Virus record (IMG/VR): IMGVR_UViG_3300010234_000030
Coordinates: 1 to 37,378 of that record
Length of the DNA stretch: 37,378 nucleotides
Strand: one strand, 5' to 3'
Source of the DNA: a virus
Shown one piece after another: positions 1 through 37,378 of the stretch. How positions within the stretch are numbered: the first letter of the stretch is position 1; each line of letters opens with the position of its first letter. The notes below the pieces were generated by a model. That model made no database searches. It was given only the letters and a program-made list of their open reading frames with translations, and was not told where the DNA came from. The translations under genes and the position numbers were made by a program.

Positions 1-55
1 GGATTTATGTTTGTTGCTAGAGACTTTATTTTATGCACTTTGGTTTATGTACACC
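1..55. repeat. Terminal direct overlap, copy 1 (identical to 37324-37378)
   Basis: Bases 1-55 (ggatttatgtttgttgctagag...gtttatgtacacc) recur exactly as the last 55 bases of the window. A length of 55 is a common assembler k-mer, which fits a circularised contig. Confidence 0.95.
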
Positions 56-138
56 AATTACAAAATTTATACTACGCTTTATCCGCAAACGAGCTAAAGA
101 GGGAAGAAAAAATAAAAGAAAAAGATGATAAGCAATAA
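1..138 (+). CDS. 3' part of junction-spanning hypothetical protein (continuation of 36973..37378)
   Basis: Frame 1 continues the frame that leaves the window at 37378 (...FILCTLVYVH|QLQNLYYALSANELKREEKIKEKDDKQ*), with TAA at 136-138. Only 56-138 is unique sequence. Confidence 0.7.
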   Translation, partial: GFMFVARDFILCTLVYVHQLQNLYYALSANELKREEKIKEKDDKQ

Positions 139-170
139 CCTTTGATTAAGTACCAAGCCCAATCCATTAA

Positions 171-290
171 TTATACGCATTGTTATAAACTGGTGGCTTT
201 TATAGGGTTTGATTGCGTACAGATTGAGCCACTTGTTTATAACACCAAAATAAGTAGCGTTTTAATGCTATTTATTGACTGTTATACGCA
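171..290. promoter_or_regulatory. Direct-repeat / inverted-repeat cluster in non-coding gap 139-316 (candidate ori or operator region)
   Basis: The 9-mer TTATACGCA occurs at 171-179 and 282-290. These copies flank an imperfect inverted repeat, TGTTATAAACTGGTGGC (181-197) and GCCACTTGTTTATAACA (228-244), in which 15 of 17 positions pair across a 30-nt spacer. Confidence 0.4.
255..270 (+). promoter_or_regulatory. Conserved-loop hairpin motif, copy 1 (TAGC-GTTTTAAT-GCTA)
   Basis: The sense strand reads GTAGCGTTTTAATGCTA, upstream of the ATG at 317. The same CGTTTTAATG core is present in sense orientation in four leftward-arm intergenic sites. Confidence 0.5.
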
Positions 291-316
291 GGTTATTAAC
301 TAAAAAAAAACAAACT

Positions 317-487
317 ATGGGAGCAGTATACAAGACTTGTGAGCCGAGAAAACAAAAAGGTAGATATATTTATAATAGAGGAAGGTTGCATAAAGTAGGA
401 TGGAAACCAAAACATAAGTATAAATATAGAGTATTAATTAAGGATCTCGATAAGCTTATCAATGATATTCAATTAAGTGAGCTATGA
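317..487 (+). CDS. Hypothetical small basic protein (56 aa from ATG 317; track uses TTG 275)
   Basis: ORF-track frame 275..487. The first ATG is at 317 (MGAVYKTCEPRKQKGRYIYNRGRL...), the product is Lys/Arg-rich, and its stop overlaps the next start (ATGA at 484). Confidence 0.5.
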   Translation: MGAVYKTCEPRKQKGRYIYNRGRLHKVGWKPKHKYKYRVLIKDLDKLINDIQLSEL

Positions 488-777
488 AGAAACACACTAA
501 AATATACATCGACTCATTGGGTTATGATTTAAACGATTTTATGCCTAGTGAATTAAGCGGAGCTAGAGGTGTAGATATTCACCACATAGTAAATAGGGAA
601 AACCGAATAGAGAATTTAATGCTTTTAACCCGGGAAGAACACCAGGAGCTAGGAGAAATAAAAAGCAAAATGATATTCCTTTTAGAAGAGCATAGATTGT
701 TTTTAGATGTTAATGGAGTTATGTTTGATTCTAAATGGTTCGATGAAAAAATAAGACAATATAGTTTGTATGAGTGA
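484..777 (+). CDS. HNH endonuclease
   Basis: 97 aa with an HNH-type motif: GVDIHHIVNRENRIENLMLLTREEHQELG (His-His ... Asn ... His). Confidence 0.75.
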   Translation: MKKHTKIYIDSLGYDLNDFMPSELSGARGVDIHHIVNRENRIENLMLLTREEHQELGEIKSKMIFLLEEHRLFLDVNGVMFDSKWFDEKIRQYSLYE

Positions 778-1108
778 AATAATACTAAGAGGGCTACCTA
801 AACATTCATTAAATGAAATATACGCAGGTAAGCATTGGACAAAAAGAAAGAAAGACAAAAACACATACACTCTTATTGTTAGGGATCAATTTAAAGGTGT
901 TTTTAAGAAGGATAAAATATATAAAGTAGATTATACCTTTTTATTTAAAAACAAACCACTAGACACATCTAACACTGTTTATATGCTTAAGATGGTTGAG
1001 GATATAATATTTGAAGATGACACCTACAAAATAATACCAGAAATAACTATTAAATCAAAAAAGGGGAATGAAGATTTATTAATAATAAATGTTAAACAAT
1101 TAAACTAA
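770..1108 (+). CDS. rusA: RusA-like Holliday junction resolvase (putative)
   Basis: 112 aa. It has LPKHSLNEIYAGKHWTKRKK followed by PLDTSNTVYMLKMVEDIIFEDD. The latter resembles the RusA catalytic D-x2-N-x4-K-x3-D-x4-DD arrangement. Confidence 0.55.
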   Translation: MSEIILRGLPKHSLNEIYAGKHWTKRKKDKNTYTLIVRDQFKGVFKKDKIYKVDYTFLFKNKPLDTSNTVYMLKMVEDIIFEDDTYKIIPEITIKSKKGNEDLLIINVKQLN

Positions 1109-1115
1109 AACAATT

Positions 1116-1664
1116 ATGAAAAGTGAAACGATTTACAAAATAGTATGTAACTATTCTAATTTAGACATATCTAAAAGATGCAAAAAAACTAGGTATGTTT
1201 TATTAAGATGGGTTTATTTTAAAATGTGTAAAACATATACGAATGAGTCTTACGAATCAATGGGGCTTTGGGTAAAAAGGGATCACGCGTCTGTAACTCA
1301 TTGTTTTAAGAAATACGACTACGAAATAAAAAACAATGAGTTTTTACTAAAACTACATACTGATATTAACGAAATTTTAATGTCAGTAATAAGTGTTAAT
1401 CCAAAAGATATGATAAGTGAAATTGAGGCTTTAAGTTATGAAGAACGGTTAAAAGTTATAGAAAATAAATATATGTATGAAATTATGGTTCTTAAAAATG
1501 AAAATGTTTTGTTAAAAGACAAATTGAAATCTAAGCATAAAAAATCAAACATAATGAAAAAGATAGTTAGTTCAATATCTATACTTAATGAGTCACAAAA
1601 AGAGCAACTTTATAATTATAGAATAAACCCGTTTTTAAAAATGAATAGTTATGAGAAAGTCTAG
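1116..1664 (+). CDS. DnaA domain IV-like helix-turn-helix DNA-binding protein
   Basis: The segment RYVLLRWVYFKMCKTYTNESYESMGLWVKRDHASVTHCFKKY parallels the DnaA C-terminal DNA-binding domain (R..RQ.AMYL.K.LT..S...IG..FG.RDHTTVLHA). The C-terminal half is predicted coiled coil. Confidence 0.55.
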   Translation: MKSETIYKIVCNYSNLDISKRCKKTRYVLLRWVYFKMCKTYTNESYESMGLWVKRDHASVTHCFKKYDYEIKNNEFLLKLHTDINEILMSVISVNPKDMISEIEALSYEERLKVIENKYMYEIMVLKNENVLLKDKLKSKHKKSNIMKKIVSSISILNESQKEQLYNYRINPFLKMNSYEKV

Positions 1665-1902
1665 TTTAGAAGCACACGAGGCAATAAAGCCAGTAAAAGA
1701 CACACATTACCATATAATCAAAAACACAATGATTAAGATAGGTAAACCATCCACAGGTAAGACAATAGCAAAGCATTGCAAAAATCTAACGTATCACGCT
1801 ATAATGAGGCGTTTAAGTGAAATGAGGGATATGTCTATGATTTTAGAGTCTGGAAGAGACAACACGCAGAAGTTTAACCCCATATTGTGGAGTGTTAATT
1901 AA
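1651..1902 (+). CDS. Hypothetical protein, possible winged-helix DNA-binding protein
   Basis: 83 aa, overlapping the upstream gene by 14 nt. The GKTIAKHCKNLTYHAIMRRLSEMRDMSMI segment looks HTH-like. No firm family assignment. Confidence 0.35.
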   Translation: MRKSSLEAHEAIKPVKDTHYHIIKNTMIKIGKPSTGKTIAKHCKNLTYHAIMRRLSEMRDMSMILESGRDNTQKFNPILWSVN

Positions 1903-1919
1903 CTAAAAACATTACAAAA

Positions 1920-2105
1920 ATGGAAATAAATAATTGGATTGACAAAAGAGTAAAAATGATTAGTGATGATTTTGGATTAGACCAAATAAAAAGTGAGTGT
2001 TGGGAATATTGTATGCGAGAATATAATGGAGTGCTAAATCTAAATGCAATGATATATAGAAGTATGGATATATATGCAGAAATTATCAAAAGAAGTAATA
2101 GGTAG
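1920..2105 (+). CDS. Hypothetical protein
   Basis: 61-aa ORF, co-oriented with the + arm and tightly spaced. The antisense ORF 1895..2089 is hydrophobic, low-complexity sequence. Confidence 0.5.
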   Translation: MEINNWIDKRVKMISDDFGLDQIKSECWEYCMREYNGVLNLNAMIYRSMDIYAEIIKRSNR

Positions 2106-2129
2106 CACTTGTTTACAACTATAATATAT

Positions 2130-2537
2130 ATGGAATTTAACCTATCAAATAAAGACGAACTAGCAAAGGCAAAACTTAGATTTAACCTTCTATGTCAAAA
2201 CGGCAATAGAGTAGAGCTAAAGAAGTTGCAGGACACTAGGTCGTTACGACAAAACTCCGCACTGCATTTGTTTTTCAATATGATTTCATTTGCATTTAAT
2301 GAAATGGGTCAGGAGTTTGTGTTTACTGGATTAAAAGGAAAAGATATAAGCATACCTTACACGCCTAACATAGTGAAAGATTGTTTTTGGCGACCTATAC
2401 AAATAGCTTTATTCGACATATATAGCACCAAGGACATAAACACTGAACAACTAAACGAAATAGTTTTAGTTATAACTAAGTTCTTTGCTGAAAGAGGTGT
2501 AAGTACTTTGGAGTTTCCTAGTATGGATAGAGATTAA
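2130..2537 (+). CDS. ninB: NinB/Orf-family recombination mediator (putative)
   Basis: RSLRQNSALHLFFNMIS matches the lambda NinB RSLDQNRKLWACLGDVS motif. The C-terminal STKDINTEQLNEIVLVITKFFAERGV resembles the NinB ...EFAELLELIQAFGTERGV tail. The first ATG is at 2130 (track TTG at 2109). Confidence 0.6.
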   Translation: MEFNLSNKDELAKAKLRFNLLCQNGNRVELKKLQDTRSLRQNSALHLFFNMISFAFNEMGQEFVFTGLKGKDISIPYTPNIVKDCFWRPIQIALFDIYSTKDINTEQLNEIVLVITKFFAERGVSTLEFPSMDRD

Positions 2538-2562
2538 CGGTATGAATAAAAACTGAAGCGAT

Positions 2563-2802
2563 ATGAAAAAAGAACTTAGAAAATTATGTGAAGATTTCAC
2601 AGTAAGCGATGAAGCAGGGCAGAAGCTATATGATGAGCTTTTGGTTTTATTTGATGTTAGGGTGCGTTTGACAACAAGAGAGAAAGCCAAAGCAGCAAGT
2701 AAATGGGCAACAGAAAGAAGTGAAGGTGATATAGATGTAGATATGCAATGCTACTACGATTATTTAATGGGGATGGTAGAAGCTGAAAGGATGCTGAAAT
2801 AA
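2563..2802 (+). CDS. Hypothetical protein
   Basis: 79-aa ORF in the + arm. No recognisable motif. Confidence 0.55.
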   Translation: MKKELRKLCEDFTVSDEAGQKLYDELLVLFDVRVRLTTREKAKAASKWATERSEGDIDVDMQCYYDYLMGMVEAERMLK

Positions 2803-2862
2803 ATGCGCTATAACTATCGTATAAGTTCGACAAATGTATTAAATCTTAAAAATTAGTAAATA

Positions 2863-3000
2863 ATGAATATAGAAAATAACTTAGAAGCTATATGCAAGTG
2901 GTTAAAAGAGGTGAAAGGTATAACAAAAATTGATATGATGGATCTTATTATTTACATACCTGAATATGAAGAGTGGCTAAAATCAACACCAGAGGAATAA
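2863..3000 (+). CDS. Hypothetical small protein (45 aa, not in ORF track)
   Basis: Runs from ATG 2863 to TAA 2998-3000 (MNIENNLEAICKWLKEVKGITKIDMMDLIIYIPEYEEWLKSTPEE). It is the last ORF of the + arm and ends 5 nt from the convergent - strand gene. Confidence 0.35.
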   Translation: MNIENNLEAICKWLKEVKGITKIDMMDLIIYIPEYEEWLKSTPEE

Positions 3001-3005
3001 GATAT

Positions 3006-3581
3006 CTAAAACAACTTAATCCCAACCTTAGCATTAAAGTTTATACTCTTGCTTACATTGTTGTATGATGCGCTTGTTCCTATTATAATTTTGTTTCTGA
3101 TCTGATAGTCCAGTCCTAACTCAAAACGTTCTAAAACAGGCTGTACGGAACCCTCAACATACAAGAACAATCCGCTTTTGTCTTTTTTTATCGTTTCCTT
3201 TATTGTTGTTTCTTTCTCCTGGTATGAGATAGAGCCGGTAACATCAAGTAATTCACCGGTAGTTGTTATTTTTAAGTCTGCTGTAGCGTTATTGCTTTCC
3301 AACTTTGTATCATATTGGTTAGCTTCTATAGCCTCATTTGTTTCTTTATCGACATACACTATGGAGTCCTTTCCTTTTATGGTTGTTTCCTTTACGACAT
3401 AAACCTTTTTAGGTATTTCTTTAATGGTTACGGTGTTTATTGTATCAACTCTTTCAATGTATTTAGTTTCTATCTTTGTTTTAACTATTGTTTCTCCTTT
3501 CTTTCCGCATTGCTTCAATAGCGCCAATACTAAAACAACTATCAACAAATACCAAAACCAATTATTTTTTACTTTTCTCAT
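3006..3581 (-). CDS. Envelope protein: N-terminal signal anchor or lipobox-like Cys, beta-rich, C-terminal Phe (OM-protein-like)
   Basis: The N-terminus is MRKVKNNWFWYLLIVVLVLALLKQCGKK. The C-terminus has amphipathic strands ending ...NFNAKVGIKLF. A hairpin terminator lies just upstream, so the gene is set apart from the lysis operon. Confidence 0.5.
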   Translation of the reverse strand: MRKVKNNWFWYLLIVVLVLALLKQCGKKGETIVKTKIETKYIERVDTINTVTIKEIPKKVYVVKETTIKGKDSIVYVDKETNEAIEANQYDTKLESNNATADLKITTTGELLDVTGSISYQEKETTIKETIKKDKSGLFLYVEGSVQPVLERFELGLDYQIRNKIIIGTSASYNNVSKSINFNAKVGIKLF

Positions 3582-3597
3582 ACTATTTAAATTTATT

Positions 3598-3642
3598 GCA
3601 AAAAATAGGCTGATTCCTAGTTATTAAAGAAATCAGCCTATT
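3598..3642 (-). terminator. Rho-independent terminator (- strand)
   Basis: A perfect 12-bp stem, AATAGGCTGATT (3604-3615) with AATCAGCCTATT (3631-3642), encloses a 15-nt loop. On the - strand the stem is followed by a TTTTTT run. Confidence 0.7.
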
Positions 3643-3713
3643 ATTGCTACTAACCAAAATGAAATGTTTTACATTATGTGTAATGTACAATATATTTATG
3701 TAAAAAACAACAA

Positions 3714-3860
3714 TTATTTGTATTTCTTATTTTTAAGGCAATCGATACTGGTCATTGCTTCGTCAAATAAATCCTTTAGATTTTCTGATAAAGTCTTTTT
3801 CCTATCTTTTATTTCTTTAATAGATTGCGTGTATTCTTTGTCGTTACTAGAGCAAGTCAT
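3714..3860 (-). CDS. Hypothetical small protein (48 aa, not in ORF track)
   Basis: The ATG at 3860 lies 1 nt after the stop of the upstream gene, with TAA at 3716-3714 (MTCSSNDKEYTQSIKEIKDRKKTLSENLKDLFDEAMTSIDCLKNKKYK). It is the last ORF before the terminator. Confidence 0.3.
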   Translation of the reverse strand: MTCSSNDKEYTQSIKEIKDRKKTLSENLKDLFDEAMTSIDCLKNKKYK

Positions 3861-3861
3861 A

Positions 3862-4110
3862 TTATTTAGAGTGTATTATTTCTTTTAAATCGTTAACCAT
3901 TTTTATAGACCTTTCTACTAGTTCGGTCTTATCCTTATCGCTTTCTTTCAAATCCCTAATATGATTGTCCATAACCTCTTCCAATCTCTTGTCCTTCTTG
4001 TGTATTGACCACATAAGGTAGAATATAATAAAGATTAATACTCCTACAATCGAAACTTCTTTAATTGTTAGAACCTTTTCCAAGTCCTGTATTGTTTGCA
4101 TCAAAAACAT
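3862..4110 (-). CDS. Single-TM membrane protein with charged coiled-coil tail (holin or i-spanin-like candidate)
   Basis: One TM segment (VSIVGVLIFIIFYLMWSI) is followed by KKDKRLEEVMDNHIRDLKESDKDKTELVERSIKMVNDLKEI. An alternative ATG at 4101 overlaps the upstream stop (TGATG). Confidence 0.5.
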   Translation of the reverse strand: MFLMQTIQDLEKVLTIKEVSIVGVLIFIIFYLMWSIHKKDKRLEEVMDNHIRDLKESDKDKTELVERSIKMVNDLKEIIHSK

Positions 4111-4481
4111 CTAATAATTTTTTTAATTGCCTTAACAGCGTTAAATGTATTAAGCACGATGAAAACTAGAATTATTAGGGATAACCAAAGATCGTACATT
4201 TTATTATAAACCCAATTTTCAGACAAGGAGAATATTATGCTTATTATATTCATAACCAATAGCCCTGCTACTGCTATCTTTGTTTGACTACAAAAAGACT
4301 TTCTGAAATATAGGAATATGAAAACTATATTTGTCAACACAGAGTAACCAACCAAATCACCTAGTATTGAGTAAAAAAATGAATAAGTATTATAACTAGA
4401 AAAATACCCACTCAATGCCGTTATAAACAGCATCAAGAAGGGTATCATTGTAATTATATTATGTCTAGTTATTTTGTTCAT
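4101..4481 (-). CDS. Four-TM small membrane protein (holin candidate)
   Basis: 126 aa with about 4 hydrophobic helices and a basic C-terminus (KAIKKIIRCF). It lies downstream of the endolysin gene. Confidence 0.5.
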   Translation of the reverse strand: MNKITRHNIITMIPFLMLFITALSGYFSSYNTYSFFYSILGDLVGYSVLTNIVFIFLYFRKSFCSQTKIAVAGLLVMNIISIIFSLSENWVYNKMYDLWLSLIILVFIVLNTFNAVKAIKKIIRCF

Positions 4482-4717
4482 TCTGTGGGTTTGCTTATTC
4501 CACCACCACCAACACTAAAACCTGAAGGTTTATCATAGTTGTCATACGGATATGAGCCATCGTTATATAAATAGTCCAAAACTCTATTTCCACCGTTTGA
4601 AAAATCATCGTGCTGACCTGTCATAACCAAGTGAAGGAAGTGCGTTTCTAGTGTTACTCTTTTTACTTGTGATTCGTCCCAAGCTGCGATTTTCTCTGCA
4701 TCTGTTAAATGTGCCAT
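4478..4717 (-). CDS. Hypothetical protein
   Basis: 79-aa ORF between the endolysin and the membrane protein, overlapping the next gene by 4 nt. It has a Gly-rich C-terminus. Confidence 0.5.
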   Translation of the reverse strand: MAHLTDAEKIAAWDESQVKRVTLETHFLHLVMTGQHDDFSNGGNRVLDYLYNDGSYPYDNYDKPSGFSVGGGGISKPTE

Positions 4718-4728
4718 TGTTTTTGTTT

Positions 4729-5148
4729 TTAATTAATTTTACGGTATTCTAATAATCTACTTTTGGGGTAGGCTTTTATATTTACTGAATTGTTTTGATT
4801 GCCACCCAAAACCCAAATATAGCCATTTGACTCTTTAATAAAAAATCCTACGTGTCCTTTCCAACTTTCTATGCTTTCCCTCCAAAACACAACTACATCA
4901 CCAATTTTAGGGTCTTGTGTTTCTTCTCCTACATTTAACCAACTACGAGCGTTTAACTTGCCGCTTGTCAAATAACCCGCCTGTAAAGCTACCCAATTGG
5001 CAAAAGCGCTGCACCAGGCGGTTTCATCGTGTTTTACCCAACTATGGCCAATATCATTAAAATATTGCATAATCCTGTGGTTGTCGTTTGATCCCAATAT
5101 CTCACGTACTCCGTATTCTCCTAAAGCTATGTTTATTAAATGACTCAT
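4729..5148 (-). CDS. Endolysin, NlpC/P60-CHAP-like cell-wall peptidase (TIGR02594-type)
   Basis: ETAWCSAFANWVALQAG carries the catalytic Cys motif. It is followed by GDVVVFWR...WKGHVGFF and VLGGNQNNSV, which are typical of the phage TIGR02594 peptidase family. Confidence 0.8.
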   Translation of the reverse strand: MSHLINIALGEYGVREILGSNDNHRIMQYFNDIGHSWVKHDETAWCSAFANWVALQAGYLTSGKLNARSWLNVGEETQDPKIGDVVVFWRESIESWKGHVGFFIKESNGYIWVLGGNQNNSVNIKAYPKSRLLEYRKIN

Positions 5149-6395
5149 TATCTGTTTATTTTAGTCTCTATTACCACTCTATCCGTTGCCTCGTCTGTAT
5201 CGTATAGTACTATTTCGCATACATCACCTATAAAAGTAAGGTTTGCTTGATTTCTTGATATAAGGTTTACATTTAATGACCTACTTACACCAGAAACCTC
5301 CAAGTTCCCATCGACATACAAATCCAAGTCAACACCATCACTTATACACGACACATAATGACTATTTAAATCCTCAACTGTTGAACTAATGAAAGAGGGG
5401 TTAGAGAAAAAACCTATTCCCGTTGCTCCTGAAAAAGTTCCACCAGTCCATAACCCTCCATCCGTAGGAGTTGTCGAGAAAACCAAGTACTGTATTAGGT
5501 TGGTTAAAGCGTTATTCTTGTGCTTTGTAAATATACTTAGTGTATTCATTACCGTAGACCCCGTTGTGGTTATCCAAGAACCCGAAACCATACGCCAACA
5601 CGGGCGTCCATCCAGTGTCAATATAACGCCACTTTCTACTACTTTAACCGTTTGGTTGTTAACTTCCCAATAGTCTCCGCTTTCTTGCTCATATATACCC
5701 TGTAGTATGCCATCATTGTCTCCTGTTGCACAATAAGCCAATAACGTACCATCCAGCCACTCAATGGCTGTAAAGTCTTGCGCTGCCTCTGTTCCTGATT
5801 TAACTTTTGCTACTATTGGATTTGCACCATCCGAAATATCTTCAAGAGAAAACCTACCCGTTGACCCTGGGTAGGAAACTGTTGGCGGTGGTGGTTCTTG
5901 ACCATCTATTGTAAATCCTGTTCCAAACAAGTCATCAATATACAACGACTCTCTTTCTTCTTTTCCTTCAAAACTTATGTCGTAACCGTTTAGAGTGGTT
6001 CTGCTTGTTCCTATGCTTGCTTTTATACCCGTGCATTCCAAACCTTTGTAAGCTCCTAGTATTCTATATTTACCGTTTTTGTCCAATACTATTATTCGGA
6101 CATCTTTTTTTAATAGCTTTCTTAGGTTTAAATCTACATCAACCTTTGATAGCTCAATCGATATATTTTCGTCGTAATATTTTCCCCCTGCTTCCTCTTG
6201 CATTTTATTTGCGAAAACAGGATCAGAAACATACTCATATCCGTATATGGTCGTTTCTGGAAATGATGTTAATATATTTCCGTTTGTTGTTATTTCCGAT
6301 CTGTTGTAATTCTCAAAACTGAAAAGATAGACGTTTTTTAAGCCGCCTGAACCATCTTTACATTTAGAGTCATACCCTTGATCTATATTAGCCAT
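5148..6395 (-). CDS. Structural protein: tube-like N-terminal domain + PPPP linker + LamG/ConA-like lectin domain
   Basis: The N-terminal ~165 aa are paralogous to the 8925..9443 product (CKDGSGGLKNVYLF, LDKNGKYRILG, TLNGYDISF). The C-terminus contains DLDLYVDGNLEVSG ... IGDVCEIVLYDTDEA, which looks like a laminin-G jelly-roll. Confidence 0.55.
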   Translation of the reverse strand: MANIDQGYDSKCKDGSGGLKNVYLFSFENYNRSEITTNGNILTSFPETTIYGYEYVSDPVFANKMQEEAGGKYYDENISIELSKVDVDLNLRKLLKKDVRIIVLDKNGKYRILGAYKGLECTGIKASIGTSRTTLNGYDISFEGKEERESLYIDDLFGTGFTIDGQEPPPPTVSYPGSTGRFSLEDISDGANPIVAKVKSGTEAAQDFTAIEWLDGTLLAYCATGDNDGILQGIYEQESGDYWEVNNQTVKVVESGVILTLDGRPCWRMVSGSWITTTGSTVMNTLSIFTKHKNNALTNLIQYLVFSTTPTDGGLWTGGTFSGATGIGFFSNPSFISSTVEDLNSHYVSCISDGVDLDLYVDGNLEVSGVSRSLNVNLISRNQANLTFIGDVCEIVLYDTDEATDRVVIETKINR

Positions 6396-6877
6396 CCGTA
6401 TGTTAGTTTTATGTCTTTTTGTGCGTTTACTTCATCTTGACTTGTCTTGTATTCTGGTATTTCGTTTTTACCTATCCATTTTTCAAATCTAATAACATAC
6501 ATTTGTGACATTTTTTGATATACTTGACTTAAAGACGCAATTTCATCTGATGTAAGTTGTACGGAGTCTTCTGGCGCGTGCTTGAACACACCTCCATTTA
6601 CGACCATATATGGTGAAATCTTTATATATTCCGCAGCCCCTTGGTTTTTAGTTATTGGCTTTACGTATTCATTGTATAAAGTCTCATATAATCCTGTTAA
6701 CATTGAATTTTGAGCGTCTGTCTTTATTTTGTCGTATAACTCCGTTCCTAAAAGTGGTTCAATAACGCTTATCTGAACACTAGCAACGCTAGTCATATAC
6801 TTGTCAACGTCAACATTACCACCAATTATTGTGTTTTCGATTAACTCCTGTGGTGTTATGAATAAAAAATCTGCCAT
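6383..6877 (-). CDS. Head-tail connector/adaptor-like protein (putative)
   Basis: 164 aa, immediately downstream of the portal gene. The N-terminal ITPQELIENTIIGGNVDVDKY...ISVIEPLLGTELYDKI pattern resembles gp6-like connector proteins. Weak call. Confidence 0.35.
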   Translation of the reverse strand: MADFLFITPQELIENTIIGGNVDVDKYMTSVASVQISVIEPLLGTELYDKIKTDAQNSMLTGLYETLYNEYVKPITKNQGAAEYIKISPYMVVNGGVFKHAPEDSVQLTSDEIASLSQVYQKMSQMYVIRFEKWIGKNEIPEYKTSQDEVNAQKDIKLTYGWLI

Positions 6878-6883
6878 AATTAT

Positions 6884-8566
6884 CTATTTGTTATCGTGTG
6901 GCGCAATACTAACAAGACTATCGTTAGTCTCTACTTTGTAACCTCTTCTTATTGCTTCACTCGTGCTTATTACTTCTGCTAATGGGCTGTTTACATCTAC
7001 TTTTCTGCCTTTTCTCAAGTAAATAACCCTATTCCATTTATGTTTGCAAGTGCCTCCTGGGAATGTTTCACTTAATAACCCACCACCTTTGTAAAGCCAT
7101 ATTGAATAGGTATCAGTTCCATCCATACCAAAGCCAGGATTAACGGGCTTGCTCCCCATCTGTATTATGTCCTCTTTTCGGTAAATCTTACCTGCATTTA
7201 TCATCTTTTTACAAAACTCTCTTTCAGGGTTTTTGTTTCCAGTGTATTTGTATCTTACTATTATATCCTCATTGTCTTGCGAACTTTTCGAGTTTGGTCG
7301 TGCCGTTCCAGTACTTGCAAGTTCTATCTTATCATCATTATAGTCTACTTCTCTTTCATCTATTAAGTAATGTGTTTCCGTGGGTTCATCTTCACCCATT
7401 GCGATAAACTCATCTAGTGCGCTCGCTTTTTTTTTTAACTCTGCCACTACTGGCTCTGTTTCTTCTTCCTCTGTTTCTTCTTCCTTTGTTAACGGCTTAA
7501 ATCCTAATTCAATGTTTAGATCGTAAAACCTTGCTATATCTTGTAACGCTTCAATTATATAATCCTGTTTTGGTGTTATGACTCTTTTAACAAGTTGCTT
7601 CTCTGCCATATCCATTTCATCCGCAGTACTAGCAAAGCCAGTATTAGGAATAATACCTACAATACTAGGAGAAGTACATTTGTGAGAGCGTAGTATTTTC
7701 GATTCCGATAACTCTGTTAAAAAATCCCATTGTTTATGAGCATCACTAACCTCCATTACCTCTACGGTTATCTGCTTTTCTGCGTCACTAAAATTCATAA
7801 CTATTTTACCAGAATTGCTGCTACCTGATAATTTTTCAGTTATTTCTTTTTTTAGTTCTTTTTTTTCCTCTGTATTTAAATCCGCACCTATTGGGAAGTT
7901 TATAATATACCCAAAAGACAAGCCGTTTTTTATGTGGTTAATCGAAAAGTTGCTGATCTCTTCTTCTAATTCCGCATACTGCAATCCACTTAAATAGTCG
8001 GGATCAGAAAAATACTCTTTCCCTGCTCTGTATGGTTTTATAACATATACCTGTGTTTCTTTTTGCGATGTTCCAAATACTGGAAACTCTTCTGGTTTGT
8101 TTTCGGGCTTATATTGTTTATCCCAATCCTTACTGTGCCAATAACTTAGTATTTCGCAATCTTCGTTTTGAATGGATGGGATTGTCTTTTCTTTTGCTAT
8201 GTGATATATTGTAGGTAGATTTTTACTAACCCGTTTTGGAACTATTTGCATTGAAGCTTCACCAAATATTTGAAAATCAGAAACAACCTTTTTAACCTCC
8301 CTAGGTCTTAGCATAGTTGAGAATGTTAAAAAATCATCTGGCGATCCACTTTTAAGGTATAAACCCCTTCCGTAGATAAGATTTATATAAGAGTCGTTTA
8401 TGGCTGAATTTGTAGGGCTACCATTGTGTCTATCGATAATATATTGGTAAAACTCGTTTTTTCTACCATTCATTACCCAGTTTTGAGTTTTATTCTCAAC
8501 AACTTTAGGTCGAACGTAGTTACTCATTTGAATAACCTGTATATTATTATCTTTTTTAGTAGACAT
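6884..8566 (-). CDS. Portal protein with C-terminal MuF/SPP1-gp7-like extension (putative fusion)
   Basis: 560 aa. The portal-like core shows GSPTNSAINDSYINLIYGRG and WDFLTELSESKILRSHKCTSPSIVG. An acidic linker (EEETEEEETE) follows. The C-terminal ~150 aa contain EREFCKKMINAGKIYRKEDI ... YKGGGLLSETFPGGTCKHKW, which looks like a head-morphogenesis domain. Confidence 0.7.
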   Translation of the reverse strand: MSTKKDNNIQVIQMSNYVRPKVVENKTQNWVMNGRKNEFYQYIIDRHNGSPTNSAINDSYINLIYGRGLYLKSGSPDDFLTFSTMLRPREVKKVVSDFQIFGEASMQIVPKRVSKNLPTIYHIAKEKTIPSIQNEDCEILSYWHSKDWDKQYKPENKPEEFPVFGTSQKETQVYVIKPYRAGKEYFSDPDYLSGLQYAELEEEISNFSINHIKNGLSFGYIINFPIGADLNTEEKKELKKEITEKLSGSSNSGKIVMNFSDAEKQITVEVMEVSDAHKQWDFLTELSESKILRSHKCTSPSIVGIIPNTGFASTADEMDMAEKQLVKRVITPKQDYIIEALQDIARFYDLNIELGFKPLTKEEETEEEETEPVVAELKKKASALDEFIAMGEDEPTETHYLIDEREVDYNDDKIELASTGTARPNSKSSQDNEDIIVRYKYTGNKNPEREFCKKMINAGKIYRKEDIIQMGSKPVNPGFGMDGTDTYSIWLYKGGGLLSETFPGGTCKHKWNRVIYLRKGRKVDVNSPLAEVISTSEAIRRGYKVETNDSLVSIAPHDNK

Positions 8567-8861
8567 ATGTATCTTTTGTTATTTTGTAGTCTTCTGGTGT
8601 TTGGTCTGTGCTTATCATTTTACCCCTATACACAACAACTCCTGACTCTTTAAGTGTTATCTGGTATTTATTGTTGTTTGGGTAAGTGCCTTGTAAAAGG
8701 AAATCTAATATCCCGTTGTTTATTGAATATGAAACGTCTAAAAACTCTTGTGATGCATTTGTAGCTTCAAGTATAATGGTCAAATCCAACTGTGTAGTCG
8801 GGTAGTGCCTAGGCACTAAATATACTTTTTGTTCGTTTAAACTCGGTAGAATAACCTTCAT
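8556..8861 (-). CDS. Hypothetical structural-module protein
   Basis: 101-aa beta-rich ORF whose stop overlaps the portal start. No motif recognised. Confidence 0.5.
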   Translation of the reverse strand: MKVILPSLNEQKVYLVPRHYPTTQLDLTIILEATNASQEFLDVSYSINNGILDFLLQGTYPNNNKYQITLKESGVVVYRGKMISTDQTPEDYKITKDTYVY

Positions 8862-8873
8862 ATATGCAATTTA

Positions 8874-8905
8874 AGAAAAAAGCCTAATATAACATATCAG
8901 GCTTT
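8874..8905 (-). terminator. Rho-independent terminator (- strand) after the 172-aa tube-like gene
   Basis: The stem pairs AAAGCCT (8879-8885) with AGGCTTT (8899-8905) around a 13-nt loop. On the - strand it is followed by TTTTTTCTT. Confidence 0.6.
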
Positions 8906-8924
8906 AATATAATTTTTATGTAAA

Positions 8925-9443
8925 CTACGCTACTAAAGCCAAAAACGCTGTTACGGTTGCTGAATCCAATTTAGGGCTAAAATCCCCAGTTTGCGATGTC
9001 AATGTCAATGTGTAACCGTTTAAGTCGGTTCTTGCGCCTCCTGTTGTTGCGTCGATGGTCGCGTCTAAACCATCCTCAATTCCAATAGCGTGGTAAACTC
9101 CATTTCTATCCTTTATCACTGCTTGGGTATAACCCTTCGCAAGTTTATCCAATTGATCTGATGTTGTTGCGTCTTGTTTTTTTAGAACTATTGTAGCAGT
9201 TTGTGTATTTACTGCTGTCCCGTTTTGTCTTTCTGCTATGAAATTTTCAACCAACGTATTACCATCACCTTCTATTTCATACTTATAAACAACTGTTAAC
9301 AACGGGTTTATTCCTGTCGCCTCACCTGCTACAATCGTGAAAGGGTCTTCTACGTAGTTGAATAGGTATAACTCCCTAGACCCCCCAGAGCTGTCTTTAC
9401 AATTCTTTGTTCTTCCTGATGTTATGTCACTAGTACAAGCCAT
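8925..9443 (-). CDS. Abundant virion protein, major tail (tube)-like or decoration protein
   Basis: 172 aa, bracketed by hairpin terminators directly after the capsid gene. The N-terminal CKDSSGGSRELYLFN strand plus KDRNGVYHAIG and DLNGYTLTL are shared with the N-domain of 5148..6395. Confidence 0.5.
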   Translation of the reverse strand: MACTSDITSGRTKNCKDSSGGSRELYLFNYVEDPFTIVAGEATGINPLLTVVYKYEIEGDGNTLVENFIAERQNGTAVNTQTATIVLKKQDATTSDQLDKLAKGYTQAVIKDRNGVYHAIGIEDGLDATIDATTGGARTDLNGYTLTLTSQTGDFSPKLDSATVTAFLALVA

Positions 9444-9456
9444 TTATTATAATGTT

Positions 9457-9482
9457 TTAAAAAGGGGTTAACTAAAACCCCT
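9457..9482 (-). terminator. Rho-independent terminator/attenuator (- strand) after the capsid gene
   Basis: The stem pairs AGGGGTT (9463-9469) with AACCCCT (9476-9482) around a 6-nt loop. On the - strand it is followed by TTTTT. Confidence 0.6.
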
Positions 9483-9491
9483 ATGTTTATA

Positions 9492-10514
9492 TTATCCTAC
9501 GTATAAAACGTTAAAGTTTTGGTTTGCTACGTGCGCCCCTATAGACATTACAGATTTTAAGAAATAATCTTCTCTGTTGTTTGCAATTTTATCCATCTTC
9601 ATTGTGTTAACATCTGATACCAAATCAGTAACCCAAAACAAGTGACTTTTTTTAGCACAAAGCATTACATTTTCTGGAATTGGAACAAACGCTATTGTCA
9701 ATCCATTGAATGAATAAGTGTCACCGTTTACATCAAAAGCATCTTTAAAATTAGCAACATTGTTGTTGAAAATATTAATAAGCTGTTTGTGAGAATAAGG
9801 CACGTATATCGTTGGAAGCTCTCCATTTTCTAAAACCTCCGCAGGAATAGCCGTATAAAGCTTATCATATTCCGCTTTGATCGTTGACGCATCAATAGTA
9901 GAACCTACTACTTTTATTCTTTCCCCCACTGCTGCTGCACCTCCATCCCTGGACGTATTGTAAAGCAACTTTGTGATTAAACCATCAAACTCGCCATCTA
10001 TTCCCAAAGAAGCTGCTGCCATTGCTTGTTCTTCTGCTCCTATAGAGGTGTTTGGCGCCCCTGGTGTTAAACCTGCTATGGTAGCCAATGTAGCAGATGT
10101 AGCTCCTTTCCAAAAGTTTATTTCTGCACTTAATGAAATTCTTTTAGCGTAAATACCGCCAATTACAACTCTTTCAAATTCAGTGCTAAAGTTCTCCCAA
10201 GCCCCTGGCTTCATACTTCTTTTGTACCTAGAAAACCTTAATGTTTCAGGGTCGAACTCTTGATAAAACATAACTTTTAATGGCGTAACCTTTGTATCCC
10301 AAGAGTTCAGAGCCCCTTGTGTTGTAGGATCCCCACTAATCCAAGCCTGCATTGTTGCCGTTGCGTCTGCTTCTGTGAAAATAGTTTCCGCTTTTACATC
10401 GTCTTCAAAAGTCACCAAACCTTTGTCTAATGTGTTGTTGTTAAATAAAATTTCTTCGATGATCGGCTCTGCTGCCACACCTAAAATTTCTAGTGAATTA
10501 CCTGTTATCGCCAT
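9492..10514 (-). CDS. Major capsid protein (putative, HK97-fold expected)
   Basis: 340 aa, directly downstream of the protease-scaffold gene and followed by a terminator. Size and position are typical of major capsid proteins, but I have no motif-level proof. Confidence 0.6.
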   Translation of the reverse strand: MAITGNSLEILGVAAEPIIEEILFNNNTLDKGLVTFEDDVKAETIFTEADATATMQAWISGDPTTQGALNSWDTKVTPLKVMFYQEFDPETLRFSRYKRSMKPGAWENFSTEFERVVIGGIYAKRISLSAEINFWKGATSATLATIAGLTPGAPNTSIGAEEQAMAAASLGIDGEFDGLITKLLYNTSRDGGAAAVGERIKVVGSTIDASTIKAEYDKLYTAIPAEVLENGELPTIYVPYSHKQLINIFNNNVANFKDAFDVNGDTYSFNGLTIAFVPIPENVMLCAKKSHLFWVTDLVSDVNTMKMDKIANNREDYFLKSVMSIGAHVANQNFNVLYVG

Positions 10515-10680
10515 TTTTTCTTGCTTTTTTTGTTTGTTTAAAATCTTCTTCTTTCGCCCATCCTTTTTTCAATCCCAATATGGCGATACTATCGGTTATG
10601 TTGCTATTGTCTAATTTGCTGTTAACCCCGTAAGGTCTAAGGACAACACCATCTTTCAATATGTATTTCCTATTTTTCAT
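10498..10680 (-). CDS. Hypothetical small protein
   Basis: 60-aa ORF that overlaps both neighbours, by 11 nt and 17 nt, in the head operon. Confidence 0.35.
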   Translation of the reverse strand: MKNRKYILKDGVVLRPYGVNSKLDNSNITDSIAILGLKKGWAKEEDFKQTKKARKNGDNR

Positions 10681-11797
10681 TAGCTCTATAATATCTTCTT
10701 TTTTCTAATTCAGTCATTTTAGAAAACTCCACAGGACTTGCTGTTTTAACTGGTTTTCTAATCTCCGTGTTCGACAACTCGACAACTTCTTTTTTCAACT
10801 CTTCATTTTCCTTCTTCAAATCTTCTGTTTGCTTGGAAAACTCTGTTTTGATCTCTTCAATCTTTTTGTCCGTGTCTTCGCTGTATTTAATCAATAATGA
10901 TTTAATCTGGTTTGTCAAATCGTCGTTAGAAGCTTCTGGTTTTGCTTCTGGTGCTTGCTCTTCTGCCATTTCTTGTTGTTCTTTTTGTTTAACTTCTGTT
11001 ACTGTTGAGTCTTCCGAAACAACTACAACCCCCATTTCTGTTTCATAATCACCCATAGGCAATGGCAATCTCTCACCATCTTCTGTTTGTGACCAAACGG
11101 CAGCTCCTTGCATTATTTCTTCTCCATCGAAATAAATGTCTATGTTGCCATCCGAGGTTTTAACCGTTCCGAATTTTACTTCTTCTTTTTTTAAGAAGTT
11201 TTTAGTAAACCATACTTTAAGGTCTGCAAAAACATCTTTCTCTTGCTCTTCTGCCATTTTTATACTTGATTTTAAGTTAATTTCTTGTAGGTCTACCATA
11301 GCATCTATGCTAAAGCCTTGTACCTTTCCTGTTTTTACGTATTCATTCCATATTTCATCATTGTCCACTTTCATAGAAGCCATCCAAGTTCCTTTGGGGT
11401 AACTAAAACCGTAAACATTTGACTTGTCGTTTTTTGGGTCTTCAACTATCCAACTTTCTACAAAAGAAACATTTGGTATTTTATCCTCTTTGCTATGTTC
11501 TATTGTTGAATTCCTTTGATAACCCTGTTTGAAAAAGTTGTGCGCCAAGTTTTTTATAGTCTCTTCCTTGAAAACCATATTAAACTCTTCGCCTCCTTGA
11601 TTTCTATATACAAGCTTATTGGGTTCTAATACTAGACCCATTAAAATACGCTCTTCTTTGTTTACTTCTGCTAATTGGATTTTATCTTGCTTGGAAAGCG
11701 TTATAAACAAACCTTCCATTGCAGGGTCTTCGACTAAAGATATGCCGAATACGCCATCTGTGTTGTTAGAATTAAATATAGCCTCGTATGTTTTCAT
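10670..11797 (-). CDS. Prohead protease (XkdF / S78_2-like) fused to acidic coiled-coil scaffold-like domain
   Basis: The N-terminus shows GISLVEDPAMEG ... STIEHSKED ... FVESWIVEDP ... GTWMASMKVDNDEIWNEYVKTGKVQGFSIDA, a pattern seen in XkdF-type phage proteases. The C-terminal ~170 aa are Glu/Lys-rich coiled coil. Confidence 0.6.
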   Translation of the reverse strand: MKTYEAIFNSNNTDGVFGISLVEDPAMEGLFITLSKQDKIQLAEVNKEERILMGLVLEPNKLVYRNQGGEEFNMVFKEETIKNLAHNFFKQGYQRNSTIEHSKEDKIPNVSFVESWIVEDPKNDKSNVYGFSYPKGTWMASMKVDNDEIWNEYVKTGKVQGFSIDAMVDLQEINLKSSIKMAEEQEKDVFADLKVWFTKNFLKKEEVKFGTVKTSDGNIDIYFDGEEIMQGAAVWSQTEDGERLPLPMGDYETEMGVVVVSEDSTVTEVKQKEQQEMAEEQAPEAKPEASNDDLTNQIKSLLIKYSEDTDKKIEEIKTEFSKQTEDLKKENEELKKEVVELSNTEIRKPVKTASPVEFSKMTELEKRRYYRANEK

Positions 11798-11881
11798 ATA
11801 ATAATCAAAATAAATTTAATATTATTACTATTTATTAGTAATAAAATACTATATTTGACTATTAGTTTTAGTTTGGCTAAT

Positions 11882-11889
11882 CAAATATA
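11882..11889 (-). promoter_or_regulatory. Candidate -7 box (TATATTTG on - strand) for the head operon
   Basis: The + strand CAAATATA is the reverse complement of TAnnTTTG. It lies 85 nt upstream of ATG 11797 and downstream of the terminator that follows the TMP-like gene. I saw no well-spaced -33 TTTG. Confidence 0.3.
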
Positions 11890-11934
11890 ACATTTTTTTC
11901 TCAAAAAGTTGGTTATTTTTTTGATTATTAGTAT

Positions 11935-11961
11935 AAAAGAGCGTATCGGACGCTCTTTTTT
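11935..11961 (-). terminator. Strong hairpin terminator (bidirectional shape) 4 nt after the TMP-like gene stop
   Basis: A perfect 10-bp stem, AAAAGAGCGT (11935-11944) with ACGCTCTTTT (11950-11959), encloses a 5-nt loop. U-runs follow the stem on both strands. Confidence 0.75.
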
Positions 11962-11964
11962 CGT

Positions 11965-13893
11965 TTATATAGTACTGCTTTCTATTATATTTCTATTCAA
12001 TTCCTGACTTGTTGTCATATTTGAACTAACAACAAAAGCCTCTATTGGTTGCTGCTCCCTTGCAAGACTTTCGGCTATTTGATTTGTTCCCGTTCCTTGT
12101 ACAACATTGAAGCTTGGCGCGGATGCTTCTGATCCTCCGCTACCTTGCGTGCTTCCTCCCTCTACATTTCCACCTTGCTTTAATTGACTAAGCGCGTTCT
12201 TTGTAGCTAATACGGATGAGGCTATCGATATACCTGCACCGACATTGTTTGCTGCTCTCTCCGCTGCCGCCAATGCAATCCCTCCAGGCAATGCAGCATA
12301 TTTTAAAGTAGCCGCTGCGTTTGCTGCTTGCGTGTTTATTATTGTCTTACCTACACCGACCGCATTTTCAGCTATTACAGAAGCGGCTTGTAACGCTCTT
12401 GATTTGTCACCAAGTTGTTTAATTAGGTCGATTCCTCTAGATACATTACTTATATTTGATTCTCGTATTTTCTTTTTGGCTTCCGCAACCGCCTTTTCGT
12501 CTGCTAATTGTTGTTTTAGACTTTCCGCTGCGTTTGCTGTTATTGCATTGTCTATTTCTTGCTTTCTTGATAAATATTCATTTTCAGCGTCAACCCTTGC
12601 CTGTGTTCCAAGGGCAAACAACTCCCTTTTTCTTTCAATGTCTTCTAAGATTAATTCATTTTCAATTAAAAGCTTTTCTTTTTGCTTTTCTAATTGAAGG
12701 GATTTTTCTTCTTCTTGCGATGCGTCAAACTCCAATTGCTCCAATCTTCTTTCCTTTTCTGCATCGGATAAACTTTGGTTAAGTTGTATCTGCTCTTTTA
12801 ATAAAGCGTTTCTGTTTGTTAGTTGTTCGCTTTCTTGCCCTGCAAGTCTTTCCTGTACATCAATTAAATCTGTTTGTAATTGGTATATCTCATTAGTTCG
12901 CTCTATAGTTACACCTAGTGCGTTCTGCTCTTGTTGCAATCCAGAAATCCTAGCCTTTATTGTTTTGGCTTCCACATCATTTTGAAGTCTTAATACTTCG
13001 CTTAACTCTTCGTTAGCCTCTATCCTTCTATCAATGGACAACTGCTGATCATCCCTGATTTGTCTTAGTATCTCCGCATCCTTTTGATACTGCAATTGTA
13101 GACGTTGTTGTTGAAGTGCTAGTAACTCAAAATTGTTTCGAGCCTGTGTAATGTTCTTTGCTTGCTCAATTGATGCTGATATGCTTATTTCTTTTATTCC
13201 CTCTATGGTTTTACTGGTTAATGTTCCAACCTCACCCACTGCCTCGCTAAAGTTAGTGACTACGTCTAAACCTGCTTTTACAGCTTCTTCGCCTACTTCT
13301 TTTATTTTTAATGCTGTTTCATCAAATTCCTTTTGGAGTTTATCTATTGTTTCAGGGTCTTTATCTCCAAAGAATGATTTTTCCCATATTAATTGCGCAC
13401 CAGTTATGGCTTGTTTTATTCCAAAAAATGCAAGCTTCAATGGTGTAAGTTGTAGAGTAATAAGACCACCAAGAACCTTACCCAATGCGTCAAATCCTCC
13501 TGTTGCTTCTCTTGTGTATTTAATAGCATCGATAATTACCCCAACCGTTTTATTGAATACGACATTAACAGTAGTCATTGCGGTAGAGAACAAATCGGCA
13601 ACTTCTTGGTTTGATAATAAAACATCTTTGAAAGTGTTGAATGCGGATATTATAAGACCGATTCCAATAGCCTTAAAAGCCACACCAATACCACTAATAC
13701 CCTTTTGTATCGATTTTAACCCCTTCTCGCTGTTCTTGGCACTTTTTCCTAAATCATCAACACTATCGTTTAGTTTCTCCTGTTGCTTGTCGGCTTCCTT
13801 TTGCTGCTTCACCATATCACCGAACAGGTCTTTTATATCATCTGCCGCCTGTTTGGTTTCAGCTATTATTTTTATTACTTTCTCGATCGCCAT
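11965..13893 (-). CDS. Tape measure-like protein
   Basis: 642 aa. It has N-terminal hydrophobic segments (ISGIGVAFKAIGIGLIISAF), a long central heptad-rich Gln/Glu/Leu region, and an Ala/Gly-rich C-terminus. Confidence 0.6.
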   Translation of the reverse strand: MAIEKVIKIIAETKQAADDIKDLFGDMVKQQKEADKQQEKLNDSVDDLGKSAKNSEKGLKSIQKGISGIGVAFKAIGIGLIISAFNTFKDVLLSNQEVADLFSTAMTTVNVVFNKTVGVIIDAIKYTREATGGFDALGKVLGGLITLQLTPLKLAFFGIKQAITGAQLIWEKSFFGDKDPETIDKLQKEFDETALKIKEVGEEAVKAGLDVVTNFSEAVGEVGTLTSKTIEGIKEISISASIEQAKNITQARNNFELLALQQQRLQLQYQKDAEILRQIRDDQQLSIDRRIEANEELSEVLRLQNDVEAKTIKARISGLQQEQNALGVTIERTNEIYQLQTDLIDVQERLAGQESEQLTNRNALLKEQIQLNQSLSDAEKERRLEQLEFDASQEEEKSLQLEKQKEKLLIENELILEDIERKRELFALGTQARVDAENEYLSRKQEIDNAITANAAESLKQQLADEKAVAEAKKKIRESNISNVSRGIDLIKQLGDKSRALQAASVIAENAVGVGKTIINTQAANAAATLKYAALPGGIALAAAERAANNVGAGISIASSVLATKNALSQLKQGGNVEGGSTQGSGGSEASAPSFNVVQGTGTNQIAESLAREQQPIEAFVVSSNMTTSQELNRNIIESSTI

Positions 13894-14027
13894 ACTCTTC
13901 TAATTTTATATTTAAACCCTTTCCAAGTAGTAGTATATTTATACTTCCCTTTTGCTATCTCTATATTGTTGCCACATCCATAGAAATCATTAGAATTTAA
14001 AAGCGTTATTATTTTCACTATGTCCAT
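13875..14027 (-). CDS. Hypothetical small protein (50 aa, not in ORF track)
   Basis: The ATG at 14027 lies 1 nt after the upstream stop. The ORF ends at TAA 13877-13875 and overlaps the TMP-like gene start by 19 nt (MDIVKIITLLNSNDFYGCGNNIEIAKGKYKYTTTWKGFKYKIRRVWRSRK). Confidence 0.35.
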   Translation of the reverse strand: MDIVKIITLLNSNDFYGCGNNIEIAKGKYKYTTTWKGFKYKIRRVWRSRK

Positions 14028-14028
14028 A

Positions 14029-15297
14029 TTATCCTATTTCTGTTATTACGAAATTCATTTCTGTAACTGTTATATCTGATGTTGATGTATTGTTTCTACA
14101 CCATATTTCAAGGTAGTCGTCTTTTATGAAATTCACAACACAATTGAAAGATATGTTTTCGGATTTACCAGTACCACTAGATGTAGATTTTGTTCTGGAT
14201 GGCGTCCTAACATCTAATAACTTTGAGTCATAAAAACCAAACTCGCATTGTTGGTTGTTTCCACTTTCAAAAGACAGATTACATTGTATTAGATACTTCC
14301 TAGATAATACAGCTTCACACGTCAATCTATTGTCTGTGTGTGAGAATTTAAAATTATCAACACTCGCTATAGTTGTTCCTAGTACTTTTGTAAAAACACC
14401 CAATGTTGATATTATTGTTACTGTTGCATTCCCCTGCATATACAATTGACCATTTATAAACGTATTAGTTATCCCAGTACATCTGGTAAATAATGATTCG
14501 TCACTAGAAACATCTAGTCCTGATAAATATGTGCCTCCACCTGTAAATGATATTGTGTCAAGTATGTAGCTTGCATCCTCTATAGTTGCTAAAGGGTCTA
14601 TTTTTATACCTATGGTTGAGGCAAAAGCCACAACGGAGCTATATATTATCCTTATCCTTCTACTCACTGTTGCCGTAGATAATACCTCTATGATATTGCC
14701 TGCTAAACCATCGCCTTGTAACAGTGAGTTGATAATACCTATTGTTCCCGAATCTCCATCAAAAACAAGTCCTTTTGAATTTATAAATGCCCCTGTTCCG
14801 TATATCCAATTATCAAAGTTTTTTATAGTTCCTATGTTTGGAATGTTTACAAAATTAACAGCAAACCAATCTAGCGACACATCATTTCCCAAACCATCTA
14901 AAGCAATAACTGTATCTACGTCCTTAAAAGATATGTTTCTTATAGGGGTAGTCCATACGGTTGTTAATAGAGCTACACCCACACCTAATCCTGTACTAGT
15001 TATAGATGCGTTCTCGGAAGAAGAACCCGTTATAGCTGTGTTTTCACCTCCTACAAGCCTGTCACCAGTTAGGTCTACTGCTGCTGTAAAATGATATGTT
15101 GAATTAGCTAAAAGGGTTATTATTCCACCCGATGGTGTTGGCAGATCATCTTTTGTTGACACGAATACATATTCATCTGGTGCTTTAGATGCATAAAGTT
15201 CTTCAAAGTTCTGATCTATTTTAACACCACCATCCCTTAATCCTTCTCCATCACCTGTTCCATTACCTACTCCTAAACTTATTGGTTGATATGCCAT
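14029..15297 (-). CDS. Tail spike / receptor-binding protein with beta-helix-like body
   Basis: The N-terminal GNGTGDGEGLRDGGVKIDQNFEELY matches the conserved tail-fibre N-terminal motif (GD.L...F.KIN.NF..LY). The remainder is Gly/Thr/Ile-rich and repetitive in strands, suggesting a parallel beta-helix. Confidence 0.65.
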   Translation of the reverse strand: MAYQPISLGVGNGTGDGEGLRDGGVKIDQNFEELYASKAPDEYVFVSTKDDLPTPSGGIITLLANSTYHFTAAVDLTGDRLVGGENTAITGSSSENASITSTGLGVGVALLTTVWTTPIRNISFKDVDTVIALDGLGNDVSLDWFAVNFVNIPNIGTIKNFDNWIYGTGAFINSKGLVFDGDSGTIGIINSLLQGDGLAGNIIEVLSTATVSRRIRIIYSSVVAFASTIGIKIDPLATIEDASYILDTISFTGGGTYLSGLDVSSDESLFTRCTGITNTFINGQLYMQGNATVTIISTLGVFTKVLGTTIASVDNFKFSHTDNRLTCEAVLSRKYLIQCNLSFESGNNQQCEFGFYDSKLLDVRTPSRTKSTSSGTGKSENISFNCVVNFIKDDYLEIWCRNNTSTSDITVTEMNFVITEIG

Positions 15298-15309
15298 TAT
15301 ATTATATTT

Positions 15310-17676
15310 TTAATTATTATCCCAAGTTATTGTATTATTATCCCAAGTTATTGTATTATTATCCCAAGTTATAACCCCAGGCCTTTGCGTTATGTACACA
15401 AAAAAGCTCTTTGTTTTAAACTCATCAAATACTTGTATAACCATATTTCTTTCTAATCCCGTATCGTTTTGGTCTAGGTCAAAATAAATATTGCTATCCA
15501 CATTGTAGGGAACTATCCACGAAACCCCGTAGCCCTGATCCTTCTTTTCGAACTGAAATACAGTAGTGCCAGTTACGTACGCCCCTAGTGTTTTTGCAAG
15601 GTAATCAGTTATGAATGATGTTTGACTTGCAGTAAATCCTTGTAGGTCATTATCGAAGCTGTTTATTAAGTTCAATGTGCTTTTCCCATCTATCAATCCC
15701 AACTGGTAGTTGTCAATTCGATAATACTCTTTCTTTATCTTTATAACGTCATTTAGTTGTATTGATGTCAATATGTTCAATGGCAATATAGACTTAAATT
15801 TAAAATCACGCCTTTTTATATTGAATATACTTGTAATGTAGTCATCGTGGTAATTGGTATAAAGAGTATTGTCTATAGCTACAAAGTTCCATTCGTCAAA
15901 CTCCCTGCCAAATACCGTACTAAACGGCATATCCAGAAAGTTAATGGTGTGGCTTGGTGTGTTTATGTTTAAAATATCATTAGAAACAACCCCTTGATCG
16001 TCAATAAAAGCAATCTTTTTGCTACCTATTTGGGTATTTACGTTGTAAAATATGTGTGCCTTTGGGTTCTCCGCGTTTCTATCCTCGTCTATTATAGCCC
16101 CATACATCACATTTGTGGCATCCCCTCCATCTAAATCTCCCAATCTTTCGTAAACAACCTGTTCAAATGGTACTTTATACTCCAATACTTCGCCATCTAG
16201 TGGTTGCCCTTCCGAATCCTCAAGCTTTAACTCTTCATCCCCGTATGCTATACCCGTGTTTTTCTTGAATTGGGTATTCAATATGGTGCTTGGGTCTTCA
16301 AAATTAAAGTTTATTTCCTTTAATATCTTTCCTCTTGACACATCAACACTTTCAAAATCGATATATCTCGTCAAGTCGATTAAATTGCCCTCTGCATAAT
16401 AGCTTTTTAGATCGTTTATGTATATGTTTGTTTCACTTTGTGGTATAACAACCAGTTTGAACATTCTAAATAACCCTCTCAAAAAGTCTATAACTTTCAA
16501 TTTAGGCATATTCAAAGCAATATTGACCGTGCTTTGTATTGTGTCTGTTGATGCGGTAGTTAAATACACGGTTGGTTGCGGTAATCCCGAACCACTATCA
16601 AATTTATGTTGTGCAAATCTACAGTTAAAACTAAACTCTTGACTTACTTCTATTTCAAAGTAAACTTGAAATGTATTTGAGCCTCCATCAAATTGAAGTG
16701 TACGAGTAATAAACCTATCACCTGTAAACTCCTGTTCTGTTATAAGTTCATCATCCCTATAGTACTTTATTTTATACGGTGCGTTTTCAAAACCTGCCTC
16801 TGGAATAACTCTAAAATATAGAGTCCAAGTTATTCTGTCATTACTTGCTGATGTGTTTTGCGCTGTAAAGCTTCCTACGTCTGTTCCAAAATCTACATTG
16901 GTATTGTCGCCACCATCAAAGTCGACCCTTTGAGATACAACCCCTATATTGTTGGTAGTGTCTGGATTTATCCACATATACAATTTGTCAAACTCTTCCC
17001 TTCCAAAGAAGTTATCCGAGAACTCAATATCGTATTTGTCTTGTATCGCTGAAATGATTGCGTTTAATTTTATTGCAGGTCTAAGCTCTGACCACAATAT
17101 ACCGTTATCTTGTGACGCGTTGTTGTATGCTATGTTAGACAGCTCGTCGGTCATAGTCTCATCCGATGGATCAGAGTTGTAAAAATACTGTTTCTTTACA
17201 AGTAGATTGTATATTATGTTTCCAGAAAACAAACTACCCGTTAAACCATCCTTTACATTGTCGCTATTGTATTGGTGTGAGTATGCGCTAAAATCCAAGT
17301 CTTTCAACTCGTCATTACCTGCCTTTGTTTTTATCGATGCATTGTTACCTGTAAAGTATATTGAATAGGAAGATGCCAACCCACTTTTAACAATAACTTT
17401 TCTCAAGCTAAACTTACCCCTTTTAAAAGGTAATCCGCTTAACTCTATTTTGCCATCTATTTTTGTTCTAGCATCAAAACCGTTATCTATTGTAGCATTA
17501 TAAAAGTGCTTGAATATGTTGTTGTTTTTGTCAGTAGCAGGCACAGAAAAATCCTTGGAGAAATCTCCAGTGTTAGATGTTATGTCCTGACTGTTTATGA
17601 TGGATGATTGTACCGTTATGTTTTCATCACCAAACAAATCAAGCTTTTCATTTCCGATATATATTGACACTATCAT
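15310..17676 (-). CDS. Large tail/baseplate protein (Tal- or nozzle-like), C-terminal WDNNTIT repeats
   Basis: 788 aa in the tail module, overlapping the upstream gene by 4 nt. It ends ...GVITWDNNTITWDNNTITWDNN. The function is inferred from size and position only. Confidence 0.5.
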   Translation of the reverse strand: MIVSIYIGNEKLDLFGDENITVQSSIINSQDITSNTGDFSKDFSVPATDKNNNIFKHFYNATIDNGFDARTKIDGKIELSGLPFKRGKFSLRKVIVKSGLASSYSIYFTGNNASIKTKAGNDELKDLDFSAYSHQYNSDNVKDGLTGSLFSGNIIYNLLVKKQYFYNSDPSDETMTDELSNIAYNNASQDNGILWSELRPAIKLNAIISAIQDKYDIEFSDNFFGREEFDKLYMWINPDTTNNIGVVSQRVDFDGGDNTNVDFGTDVGSFTAQNTSASNDRITWTLYFRVIPEAGFENAPYKIKYYRDDELITEQEFTGDRFITRTLQFDGGSNTFQVYFEIEVSQEFSFNCRFAQHKFDSGSGLPQPTVYLTTASTDTIQSTVNIALNMPKLKVIDFLRGLFRMFKLVVIPQSETNIYINDLKSYYAEGNLIDLTRYIDFESVDVSRGKILKEINFNFEDPSTILNTQFKKNTGIAYGDEELKLEDSEGQPLDGEVLEYKVPFEQVVYERLGDLDGGDATNVMYGAIIDEDRNAENPKAHIFYNVNTQIGSKKIAFIDDQGVVSNDILNINTPSHTINFLDMPFSTVFGREFDEWNFVAIDNTLYTNYHDDYITSIFNIKRRDFKFKSILPLNILTSIQLNDVIKIKKEYYRIDNYQLGLIDGKSTLNLINSFDNDLQGFTASQTSFITDYLAKTLGAYVTGTTVFQFEKKDQGYGVSWIVPYNVDSNIYFDLDQNDTGLERNMVIQVFDEFKTKSFFVYITQRPGVITWDNNTITWDNNTITWDNN
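15314..15372. repeat. 21-bp tandem repeat, 2.8 copies
   Basis: The unit TTATTATCCCAAGTTATTGTA occurs at 15314-15334 and 15335-15355 exactly, and at 15356-15372 as a partial copy. It encodes the in-frame heptad TITWDNN at the extreme 3' end of the 788-aa gene. Confidence 0.95.
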
Positions 17677-18248
17677 ATATTGTTTATCTCATTAAATGCA
17701 TAATCGATTCCTATCTCGTAATTTATAAGCCTGTCGTTTTGCCTCGTTTTGAATTGTAACGACTTGCTATTTATGTTTACAGGAACTAATACGTTGTTTT
17801 CATTTATCCATACCTTAGAGCTAAGCAACAACTGCTTGAAAGTTTCGTTTAACGACTCGTCAACAAATCCACTATTTATTTTAAACTTAACTCTGCCGTT
17901 AACGTTATACCTTTCAAACTGATGATTATAATTTATAGGTTGTCCGTTATCACTTTCGTACTCTTCACCTGTGATGCTAAGTGTGTCCGTTCTCTTCTTA
18001 AAGAATGTTAGTATTTGTTGCACTCCTTCTTTGTTTATAAAATTAACATCTAACGGAGTGTACCTGCATTCCTCGGTTATCAACAATGTTATTGTTTCCC
18101 CATTGTATGAAACTTCGATATATTCCTCGTCCACTGCTACTGAAACATCAACACAAACGTATTGTATTATGTCCTCGCTATCCAAGGTATCAGGCACGGC
18201 AATTGATTCGTTTATGGTATTTGCAGGATAAGAAATTATAGTTATCAT
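17673..18248 (-). CDS. Tail structural protein (Dit-like position)
   Basis: 191 aa, with 4-nt overlaps to both neighbours in the tail module. No motif-level assignment. Confidence 0.45.
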   Translation of the reverse strand: MITIISYPANTINESIAVPDTLDSEDIIQYVCVDVSVAVDEEYIEVSYNGETITLLITEECRYTPLDVNFINKEGVQQILTFFKKRTDTLSITGEEYESDNGQPINYNHQFERYNVNGRVKFKINSGFVDESLNETFKQLLLSSKVWINENNVLVPVNINSKSLQFKTRQNDRLINYEIGIDYAFNEINNI

Positions 18249-19006
18249 ATTGTTATTTCAAAAATGTTACTAAATATGTTTTGTCCACTAGATGAATCAT
18301 ATCCAAACAATTGAAAACCTGTCAACCCTGTTGTTGGTTGTATTGTTACTGTCTGCGTGCTTGTGACTCCATCCACCAACTCGAGATAAGGATCGCCAAC
18401 CAAAGGAAATATTCTACAAGTTAACAATGTATATGTACCTACGATATTAAATGTTATTATGTAGTCGTTACCAGTATCTAATGTTACGTCTGTTATTCCT
18501 ATTGATCCTGTTGGAACTACTGTTTCATCTATTCTGATTGGCACAATGAACTTGCTATTTTGGGAAACCTTAAACTCCCTGCCTTGCATTAATACTTTGT
18601 CTGTTGGCACATCTTGGTTTTCTCCACCTATTCCGTAGCCCCACCCTTTTAATGCAATTATAGTGCTTTCTAGTTGTGGCGTTGTTGCCTCTGTCGGGTT
18701 GCTTGTAGTGTAAAATACGCTTTGCTTTACCCATAGTTGATTGTCTCCACTGGTTATGTTGTTTACCACTCCTAATGTCGGAGTAAATGTTATAAAGCTG
18801 TTTACTAATCTCGATATTTCTATTTTATCATCACCAACCAATGCCTCTGGATTAGTCTTTGTTATCTGGTAAGAAGGTTCAGCAGGTATTACGTCCTTTG
18901 ATCCATTCCATATGTACAACTCTATTGTGTATTGAGTAGCTGTTAAAGACGTCAAAGGACTTAACCAGGGTATTGTTACGTAATATGGTGAAAGCGTTTT
19001 AATCAT
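18245..19006 (-). CDS. Tail structural protein (possible tube or distal tail protein)
   Basis: 253-aa beta-rich ORF (SPYYVTIPW..., YTIELYIWNGSKD) in the tail module. The function is unresolved. Confidence 0.45.
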   Translation of the reverse strand: MIKTLSPYYVTIPWLSPLTSLTATQYTIELYIWNGSKDVIPAEPSYQITKTNPEALVGDDKIEISRLVNSFITFTPTLGVVNNITSGDNQLWVKQSVFYTTSNPTEATTPQLESTIIALKGWGYGIGGENQDVPTDKVLMQGREFKVSQNSKFIVPIRIDETVVPTGSIGITDVTLDTGNDYIITFNIVGTYTLLTCRIFPLVGDPYLELVDGVTSTQTVTIQPTTGLTGFQLFGYDSSSGQNIFSNIFEITI

Positions 19007-19007
19007 C

Positions 19008-19526
19008 TTAATCTATTATAATGTTATCCACTGTTAATGCAAAAGCTTCTACAAGTTCGTCGGGCAGCTTTTCAAAGTTGTCTTCTAAAGGCTTCGTAAA
19101 AAAGTTAGTTGTTTCCAATCCTGTATGGTAAACACTCGTTGCTATTGCAAAAGCCGTACTCTTTCTACTTGTAAATTGACCCGTTGATGTTCTTGGGGCT
19201 ATCCCTCTTCTAACTATCCATCTATCAAATGCCTTTGTCGGTGGTTTTTTATTGGTGTACTTGTAAAGGTTGTTGTCAACTTTCTTTGTTTTCCATTTCG
19301 TTCCATCTGCTTTAGTTCCTCCAACTCCTTTCACCCCCTTGTCTATAAACTCGCCATAATCTTCCATTTCAAATGATAATGAAAAACTATTCTTTGATAC
19401 CGTTAAGTCATAACCTAAACTATTATACAGGCTCTTAGAAGCGTTCTTTTTCTTTCTTGTTAGATTGCTCCTACTTTGCTTTACAACATTCTTAGCGAAC
19501 TTATTTAGCGCATCTTCTATAAACAT
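19008..19526 (-). CDS. HK97 gp10-like head-tail/tail-completion protein (putative)
   Basis: 172 aa. The pattern SKSLYNSLGYDLTVSKNSFSLSFEMEDYGEFIDKGVKG resembles gp10-family ...TG.L..SI......V.V....YA.FVE.G. Confidence 0.45.
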   Translation of the reverse strand: MFIEDALNKFAKNVVKQSRSNLTRKKKNASKSLYNSLGYDLTVSKNSFSLSFEMEDYGEFIDKGVKGVGGTKADGTKWKTKKVDNNLYKYTNKKPPTKAFDRWIVRRGIAPRTSTGQFTSRKSTAFAIATSVYHTGLETTNFFTKPLEDNFEKLPDELVEAFALTVDNIIID

Positions 19527-19981
19527 AAGTTAAGGGTTTTGTTTGGAACTTCCAAGGTAAATGTCAATTGCCACCCATCAAGTAAGTTTTTACCACTGAA
19601 TACCCTTTTTTCAAATGAGGGGTTTTCTTGCGCATTAATATCCTTGTCCTCGAAATCTCTATACATTATCGTCCACATTCTATTCAATGATGCCAAAGTC
19701 TCGTTTAAGTTGTCAATCTCATTGTCTTGTTTCCAAAACTTATCTGTTATTACTTCCGATTTGTTTATGTCTCGAACCGCCATACATTCCAAAGTAACAT
19801 TAAAGTTCAATGTAGAGCCATTAGTAAACCCTCCAGTATCAACAACTATATGAAGCAAAGGGAATATATTGCCTCGATCCAAATCAATTTGGTCTGGCTC
19901 TCCCTGTGTCACTGTGTTTATAAACAAATCATCCTGACCCAATCCATAAATGTACTGTAATATTTCGCTGTATTGATTCAT
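19517..19981 (-). CDS. Neck/tail-completion-like structural protein; start set at ATG 19981
   Basis: 154 aa from MNQYSEILQYIYGL. ATG 19981 overlaps (as ATGA) the stop of the -1 frame ORF upstream. The track's TTG start at 20077 adds a basic 32-aa extension that overlaps that ORF. Confidence 0.5.
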   Translation of the reverse strand: MNQYSEILQYIYGLGQDDLFINTVTQGEPDQIDLDRGNIFPLLHIVVDTGGFTNGSTLNFNVTLECMAVRDINKSEVITDKFWKQDNEIDNLNETLASLNRMWTIMYRDFEDKDINAQENPSFEKRVFSGKNLLDGWQLTFTLEVPNKTLNLCL

Positions 19982-20262
19982 ATCTTTGTTACTCTTCCGT
20001 TTTTTGGTTGTCTCAATTCTGATTCTAGTTTTGATCTGTCTATCCTGTGAGCTAAGAACGTATGCATTTCGTAGCAATCTATCTCTAAAACCTTTTCAAA
20101 ATTCAATATGTTACCCCCTGCCAATTCATTTAATGTTGCATACCATTGCCACTTTTCGAAGTACTCGGAAGCACTTACACCTTCACTGGTTGAACTTCCG
20201 TAAACTTCTGGGAAGCATTCAGTAAGTCTTCTAGTAAAGTTAAAAAAAAAAGCAACGCCCCA
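19978..20262 (-). CDS. Hidden -1 frame ORF (95 codons stop-to-stop), proposed frameshift extension of the TAC-like gene
   Basis: This frame opens after TGA 20265-20263 and runs through the T10 tract to TGA 19980-19978. It translates as ...FNFTRRLTECFPEVYGSSTSEGVSASEYFEKWQWYATLNELAGGNILNFEKVLEIDCYEMHTFLAHRIDRSKLESELRQPKNGRVTKI. It has no internal start codon, so it needs a shift from the 20175..20741 frame. Confidence 0.55.
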   Translation of the reverse strand, partial: WGVAFFFNFTRRLTECFPEVYGSSTSEGVSASEYFEKWQWYATLNELAGGNILNFEKVLEIDCYEMHTFLAHRIDRSKLESELRQPKNGRVTKI

Positions 20263-20741
20263 TCAACCACACTCATCGGCATACCCTTCATCTTTTCAGC
20301 CGTTGCTTTTGTACCTGTGTACGGTTCTATCTCATAACTCCCAAAACCATCCTTCTTCGTAACAGGTCTAAATAATATCGCCATCAATTTATTATGTGTT
20401 TCTATCTTGTCAAATGGGTACAACTGCAAATCGATGAATTCCTTTGTTGTTATGTCGTCGTTGTTTAAGCTCGGAATAAAACCATACTCCACACCATCCA
20501 TCTTAAAAGTATTTACAAATTCCACCTCTTTGTTTAGAGCTTGTAATATAGAGTTAAGTAGAAAATCGTAATCATTTTTAGATATGTTTTCCACTTGGTC
20601 TAATGGTATGTCGTAAAAGATACTAACGGCATTGTTGTTCAATGTTCTTTCGTCTGCATTTTCATCCTCCAATATCTTAGCATAACTTTGATATTTCCCT
20701 AGTGTTAATTCTGCTCTATTCTCTGGTATTGTAACCTTCAT
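20175..20741 (-). CDS. Tail assembly chaperone-like protein (0-frame product, 188 aa)
   Basis: This ORF lies immediately after terL and contains the slippery CTT TTT TTT TTA near its 3' end. The two-product architecture resembles G/GT chaperones. Sequence-level similarity is an impression only. Confidence 0.45.
   Translation of the reverse strand: MKVTIPENRAELTLGKYQSYAKILEDENADERTLNNNAVSIFYDIPLDQVENISKNDYDFLLNSILQALNKEVEFVNTFKMDGVEYGFIPSLNNDDITTKEFIDLQLYPFDKIETHNKLMAILFRPVTKKDGFGSYEIEPYTGTKATAEKMKGMPMSVVDGALLFFLTLLEDLLNASQKFTEVQPVKV
20241..20252 (-). promoter_or_regulatory. Slippery homopolymer (U10; U UUU UUA in the 0 frame)
   Basis: The + strand A10 at 20242-20251 gives a - strand C TTT TTT TTT A. 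The 0 frame and -1 frame are both open across it. Confidence 0.6.
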
Positions 20742-20771
20742 ATTATAACAAATATAGTGATTTTTAATTAA

Positions 20772-22064
20772 TTACATTATTGATATGTGCGACCTCTTTA
20801 ACTCAAAATAGAATCTCATCATAATACTATCCCATTCATCAGGTGATCTTCCAATCATTTCCTTTACCTTATCCTTTGATACTAAAGCCACTTTACCATC
20901 CTTGTCAATGTCTTTTTGTTTAACCTGTTCCATTTCTTCTGATGTGGTTTCAATTACCGCGGAGTTGTCACAAAGCTCCCCAACTTCCCCGTTATTTATT
21001 TTCTTAGCCATATGAAACCCACATTGCGATTTTAAGTTATTAAAGTTCTCGTCTTTTAGCGCTCTACTGCCGTTAACAAAACCCTTGCACTTTAGAAAAT
21101 CGACAACACCGCCACCGACTCCATCCTCATCTGCTATAACAAATCCAAGGGGAATCTTGTGTTTAACCATTAATTCTTTTGCTTTAGAAACTACAACGGT
21201 TAAATCACTCTTTGTTATTTGAAACCTCTCTATACATAACCATCCGTGCCAAACTCTATAGACAGTCGTGTCTTTTCCTTTTCTTGCTACATCAATGGTT
21301 ATGTATTTCCTTCCTTCTGGCTGTATGTGTATCGGATTCCAATAATCCGTTATTGCATCTTGATTAATCAATGTGCTTGGATCGTCGTCATACTCCCAAT
21401 TGCCGTAATATAATCTTTGTTTGCTATTGTTATCTAAAGACAATAAGGATTCTAGGTAAGACTTAGGTAGGTGTGGATTATCTGTCGGAAGAGCCTGTAT
21501 AAACTTTTTTGTTGGCTCTAACGTTTCGTCTCTATTCTTTTTGTAAAACTCTTTGTATGTCCAATTCTTTGCAGGGTTGCAACTTCCTAAAACCTTGGGT
21601 ATTAAACCGAAGTATTTTAATTTGTATCTACACCTTGAAAGAACTATCTGCCAAGCTTTGTGAACTACTTGGTTGCACTCGTCTATAAAAGCGCCACATA
21701 TCTCCAAAGAACCTAGCCCATCGAAGTTGGGATCGCTAGGATATAAAAACAAGTCTTTTAAAAGTATCTCACTACCATTATTCCAAGTTATTATGTTGCT
21801 TTGTCCGTTGTATTTAAATTGATCTGTTATATTGAACTTAGAAGCCAACTCAAAGAATGTATTTAGTGTGGTTTCCTTTAGTGACTTTAATTTCGACCTA
21901 CCCATTAACCATCTACTTCCTGGGTATTTCTGGCAACACTCTATTAACCACAAACAGCCAAGAGCGGATTTACCACCCCCTGCTGCACCTCCATAAAGCA
22001 CCTCCTTAGTCGTAGAGTCTTTTAGATAATATGTTGCGTGTTCCTGTTTAAGAAGTAGATTCAT
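20772..22064 (-). CDS. terL: Terminase large subunit
   Basis: 430 aa. It has a Walker A motif (YGGAAGGGKSALG), a Walker B motif (CGAFIDECNQ), and C-terminal nuclease-type acidic motifs (ITIDVARKGKDTT, VIADEDGVGGG). Confidence 0.9.
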   Translation of the reverse strand: MNLLLKQEHATYYLKDSTTKEVLYGGAAGGGKSALGCLWLIECCQKYPGSRWLMGRSKLKSLKETTLNTFFELASKFNITDQFKYNGQSNIITWNNGSEILLKDLFLYPSDPNFDGLGSLEICGAFIDECNQVVHKAWQIVLSRCRYKLKYFGLIPKVLGSCNPAKNWTYKEFYKKNRDETLEPTKKFIQALPTDNPHLPKSYLESLLSLDNNSKQRLYYGNWEYDDDPSTLINQDAITDYWNPIHIQPEGRKYITIDVARKGKDTTVYRVWHGWLCIERFQITKSDLTVVVSKAKELMVKHKIPLGFVIADEDGVGGGVVDFLKCKGFVNGSRALKDENFNNLKSQCGFHMAKKINNGEVGELCDNSAVIETTSEEMEQVKQKDIDKDGKVALVSKDKVKEMIGRSPDEWDSIMMRFYFELKRSHISIM

Positions 22065-22485
22065 TTGGATTTATTCCGTTACCTAGACTTATAACAGCCT
22101 GTATCGGCTTATCCCCTCCCTGTAATGTTGTTTCTACCTTGTCGCCATACTTCTTGGGGTTCAATTTGGATAACTCCCATTTCTTGCTGTCTATCTTTAA
22201 CCTTTGAAGATTAACCCAAGCAGGGTCTATTTTACCCGAGTCCTTGTCTCTTTCTGGCTTTTCGTTGTAGTCTTGTTCTATGCTCTCAAACTTAGCCACA
22301 GCCCTTTCTTGGCACGCGTGCGCGTATTGTTTTACTCTTTCATCATCTTCATCCAACCACTTATAAAAAGTCCTAGAACTAGGCTTATCCGAATCCCTCA
22401 AAACACTTCTCAACGACTCTCCTTGTTCTATTCTTTCAAGCACATCGTTAAAAATTTCTTTTATTTCTTCTTCTGTATATCCCAT
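22048..22485 (-). CDS. terS: Terminase small subunit
   Basis: 145 aa. The N-terminal HTH (GESLRSVLRDSDKPSSRTFYKWLDEDDERVKQYAHA) and KIDSKKWELSKLNPKKYGDK are typical of a common TerS family. The gene overlaps terL by 17 nt. Confidence 0.8.
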   Translation of the reverse strand: MGYTEEEIKEIFNDVLERIEQGESLRSVLRDSDKPSSRTFYKWLDEDDERVKQYAHACQERAVAKFESIEQDYNEKPERDKDSGKIDPAWVNLQRLKIDSKKWELSKLNPKKYGDKVETTLQGGDKPIQAVISLGNGINPNESTS

Positions 22486-22495
22486 TTTTACATTA

Positions 22496-22699
22496 TTAAT
22501 TTGTTGTAGTGATTATCACATCTTTTTCTTTAGATATTTCGATGTCATATGAATTACTCATATCATCACCACAACATAATTCATAAACTAGTCCGTTTGA
22601 ACTTATGTATATCCTAGTTACAATCCTTTTCTTTTGTTCTATATCTGTTTTAAGATAAACAATATCTCCAATTTTATATTTATTATCTATCACCATCAT
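22496..22699 (-). CDS. Hypothetical protein
   Basis: 67-aa ORF with a KIGDIVYLKTD beta-rich segment. It overlaps the upstream gene by 1 nt. Confidence 0.5.
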   Translation of the reverse strand: MMVIDNKYKIGDIVYLKTDIEQKKRIVTRIYISSNGLVYELCCGDDMSNSYDIEISKEKDVIITTTN

Positions 22700-22902
22700 T
22701 ATATTTTGTTTTTATTTATAATTAGCTCCTGAACTCTTATGATAGTTATTAAATTTTCTTCAAGTTTATACTCCACCTCTTCTGTTAATTTCCTGCCTTT
22801 TAAATAGTTTCTTCTGTGTTCTAAGCTCTCTAGTAACTTAACGAGGTCTTTGCTTTCTGGTGAATTGTGCTTTAATTGTTTTATTATTTCAATTTTATCC
22901 AT
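22699..22902 (-). CDS. Hypothetical protein
   Basis: 67-aa helical, charged ORF upstream of the packaging genes. Confidence 0.5.
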   Translation of the reverse strand: MDKIEIIKQLKHNSPESKDLVKLLESLEHRRNYLKGRKLTEEVEYKLEENLITIIRVQELIINKNKI

Positions 22903-22947
22903 TGTATATTTTTAAATTTAATGAAAATAATTGTAATCTACAAATAG

Positions 22948-23145
22948 TTAGCTGGTTGGTTTATGATCTACACACCCACTTTCGTAACTATCTAACGCTT
23001 TAGATTGTGTAAGAATGTATTTTAATCCAATCAACAATACCAAATCTTCTAACCAATTAACATAATCGATATCTGGTCTGCCTTGTGAGTTTACCCATTT
23101 CTCTCCTGTTTCTTTGTAGTATGCTTGTCTTAGTTGTTCTTTCAT
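22948..23145 (-). CDS. Hypothetical protein
   Basis: 65-aa ORF. It is the first gene after the 132-nt intergenic region 23146-23277. Confidence 0.5.
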   Translation of the reverse strand: MKEQLRQAYYKETGEKWVNSQGRPDIDYVNWLEDLVLLIGLKYILTQSKALDSYESGCVDHKPTS

Positions 23146-23169
23146 TTTGTATGTCTTATTTGGATTAGA

Positions 23170-23186
23170 ATATTAAAAACGCATAT
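23170..23186 (-). promoter_or_regulatory. Degenerate copy of the CGTTTT(T)AAT hairpin motif
   Basis: The - sense reads ATATGCGTTTTTAATAT, with ATAT/ATAT arms and one extra T in the loop. It lies 27 nt upstream of ATG 23145. Confidence 0.3.
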
Positions 23187-23277
23187 GTTCAAGCTTGTAG
23201 ACTGATAGGTATTAATGAATGATACATCTACGAAGCTCAGTCTAAAGTATGTCTTAGGGTATTTGCTTGATGTGTTC

Positions 23278-23493
23278 TTAATTTTGATTTTCATATGTAT
23301 TTTGTGATTCTATCCACTGTTGTATTATTATGGAATCTTGTGTAGACTCCATAGGGAATGAAATTTCTCCAATTTCTCTAACCCCTTTACGCCTGAACTT
23401 CGTTATATTTACATACCCCCTATGGAACGTGATAGATGATATCCAATCGTTATTGTTTAATATGTCTAGTATTGATTTATGTATGTCGTTCAT
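23278..23493 (-). CDS. Hypothetical protein
   Basis: 71-aa ORF whose start overlaps the upstream micro-ORF stop (ATGA). Confidence 0.5.
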   Translation of the reverse strand: MNDIHKSILDILNNNDWISSITFHRGYVNITKFRRKGVREIGEISFPMESTQDSIIIQQWIESQNTYENQN

Positions 23494-23636
23494 TGTTCTT
23501 CTATTTTAGTTATTCTTCCGTATTCATTGTGTAGCTCCCTAAAATCACGTATCGAATTCTCTATTCTTTTAACATCGAATAATACTCTATTTTGGATTTT
23601 ACGATTCTTAATAAATGTTATTTTATAGTCTGGCAT
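23490..23636 (-). CDS. Hypothetical small protein (48 aa, not in ORF track)
   Basis: Runs from ATG 23636 to TGA 23492-23490, overlapping the next ATG as ATGA (MPDYKITFIKNRKIQNRVLFDVKRIENSIRDFRELHNEYGRITKIEEQ). Confidence 0.4.
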   Translation of the reverse strand: MPDYKITFIKNRKIQNRVLFDVKRIENSIRDFRELHNEYGRITKIEEQ

Positions 23637-23640
23637 TTAT

Positions 23641-23739
23641 TTATAGTTTAAATAGTTTGTTCAATTTAGACAACACATAGAATAGGATTAGTATTGCTAT
23701 CCATTTTATTATGTTTATCTTTATTGAGTTGTGGTTCAT
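23641..23739 (-). CDS. Micro-ORF, 32 aa with one TM-like segment (not in ORF track)
   Basis: The ATG at 23739 lies 2 nt after the upstream stop (MNHNSIKINIIKWIAILILFYVLSKLNKLFKL). The next start follows 4 nt later. Confidence 0.3.
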   Translation of the reverse strand: MNHNSIKINIIKWIAILILFYVLSKLNKLFKL

Positions 23740-23741
23740 TT

Positions 23742-23954
23742 TTATCTTTTATGTTTTTCGCGGGTATTGACAATAAACCTATTGCAAATAGGCGCTTCAA
23801 TACGATTATAGTATGCCTCTAAAATACATTTTTTAGCTATTTCTGTTAAATTATCTTGAAAAGATATTATATTCATTAGTTTTTCCGCCTCTGTTTTGCT
23901 TCCATTTATTTTATTCAACAACCATCTAGGACTGTATTCCTCTATTTCTTTCAT
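23742..23954 (-). CDS. Hypothetical protein
   Basis: 70-aa ORF. Hairpin-motif copy 2 lies 30-55 nt upstream. Confidence 0.5.
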   Translation of the reverse strand: MKEIEEYSPRWLLNKINGSKTEAEKLMNIISFQDNLTEIAKKCILEAYYNRIEAPICNRFIVNTREKHKR

Positions 23955-23983
23955 TTTATTTGTGTTTTAATTAATAACATTGT

Positions 23984-24008
23984 TTATGTAGCATTAAAAC
24001 GACTACAT
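23984..24008 (-). promoter_or_regulatory. Conserved-loop hairpin motif, copy 2
   Basis: On the + strand, TATGTAG (23984-23990) is followed by the loop CATTAAAACGA and then CTACATA (24002-24008). The - sense reads TATGTAG-TCGTTTTAATG-CTACATA. It lies between stop 24024 and start 23954. Confidence 0.55.
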
Positions 24009-24023
24009 ACACGGGTGTTGTAG

Positions 24024-24368
24024 TTAATTTCCAAAAGTCAGTATATTTTGGTAGTGTCTATAAAGGTTTCGCTTCTCAAAGTAACCGCATCCTTTTTTAT
24101 AAAGTTTTGGTGTTTTGGTTTCTGTATATCCACCATCTAATAACCAATTTTGAAATTCAGTGCTATCTATTTTTGGCAACATATCCACAACAACAACGGG
24201 TGCAGTTAATTTTTCAACTACTTTGGTTATAGCATTTAATGAATCTATCCACCCAAAAGCATACTCTGGAGTTCTATCTTTTAATTGTTCTTCTGTTGGT
24301 TCTACTGCTCTAATTTTCTTTATTAATTCTTCCATTTCCTTTATCTGTTTTAAATCGTTAAAAATCAC
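24024..24368 (-). CDS. Hypothetical protein
   Basis: 114-aa ORF with no motif recognised. Confidence 0.55.
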   Translation of the reverse strand: MIFNDLKQIKEMEELIKKIRAVEPTEEQLKDRTPEYAFGWIDSLNAITKVVEKLTAPVVVVDMLPKIDSTEFQNWLLDGGYTETKTPKLYKKGCGYFEKRNLYRHYQNILTFGN

Positions 24369-24403
24369 ATTGTTTACAAGGGTCTTTATATCATTTGTTT
24401 AAA

Positions 24404-24446
24404 AAAGAGCATCTACGGTAAACTACTCCATCAAGCAATGCTCTTT
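24404..24446 (-). terminator. Weak hairpin, possible terminator
   Basis: AAAGAGCAT (24404-24412) pairs with ATGCTCTTT (24438-24446) across a large 25-nt loop. On the - strand it is followed by TTTTTT. Confidence 0.25.
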
Positions 24447-24465
24447 ACCCAAAACAAATGAAAAA

Positions 24466-24603
24466 CTACTTACTTTTTTTTATTCCATCTAGATCTTTTT
24501 TAGCTTCCTGTCTTAAAAATTCTTCTAATGCAAATTGAATAGCAGCCTGCGTACAACCATAGTAATATGCTTTTCTTTTTAGTATTTCCTGAAAACTTTC
24601 CAT
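24466..24603 (-). CDS. Hypothetical small protein (45 aa, not in ORF track)
   Basis: Runs from ATG 24603 to TAG 24468-24466 (MESFQEILKRKAYYYGCTQAAIQFALEEFLRQEAKKDLDGIKKSK). Confidence 0.35.
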   Translation of the reverse strand: MESFQEILKRKAYYYGCTQAAIQFALEEFLRQEAKKDLDGIKKSK

Positions 24604-24625
24604 AACACTAATTTTTAAAAATTAA

Positions 24626-24862
24626 TCACATAGTTTGTATTGCCTGTTCTGCTGTTGATTGAGCTATGTCACTGACGCAACTTCCACAAATTTCAGCGTG
24701 ATTTTTACCGCAGGATAAACAGTTAACAATATGTGATTGACCTTGCTTTAGGTATTCCACATAAGCTTCTGCAAATCCAAATATGTGTATCGAACTGCTG
24801 TTTTGGAAATTTTTAGGGGGTTTTTCTCCATATAAGTATTCGTAAAACTCACTTGCTTTCAT
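24626..24862 (-). CDS. Hypothetical protein with CxxC...CxxC zinc-ribbon-like motif
   Basis: 78 aa, containing NCLSCGKNHAEICGSCV. Confidence 0.5.
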   Translation of the reverse strand: MKASEFYEYLYGEKPPKNFQNSSSIHIFGFAEAYVEYLKQGQSHIVNCLSCGKNHAEICGSCVSDIAQSTAEQAIQTM

Positions 24863-24866
24863 AATC

Positions 24867-25394
24867 CTACTTTTTAAAGTTTAATCTCTTTAACTTGTAC
24901 CCATCCACCATTAAAAGAACGTTAATTCCTCTTTGTATGTAGCTGTATGTGTTCTCGTCAGTTATGCCTTTCAATAACAACTTTCCTTCAATTGTAAACA
25001 CGTGGTATGGTATTCCGATAGGTATGCTTTTTATGTTTAACTCCAAGGGATCGTTTGTCGATAGTGTGGAGTCACACTCTACAGGCATATATAATTCTGT
25101 CCATTGTTGGTTTCCTTCAAATGTAACGTTGCAACCGTAAGAGTCGTTTATGATTAAAACTGGTTGGTTGTTTCCTGATCCGTTTGATTGTGTAGATATG
25201 TTCCCTGTTCCGTAAACCCTATCAACTGATAGACTGGATGCGTTTTTTAATACGACATCATAGCCGTTTAGATTGAGTTCTGATATCTCTTGATGTTCTC
25301 CTGGTTGTATTGTCCAGTGTTGAGATAGTGTTACTGTTTGTGCGCTTGTTATTAAAGTAAATAACATTAATGCGATTTGTGTAATTGTTTTCAT
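24867..25394 (-). CDS. Secreted protein with signal peptide and possible T9SS C-terminal sorting domain
   Basis: The N-terminus (MKTITQIALMLFTLITSAQT) is a signal peptide. The C-terminal ~60 aa (IPYHVFTIEGKLLLKGITDENTYSYIQRGINVLLMVDGYKLKRLNFKK) resemble a Por-secretion tail (Y.V....G..V ... G.Y.L.V ... K.KK). Confidence 0.45.
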   Translation of the reverse strand: MKTITQIALMLFTLITSAQTVTLSQHWTIQPGEHQEISELNLNGYDVVLKNASSLSVDRVYGTGNISTQSNGSGNNQPVLIINDSYGCNVTFEGNQQWTELYMPVECDSTLSTNDPLELNIKSIPIGIPYHVFTIEGKLLLKGITDENTYSYIQRGINVLLMVDGYKLKRLNFKK

Positions 25395-25421
25395 AATTTA
25401 TTTGTTTTAGTTAATATTTTT

Positions 25422-25646
25422 CTACCTTCTTTCGCAAGTAATATGATCCGAATAATACATTTTTGTTTTTTCATATCCTTTCGGCACACTTACAAGCTCT
25501 ATTATTTCACATTCTAGACGACTTATGCCACAATCCCAAGCCCCACACACTTCATAACCCTTATCATCAAACTTAGCCACCATTAACAACTCGCCATTTG
25601 ACAACACCCATAAATGTTGCCCTATTTTTATATCTTTAAATTTCAT
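25422..25646 (-). CDS. Hypothetical protein
   Basis: 74-aa ORF that overlaps the upstream gene by 4 nt. Confidence 0.5.
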   Translation of the reverse strand: MKFKDIKIGQHLWVLSNGELLMVAKFDDKGYEVCGAWDCGISRLECEIIELVSVPKGYEKTKMYYSDHITCERR

Positions 25647-25930
25647 AATTGTTTTTGTTTTAAGGTTTGTTTTTTAAGTTCGTAAAGTTTATCTAAATCA
25701 CTCATCATTTTAATAAGTGGTTTATTGTTGTTGGGTTCTGGAATGTACACAGGTCTTTTAAAAACCTTTGCGTGCATAGCGTATATCTTTTGTTTGGATT
25801 CATCACTAAGATTGTTACTTCTTATTTCTGAATAATCTTCAAACTCCTTTTTTGTCAAACACCTTGGTTTGATCTTGGAAGTAAACTCTTGTGTTATCTT
25901 CTCTTTGCATCCGCATCCTTTCTTTGCCAT
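25643..25930 (-). CDS. Hypothetical protein (start at ATG 25930; track GTG 25972)
   Basis: 95 aa from MAKKGCGCKEK. The GTG extension would run into the terminator hairpin at 25963-25998. Confidence 0.5.
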   Translation of the reverse strand: MAKKGCGCKEKITQEFTSKIKPRCLTKKEFEDYSEIRSNNLSDESKQKIYAMHAKVFKRPVYIPEPNNNKPLIKMMSDLDKLYELKKQTLKQKQL

Positions 25931-25962
25931 AGCTTTAAATTTTTTTGTTAAACGAAGATAAT

Positions 25963-25998
25963 AAAAAAGCACAACATATACAACATATTGTGCTTTTT
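25963..25998 (-). terminator. Rho-independent terminator (- strand) after the lipoprotein gene
   Basis: An 11-bp stem, AAAAAGCACAA (25964-25974) with TTGTGCTTTTT (25988-25998), encloses a 13-nt loop. On the - strand it is followed by TTTTTT. Confidence 0.65.
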
Positions 25999-26024
25999 AT
26001 TTTGATAAAATACTTATTTTCTTT

Positions 26025-26744
26025 TTATACGCATCCAATGTTGGGGTCGATTTCAGGCTCTCCCCACGTACCATCTGGATTTACATAACTTATCCATCCG
26101 CACCCTGCTTCGTGCCATATTAAATTACCATCCATATCTAAAGTGTATTCAACTTTTCCGCTAGCGTTGTTTAATATATTGTTGTCGCACCATTCGTTAG
26201 CCTCTATTTCGCTTTCGAACGGAGGATATACCACTCCATAATACTTTAAATAGTGTGTGTTGCCACAACGATAAACACCGTTACCCTGCGAGTTAACGCA
26301 ATCTTGCACCTCTTCGCATCCTTGGTTTCCTATTCCTCCTCCTGTATCATTAGGAGCTAATACTTTACTGCCTCCAACAGTGTCAGCACCAATTGACAAG
26401 CACCCAATTGCAACAGCTAAAGGAATAGCGGAATAGTTAAAATTAGCATTTATTTGATCTGTATAATATACTTCACCATTCTCATCAGCTATAGTTATAG
26501 TAACAGAACCATTTAAATGAATGTTTACATTATATGTATGACCATCCGAATCAGTAGTACTACAAGGTTCAACATTTAATAAAGGATCAACTTGTATCAT
26601 TTCGGTATTTGACATATTAATTTTAAGTTGATCTATTTTTTCTTGTCGTAAATCTTTTTCTGCATTAATATCTTCTACTTCACAAGAAGTAAATCCAATA
26701 AATGCAATAAGAAGCAATGCGGTTAGTGTTTTAAATTGTTTCAT
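26025..26744 (-). CDS. Cys-rich lipoprotein with acidic post-Cys segment (candidate surface-exposed lipoprotein)
   Basis: The start is ATG 26744: MKQFKTLTALLLIAFIGFTSC|EVEDINAEKD (signal peptide plus lipobox Cys). The mature protein has 11 further Cys residues. A terminator lies directly downstream. Confidence 0.65.
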   Translation of the reverse strand: MKQFKTLTALLLIAFIGFTSCEVEDINAEKDLRQEKIDQLKINMSNTEMIQVDPLLNVEPCSTTDSDGHTYNVNIHLNGSVTITIADENGEVYYTDQINANFNYSAIPLAVAIGCLSIGADTVGGSKVLAPNDTGGGIGNQGCEEVQDCVNSQGNGVYRCGNTHYLKYYGVVYPPFESEIEANEWCDNNILNNASGKVEYTLDMDGNLIWHEAGCGWISYVNPDGTWGEPEIDPNIGCV

Positions 26745-26882
26745 AAAAATTGCGTTGGTCGCCACCGTTTTTAATTTACTCCTACTCTATTAAATGGTTT
26801 TCGGATTACCCACGTTTATTTTTGATCTAATTGATTATTTTGTTTAATGACTAATACCTTGTTTTTTTCATAATTTTAATAT

Positions 26883-27065
26883 TTAAAAAATGCTGTTTAG
26901 AATTTTAGCAGAATCAATAAAATCTTTTGCAGGCATTTCAGTTTTTACTTGTACTATAAATCCATTAACCTTTTCAATTTTTATAGTATACTCTGCAAAT
27001 TCATAATCAAGTCCTTCTTTTTTTCTTGTAAAAACTTTTCGTAATTCTTGCAGGATTCGTGCGCT
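26883..27065 (-). CDS. -1 frame open region downstream of an A AAA AAG heptamer (proposed extension of the 26981..27136 ORF)
   Basis: This frame is open for 61 codons stop-to-stop (...RKKEGLDYEFAEYTIKIEKVNGFIVQVKTEMPAKDFIDSAKILNSIF*). Its only ATG sits 17 codons from the end. Confidence 0.35.
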   Translation of the reverse strand, partial: SARILQELRKVFTRKKEGLDYEFAEYTIKIEKVNGFIVQVKTEMPAKDFIDSAKILNSIF

Positions 27066-27136
27066 TCATAAGTCTTATAGTATTTATGATTTGCTTTGTC
27101 TTTTTTGTAGCTATCGTAAGTTTTTGGCTTATTCAT
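26981..27136 (-). CDS. Hypothetical small protein (51 aa in the 0 frame, not in ORF track)
   Basis: From ATG 27136: MNKPKTYDSYKKDKANHKYYKTYEAHESCKNYEKFLQEKKKDLIMNLQSIL*. It contains GAA AAA AAG, the - sense of the + strand T7 at 27018-27024. Confidence 0.4.
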   Translation of the reverse strand: MNKPKTYDSYKKDKANHKYYKTYEAHESCKNYEKFLQEKKKDLIMNLQSIL

Positions 27137-27161
27137 TTTTTCATAATTTTAGTGTTTATTT

Positions 27162-27173
27162 TAACATAGTATA
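27162..27173 (-). repeat. 12-mer TATACTATGTTA (sense), exact copy 1 of 3
   Basis: The + strand TAACATAGTATA lies 26 nt upstream of ATG 27136 and overlaps the 3' arm of hairpin copy 3. Confidence 0.8.
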
Positions 27174-27198
27174 TATCGCATTAAAACGACGATATATA
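27170..27198 (-). promoter_or_regulatory. Conserved-loop hairpin motif, copy 3
   Basis: On the + strand, TATATATCG (27170-27178) is followed by the loop CATTAAAACGA and then CGATATATA (27190-27198). The loop is identical to copy 2. The stem differs from copy 2 at two base pairs, both compensated. Confidence 0.6.
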
Positions 27199-27209
27199 CG
27201 GACGTTAGA

Positions 27210-27225
27210 GTGCATTAAAACGCAC
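27210..27225 (-). promoter_or_regulatory. Conserved-loop hairpin motif, copy 4 (short stem)
   Basis: The + strand reads GTGC-ATTAAAAC-GCAC. It lies 12 nt from copy 3 and shares the same CGTTTTAATG sense core. Confidence 0.4.
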
Positions 27226-27251
27226 AATAACATTGTATAACAAAAATTAAA

Positions 27252-27407
27252 TTATTGCTGTAGTTCAATAACAAAATATTTGTAAACATTAACCTTTATT
27301 CTTAATCTATTTCTTTGCTCATCACTTGTTTTGGGGTCATCAATCATTTTGTTAGCTGTTCTTATTCTTCTTAAATAAGTTTCTTTAAGTTCTTCTAATC
27401 TATCCAT
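27252..27407 (-). CDS. Hypothetical small protein (51 aa, not in ORF track)
   Basis: Runs from ATG 27407 to TAA 27254-27252 (MDRLEELKETYLRRIRTANKMIDDPKTSDEQRNRLRIKVNVYKYFVIELQQ). Confidence 0.4.
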   Translation of the reverse strand: MDRLEELKETYLRRIRTANKMIDDPKTSDEQRNRLRIKVNVYKYFVIELQQ

Positions 27408-27432
27408 AATTTAAAATTTGTTATACTTAGCG

Positions 27433-27600
27433 TTAACTATTAAGTCCCTTTCTCCAAGCCTCAAACAACAACATAAGATTTCTAATGTCTTTTTGATACT
27501 TCTTTGGCACTTTCTCTTTTCTTACGGAGTTATCAGAACCGCTAATCTCTTCGCTTAGTAAGTTCCATTTAAAAAAATCCTTTGGCTCTCTTTTTGACAT
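27433..27600 (-). CDS. Hypothetical small protein (55 aa, not in ORF track)
   Basis: Runs from ATG 27600 to TAA 27435-27433 (MSKREPKDFFKWNLLSEEISGSDNSVRKEKVPKKYQKDIRNLMLLFEAWRKGLNS). Confidence 0.4.
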   Translation of the reverse strand: MSKREPKDFFKWNLLSEEISGSDNSVRKEKVPKKYQKDIRNLMLLFEAWRKGLNS

Positions 27601-27612
27601 ATTCTATTTTTA

Positions 27613-27807
27613 TTACTGTTTTGTTGATTCTTCTATCATTGTTTTAAGTATCTTATGAAATCCTTCATTACATACATTTCTCTGTTCTTGCCATTCAATG
27701 AACAATTGTGACAACTCATAATCATTAACATCCAATATTGCTGTTTGCAGTTTAATTTCTAATTCAGTTAATTTCCCAACATCTGTATTATGTTCTTCTT
27801 GTGTCAT
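27613..27807 (-). CDS. Hypothetical protein
   Basis: 64-aa acidic helical ORF whose start overlaps the upstream stop as ATGA. Confidence 0.5.
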   Translation of the reverse strand: MTQEEHNTDVGKLTELEIKLQTAILDVNDYELSQLFIEWQEQRNVCNEGFHKILKTMIEESTKQ

Positions 27808-27956
27808 AGTCCTAAAAGTTTAAAGTTTATTCTTGCAGATTGCTTTGCTTTTTCAACACTTCCAAATAAAATAATACCTACACAGCTACTGCAATTTTTT
27901 TGATTTGGATATACTTTACACCCACATTTATTACATTTTTTTTTAGTTTTCTCCAT
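27804..27956 (-). CDS. Small zinc-ribbon-like protein (50 aa, not in ORF track)
   Basis: From ATG 27956: MEKTKKKCNKCGCKVYPNQKNCSSCVGIILFGSVEKAKQSARINFKLLGL. It has CxxC ... CxxC, and its stop overlaps the next ATG. Confidence 0.4.
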   Translation of the reverse strand: MEKTKKKCNKCGCKVYPNQKNCSSCVGIILFGSVEKAKQSARINFKLLGL

Positions 27957-27964
27957 AACTACTT

Positions 27965-28135
27965 TTATTTTGTTGATTCATATTTGCGGAAAGATTTTAC
28001 TGTGTTTAAATGAACTTTCCCGTAAGCCTTTCCATTTAATAAAACCAATGAAGGAATACTAGAATGTGCGCAAACATCAAAAGTGACTATTTCGCCTTTT
28101 TTATCTAATTCTTTTAATTCATTAACTTTTATCAT
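27965..28135 (-). CDS. Hypothetical small protein (56 aa, not in ORF track)
   Basis: Runs from ATG 28135 to TAA 27967-27965 (MIKVNELKELDKKGEIVTFDVCAHSSIPSLVLLNGKAYGKVHLNTVKSFRKYESTK). Confidence 0.4.
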   Translation of the reverse strand: MIKVNELKELDKKGEIVTFDVCAHSSIPSLVLLNGKAYGKVHLNTVKSFRKYESTK

Positions 28136-28143
28136 AACTACTG

Positions 28144-28425
28144 TTAAAGTGATTTAAACTCATTAATAGATTTCTCTTTTTGGTTTTTTACTTCTCGAGT
28201 AATAAAATCAATAAAAGTATTACTTAAATTGAATGGTAATGCGATTTGCTCTCTTCCATTATCTAAATCATCAACATCAATTATTAATCTTGGTGTACGG
28301 TTATAAACTTGTGGATTTTTACCTTCGTGATCTGTGTATGTGTATTCAAAGCAATTTAAAGCTTCGTCACACTCTTTAATTTTTTTATCTAAAGCGTTTG
28401 CTCTTTTTAAAGTCTCTTTATTCAT
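28144..28425 (-). CDS. Hypothetical protein
   Basis: 93-aa ORF downstream of a canonical promoter-like element. Confidence 0.55.
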   Translation of the reverse strand: MNKETLKRANALDKKIKECDEALNCFEYTYTDHEGKNPQVYNRTPRLIIDVDDLDNGREQIALPFNLSNTFIDFITREVKNQKEKSINEFKSL

Positions 28426-28504
28426 AATTATTGATTTTTGTTTCGTTCATTTAATCCCGTTTGCGGTTCTTGGTATTTCGAATTAGTTTTGTTAACTATC
28501 AATG

Positions 28505-28536
28505 CAAATATACATCATTCTGTAACAATAAACAAA
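28505..28536 (-). promoter_or_regulatory. Bacteroidota-type promoter (- strand): TTTG-N20-TATATTTG
   Basis: The + strand CAAATATA (28505-28512) is the -7 box TAnnTTTG and CAAA (28533-28536) is the -33 TTTG, with a 20-nt spacer. The element lies about 80 nt upstream of ATG 28425. Confidence 0.5.
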
Positions 28537-28558
28537 CATATTTACATTATTTATTCCA

Positions 28559-28570
28559 TAACATAGTATA
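28559..28570 (-). repeat. 12-mer TATACTATGTTA (sense), exact copy 2 of 3
   Basis: The + strand TAACATAGTATA lies 13 nt downstream of stop 28583, in the 28426-28582 intergenic region. Confidence 0.8.
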
Positions 28571-28582
28571 TAAAACATACTC

Positions 28583-28756
28583 TCACTTACGTTTGTCTAA
28601 GTGATTAGCAGCTTCTATTCTATCCATATTTTTATATACCATACAATAAAGTTGAGGTATTGTAATCCAAATGTAAACCCATTTAGATGTGTATTTCTCG
28701 TAAATATTTAATAAAAATATTAATGGTATTCCTATAATAAATCTTATGTGCTTCAT
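28583..28756 (-). CDS. Small membrane protein (57 aa, not in ORF track)
   Basis: From ATG 28756: MKHIRFIIGIPLIFLLNIYEKYTSKWVYIWITIPQLYCMVYKNMDRIEAANHLDKRK. It has two hydrophobic segments. Confidence 0.4.
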   Translation of the reverse strand: MKHIRFIIGIPLIFLLNIYEKYTSKWVYIWITIPQLYCMVYKNMDRIEAANHLDKRK

Positions 28757-28789
28757 AATTCATTCGTTTTACGTTTCATATATTTTACG

Positions 28790-29284
28790 TTACCCTTTCT
28801 CAATTTGCAATATCTTGTTAACTTTTGATCCTACCCATCTTATTACTTGATCTTCTGTTACTTCTGTGGTTAACGCTTCTGTTAATTCCTTTCCATATTT
28901 TTCAACAAGTTCTTTATTTTGAATAGAAGGATATTTCTTTTCTCCGATATTGTTGAACTTGTATAGCGGTATCTTTTCCTTTAGCTTCATACATAGCTCG
29001 TAAACAGTATATTCTAAAGTCGTACTTATAGCTTCTAATGCTGTTTCGGAAGTGTACATATTACAATCCATTTTAATCATAAAGCTTTCTAAAAACAGCT
29101 TTGCTAGGCTTTCATTGTCATACAGGCTTTTAGACTCTTGTTTCTTCTTGTATTGCACGATGGCGTTAAATGCTTTTATGTCGTTTCCTGTAGGTTTAAA
29201 TGATTTCTTTAACCTTTTTTTGCCGTTTCCATCATCTTCTGTTAACTTAAATTCAAAGTGACTTAGTGCTTTATCAATGTTCAT
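28790..29284 (-). CDS. Hypothetical protein (replication-module neighbour)
   Basis: 164-aa ORF that overlaps the ATPase gene by 4 nt. Confidence 0.55.
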   Translation of the reverse strand: MNIDKALSHFEFKLTEDDGNGKKRLKKSFKPTGNDIKAFNAIVQYKKKQESKSLYDNESLAKLFLESFMIKMDCNMYTSETALEAISTTLEYTVYELCMKLKEKIPLYKFNNIGEKKYPSIQNKELVEKYGKELTEALTTEVTEDQVIRWVGSKVNKILQIEKG

Positions 29285-30162
29285 ATGTTTGGTCTTTGTT
29301 TATTTTCTTCTTCTGTTGGGTCATCACTAATATAAGGCAACCAATCGTTATCTATCCTAATGCAAAAAGACTTGAATTTTATATCACCCCTTGAGTCTTT
29401 ACATTTAACAACACTATATTCACCCATATTTTTAACAATAACAACATTTTCAGACTTCTGTTGCAATATTGTTCCTGAATGCCCACGTGACTTATCAGAA
29501 CCAGGATTTAAATGAAGTATTCCGCATATATGACAATTAGCTATGGAAGTATATTTTAAAAGCAAATCAACAAATTCGTTTGACTCTTCCAGATTATTGA
29601 AGTCTTTTATAAAATCAACATATCCATCTAAAAAAACAAATGCAATTTTATCTTTTATAGGGCTTTCCATAAATAACCATTTTAACAATGCTAATCTTTG
29701 ATCTTTAGAATACTCACGCCACATTAAAGACTTGTAATTGTCAGGGTATTGTGGTTGTTCTGGTGTGCCAACCATTTGAGGTATTCTAATACCATTCAAC
29801 CAGACATCGTATTTAGACTGCTCCCCATCGATACTGATAACATATTCATCTTTAGGTATTTTTGATTTTATCAAATCGTTGTTGTAGTTATTTGAATTAC
29901 CACCGATTGAAGAAGCTTCTATCAAAGATTTTACATAGGATTTACGGCTTTTCTCTTCACCTGTAATAAGGGATATATTCCCTCTAGAGGCAAATTTAAC
30001 AGGATAACAAACACCATTTTTAGGTCTTTCATTTAGACCTATACTGATTAATACAGGGGGTCTATTTACTTTTTCTCTAAGATTTACATTAGATTCTTTA
30101 AACATCATTTGTAAATCATCATCTTTTATTAATTCAGAATCATCTATTTGTATTTCGTCCAT
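29281..30162 (-). CDS. RecA-superfamily ATPase (DnaB/RepA/AAA_25-like), putative replicative helicase
   Basis: The start is at ATG 30162 (MDEIQIDD...). It has a degenerate Walker A motif (ITGEEKSRKS), a Walker B-like motif (IAFVFLDGYVDF), and LHLNPGSDKSRGHSGTILQQKSE. The track start at 30222 adds a hydrophobic extension. Confidence 0.4.
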   Translation of the reverse strand: MDEIQIDDSELIKDDDLQMMFKESNVNLREKVNRPPVLISIGLNERPKNGVCYPVKFASRGNISLITGEEKSRKSYVKSLIEASSIGGNSNNYNNDLIKSKIPKDEYVISIDGEQSKYDVWLNGIRIPQMVGTPEQPQYPDNYKSLMWREYSKDQRLALLKWLFMESPIKDKIAFVFLDGYVDFIKDFNNLEESNEFVDLLLKYTSIANCHICGILHLNPGSDKSRGHSGTILQQKSENVVIVKNMGEYSVVKCKDSRGDIKFKSFCIRIDNDWLPYISDDPTEEENKQRPNI

Positions 30163-30182
30163 TTGTTTTGGTTTTAAAAAGT

Positions 30183-30194
30183 TAACATAGTATA
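30183..30194 (-). repeat. 12-mer TATACTATGTTA (sense), exact copy 3 of 3
   Basis: The + strand TAACATAGTATA lies in the 46-nt gap between stop 30209 and ATG 30162. Confidence 0.8.
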
Positions 30195-30208
30195 AAAAAC
30201 ATTGAAAC

Positions 30209-30436
30209 CTAATCGTCTTCAATGCATTTACTTACTGAACTCCAATAAATGCAATTACCATCTAGTTCAACTATTATTTCAATTACATTTAGAACAATTC
30301 TTTCTTCATCTGTAAATGTGGTTGCGTCTAAATTATCTGTAGTATTTGTTCTTTGATGGTTTTCAATGCATTGAGCAAACTTATTTTTTAATAAATTAGC
30401 CTGTTGTACTGGATCTAAATTATAGTTTATTTTCAT
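30209..30436 (-). CDS. Hypothetical protein
   Basis: 75-aa ORF downstream of a promoter-like element. Confidence 0.5.
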   Translation of the reverse strand: MKINYNLDPVQQANLLKNKFAQCIENHQRTNTTDNLDATTFTDEERIVLNVIEIIVELDGNCIYWSSVSKCIEDD

Positions 30437-30512
30437 TTTTATTACATTTTACAACAACGCATATAAATAAAATCTATTATTCGCTTAATCCGTTGTTTGT
30501 TTAATATTTATT

Positions 30513-30540
30513 CAAAGTTATTGCTTTTTAATGGATTCAA
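30513..30540 (-). promoter_or_regulatory. Candidate promoter (- strand): TTG-N17-TAACTTTG
   Basis: The + strand CAAAGTTA (30513-30520) is a perfect TAnnTTTG -7 box. CAA at 30538-30540 gives a -33 TTG at 17-nt spacing. The element lies about 75 nt upstream of ATG 30436. Confidence 0.4.
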
Positions 30541-30557
30541 TTCATATACAAATCACG

Positions 30558-31223
30558 TTATAGTTTTACCTGTTTCTTAGCACTCCCATAAAGAGTTTTA
30601 TTCTTGTTAATCGCTGCATTGTAATACTTATCTACGTTTTCTAAAAAGTGAGTAGGCATTGTTATCATAGCATCAAATAACTGTTCTTGCTCAAATAAGC
30701 CGTGTATAGCCGTTTTAATTTGTTCTATGGTGTATGTGTCCACCATTCTATTAAAGTTGCTTAAAACGAATATAGGAAGCTTTAGAATGTGTGTTTCGAG
30801 TCCTCTATAAACCTTTCTTGCGTTACTCCAAGTTTCTAAGAACTCTTTTTCAGAACATTTTTTATCTATAGTAATAGATTTATCTATTATCTCACTATCA
30901 CTTACACTAACCCTTACACTAACGGCATCTTTCGCATCCGTTTGTATGCGGTCGCATACGTTCGCATTATTTTTATTCCATCGCTTTAGTGCGTTTGCCT
31001 TGTTTTGCTCTCGCTTTTCTTCCCATTTTTTTAAATCTCTCTTTAGTGTAGCTTTGATTTGAGCGAATGCAACATTGATTAATATGTCGTCTGTTTCTGG
31101 ATTCTCATCATTGACATAAGAAAGTAAATGTTTTACCAATTGACCTGCTTTTTCATTTGGCAATGAATCAAATGTTTCTTTCCAGTCGCAATAGGCTGTA
31201 AATGACTTTTTATCCTTTGCCAT
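30558..31223 (-). CDS. Replication-associated protein (replisome-organizer/DnaD-like, putative)
   Basis: 221 aa. The N-terminus is SFTAYCDWKETFDSLPNEKAGQLVKHLLSYVND ... FAQIKATLKRDLKKWEEKRE. The C-terminal FLETWSNARKVY... resembles conserved phage replication-protein C-termini. Assignment by impression only. Confidence 0.35.
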   Translation of the reverse strand: MAKDKKSFTAYCDWKETFDSLPNEKAGQLVKHLLSYVNDENPETDDILINVAFAQIKATLKRDLKKWEEKREQNKANALKRWNKNNANVCDRIQTDAKDAVSVRVSVSDSEIIDKSITIDKKCSEKEFLETWSNARKVYRGLETHILKLPIFVLSNFNRMVDTYTIEQIKTAIHGLFEQEQLFDAMITMPTHFLENVDKYYNAAINKNKTLYGSAKKQVKL

Positions 31224-31443
31224 CTTGCCCCCCCCTTTCTTCTTTAGTTATTTTGTTTATTTCGGTTCGGAGTGTTTTAGCAAATTTTATCGCTGTTGAC
31301 TTATCTAAATATATTGATGAAACACTATGGTATGATTTAACAGTAATCAGTATCTCATCACATAAATCTTCTTTGAAATTAATAACAGATATGTATCTAT
31401 CTTGTTCTTCCGAGTCAATAAATTTTAAATCTATTTTTGCCAT
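31210..31443 (-). CDS. Hypothetical protein (start at ATG 31443)
   Basis: 77 aa from MAKIDLKFIDSEEQDRY. The track's upstream extension to 31530 is hydrophobic and overlaps inverted repeats. Confidence 0.5.
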   Translation of the reverse strand: MAKIDLKFIDSEEQDRYISVINFKEDLCDEILITVKSYHSVSSIYLDKSTAIKFAKTLRTEINKITKEERGGQDGKG

Positions 31444-31450
31444 AATAATA

Positions 31451-31540
31451 AAGGTTTTAAGATACCAGTAAACTATTAAGTTAATACAAAAAACCTTACA
31501 AATCAAGTAGCTTTCCACGTCTACTGTCATTGTAAGGTTT
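31451..31540 (-). promoter_or_regulatory. Mutually exclusive stem pairings in the 5' leader of the 31443 gene
   Basis: The segment 31490-31501 (AAAACCTTACAA) can pair either with 31451-31458 (AAGGTTTT, 8 bp) or with 31530-31540 (TTGTAAGGTTT, 11 bp). The 8-bp partner lies 7 nt from the ATG. Confidence 0.35.
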
Positions 31541-31645
31541 ATGTTAATTTCTTTAAGTTGCTATGATGTGGAAAGGCAACTACAATGCAATATAGTAAAA
31601 ATATATTTAACTATTAAACATATTCTCTATTTTTTTGTTCTGTTT

Positions 31646-31673
31646 TTAAAGTGGTCGAATTTGACCACTTTAA
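31646..31673. promoter_or_regulatory. Perfect 11-bp-arm palindrome (hairpin or operator)
   Basis: TTAAAGTGGTC (31646-31656) is followed by GAATTT and then GACCACTTTAA (31663-31673). No adjacent U-run follows on the - strand, so it is not a classic terminator. Confidence 0.45.
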
Positions 31674-31753
31674 CTATTGTTTTTATCAGTAGGCATAACA
31701 TATAAAATGTAAATAGTATTGTTGCCCATTTAAGTATAATGTGTATCATAGTT

Positions 31754-32353
31754 TTAGTTTTTAGTCCATTGTTCCGCCATAGCTTTGGCAATTCCTGGAT
31801 ATGTTTTACTTCTTAATTTTGATCTGTCATTTGTTTTGGGTAGAAGATGAACTCTCTGCTCTCTTCCGTTTACAATATTTGTCGGCTGTAATTTTGGCAT
31901 ATTCCTTAACCATAAGCAAGTAGCTTTAGTTTCTCCGTGTCCAAATTGCCAAGGCTGTATCACCTGGTCTGGTTTTCTAAATCTTGTACTCATAACCCCT
32001 ATTGGGTTCTCTATTGCTACTTTTGTTATTTTACAGTTGTAAAGTCTCATAAAAAACAAAATCGCTTCTTCCCTCGCTGCTCGTCTTTCTGCGCCTACCA
32101 AAACACCGCTTTTTCTTGCAGGTTGATCCTTATACCATTTATTAGCGCTTACTGTTAAATATGTACAAGTTGGGAAAAAGATGCCCATATCCCAATCTTT
32201 CATTTCTATTGCGTCAAACACATCTGACTTTAAATGCCATTCTGGGTGTCCACCACTACATTCTTGCAAGTCACAAGAATATGCCTCGTGTCCTAATTTT
32301 CTTAATTCTATTGTTACAGCCTGACTCTCTTCGCATCCTACTAATATTTTCAT
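31754..32353 (-). CDS. C5-cytosine DNA methyltransferase-like protein, atypical motif I
   Basis: 199 aa. It has FFPTCTYLT (PC-motif-like catalytic Cys), AIENPIG (ENV-like), TKATCLWLRNMPKL, and RSKTYPGIAKAMAEQW (motif X-like). The N-terminus reads MKILVGCEESQ instead of FxGxG. Confidence 0.45.
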   Translation of the reverse strand: MKILVGCEESQAVTIELRKLGHEAYSCDLQECSGGHPEWHLKSDVFDAIEMKDWDMGIFFPTCTYLTVSANKWYKDQPARKSGVLVGAERRAAREEAILFFMRLYNCKITKVAIENPIGVMSTRFRKPDQVIQPWQFGHGETKATCLWLRNMPKLQPTNIVNGREQRVHLLPKTNDRSKLRSKTYPGIAKAMAEQWTKN

Positions 32354-32364
32354 AGTTTTAGTTT

Positions 32365-32871
32365 TTAAAAAGTTAATCCTATTTTAGTAAATCCAGAGTT
32401 TCTAAAGTATGGCACTATGTCACTATCCCATACTCTTCCATCGGTTCTGCGATCCCTGGTTAATTCGATTCCTAAATACAACCCGTTACCAAAGTAGTAT
32501 TCGATACCTGTTTCAAATCCATAAGTAGGGAAAGGCGTGCCATCCCTGAATATAGTACCTGCTTTCATACCTGCGTAAATCCTCCATTCTTCAAATCTAG
32601 TATGATGGTTAAATCCTACCGATGCCGTGTAATCAAAGTAGTTCTTTCCTCTTAACTCTGGAAAGGCGAATAACTGGGCTTTGAAATACATTACAGTCAT
32701 TTGATACTCTACGCCTAAGCCGATGTTAAAACCATCTTTTAGTGTTGCGTTAGGGTCTACCTTTGCGAATGCTGCAAATCTTTTGTCTTGCGCTTCTGCT
32801 GTCTTTAATCCTATGAATAGAAATGTTACTATTAGTATTGATAGGGTTATTATTTTATTTGTTTTTTTCAT
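32365..32871 (-). CDS. Outer-membrane beta-barrel protein (small OmpX/Lom/OMP_b-brl-like)
   Basis: The signal peptide is MKKTNKIITLSILIVTFLFIGLKTAEA|QD. About 8 amphipathic strands follow (FNIGLGVEYQM, WRIYAGMKAGTIF, YGFETGIEYYF, LYLGIELT). The C-terminus is GFTKIGLTF, ending in Phe. Confidence 0.6.
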   Translation of the reverse strand: MKKTNKIITLSILIVTFLFIGLKTAEAQDKRFAAFAKVDPNATLKDGFNIGLGVEYQMTVMYFKAQLFAFPELRGKNYFDYTASVGFNHHTRFEEWRIYAGMKAGTIFRDGTPFPTYGFETGIEYYFGNGLYLGIELTRDRRTDGRVWDSDIVPYFRNSGFTKIGLTF

Positions 32872-32883
32872 TTGTTTTCGTTT

Positions 32884-33096
32884 TTAACGTTTTCTAAAAA
32901 TTCCTTCTAATTTTTCAATCATAAAGTAAAAAGCCATACCACTATAAAACCCTTGGCCTAATTCATTTACACCTAAATGATAAGTCAATGCATAAACAAT
33001 CATCGATGTAACAATAGAAATTGCGTATTGGGCTACACGAGATATAATATTATTTATTGAAAATGCTTTTTTAATATGCTTTTTTAATTCTTTCAT
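32884..33096 (-). CDS. Small two-TM membrane protein, first gene of the leftward arm
   Basis: 70 aa. It has the hydrophobic segments VAQYAISIVTSMIVYALTY and GFYSGMAFYFMI. Confidence 0.5.
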   Translation of the reverse strand: MKELKKHIKKAFSINNIISRVAQYAISIVTSMIVYALTYHLGVNELGQGFYSGMAFYFMIEKLEGIFRKR

Positions 33097-33218
33097 TTGT
33101 TTTCCTTTTGTCCTTGTGTTAATCTTGATTTTGGTTTTTTCTCTACTAGTGTTTTCATAATTTATTTGTTTTGTCTTTTGGTTCTTATTTTCATCTTTAT
33201 ATATTTTGTTTTGTTCAA

Positions 33219-33250
33219 CAAAGGTATGTCAAATAAATGGATTATACAAA
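33219..33250 (-). promoter_or_regulatory. Leftward promoter candidate: TTTG-N20-TACCTTTG
   Basis: The + strand CAAAGGTA (33219-33226) is the -7 box and CAAA (33247-33250) is the -33 box, with a 20-nt spacer. This implies a leader of about 115 nt before ATG 33096. Confidence 0.45.
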
Positions 33251-33349
33251 TATATTTTATTTACGAATATTTTTATTCTATTATTTTGTAGTGTTTACAG
33301 TACTTAACAAAGATTATTATTTTTTACAGTGAAATTATTTATACAATAT

Positions 33350-33381
33350 TTTGGTTTATACCGTATAAAAACATATCTTTG
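33350..33381 (+). promoter_or_regulatory. Rightward promoter candidate: TTTG-N20-TATCTTTG
   Basis: TTTG at 33350-33353 and TATCTTTG at 33374-33381 lie 27 nt upstream of ATG 33408. Together they match the Bacteroidota sigma-A consensus TTTG / TAnnTTTG. Confidence 0.55.
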
Positions 33382-33407
33382 TCTTGTCGAACCAAACAAC
33401 AATTATT

Positions 33408-33740
33408 ATGGATGATAAAATATTTAATATATTGATGAAAAAATTACAATGTGTTAATTGGTGTAAGGGTGAAATAGCTTTTGACGCTAAACACGAAAAC
33501 TATTCAATATCATTTGGAGAGGTTAAGGACGATTCTGTAGATATGATTATAGAGATTTCAGAATTTGGGGCAGATATAGATGGTCTTTGGGTTAATATGA
33601 CACCATCGGACAATCAATACTCATATATGGTTTTGCAAATAGATATGAAGTATGAAGAACTAGAACCAGAAAATACCTGCGAACCTTTTACTATGATAGA
33701 TTACACTCACTTTGAGTCTTTAATATTTAATTCAAACTAA
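33408..33740 (+). CDS. Highly acidic small protein, first gene of the rightward arm
   Basis: 110 aa from ATG 33408 (track TTG 33384 lies inside or next to the promoter). It has about 23 Asp+Glu against 7 Lys and no Arg. Confidence 0.55.
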   Translation: MDDKIFNILMKKLQCVNWCKGEIAFDAKHENYSISFGEVKDDSVDMIIEISEFGADIDGLWVNMTPSDNQYSYMVLQIDMKYEELEPENTCEPFTMIDYTHFESLIFNSN

Positions 33741-33751
33741 AACTAAAAAAA

Positions 33752-34141
33752 ATGAAACTATTTAAGAATTTAATAACACTTACTTTATCACTATTATTTT
33801 TAACATCTTGCAATGATTCAAGAAACGTATATCCAAAATACACTATTGTAAAAATTGAATATATACCTGATTCTTTAAAGGTAGATCATAGAGTGTGGAT
33901 AACGGAAACCATTCGTTCCGCCAGTCAACATATGACAGGAGGGGATTATGAAGATGTAGACGCAACCATTAGGCAAGCAAAATGGACTGCTGATGATTTG
34001 TTTAGTGTGAGTGTGATAGGTTTAAGAAAAGAAATAAATGATAATTACTTTGACGACTTGAAACTTAAACCATCAGAACTAAATAAATATGAATTTAATA
34101 TTCTTGATAGTTTAAAGAATGTATCTAATAAAAAAATATGA
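33752..34141 (+). CDS. Lipoprotein
   Basis: MKLFKNLITLTLSLLFLTSC|NDS shows a signal peptide with a lipobox Cys. 129 aa. Confidence 0.65.
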   Translation: MKLFKNLITLTLSLLFLTSCNDSRNVYPKYTIVKIEYIPDSLKVDHRVWITETIRSASQHMTGGDYEDVDATIRQAKWTADDLFSVSVIGLRKEINDNYFDDLKLKPSELNKYEFNILDSLKNVSNKKI

Positions 34142-34347
34142 AAGCAACAGGAACAGCAAAAGACAGAAATAACAACCTTATTGTAATAAGCAAATCAAAA
34201 CCTAATCCTCTTTTATGTAAGCTTATTGAAGATAAGTTTAATGAGTATAAAGATTTTTGGAATCACCACGATAGACTAGAGCTATATAATTTAGCTATTG
34301 AATACGGGTTAGTTGAGTTGGGTAAGAAATTAAAAAACAGAATATAA
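34138..34347 (+). CDS. Hypothetical protein
   Basis: 69-aa ORF with a 4-nt overlap with the upstream gene. Confidence 0.5.
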   Translation: MKATGTAKDRNNNLIVISKSKPNPLLCKLIEDKFNEYKDFWNHHDRLELYNLAIEYGLVELGKKLKNRI

Positions 34348-34348
34348 A

Positions 34349-34612
34349 ATGAGTAAACACAAAGAACTATCAAGCAAATGGGCTGTATTAAAGTTTGGCG
34401 TTAAAACTATGGTTAAAAATGATCCTAGTACACCAACACAGCAAACCATAAACAACATATTATCCAATGAAAACTACCAGGGAGTAGAAACTATGCAAAA
34501 CATTATTGACAGCATAGAACGTAATTCAAAGCTTCTACAGATAGATGTTGATATGATGAATGACAAGATACTTAAAATGAATGTTGTTGACAGTGTTGTT
34601 GTTAAGGGGTAA
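34349..34612 (+). CDS. Hypothetical protein
   Basis: 87-aa ORF that starts 1 nt after the upstream stop. Confidence 0.5.
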   Translation: MSKHKELSSKWAVLKFGVKTMVKNDPSTPTQQTINNILSNENYQGVETMQNIIDSIERNSKLLQIDVDMMNDKILKMNVVDSVVVKG

Positions 34613-34667
34613 CGGACGAGTACAACAATAGTAGCGTTAATTAATAAATAAACTTAATAAATATAAA

Positions 34668-35003
34668 ATGGATATTACAGAATTAACAAAATGGGTTGTA
34701 GATAGAGGTGATGACTTATATTCTTTAGATAAGCAAGTGCAATTTAAACAGAAGTTAAAAAAATACTTTGATGAGCAAGAATACGATGCTCTTAAAAGAG
34801 ATAGTTATGATTTGCAAAAGATGAAAAATAAAGTACAAGCAATTTGCTTAAAAACCTATGTAGATGAAGATGATATGCAAAGGCATTGCGATAACGACAT
34901 AAAGAAACCTTGTGAAGTAAAAATATACCATAAAGGTAGAAAATATTGGGTAGTACCTCAATATGTAGACGAAGAATACTATAAGATAGTTGATAGTTAC
35001 TAA
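34668..35003 (+). CDS. Hypothetical protein
   Basis: 111-aa ORF followed by two hairpins, the second of which is a terminator. Confidence 0.55.
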   Translation: MDITELTKWVVDRGDDLYSLDKQVQFKQKLKKYFDEQEYDALKRDSYDLQKMKNKVQAICLKTYVDEDDMQRHCDNDIKKPCEVKIYHKGRKYWVVPQYVDEEYYKIVDSY

Positions 35004-35055
35004 CACTCGTTAAATGTATTCTAGGAGGTAATACAATAGAGTGTTAGTAATGTAG

Positions 35056-35092
35056 ATATGCTGTTTGTATCTATATGAACAGCATATTTTTT
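35056..35092 (+). terminator. Rho-independent terminator (+ strand)
   Basis: A 10-bp stem, ATATGCTGTT (35056-35065) with AACAGCATAT (35078-35087), encloses a 12-nt loop and is followed by a TTTTTT run. Confidence 0.7.
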
Positions 35093-35135
35093 ACTATTAG
35101 TTGTTGTAATATTAGGATATTAATACATTTAGTTG

Positions 35136-35143
35136 TATATTTG
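35136..35143 (+). promoter_or_regulatory. Candidate -7 box TATATTTG
   Basis: A perfect TAnnTTTG lies 24 nt upstream of ATG 35167, just after the terminator. I saw no well-spaced -33 box. Confidence 0.35.
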
Positions 35144-35166
35144 ATTAACTTTAAAACTGAAACGAA

Positions 35167-35610
35167 ATGAAAAAACTAGAATTAAAATACTTAGCTCCTT
35201 ATTTACCTTATGGTATTACTTTTAAAATTAATATGTATGATTTCTATACTAAAGAACTTGCAGGGTATAAATTGCGAACATTAAGAATGTATAATATATC
35301 TCAATGTCTTGACGATGGAATCATAGTATTAAGGCCTCTATCTGACTTAACTAAAGAAATACGCATAGATGACCGTGTTACATTAATGTTTATGAAGGAC
35401 TACTTCGTTATAAGTCAATATGATGAAGATGTATTTTTTTTAAATGGAACTATTCCAGATTACTGGAAGTCAATGTTAAATATGCTTAATTCTGGTGACT
35501 ATAAACATCTTGATTATTGGATTTTAGATAAATTATTTGAATGGCATTTCGACGTATTCGGACTAATAGAAAAAGGACTAGCAGTTAACTATAATGAAGT
35601 ACACAAATGA
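35167..35610 (+). CDS. Hypothetical protein
   Basis: 147-aa ORF (LKYLAPYLPYGITF ... LFEWHFDVFGLIEKGLAVN). It resembles a widespread phage family of unknown function. Confidence 0.55.
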   Translation: MKKLELKYLAPYLPYGITFKINMYDFYTKELAGYKLRTLRMYNISQCLDDGIIVLRPLSDLTKEIRIDDRVTLMFMKDYFVISQYDEDVFFLNGTIPDYWKSMLNMLNSGDYKHLDYWILDKLFEWHFDVFGLIEKGLAVNYNEVHK

Positions 35611-35720
35611 AAACAGCTGCAATAGTATTATTAATAGCAAGTAACTTAATAACCTTTGTTTTTTTGTTGCACGTTATTATACAGAATAAAAACGATCAAG
35701 ACTTTTACGACAAACTTTAA
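35607..35720 (+). CDS. Micro membrane protein (37 aa, not in ORF track)
   Basis: The ATG at 35607 overlaps the upstream TGA as ATGA (MKTAAIVLLIASNLITFVFLLHVIIQNKNDQDFYDKL). Confidence 0.35.
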   Translation: MKTAAIVLLIASNLITFVFLLHVIIQNKNDQDFYDKL

Positions 35721-35741
35721 AAACTAAACAGATGATTACAG

Positions 35742-36293
35742 ATGATTATAGATGATTTATCAATTCCTTTAACTATCGACCAGATAGATTTTAGAATACA
35801 AAGCATAAACAATGGGAAATACGCAACCATACTGGCTTATAAGGACGCTAGGGTGGATATGGACAGGCTTGATGTTGTTTGTGGTAAAACGAACTGGAAA
35901 AGGGAGCATAGCAACAACAACGCGAACTGTACTGTATCTATATGGGATGAAGAAAAAAAACAATGGGTATCAAAAGAAGATACAGGAACAGAGAGCTACA
36001 CAGAATCGAAAAAAGGATTAGCTTCTGATTCTTTTAAAAGAGCTTGTTTTAATTGGGGAATAGGAAGGGAGCTTTACGAATACCCTGTTATTTCAATAAA
36101 ATTAAATGACGACGAAGTAATTTCTACAGGTAGTGAAAGACCTAAGTACAAAGCGTCTTATAATCTAAAATTGAATGATTGGAATTGGGCTTCTGAATTT
36201 AATAATAATGGCGAATTGGTTGCTTTGGCTTGTAAAGATGATAAAGATAAAGTAAGATTTGTATTTGGTAAATTTACACCTAAAGCAAAATAA
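35742..36293 (+). CDS. Rad52/Sak-family single-strand annealing protein
   Basis: IDFRIQSINNGKYATILAYKDARVDMDRLDVVCGKTNWKREH ... KKGLASDSFKRACFNWGIGRELYEYP matches Rad52/Sak hallmark segments (AYIDAR..MDRLD...G..NW; SDAFKRA...WGIGR.LY). Confidence 0.8.
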   Translation: MIIDDLSIPLTIDQIDFRIQSINNGKYATILAYKDARVDMDRLDVVCGKTNWKREHSNNNANCTVSIWDEEKKQWVSKEDTGTESYTESKKGLASDSFKRACFNWGIGRELYEYPVISIKLNDDEVISTGSERPKYKASYNLKLNDWNWASEFNNNGELVALACKDDKDKVRFVFGKFTPKAK

Positions 36294-36295
36294 CT

Positions 36296-36511
36296 ATGAA
36301 ACTACTAAACGTATCTTTTGAAATAGAAAACGATTTGCAAGAGTATAACCTTAGAAACACTCTTGAAGCAATGGGGGGAAAGTATTTAAAGACTCTTCCG
36401 TGTACCGATCACCTAAAAGACGATAAGAAGTTCAAAGCTCTTAAAAAGTCTGCTAAACTAGCTAAGAACAACCAACACGATTATGTTAATAGGAATAGGG
36501 TTAATGAATAA
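36296..36511 (+). CDS. Hypothetical protein
   Basis: 71-aa ORF that starts 2 nt after the SSAP stop. Confidence 0.5.
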   Translation: MKLLNVSFEIENDLQEYNLRNTLEAMGGKYLKTLPCTDHLKDDKKFKALKKSAKLAKNNQHDYVNRNRVNE

Positions 36512-36571
36512 CGTTGAATTGTATGAATAGTTGCGTTGAATTAGAATTAACTTAAAAAATAAACCTTAAAA

Positions 36572-36871
36572 ATGAAAGACCTTAATAAATTAAGCAAAAA
36601 AGAATTAATTACAGAACTAACATTTGTTAATAAAGTCTATGAAGTAGTGGTTAAAGCAAATAAAGAACTTGAAAAGCAATTATTTATACAAAGTGTTAGC
36701 CACTGTTTTTTTTATGATAACGAACTGAACCATATTAGACAATGGTTTAATACAACTATAGACCAAAACCAAGATAAAGAAATTGAAAAAACAGAATGGG
36801 AATTAGCCTTAAAAATACACAAATACCTTAATATAACTCCTGAAAATAGGATAGTTAAAAATTGTGGCTAA
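36572..36871 (+). CDS. Hypothetical protein
   Basis: 99-aa ORF with an N-terminal coiled coil. Confidence 0.5.
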   Translation: MKDLNKLSKKELITELTFVNKVYEVVVKANKELEKQLFIQSVSHCFFYDNELNHIRQWFNTTIDQNQDKEIEKTEWELALKIHKYLNITPENRIVKNCG

Positions 36872-36972
36872 CGTTGAGCTTATGATTAGTGGCTATGATA
36901 AGCCGAAAGACTGAATTATTAACAGACCCTTTTTCTTTTATTTTTTGAGCGAGGGCAAATTACGATAGTAAA

Positions 36973-37378
36973 ATGGAAACTAATATTAAAAAACAAGATT
37001 TACGAGTAGGAAACTTAATAAGATGCTCCAGATATTTAGACCACCAAGAAGCGTTAGATGATTTAGGCGATGATTATACAGAAAATGAAGAATGGTTAAT
37101 AGATACCGTAGTTGGTGTTTGCCATCCTCACGAAGATTTTATGTATTGGTCTGGACTTGATGAAGAAGAATTAATGAATAGAGTTGATGGAATACCTTTA
37201 AGTGAGAAATGGCTAAAAGAATTAGGTTTTGAAGAAACTTCTGAAAACTCAAAAATGTATTTTATGGATGACTTTACTAATTTCAGAAACATAATTAGAA
37301 TTAAAAAGCATCCAACATTAGAAGGATTTATGTTTGTTGCTAGAGACTTTATTTTATGCACTTTGGTTTATGTACACC
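36973..37378 (+). CDS. 5' part of junction-spanning hypothetical protein (162 aa in total, ends at 138)
   Basis: From ATG 36973 (METNIKKQDLRVGNLIRCSRYLD...) the frame is open to the window end with no stop. It continues in frame at base 56 on the circular map. It is absent from the ORF track because no stop lies within the window. Confidence 0.7.
   Translation, partial: METNIKKQDLRVGNLIRCSRYLDHQEALDDLGDDYTENEEWLIDTVVGVCHPHEDFMYWSGLDEEELMNRVDGIPLSEKWLKELGFEETSENSKMYFMDDFTNFRNIIRIKKHPTLEGFMFVARDFILCTLVYVH
37324..37378. repeat. Terminal direct overlap, copy 2 (identical to 1-55)
   Basis: Exact 55-nt identity with the window start. Confidence 0.95.

What the first reader, a model, noticed from the sequence alone, without database searches (positions are those of the whole stretch)
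19978..20741. Putative programmed -1 frameshift on a U10 tract joins a TAC-like gene to a hidden 87-codon ORF that exactly fills an apparent gap
On the - strand the 188-aa ORF (20741 to 20175) contains CTT TTT TTT TTA, the complement of the + strand A10 at 20242-20251. In the 0 frame this includes U UUU UUA, a classical slippery heptamer. The -1 frame opens only 4 codons before the tract (TGA 20265-20263). It stays open to TGA 19980-19978, which overlaps the ATG (19981) of the next gene as ATGA. Its translation is protein-like: ...SEYFEKWQWYATLNELAGGNILNFEKVLEIDCYEMHTFLAHRIDRSKLESELRQPKNGRVTKI. Without the shift, 19982-20174 is a 193-nt non-coding hole in an otherwise overlapping operon. Two nested products of about 188 aa and about 254 aa are the hallmark of tail assembly chaperones (G/GT). 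Here, however, the gene sits directly after terL and about 6.3 kb upstream of the tape-measure-like gene, which is not the canonical position.
Basis: partly seen in the sequence, partly recalled or inferred. Interest (0 to 1): 0.75.

Follow-up and report, generated by a model that had tools for sequence, protein, structure and literature searches.

The report
Conserved poly-T recoding in phage gene
A gene next to the DNA-packaging gene of this flavobacterial phage, and of about 240 related phage sequences examined, needs a one-base slip on a run of nine or ten T's to make a second, longer protein. This is a real and so far unannotated case of programmed recoding, in a protein family of unknown function.

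Summary
It is not an assembly error. In 236 of 236 related loci where the downstream domain is detectable (window included), that domain lies in the -1 frame. A T-run sits at the same codons: T9 in 235 of 241 loci, T10 in 5 and T8 in 1. Both frames stay open and conserved after the tract. The -1 ORF lacks a start codon and ends at the next gene's ATG. Homologues encoded as one ORF have neither a T-run nor an alternative-frame tail. AlphaFold2 models the 254-aa trans-frame protein as one compact fold (pLDDT 93.6).

So two isoforms are made, 188 aa and 254 aa. I favour RNA-polymerase slippage (one extra U) over ribosomal -1 frameshifting, at about 55:40. The run length stays at 9 even when its codon phase shifts. 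The ninth T is conserved although the residues it encodes vary in both frames. No downstream RNA structure is conserved.

The tail-assembly-chaperone label is analogy only. The gene always follows terL, not the tape-measure-like gene. It matches no TAC family in Pfam or PHROGs, and no PDB structure.

This is a new variant of a known kind, in a family of at least 2,530 protein clusters, none carrying a functional name.

The parts
20175..20741 (-). Frame-0 ORF encoding the short isoform (188 aa, 21.5 kDa, pI 4.6). It consists of an N-domain (residues 1-167) and a 21-residue frame-0 tail, TLLEDLLNASQKFTEVQPVKV.
   Evidence: It matches phrog_32199 (unknown function) at E = 7e-16. A profile search finds 2,530 homologous 90%-identity clusters.
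20242..20251 (-). The slip site, a T10 tract (U10 in the mRNA). It is read in frame 0 as C TT|TTT|TTT|TT A.
   Evidence: A homologous T-run occurs in all 241 related loci: T9 in 235, T10 in 5, T8 in 1. Seven T-run columns and the TTT of the following ATTTA are the only invariant columns in a 27-sequence nucleotide alignment of the site.
19978..20241 (-). The -1 frame segment (87 codons plus TGA) that encodes the C-domain of the long isoform (254 aa, 29.3 kDa). It has no usable start codon until TTG at 20124.
   Evidence: The domain lies in the -1 frame in 80/80, 15/15 and 141/141 loci. It aligns end to end with single-ORF homologues. AlphaFold2 folds it together with the N-domain at pLDDT 93.6 and pTM 0.87.
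20175..20241 (-). The dual-coding overlap. These bases are read in frame 0 (tail of the short isoform plus its stop) and in frame -1 (start of the C-domain).
   Evidence: In 27 non-redundant loci, frame 0 stays open after the tract for a median of 40 codons (range 22-71), frame -1 for 87 (79-91) and frame +1 for only 2 (0-9). Both coding frames show conserved residue patterns.
19517..19981 (-). The next gene, g154 (154 aa, phrog_30964). Its ATG 19981 overlaps the -1 frame stop as ATGA. It is the first gene of the conserved block g154-g172-g253-g191-g788.
   Evidence: The gap from the -1 stop to the g154 start is most often -4 nt (26 loci), -1 nt (14) or +1 nt (9).
20772..22064 (-). The large terminase subunit, immediately upstream. 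This is the conserved left neighbour of the recoded gene.
   Evidence: It matches PHROG terminase large subunit families at E = 3.5e-31. The upstream gene is a terL in P12024L and P12024S, in 10 of 10 sampled metagenomic loci, and in the fused-ORF homologue loci L101 and L102, where a 76-aa ORF intervenes.

Best explanation
The gene after terL is expressed as two proteins that share residues 1-166/167. Standard decoding gives a 188-aa short isoform that ends in a frame-0 helical tail. A one-base slip on the T10 tract (T9 in most relatives) moves decoding into the -1 frame. This adds an 87-residue helical C-domain and gives a 254-aa long isoform that ends exactly at the next gene's start.

I think the slip is made mainly by the host RNA polymerase. 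On a run as long as the RNA-DNA hybrid, the nascent U-run realigns on the template A-run and one extra U is inserted, so a fraction of the mRNAs carry the fused ORF. Ribosomal -1 slippage on the in-phase U UUU UUU/A heptamer could contribute, or could be the whole story.

What is shown:
- The tract, both reading frames and their conservation.
- The lack of a start codon in the -1 ORF.
- The coherent fold of the fusion.

What is inferred:
- That both proteins are made.
- The level (transcription or translation) at which the slip occurs.
- Function. From position and analogy, the pair probably acts in neck or tail morphogenesis, as an assembly factor whose two forms expose different C-terminal binding surfaces.

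My probabilities:
- Programmed recoding is real: about 0.93.
- Given that, transcriptional slippage is the main route: about 0.55.
- The pair has a morphogenetic, chaperone-like role: about 0.45.
For: 1. Frame relationship. The C-domain is in the -1 frame in 80/80 loci (window, P12024L and 78 viral contigs), in 15/15 prophage or MAG loci and in 141/141 contigs of two further clades.

2. Tract. It is T9 in 76/82 loci, 16/16, 142/142 and in P12024S. The flanking codons vary at synonymous sites.

3. Length rather than phase is conserved.
- When codon 1 of the site is NTT, codon 4 is TNN, coding S, W, Y, C, L or F.
- When codon 1 is TTT, codon 4 starts with G or C in 5 of 6 loci.
- When codon 1 is NNT, codon 4 is TTG in 5 of 6 loci, and TTT in the sixth.
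- The run therefore stays at 9.
- A ribosomal heptamer needs only 7 in-phase T's.
- Programmed transcriptional realignment is described for Tn with n > 8, as in mxiE T9 (PMC3711429).

4. No stimulatory RNA. The 60 nt downstream fold no better than shuffles (mean z = +0.59). RNAalifold predicts 0 consensus pairs.

5. Dual coding. Both frames stay open and conserved after the tract, while the +1 frame closes within 0-9 codons.

6. No independent initiation. Only 5 of 80 loci have a start codon in the -1 frame between its upstream stop and the tract. The first ATG after the tract lies a median of 53 codons downstream, and 25 of 80 loci have none.

7. Single-ORF homologues. P0095 and P0131 were read at DNA level; P0096, P0105, P0108, P0138 and P0151 at protein level. 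They lack the FF/T-run, and in L100-L102 the alternative frames close almost at once. The tract, the frame split and the frame-0 tail therefore occur together.

8. Fold. AlphaFold2 models the fused 254 aa at pLDDT 93.6 and pTM 0.87, with a helix running through the junction.

9. Position. The gene heads a conserved block, terL-X-g154-g172-g253-g191-g788.
Against: - No protein or RNA data exist for any member, so expression of the long isoform is inferred.
- Every locus also has a canonical in-phase U UUU UUU heptamer. Ribosomal -1 frameshifting is therefore fully possible, and many phage frameshift sites work without strong stimulators.
- The length-compensation argument rests on about 12 off-phase loci from a handful of lineages.
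- The ninth T also sits in the first -1 frame codon read after the slip (F or L in most loci), so part of its conservation could be protein-level.
- RNA-polymerase slippage usually also produces deletions. Here a deletion gives a truncated product (a stop 0-9 codons after the tract), which seems wasteful.
- Function is unsupported by any homology.
Confidence: 0.55

Rival explanations
1. This is classical programmed -1 ribosomal frameshifting. Ribosomes slip back one base on the in-phase heptamer U UUU UUU, or U UUU UUA in this window, with tRNA-Phe re-pairing perfectly. The result is a fixed low ratio of long to short protein from a single mRNA species.
For: - An in-phase X XXY YYZ heptamer exists in every locus whatever the phase of the run (codon contexts).
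- The required shift is always -1.
- Nested products made by -1 frameshifting are the norm in phage tail assembly genes (PMC5009743).
- Measured efficiencies there are only 6-7% without strong stimulators (PMC3711429).
- P2 E/E' uses T TTT TTG (my recollection of Xu et al. 2004; not checked here).
Against: - Seven T's would suffice, yet 240 of 241 loci have at least 9 and none has 7.
- The run keeps length 9 when its phase moves by one base.
- The ninth T is conserved although the frame-0 residue it starts varies (S/W/Y/C/L/F), and the -1 frame residue it helps encode can be C, W or S in off-phase loci.
- No conserved downstream hairpin or pseudoknot is present.
Confidence: 0.38
2. This is DNA-level variation or error. 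The tract would be a replication-slippage or phase-variation switch (T9 and T10 genomes coexisting), or the window simply carries a homopolymer miscall in a single 254-aa gene.
For: Two database proteins, P0025 and P0026, come from contigs with T10 where their relatives have T9. This fuses the frames. Poly-A/T runs are slippery for DNA polymerases too (PMC3711429).
Against: - 236 of 236 loci with a detectable C-domain need the shift.
- 142 of 142 contigs from many independent metagenomes have exactly T9.
- Cultured-isolate prophages (Flavobacterium, Galbibacter, Maribacter) and two cultured phages agree.
- The frame-0 tail is itself conserved and stays open for 22-71 codons. A miscall in a single ORF cannot explain that.
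- In the two T10 contigs the frame-0 tail ORF is still intact, so those changes are recent or artefactual.
Confidence: 0.04
3. These are two separate genes. The downstream ORF would be translated on its own from an internal start, as GenBank annotates for P12024L gp41 and P12024S gp39, with no fusion to the upstream protein.
For: GenBank annotates a 55-aa ORF from an internal ATG. The window has a TTG at 20124 that would give 48 aa.
Against: - The most conserved part of the -1 frame (FEFxxRIxxxYPEIYxGGTSEG...YFxKWGWY) lies upstream of any start codon.
- The first ATG lies a median of 53 codons after the tract and is absent in 25 of 80 loci. Conservation begins directly at the tract.
- Single-ORF homologues align across the junction.
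- AlphaFold2 packs the two parts into one fold.
Confidence: 0.02

Closest known systems
Lambda gpG/gpGT-type tail assembly chaperones (conserved -1 frameshift; Levin 1993, Xu 2004, reviewed in PMC5009743)
   Same: - Two proteins share an N-terminus, the longer made by a -1 shift into an ORF that has no start codon of its own.
- The sizes are comparable (188 and 254 aa). The lambda sizes, about 140 and 279 aa, are from my recollection.
- Both proteins are acidic.
- The gene lies in the morphogenesis operon of a phage group that contains cultured siphophages.
- The feature is conserved across highly diverged sequences.
   Different: - Position: the gene lies directly after terL, not between the major tail and tape-measure genes, and the canonical slot is empty.
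- There is no sequence match to any TAC family in Pfam or PHROGs.
- There is no fold match to any PDB entry.
- The shift site lies 21-70 codons before the frame-0 stop, so the short form has its own conserved tail.
- The slippery element is a T9 homopolymer rather than a heptamer.
- Some relatives encode only the long form.
Programmed transcriptional realignment on A/T runs of 9: Shigella mxiE (T9) and Thermus thermophilus dnaX (A9) (cited in PMC3711429 and PMC5009743)
   Same: - The homopolymer has just the length of the RNA-DNA hybrid.
- Length, rather than codon phase, is conserved.
- One inserted nucleotide fuses two overlapping ORFs.
- No RNA stimulator is needed.
   Different: - Those cases are cellular genes (a regulator and a replicase subunit), and the slippage was shown experimentally.
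- Here the gene is a phage morphogenesis-module gene, the hosts are Bacteroidota, and nothing has been measured.
Phage P2 E/E+E' tail chaperone, T TTT TTG (my recollection of Xu et al. 2004; not checked here)
   Same: It has a T-rich slippery site and nested products made by a -1 shift.
   Different: - P2 uses a 7-T heptamer next to the tape-measure gene.
- One of 62 family members gave a chance-level hit to Pfam Phage_TAC_7 (E = 0.02). I treat that as noise.
C-terminal extension isoforms of structural proteins made by frameshifting: T7 10A/10B, SPP1 gp17.1/17.1*, Listeria phage PSA cps/tsh (my recollection; not checked here)
   Same: One gene gives a major form and a C-terminally different minor form through recoding near the 3' end.
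   Different: - Those proteins are identified capsid or tail-tube proteins.
- This protein has an unrelated fold found only in uncharacterised phage proteins.
- It is not known to be part of the virion.

Membership tests
Tail assembly chaperone G/GT | [quoted passage not shown] | tested here: met
   Sequence level only. The -1 frame relationship holds in 236/236 loci, and the -1 ORF lacks a start codon. Protein products have not been observed.
Tail assembly chaperone G/GT | The gene lies between the major tail protein gene and the tape-measure gene | tested here: not met
   The gene follows terL in the window, in P12024L and P12024S, and in 10/10 sampled loci. The tape-measure-like g642 lies 6.3 kb further on. 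In 8 of 12 loci that gene directly follows g788, with only a 120-150 nt spacer.
Tail assembly chaperone G/GT | Sequence membership in a described TAC family (Pfam Phage_TAC_1..n, or a TAC-annotated PHROG) | tested here: not met
   There is no Pfam hit for the window protein. 60 of 62 relatives hit only phrog_32199, of unknown function. One of 62 hits Phage_TAC_7 at E = 0.02, among 20 other single chance-level hits.
Tail assembly chaperone G/GT | Fold resembles a solved TAC structure | tested here: not met
In BFVD, proteins annotated as TAC appear only at E = 0.46 and 0.69, below 43 uncharacterised proteins. I did not verify which TAC structures the PDB copy holds.
Tail assembly chaperone G/GT | Absent from virions; the short part binds the tape measure and the extension binds the tail tube protein | not testable with these tools
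   This needs virion proteomics and interaction assays.
Programmed -1 ribosomal frameshift site | An X XXY YYZ heptamer in phase with the upstream frame | tested here: met
   U UUU UUU is in phase in all three phases of the run. The window also has U UUU UUA.
Programmed -1 ribosomal frameshift site | A downstream stimulatory RNA structure 5-9 nt after the heptamer (common, not universal) | tested here: not met
   The mean folding z-score of the 60 nt downstream is +0.59 in 27 non-redundant loci. RNAalifold finds 0 consensus pairs from -15 to +100.
Programmed transcriptional realignment (RNA polymerase slippage) | A homopolymeric A or T run of about 9 or more (An n > 7, Tn n > 8; PMC3711429) | tested here: met
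   T9 in 235 loci, T10 in 5 and T8 in 1, of 241.
Programmed transcriptional realignment (RNA polymerase slippage) | Run length is conserved independently of codon phase | tested here: met
   The run is shifted by one base in 12 of the 98 loci (6 earlier, 6 later). It is still 9 T in 10 of these 12 because the other end of the run compensates. The number of independent lineages is small.
Programmed transcriptional realignment (RNA polymerase slippage) | The mRNA population is heterogeneous in run length while the DNA is homogeneous | not testable with these tools
   This needs cDNA amplicon sequencing from infected cells. DNA homogeneity is supported by 142/142 contigs with T9.

The most novel reading that the evidence does not exclude
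A large family of flavobacterial and other Bacteroidota phages makes a two-isoform morphogenesis factor by programmed RNA-polymerase stuttering on a T9 tract. To my knowledge this would be the first conserved transcriptional recoding in a tailed-phage assembly module. The protein has a fold unlike any solved structure. It would serve as a non-orthologous replacement of the G/GT tail chaperone, encoded next to the terminase instead of next to the tape measure.
Probability: 0.25. Interest if true: 0.8.

Novelty: new variant of a known kind. Interest (0 to 1): 0.65.

Why it matters
- **Annotation.** Gene callers split or truncate this gene everywhere. GenBank lists P12024L gp40/gp41 and P12024S gp38/gp39 as separate hypothetical proteins. 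A search of 1.84 billion representative proteins finds the C-domain mostly as 41-143 aa fragments. One rule (a T9 tract inside ...GAL-V/L-FF..., then a -1 shift) would correct the annotation of thousands of marine and freshwater phage genomes.
- **Recoding biology.** The family is a natural experiment. About 240 diverged sites keep run length but not phase, and sister lineages have fused the frames and lost the run. This makes the choice between polymerase and ribosome slippage directly testable in Bacteroidota, where recoding is little studied.
- **Phage assembly.** If the pair is the functional counterpart of G/GT, the two-isoform logic has been reinvented with an unrelated fold and a different gene position. 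If it is not, it is a second class of frameshift-dependent morphogenesis factor.

Tried and rejected
- **Near-identical DNA search.** A megablast of the 5-kb region against 50,697 phage records found nothing.
- **Protein-to-phage searches.** tblastn with the C-domain alone found nothing. tblastn with the short form and with two distant relatives found only Nonlabens phages P12024L and P12024S, with no functional annotation.
- **Word-indexed protein search with the 87-aa C-domain.** It returned one fragment, so it gave no extra alignment depth.
- **Family libraries.** Pfam and PHROGs were searched with the window protein and with 62 relatives. The only consistent hit was phrog_32199, of unknown function.
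- **PDB profile search with the fused family.** Nothing below E = 0.47.
- **Foldseek.** Two searches against the PDB found nothing. The search against BFVD found only uncharacterised phage proteins.
- **First AlphaFold2 run.** The C-domain was poorly modelled because its alignment was shallow. Adding C-domain fragments and fused homologues fixed this.
- **Neighbour genes.** Profile searches of the PDB with g154, g172, g191 and g253 found nothing useful. In Pfam, one of 14 g172 relatives hit HK97-gp10_like at E = 0.031, which is only a hint. g154 gave nothing.
- **Stimulatory RNA.** Neither single-sequence folding nor RNAalifold found anything.
- **Other homopolymers in the window.** The A10 in the portal gene and the G8 at 31228-31235 were checked as possible further slip sites and rejected.
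- **An 84-codon open -1 stretch inside g253** translates to low-complexity junk.
- **Literature.** No paper combines Flavobacterium phage, frameshift and tail assembly chaperone. The P12024 genome announcement is not held. I therefore could not confirm the morphology or sequencing platform from the source. The siphovirus assignment rests on my memory of the older taxonomy.
Full report
**1. The observation**

Reading the - strand and the ORF list confirms an ATG-initiated 188-aa ORF at 20741..20175.
- It contains GGG GCG TTG CTT TTT TTT TTA ACT.
- The ten T's occupy 20251..20242.
- The -1 frame is closed by TGA at 20265-20263. It then reads WGVAFFFNFTRRLTECFPEVYGSSTSEG...RVTKI up to TGA 19980-19978.
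- That stop overlaps ATG 19981 of the next gene.
- Joining the frames at the tract gives 167 + 87 = 254 aa.

Without the join, 19982-20174 would be a 193-nt gap in a tightly packed operon.

On composition alone, 87 open codons have P of about 6e-4. No -1 frame stretch of that length occurs in 16 other structural genes.

**2. It is conserved, not an error**

The only cultured relatives are Nonlabens (Persicivirga) phages P12024L and P12024S.
- In both, the homologue follows terL and carries a T9 tract at the same ...LFF... codons.
- A -1 frame ORF follows whose translation resembles the window's from the first codon after the tract.
- GenBank annotates two unrelated hypothetical genes there.

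A pattern scan of IMG/VR returned 570 related stretches, of which I kept 80 loci. tblastn with separate N- and C-domain queries places the C-domain in the -1 frame in 80/80 loci where it is found. That count includes the window and P12024L.

Two further sets agree:
- Sixteen loci from bacterial genomes and MAGs give 15/15 in the -1 frame and T9 in 16/16. They include prophages in Flavobacterium spp., Galbibacter pacificus and Maribacter sp.
- Two further clades give 141/141 in the -1 frame and T9 in 142/142.

Over all 241 loci the run is T9 in 235, T10 in 5 (one of them the window) and T8 in 1. Neighbouring codons differ freely at synonymous positions.

**3. Both frames are coding**

In 27 non-redundant loci the three frames behave differently after the tract:

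| Frame | Median open codons | Range |
|---|---|---|
| 0 | 40 | 22-71 |
| -1 | 87 | 79-91 |
| +1 | 2 | 0-9 |

- The frame-0 tails share a pattern, xNLxxELLxxIxKYL ... NG(V/D/A)G. This pattern is visible in distant relatives.
- The -1 frame shares FEFxxRIxxxYPEIYxGGTSEG ... YFxKWGWY.
- The -1 ORF cannot be initiated on its own. Only 5 of 80 loci have any start codon between its upstream stop and the tract.
- The first ATG after the tract lies a median of 53 codons downstream and is missing in 25 of 80 loci.
- The -1 stop abuts the next gene (median gap -1 nt, mode -4 = ATGA). The frame-0 stop leaves about 120 nt.

**4. Single-ORF relatives**

A full HMMER scan of 1.84 billion representative proteins with the 87-aa C-domain finds 61 proteins.
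- Most are 41-143 aa fragments.
- Seven are genuine 229-258 aa single-ORF proteins that carry both domains.
- Their junctions read HLYSEW, SFRGFI and similar, with no FF motif.
- At DNA level (L100-L102) they have no T-run longer than 6, and the alternative frames close almost at once.
- One of them sits in the same terL-proximal context in two samples.

Two other apparent fusions, P0025 and P0026, are T10 versions of T9 genes. Their frame-0 tail ORF is still intact, so they are recent indels or assembly errors.

The tract, the frame split and the frame-0 tail therefore come and go together.

**5. The fusion folds**

With an alignment enriched for C-domain sequences, AlphaFold2 models the 254-aa protein at mean pLDDT 93.6 and pTM 0.87. 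A helix (residues 156-176) runs through the junction. An earlier run with a shallow C-domain alignment gave pLDDT above 90 only for residues 1-170.

**6. Mechanism**

Every locus has an in-phase U UUU UUU, so ribosomal -1 frameshifting is possible. Three observations point beyond it.

(a) The run is 9 or more in 240 of 241 loci and never 7.

(b) Twelve of the 98 loci have the run shifted by one base relative to the codons, and the run is still 9 T in ten of them.
- TTT-TTT-TTT is followed by G or C in 5 of 6 loci.
- NNT-TTT-TTT is followed by TTG in 5 of 6 loci.

(c) In the common phase the ninth T begins a frame-0 codon for S, W, Y, C, L or F. It is also the middle base of a -1 frame codon that can encode C, W or S in the shifted loci. 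Neither protein therefore clearly demands it.

No downstream structure is present. The mean z-score is +0.59, and RNAalifold finds no pairs.

Runs of Tn with n > 8 are the described signature of programmed transcriptional realignment, as in mxiE T9 and Thermus dnaX A9 (PMC3711429, PMC5009743). From general knowledge, nine is about the length of the RNA-DNA hybrid in bacterial elongation complexes.

I therefore put transcriptional slippage (one extra U) at about 55% and ribosomal slippage at about 40%. Contributions from both are possible.

Two caveats apply. The shifted-phase loci come from few lineages. Slippage would also produce deletions, which give a truncated product.

**7. What the protein is**

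A profile search finds 2,530 clusters at 90% identity. Among the listed hits, the only source names are "hypothetical protein" or empty.
- The window protein matches only phrog_32199, of unknown function.
- There is no credible Pfam hit.
- There is no PDB sequence hit.
- Foldseek finds no PDB structure (best E = 1.4).
- In BFVD, 39 matches have E <= 0.001 and all are uncharacterised phage proteins. Proteins labelled tail assembly chaperone appear only at E = 0.46 and 0.69.

**8. Context**

On the - strand the module order is:
- terS and terL;
- X (this gene);
- g154;
- g172, for which one relative hits HK97-gp10_like at E = 0.031;
- g253, g191, g788 and g422;
- g642;
- the prohead protease and a probable major capsid protein;
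- g172b and g101;
- the portal;
- g164;
- g415;
- a lysozyme.

I call g642 tape-measure-like from its hydrophobic segments, long coiled coil and Gly/Ala-rich end. That is a judgement from the sequence, not a database hit.

The block X-g154-g172-(g253)-g191-g788 is syntenic in nearly all loci. The left neighbour is a terL in 10 of 10 sampled loci, although of a different terminase type from the window's. In 8 of 12 loci the g642 homologue follows g788 directly after a 120-150 nt spacer, leaving no room for a canonical chaperone gene.

The gene is thus tied to the start of a probable neck/tail block, not to the tape measure.

**9. Comparison with the known**

It works like G/GT in producing nested -1 products from a morphogenesis operon. 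It fails three testable membership criteria for that family: position, sequence family and fold.

It also differs in three further ways:
- It has a long, conserved frame-0 tail.
- The slip site is a homopolymer.
- It has long-form-only relatives.

I therefore do not file it as a TAC. I keep "assembly factor with two isoforms" as the most likely role, at about 0.45, by analogy and position only.

**10. Verdict**

This is a real, deeply conserved and previously unannotated recoding site. It is a new variant of a known kind. The function is unknown, and the mechanism is open between polymerase and ribosome. Interest: 0.65.

Noticed in passing
window 26779-26814 (- strand): Rfam DUF805b RNA motif (RF02914; 38 bits against a gathering score of 35.6; E = 2e-7). 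It lies immediately upstream of the GTG-initiated ORF 26025..26765.
   Followed up: no
window 7427-7436 (T10 on +, A10 on the coding - strand), inside portal ORF 6884..8566: A second 10-base homopolymer. It encodes KKK in frame, and both alternative frames hit stops within a few codons. It is therefore not a second recoding site, although it could still cause polymerase slippage.
   Followed up: yes
window 31228-31235 (C8 on +, G8 on - strand): A G8 run 4 nt upstream of ATG 31223 of ORF 30558..31223, near the end of ORF 31210..31530. The downstream frame is closed just upstream, so it is not a frame junction. Its role is unknown.
   Followed up: partly
window 8925-9443 and 5148-6395 (- strand): g172b and the N-terminal 160 residues or so of g415 hit the same PHROG (phrog_19091, unknown function). 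They are therefore paralogous domains, one after the capsid gene and one after the portal/adaptor-like genes. They may be tail tube and distal tail proteins, but that is a guess.
   Followed up: no
window 13894-14028; also L022, L030, L049, L066-L068, L073, L076: The tape-measure-like gene g642 is preceded by a 135-nt non-coding spacer. In 8 of 12 related loci, a spacer of 120-150 nt separates g788 from the g642 homologue. This could be a conserved promoter, terminator or RNA element.
   Followed up: no
window 15310-15375 (- strand), C-terminus of g788: The 788-aa protein ends in three tandem ITWDNN hexapeptides (...GVITWDNNTITWDNNTITWDNN).
   Followed up: no
window 4729-22485 (- strand): The order of the structural module is unusual. 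The terminase genes come first, then the probable neck/tail block and the tape-measure-like gene, then protease and capsid, and only then the portal and an adaptor-like gene. The window's terL is also of a different type from the Terminase_3 terL found upstream of the homologous gene in 10 of 10 other loci.
   Followed up: partly
L099 (Flavobacterium enshiense UTDF21-EN1, NZ_JBDOCV010000002.1): A prophage homologue has the T9 tract, but tblastn detects no C-domain at E <= 0.01. Its -1 frame extension is either very diverged or different.
   Followed up: no

What the first reader, a model, noticed from the sequence alone, without database searches (positions are those of the whole stretch)
23984..27225. 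Recurrent intergenic hairpin with an invariant CGTTTTAATG loop and compensatory stem substitutions
Sense-strand copies are listed here:
- (-) 24008-23984: TATGTAG-TCGTTTTAATG-CTACATA.
- (-) 27198-27170: TATATATCG-TCGTTTTAATG-CGATATATA.
- (-) 27225-27210: GTGC-GTTTTAAT-GCAC.
- (+) 255-270: TAGC-GTTTTAAT-GCTA.
- (-) 23186-23170: ATAT-GCGTTTTTA-ATAT, a degenerate copy.

All copies lie in intergenic DNA, 27-55 nt upstream of a start codon. All are in the sense orientation of their own arm, even though the arms are on opposite strands. Between the first two copies the 11-nt loop is identical. The stem differs at two pairs, G-C to A-T and A-T to C-G, and both changes preserve pairing. The flanks also align (CCGT.TAT upstream, A.ATGTTA downstream). 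Conserved loop plus covarying stem argues for a selected structure or protein-binding site. Candidates are a phage-specific promoter or operator, an antitermination or processing site, or a small RNA motif.
Basis: seen in the sequence. Interest (0 to 1): 0.7.

Follow-up and report, generated by a model that had tools for sequence, protein, structure and literature searches.

The report
Integron-like attC hairpins in a phage
The recurring hairpin is real, and it belongs to a large, barely described family of integron-attC-like folded DNA repeats that separate gene modules next to Xer/IntI-like recombinases in Bacteroidota bacteria and their phages, so it more likely marks movable gene modules than a phage-specific promoter.

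Summary
CGTTTTAATG occurs four times in the window (0.08 expected), always intergenic and in the sense orientation.

Three copies are full ~63-nt elements: ATTG-N4-TAAC(G/A), a 3-4 nt bulge, a 10-13 bp covarying stem, the CGTTTTAATG apex, the 3' arm, then TGTTA. They lie at 27155-27217(-), 23968-24030(-) and 230-291(+). The fourth copy (27210-27225) is a mini-hairpin fused to the 27155-27217 element. The "degenerate" fifth copy is not supported.

The element is not specific to this phage lineage. Only 2 of 74 related loci carry it. It is nonetheless abundant in unrelated Bacteroidota phages and chromosomes.

- In chromosomes it follows each gene of co-oriented accessory-gene arrays headed by a Xer/IntI-like tyrosine recombinase (rAID-like).
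- In phages it clusters upstream of a homologous recombinase, and it often precedes DNA methyltransferase genes.
- Homology between contigs breaks at TAAC.
- G·T wobbles show that the same strand folds in both settings, although that strand is non-coding in hosts and coding in phages.

One copy was published as "P12002L_attC1" (HattCI prediction) and gave no verified recombinants with IntI1.

Best reading: an attC-like cassette-boundary recombination site, orphaned here because the window encodes no recombinase. A regulatory hairpin-plus-leader cassette remains a serious rival.

The parts
27155..27217 (-). Full attC-like element 'B': TAATGCAC-TC-TAACG, bulge TCC, 5' arm GTATATATCG(T), apex CGTTTTAATG, 3' arm CGATATATAC, TA, TGTTA. 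It lies 33 nt upstream of the ATG at 27136.
   Evidence: cmsearch with model R1: 58.8 bits, E 3e-11 (seed member). The DNA fold shows the outer and inner helices at -7.6 kcal/mol, z -3.5.
23968..24030 (-). Full attC-like element 'A'. R box variant CAACA/TGTTA, inner stem GTGTATGTAG/CTACATAAAC (one mismatch), apex TCGTTTTAATG. It starts 15 nt after the stop of ORF 24024-24368 and ends 29 nt before the ATG at 23954.
   Evidence: cmsearch with R1: 52.1 bits. Fold (-5.1 kcal/mol). Sequence.
230..291 (+). Full attC-like element 'D' on the + strand arm. TATAACA...TGTTATA outer helix (7 bp), inner stem AATAAGTAG/CTATTTATT with one G·T wobble, apex CGTTTTAATG. It lies 46 nt upstream of the ATG at 317. 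The next ORF downstream is an HNH-like ORF (484-777).
   Evidence: cmsearch with R1: 49.8 bits. Fold (-6.3 kcal/mol, z -2.9). Pfam HNH_3 weak hit, E 4.7e-4, below the curated cutoff.
27210..27232 (-). Composite 'C': half-site TGTTA (27228-27232), then mini-hairpin GTGC-GTTTTAAT-GCAC (27210-27225), abutting the TAACG of element B.
   Evidence: Sequence. Fold -3.0 kcal/mol, z -3.6. The same architecture, [3' arm-GTTAT]-x4-5-CGTTTTAATG-x4-5-[ATAACG + full element], occurs in L160, L178 and L198. R1 does not score it as a full element.
23955..23967 (-). Leader downstream of element A. Together with the TGTTA tail it is similar to the leader of element B (TAAA(A)CAC(A/T)AAAT).
   Evidence: Direct comparison of the sequences. 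In other phages the repeated block runs from TAAC to about the start codon.
27137..27154 (-). Leader downstream of element B, paralogous to the leader of element A.

Best explanation
The hairpins are members of a Bacteroidota-wide family of attC-like, structure-specific recombination sites that mark cassette boundaries.

Anatomy:
- A conserved base, ATTG-N4-TAAC(G/A) ... TGTTA. This corresponds to the R''/R' boxes ...YAAC / GTTR... of integron attC sites.
- A 3-4 nt bulge on the 5' arm.
- A 10-13 bp stem whose sequence is free but must pair.
- A terminal part that is either the short CGTT-TT-AATG apex or a 40-60 nt insert.

Proposed mechanism:
- The strand carrying CGTTTTAATG is the one selected to fold.
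- A Xer/IntI-like tyrosine recombinase is proposed to recognise the folded base and exchange strands at the TAA|C end. This step is inferred, not shown.
- The unit that moves would then be [hairpin + the DNA downstream of it].

How the units look in each setting:
- In bacterial chromosomes the units form integron-like (rAID-like) arrays of accessory, immunity and defence genes.
- In phages the units are small early genes and DNA methyltransferases, with the ORF on the hairpin strand.

This window encodes no such recombinase. Its three full sites plus one composite are therefore orphan sites, comparable to a CALIN. They could be substrates for a host or co-infecting-phage recombinase, or footprints of past module acquisition. 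Being transcribed, they may also influence mRNA as a side effect.
For: Shown:
1. Structure under selection. Covariation in 12 of 13 inner pairs. 93% of cells paired and 142 double-change cells vs 54 in 43 independent hits.
2. Strand-specific folding. G·T wobbles outnumber A·C on the CGTTTTAATG strand (71:27 in phage copies, 134:28 in host copies). The G·T pair at the TAACG/TGTTA junction is invariant (42/42).
3. Same element, opposite gene polarity. Sense to both neighbours in 70 viral cases vs 1 antisense. Antisense in 61 host cases vs 11 sense. This points to a DNA-level function with its own polarity.
4. Host arrays.
   - Tenacibaculum locus L297 has 4 copies in 4 kb between co-oriented 150-210 aa genes.
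   - L439 has a recombinase followed by five consecutive [gene + antisense element] units, with a SUKH/SMI1 immunity gene and a TIR gene in the same co-directional array.
   - The flanking host genes are very heterogeneous: beta-lactamase, GrpB, thioredoxins, esterases, restriction-modification genes, HipA.
5. Recombinase link.
   - 9-10 of about 114 host loci carry a PF13495+PF00589 recombinase at the array head. These form one family at 33-64% identity.
   - The best NCBIfam match is NF040815 'tyrosine recombinase/integron integrase'. The closest solved structures are XerA and IntI4.
   - In phage loci anchored on this recombinase, 17 of 39 carry elements. The comparison is 1 of 41 for distant integrases and 2 of 74 for terminase/portal loci (p = 7e-6 and 8e-8).
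   - All 43 hits are on the recombinase strand and 41 are upstream of the gene.
6. Homology breakpoints. In at least 12 independent clusters the downstream flank is shared while the upstream flank is unrelated, and there are no converse cases. BLAST HSP ends peak at -21/-22 relative to the core, which is the T of TAAC.
7. Variable terminal structure. Long forms keep the base and replace the loop, as in attC sites.
8. Phage cargo. 10 of 116 downstream ORFs are N6/N4 DNA methyltransferases, plus a Mom-like protein and an EcoRI-type methylase. The rest are small ORFs, almost all without a Pfam match. In Polaribacter phage P12002L five DNA-modification genes each have an element just upstream.
9. 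Independent prior call. HattCI predicted one member as an attC site: P12002L_attC1 in PMC9892861, Table S3.
10. Sporadic distribution among relatives of the window phage.
Against: 1. No recombination has been demonstrated. P12002L_attC1 was the one of six phage attC candidates that gave no verified attI1 x attC junction with the non-cognate IntI1 (PMC9892861).
2. The window has no tyrosine recombinase (regex scan; Pfam and PHROGs on 38 of about 78 ORFs).
3. In phages the element is almost always sense, and its 3' end lies a median of about 42 nt (mostly 28-45 nt) upstream of a start codon. In the large phages the repeated block includes the leader up to the ATG, in front of unrelated ORFs. A regulatory cassette predicts this as well.
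4. The short apex is far more conserved than an attC terminal structure should be. It also recurs on mini-hairpins that lack the base.
5. The extra bases sit on the 5' arm of the strand that folds. This is not the canonical attC extrahelical-base geometry. The recombinase also lacks the IntI-specific insertion (TIGR02249 matched in two stretches, below cutoff).
6. A close recombinase homologue (P0054) sits next to variable defence cargo with no detectable element.
7. The window carries copies in both orientations. An active recombinase could invert the DNA between them.
Confidence: 0.55

Rival explanations
1. Phage regulatory cassette acting through RNA. The hairpin plus its conserved leader would be a 5'-UTR or intercistronic element, for example an RNA-binding-protein operator, a processing or stability site, or an insulator. 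It would be repeated in front of early accessory genes. Because it is repeated, it would also promote module shuffling by homologous recombination, as proposed for PeSL cassettes of T4-type phages (comparison from my own knowledge of Arbiol et al. 2010).
For: - Sense orientation in 70 of 71 co-oriented viral cases.
- The distance from the element's 3' end to the ATG clusters at 28-45 nt.
- The homology block runs from TAAC to about the start codon, in front of unrelated ORFs.
- Leaders A and B in the window are similar.
- G·U wobbles fit an RNA fold on the coding strand.
- The invariant loop also occurs on mini-hairpins, which suggests sequence-specific recognition of the loop.
Against: - In bacterial chromosomes the same strand carries the wobble pairs but is antisense to the flanking genes. 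A common RNA-level role therefore fails in hosts.
- Long forms lack the loop yet share arrays with short forms.
- The window encodes no identifiable RNA-binding regulator.
- The element is absent from 72 of 74 related loci.
- It does not explain the association with a recombinase family.
Confidence: 0.25
2. Promoter for an alternative (ECF-like or phage-specific) sigma factor or RNA polymerase. TAAC would be the -35 element and CGTTTTAAT the -10 element (AAC-N15-17-CGT resembles ECF promoters). Alternatively it could be an operator for a DNA-binding protein such as ORF 1116-1664.
For: - AAC...CGT spacing of 15-17 nt in short forms (alignment).
- Sense orientation and promoter-like distance to start codons in phages.
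- No host-type TAnnTTTG box lies between the element and the ATG in the window.
Against: - A promoter does not explain covariation between the 'spacer' and the downstream arm.
- Long forms abolish the -35/-10 spacing.
- The window has no homologue of the sigma-70-region-2-like gp33 of Nonlabens phage P12024S, and none of the 38 of about 78 ORFs scanned against Pfam or PHROGs is a sigma factor or RNA polymerase.
- In hosts such a promoter would fire antisense into the preceding gene in 61 of about 100 cases.
- The arms vary within one genome, unlike an operator.
Confidence: 0.05
3. Selfish palindromic repeat (REP/BIME- or MITE-like) that spreads into intergenic DNA of Bacteroidota and their phages, with no dedicated function for the phage. 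On this view the co-occurrence with recombinases reflects shared residence in variable regions.
For: - Sporadic distribution among relatives.
- Identical hairpin types (for example GATGATAAACAAT) sit in front of different leaders, and different hairpins sit in front of the same leader.
- Presence in many phyla-level lineages of the FCB group.
- Half-site and mini-hairpin composites.
Against: - Strict orientation rules in both hosts and phages.
- One element per gene in arrays.
- 43 of 43 elements co-oriented with the recombinase gene.
- No associated HUH/RAYT-type transposase was seen among flanking genes.
- Strong purifying selection on pairing and on the base motifs.
Confidence: 0.1
4. Intrinsic transcription terminator or attenuator closing the upstream gene.
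For: The hairpin starts 15 nt after the upstream stop codon at copy A. attC sites have been discussed as weak terminators (PMC9892861).
Against: - No T-run follows any copy.
- The same genome uses canonical GC-stem plus T-run terminators elsewhere, in the gaps 8861-8925, 9443-9492, 11797-11965, 25972-26025 and 35003-35167 (sequences).
- The stems are weak, at -5 to -8 kcal/mol.
- Host copies fold best on the antisense strand.
Confidence: 0.05

Closest known systems
Integron attC sites and CALINs (clusters of attC sites lacking an integrase), including the published 'P12002L_attC1' of Polaribacter phage P12002L (PMC9892861)
   Same: - An imperfect palindrome with ...YAAC at one end and GTTR... 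at the other.
- Structure is conserved rather than sequence.
- The terminal structure varies.
- One strand is favoured for folding.
- One site follows each gene in co-oriented arrays headed by a simple tyrosine recombinase.
- The cargo is heterogeneous accessory genes.
- Orphan clusters occur in lytic phages.
- P12002L_attC1 is literally a member of this family.
   Different: - The recombinase is Xer/XerA-like and lacks the IntI insertion.
- It is usually co-directional with the array rather than divergent.
- The stem between the R box and the apex is long and fully paired, instead of an unpaired central spacer plus an L box with extrahelical bases.
- There is a 3-4 nt bulge on the 5' arm.
- The 10-nt apex is highly conserved.
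- In phages the ORF lies on the folding strand.
- IntI1 gave no verified recombinants with the one tested member.
rAID-1 (recombinase-associated acquired interbacterial defence) arrays of Bacteroidales (Ross et al. 2019, bioRxiv 10.1101/471110)
   Same: [quoted passage not shown] L439 shows exactly this layout, with a SUKH/SMI1 gene and the element after five consecutive genes of the array.
   Different: - The published motif exists only as an image, so identity with this element could not be verified.
- The family found here extends to Flavobacteriales, Cytophagales, Chitinophagales, Saprospiraceae and Ignavibacteria/Chlorobiota, and to phages.
- The cargo is not restricted to T6SS immunity genes.
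PeSL (promoter-early stem-loop) cassettes of T4-type phages
   Same: Repeated intergenic stem-loop plus leader or promoter modules that flank small accessory genes in plastic regions and coincide with shuffling breakpoints.
   Different: PeSLs are lineage-specific sigma-70 promoter plus stem-loop units with no dedicated recombinase. Here the element is shared with host chromosomes, has attC-like end motifs and is linked to a tyrosine recombinase.
REP/BIME elements
   Same: Short intergenic imperfect palindromes present in many copies.
   Different: REPs are associated with RAYT (HUH) transposases and carry a GTAG head. No such gene or motif is seen here, and the orientation and one-per-gene regularity differ.

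Membership tests
Integron attC site | Inverse core site R'' (RYYYAAC) and core site R' (GTTRRRY) at the two ends, complementary to each other | tested here: met
   T-A-A-C and G-T-T-A are invariant or at least 90% conserved at the ends (the GTTA part was fixed by the search pattern). They are recovered without constraint in model hits: 41-42 of 43, P12002L and L439. The flanking pair 12-62 covaries (A-T 36, C-G 23) but is unpaired in 78 of 146 sequences. Window copy A has the variant CAAC.
Integron attC site | Secondary structure conserved while sequence varies, with a variable terminal structure | tested here: met
   (covariation). (short apex vs 40-60 nt inserts on the same base).
Integron attC site | Unpaired central spacer and L box with extrahelical bases that set strand choice | tested here: not met
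   The stem between the R box and the apex is continuously paired (95.6% of cells). The only regular irregularity is a 3-4 nt bulge on the 5' arm next to TAACG.
Integron attC site | Adjacent integron integrase (IntI, with its specific additional domain) | tested here: not met
   The associated recombinases score below the cutoff on TIGR02249 (157-201 vs 265 bits), in two stretches. They match NF040815/XerA best. The window has no recombinase.
Integron attC site | Array of co-oriented cassettes, each ORF followed by one site | tested here: met
   Host arrays L297, L255 and L349 and L439. In phages the site precedes the ORF on the same strand, so polarity relative to the ORF is reversed.
Integron attC site | Recombined by an integron integrase at G|TT | not testable with these tools
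   Literature only. P12002L_attC1 gave no verified junction with IntI1 (PMC9892861). The cognate recombinase has never been tested. Computationally, homology breaks peak at the TAAC end.
rAID-1 intergenic repeat (Bacteroidales) | XerD-like recombinase, at least 2 co-directional downstream short genes, and repetitive intergenic motifs | tested here: inconclusive
   The layout is met in L439, L349, L314 and L267. The published motif sequence and the reference recombinase BF9343_RS08045 were not available for comparison.
Any Rfam 15 RNA family | Match to a curated covariance model | tested here: not met
   No hit on the elements at gathering threshold in the window plus 5 element-rich loci. No hit at E<=5 over L136 1900-8085, which holds five copies.
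ECF-sigma-type promoter | AAC (-35) and CGT (-10) at a fixed 16-17 nt spacing, with a cognate sigma factor | tested here: not met
   The spacing is 15-17 nt in short forms but is destroyed in long forms. No homologue of the P12024S sigma-like gp33 and no sigma factor among the 38 of about 78 window ORFs scanned. The host copies are antisense to the flanking genes.
Intrinsic terminator | GC-rich stem followed by a T/U run | tested here: not met
   The sequences show AT-rich stems and no T-run. Canonical terminators occur elsewhere in the window.

The most novel reading that the evidence does not exclude
Bacteroidota and their phages share a second, integron-analogous gene-cassette system. A Xer/XerA-like recombinase without the IntI domain would act on folded attC-like sites that have a long paired stem and a conserved CGTT-TT-AATG apex. 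Phages would use the system with inverted ORF polarity, to collect and exchange anti-restriction methyltransferases and small early genes. Orphan sites such as those in this window could let lytic phages trade modules with host chromosomal arrays.
Probability: 0.35. Interest if true: 0.85.

Novelty: new variant of a known kind. Interest (0 to 1): 0.65.

Why it matters
If these sites are recombinogenic, they give a concrete mechanism for the mosaic 'early-gene' regions of flavobacterial and other Bacteroidota phages. They would also give a route for gene traffic between phages and host immunity or defence arrays of the rAID type.

That would extend the integron principle, folded single-strand sites plus a tyrosine recombinase, to a different recombinase lineage, a different phylum and lytic viruses.

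There are practical gains as well:
- The ~63-nt model is a marker for cassette boundaries in marine and gut viromes.
- It flags accessory cargo. Methyltransferases are enriched downstream of the element.
- It provides an experimentally tractable system, because Polaribacter phage P12002L and Nonlabens phage P12024S are cultivated.

Tried and rejected
- Exact 10-mer in relatives. It is not enriched in 113 portal- or terminase-related loci (12 copies in 1.29 Mb). This first looked like non-conservation. The bipartite pattern scan then revealed the real family.
- De novo repeated 10-mers per locus and the simple hairpin-loop census were too noisy to be useful.
- RNAalifold on the raw MAFFT alignment predicted no pairs, because two stem registers are mixed. 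Supplying the structure solved this.
- Rfam, at gathering threshold and at E<=5, had no family for the element.
- Literature search for the loop sequence returned only primer coincidences. Searches for an integron-like system in Bacteroidota found only rAID-1 and the phage CALIN paper.
- Synteny test for the window's own cassettes failed for lack of material. The flanking genes have no homologues among 350 loci. ORF 26025-26765 has no relative in IMG/VR, in JGI metagenomes or in the 5.8-billion-protein set, apart from itself.
- BLAST of a 64-nt element against GenBank phages gave one hit only, so the covariance model was used on fetched genomes instead.
- Sigma-factor idea. ORF 22048-22485 is a small terminase subunit, and there is no homologue of P12024S gp33.
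- Crossover inside the conserved apex (a lox/dif-like duplex site) was rejected. The arms stay complementary (93-96% paired), and homology breaks at the base rather than the centre.
- Universality of the recombinase link was rejected. The contexts of P0054 have no element.

Full report
**What the window is**

The 37,378-nt window is a complete phage genome. Its first 55 nt are repeated at its end (sequence). It encodes a portal, a large and a small terminase subunit, a prohead protease and tail proteins. It is distantly related to Nonlabens (Persicivirga) phages P12024S/L, with 37% portal identity. The host is therefore probably a marine flavobacterium. Genes run leftward from about 33.1 kb to 3.0 kb and rightward from 33.4 kb across the end to about 2.8 kb.

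**Checking the observation**

- The 10-mer CGTTTTAATG occurs four times against 0.08 expected.
- All four copies fall in the 7.5% of the genome that is non-coding. All are on the strand of the local genes.
- One-mismatch variants are not enriched.
- The proposed degenerate copy at 23186-23170 is not supported.

**The motif is part of a larger element**

Many loci had several co-oriented copies.
- Lining up the hits exposed a ~63-nt unit: ATTG-N4-TAAC(G/A), 3-4 unpaired nt, a 10-13 bp arm, (T)CGTTTTAATG, the complementary arm, then TGTTA.
- With this structure imposed, 12 of 13 inner pairs show double compensatory changes. Observed double-change cells number 456 against 257 in shuffles (0/500). 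Sliding the partner by ±1-3 columns collapses the signal.
- That alignment was collected with a pattern that fixes the loop and TGTTA. I therefore built a covariance model (R1) and examined unconstrained hits.
- In 43 hits from independent loci, 93% of cells pair against 76% in shuffles. The T-A-A-C/G-T-T-A pairs are essentially invariant, and the G·T junction pair is present in 42 of 42.
- In the window, R1 finds exactly three full elements (all three were seed sequences).
- The fourth copy is a mini-hairpin lying between a TGTTA half-site and the next element's TAACG. Three unrelated contigs show the same composite.

**Distribution**

- The element is not a feature of this phage's lineage. 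Only 2 of 74 portal- or terminase-related loci (1.07 Mb) contain it.
- The closest isolate, P12024S, has two weak copies bracketing a DNA methyltransferase module.
- It is frequent in unrelated phage contigs of 5-310 kb and in Bacteroidota chromosomes and MAGs. Lineages include Flavobacteriales, Bacteroidales, Cytophagales, Chitinophagales and Saprospiraceae, and also Ignavibacteria/Chlorobiota.
- No Rfam 15 family matches it.

**Polarity**

- In viral contigs the CGTTTTAATG strand is the coding strand of both neighbours in 70 cases against 1. In bacterial loci it is the non-coding strand in 61 cases against 11. Several of the 11 exceptions look like mis-binned phage contigs.
- Non-Watson-Crick pairs are mostly G·T rather than A·C on that same strand in both sets (71:27 and 134:28).
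- The same strand is therefore selected to fold, whichever way the genes run. A shared mRNA-level function does not predict this. A DNA-level function with its own polarity does.

**Context in bacteria**

- The element separates co-oriented, functionally unrelated accessory genes. One example is four copies in 4 kb in a Tenacibaculum chromosome.
- In 9-10 of about 114 loci of 8 kb, a simple tyrosine recombinase (PF13495 + PF00589) heads the array.
- These recombinases form one family at 33-64% identity. They match NF040815 'tyrosine recombinase/integron integrase' best. They fall below the integron-integrase cutoff because they lack the IntI insertion. They resemble XerA and IntI4 among solved structures.
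- A 20-kb view of one chromosome (L439) shows the recombinase followed by a co-directional array of small genes that includes a SUKH/SMI1 immunity gene and a TIR gene. Five consecutive genes of the array are each followed by one antisense element.
- This is the layout described for rAID-1 arrays, whose 'repetitive intergenic sequences reminiscent of integrons' are shown only as an image (10.1101/471110).
- The link is not universal. Another close homologue sits beside variable defence genes without any detectable element.

**Context in phages**

- Loci anchored on homologues of the recombinase carry elements in 17 of 39 cases. The comparison is 1 of 41 for distant integrases and 2 of 74 for terminase/portal loci.
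- All 43 hits are on the recombinase strand and 41 lie within 7 kb upstream of the gene.
- Arrays mix short forms with long forms. In long forms the apex is replaced by a 40-60 nt insert on an unchanged base.
- The ORFs downstream of elements are small (median 85 aa). They start a median of 42 nt after TGTTA.
- These ORFs are enriched for DNA methyltransferases (10 of 116, plus a Mom-like protein and an EcoRI-type methylase). Almost all of the rest have no Pfam match.
- In Polaribacter phage P12002L, five DNA-modification genes each have an element just upstream.

**Breakpoints**

- Among elements on different contigs, at least 12 independent clusters share the downstream flank while the upstream flank is unrelated. 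The converse never occurs.
- BLAST HSP ends pile up at -21/-22 from the core, which is the T of TAAC.
- Some clusters keep the leader but carry a different hairpin, so breaks also occur at TGTTA.
- In the large phages the shared block often stops near the start codon. Hairpin plus leader is repeated in front of unrelated ORFs. This point fits a regulatory cassette as well as a recombination module.

**Prior literature**

- A 2023 survey of attC sites in phage genomes (PMC9892861) lists 'P12002L_attC1'. Its sequence, TGCTAACGGCTACGGCTAAACGGTCGTTTTAATGCCGTTTTAGCCATTGTTAGGC, is a member of this family. R1 scores it at 60.7 bits at NC_028924 30001-30066.
- It was predicted by HattCI only. It was the single candidate of six that gave no verified recombinant with class 1 integrase IntI1.
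- The family has therefore been touched once as a putative attC, with a negative result for a non-cognate enzyme.
- I found no description of the family, its recombinase association or its opposite polarity in hosts and phages.

**Interpretation**

- The best-supported reading is that these are attC-like, structure-specific recombination sites that mark cassette boundaries for a Xer/IntI-like recombinase.
- The window's copies are orphan sites, because no recombinase is encoded.
- Shown: the structure, its strand bias, its distribution, its array context, the statistical link to the recombinase, and the breakpoint positions.
- Inferred: that the recombinase acts on the folded site and cuts at TAA|C.
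- Against this reading: the IntI1 failure, the missing extrahelical-base geometry, the unusually conserved apex (also found on mini-hairpins), the reversed ORF polarity, and the leader conservation in phages.
- I therefore give this reading 0.55.
- Rivals: an RNA-level or regulatory hairpin-leader cassette 0.25, a selfish palindromic repeat 0.10, and a promoter or a terminator 0.05 each.
- The terminator idea is weak. The genome uses ordinary GC-stem plus T-run terminators elsewhere, and the stems here are weak at -5 to -8 kcal/mol.
- The promoter idea, despite an ECF-like AAC-N15-17-CGT look, fails on stem covariation, on the long forms and on the lack of a sigma factor.

**Verdict**

It is best filed as a new variant of a known kind: attC-like sites of a non-IntI recombinase system in Bacteroidota and their phages. 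It is only marginally touched by the literature, and it is directly testable in cultivated phage-host pairs.

Noticed in passing
window 26779-26814 (-): Match to the Rfam DUF805b RNA motif (RF02914) above its gathering score (38.0 vs 35.6 bits, E 4e-7). It lies in the 215-nt gap upstream of ORF 26025-26765.
   Followed up: no
window 1-55 and 37324-37378: The first 55 nt are repeated exactly at the end of the window. This is either a complete circularly assembled genome or a short terminal repeat.
   Followed up: partly
window gaps 11797-11965, 20741-20772, 28425-28583, 33096-33384, 35003-35167: Bacteroidota-type -7 boxes (TAnnTTTG, mostly TATATTTG) occur in these gaps but not next to the hairpins. 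Host-type promoters and the hairpin elements therefore occupy different intergenic regions.
   Followed up: partly
window 8861-8925, 9443-9492, 11797-11965, 24368-24466, 25972-26025, 31530-31754, 35003-35167: Canonical intrinsic-terminator-like hairpins (GC-rich stem followed by a T-run), for example GGGGTTTTAGTTAACCCCTTTTT. They form a class distinct from the attC-like hairpins.
   Followed up: no
window, many intergenic regions (e.g. 8885, 11880, 23975, 27160, 27232, 28560, 31690): ATGTTAT/ATGTTA recurs in intergenic DNA. Part of this is the TGTTA tail of the element, but several instances lie outside any element and remain unexplained.
   Followed up: no
L160, L178, L198 and window 27210-27232: A recurrent composite: a 3'-arm-plus-GTTAT half-site, then a 4-5 bp mini-hairpin with the CGTTTTAATG loop, then a full element starting at ATAACG. 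In this composite GTTAT and ATAAC can pair with each other. Its meaning is unknown; it could be a junction scar or a double site.
   Followed up: partly
L434-L437 (contexts of recombinase P0054): An identical Xer-like recombinase sits at a conserved chromosomal spot (after SBF-like, Fic and a 144-aa gene). The downstream cargo differs between genomes: a type III-like restriction-modification system with AAA_21/Schlafen, an MmeI-type enzyme, or almost nothing. No R1-type hairpin is present. This may be a different site type for the same recombinase clade.
   Followed up: partly
L438 (Nonlabens phage P12024S) 32296-32357(-) and 33409-33470(+): Two weak elements in inverted orientation bracket gp50 and the DNA methyltransferase gp51, like inverted ends around a two-gene module.
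   Followed up: partly
window 1116-1664 (+): This ORF has an N-terminal DnaA-C-like helix-turn-helix (PF08299, E 4.6e-7, just below cutoff). One of the 116 element-associated ORFs in other phages also carries this domain.
   Followed up: no
host recombinases L267, L314, L343, L347, L349: Host versions of the array recombinase carry an extra ~100-190 aa N-terminal region. This region is absent from the phage versions (about 265-275 aa) and has no Pfam match.
   Followed up: no
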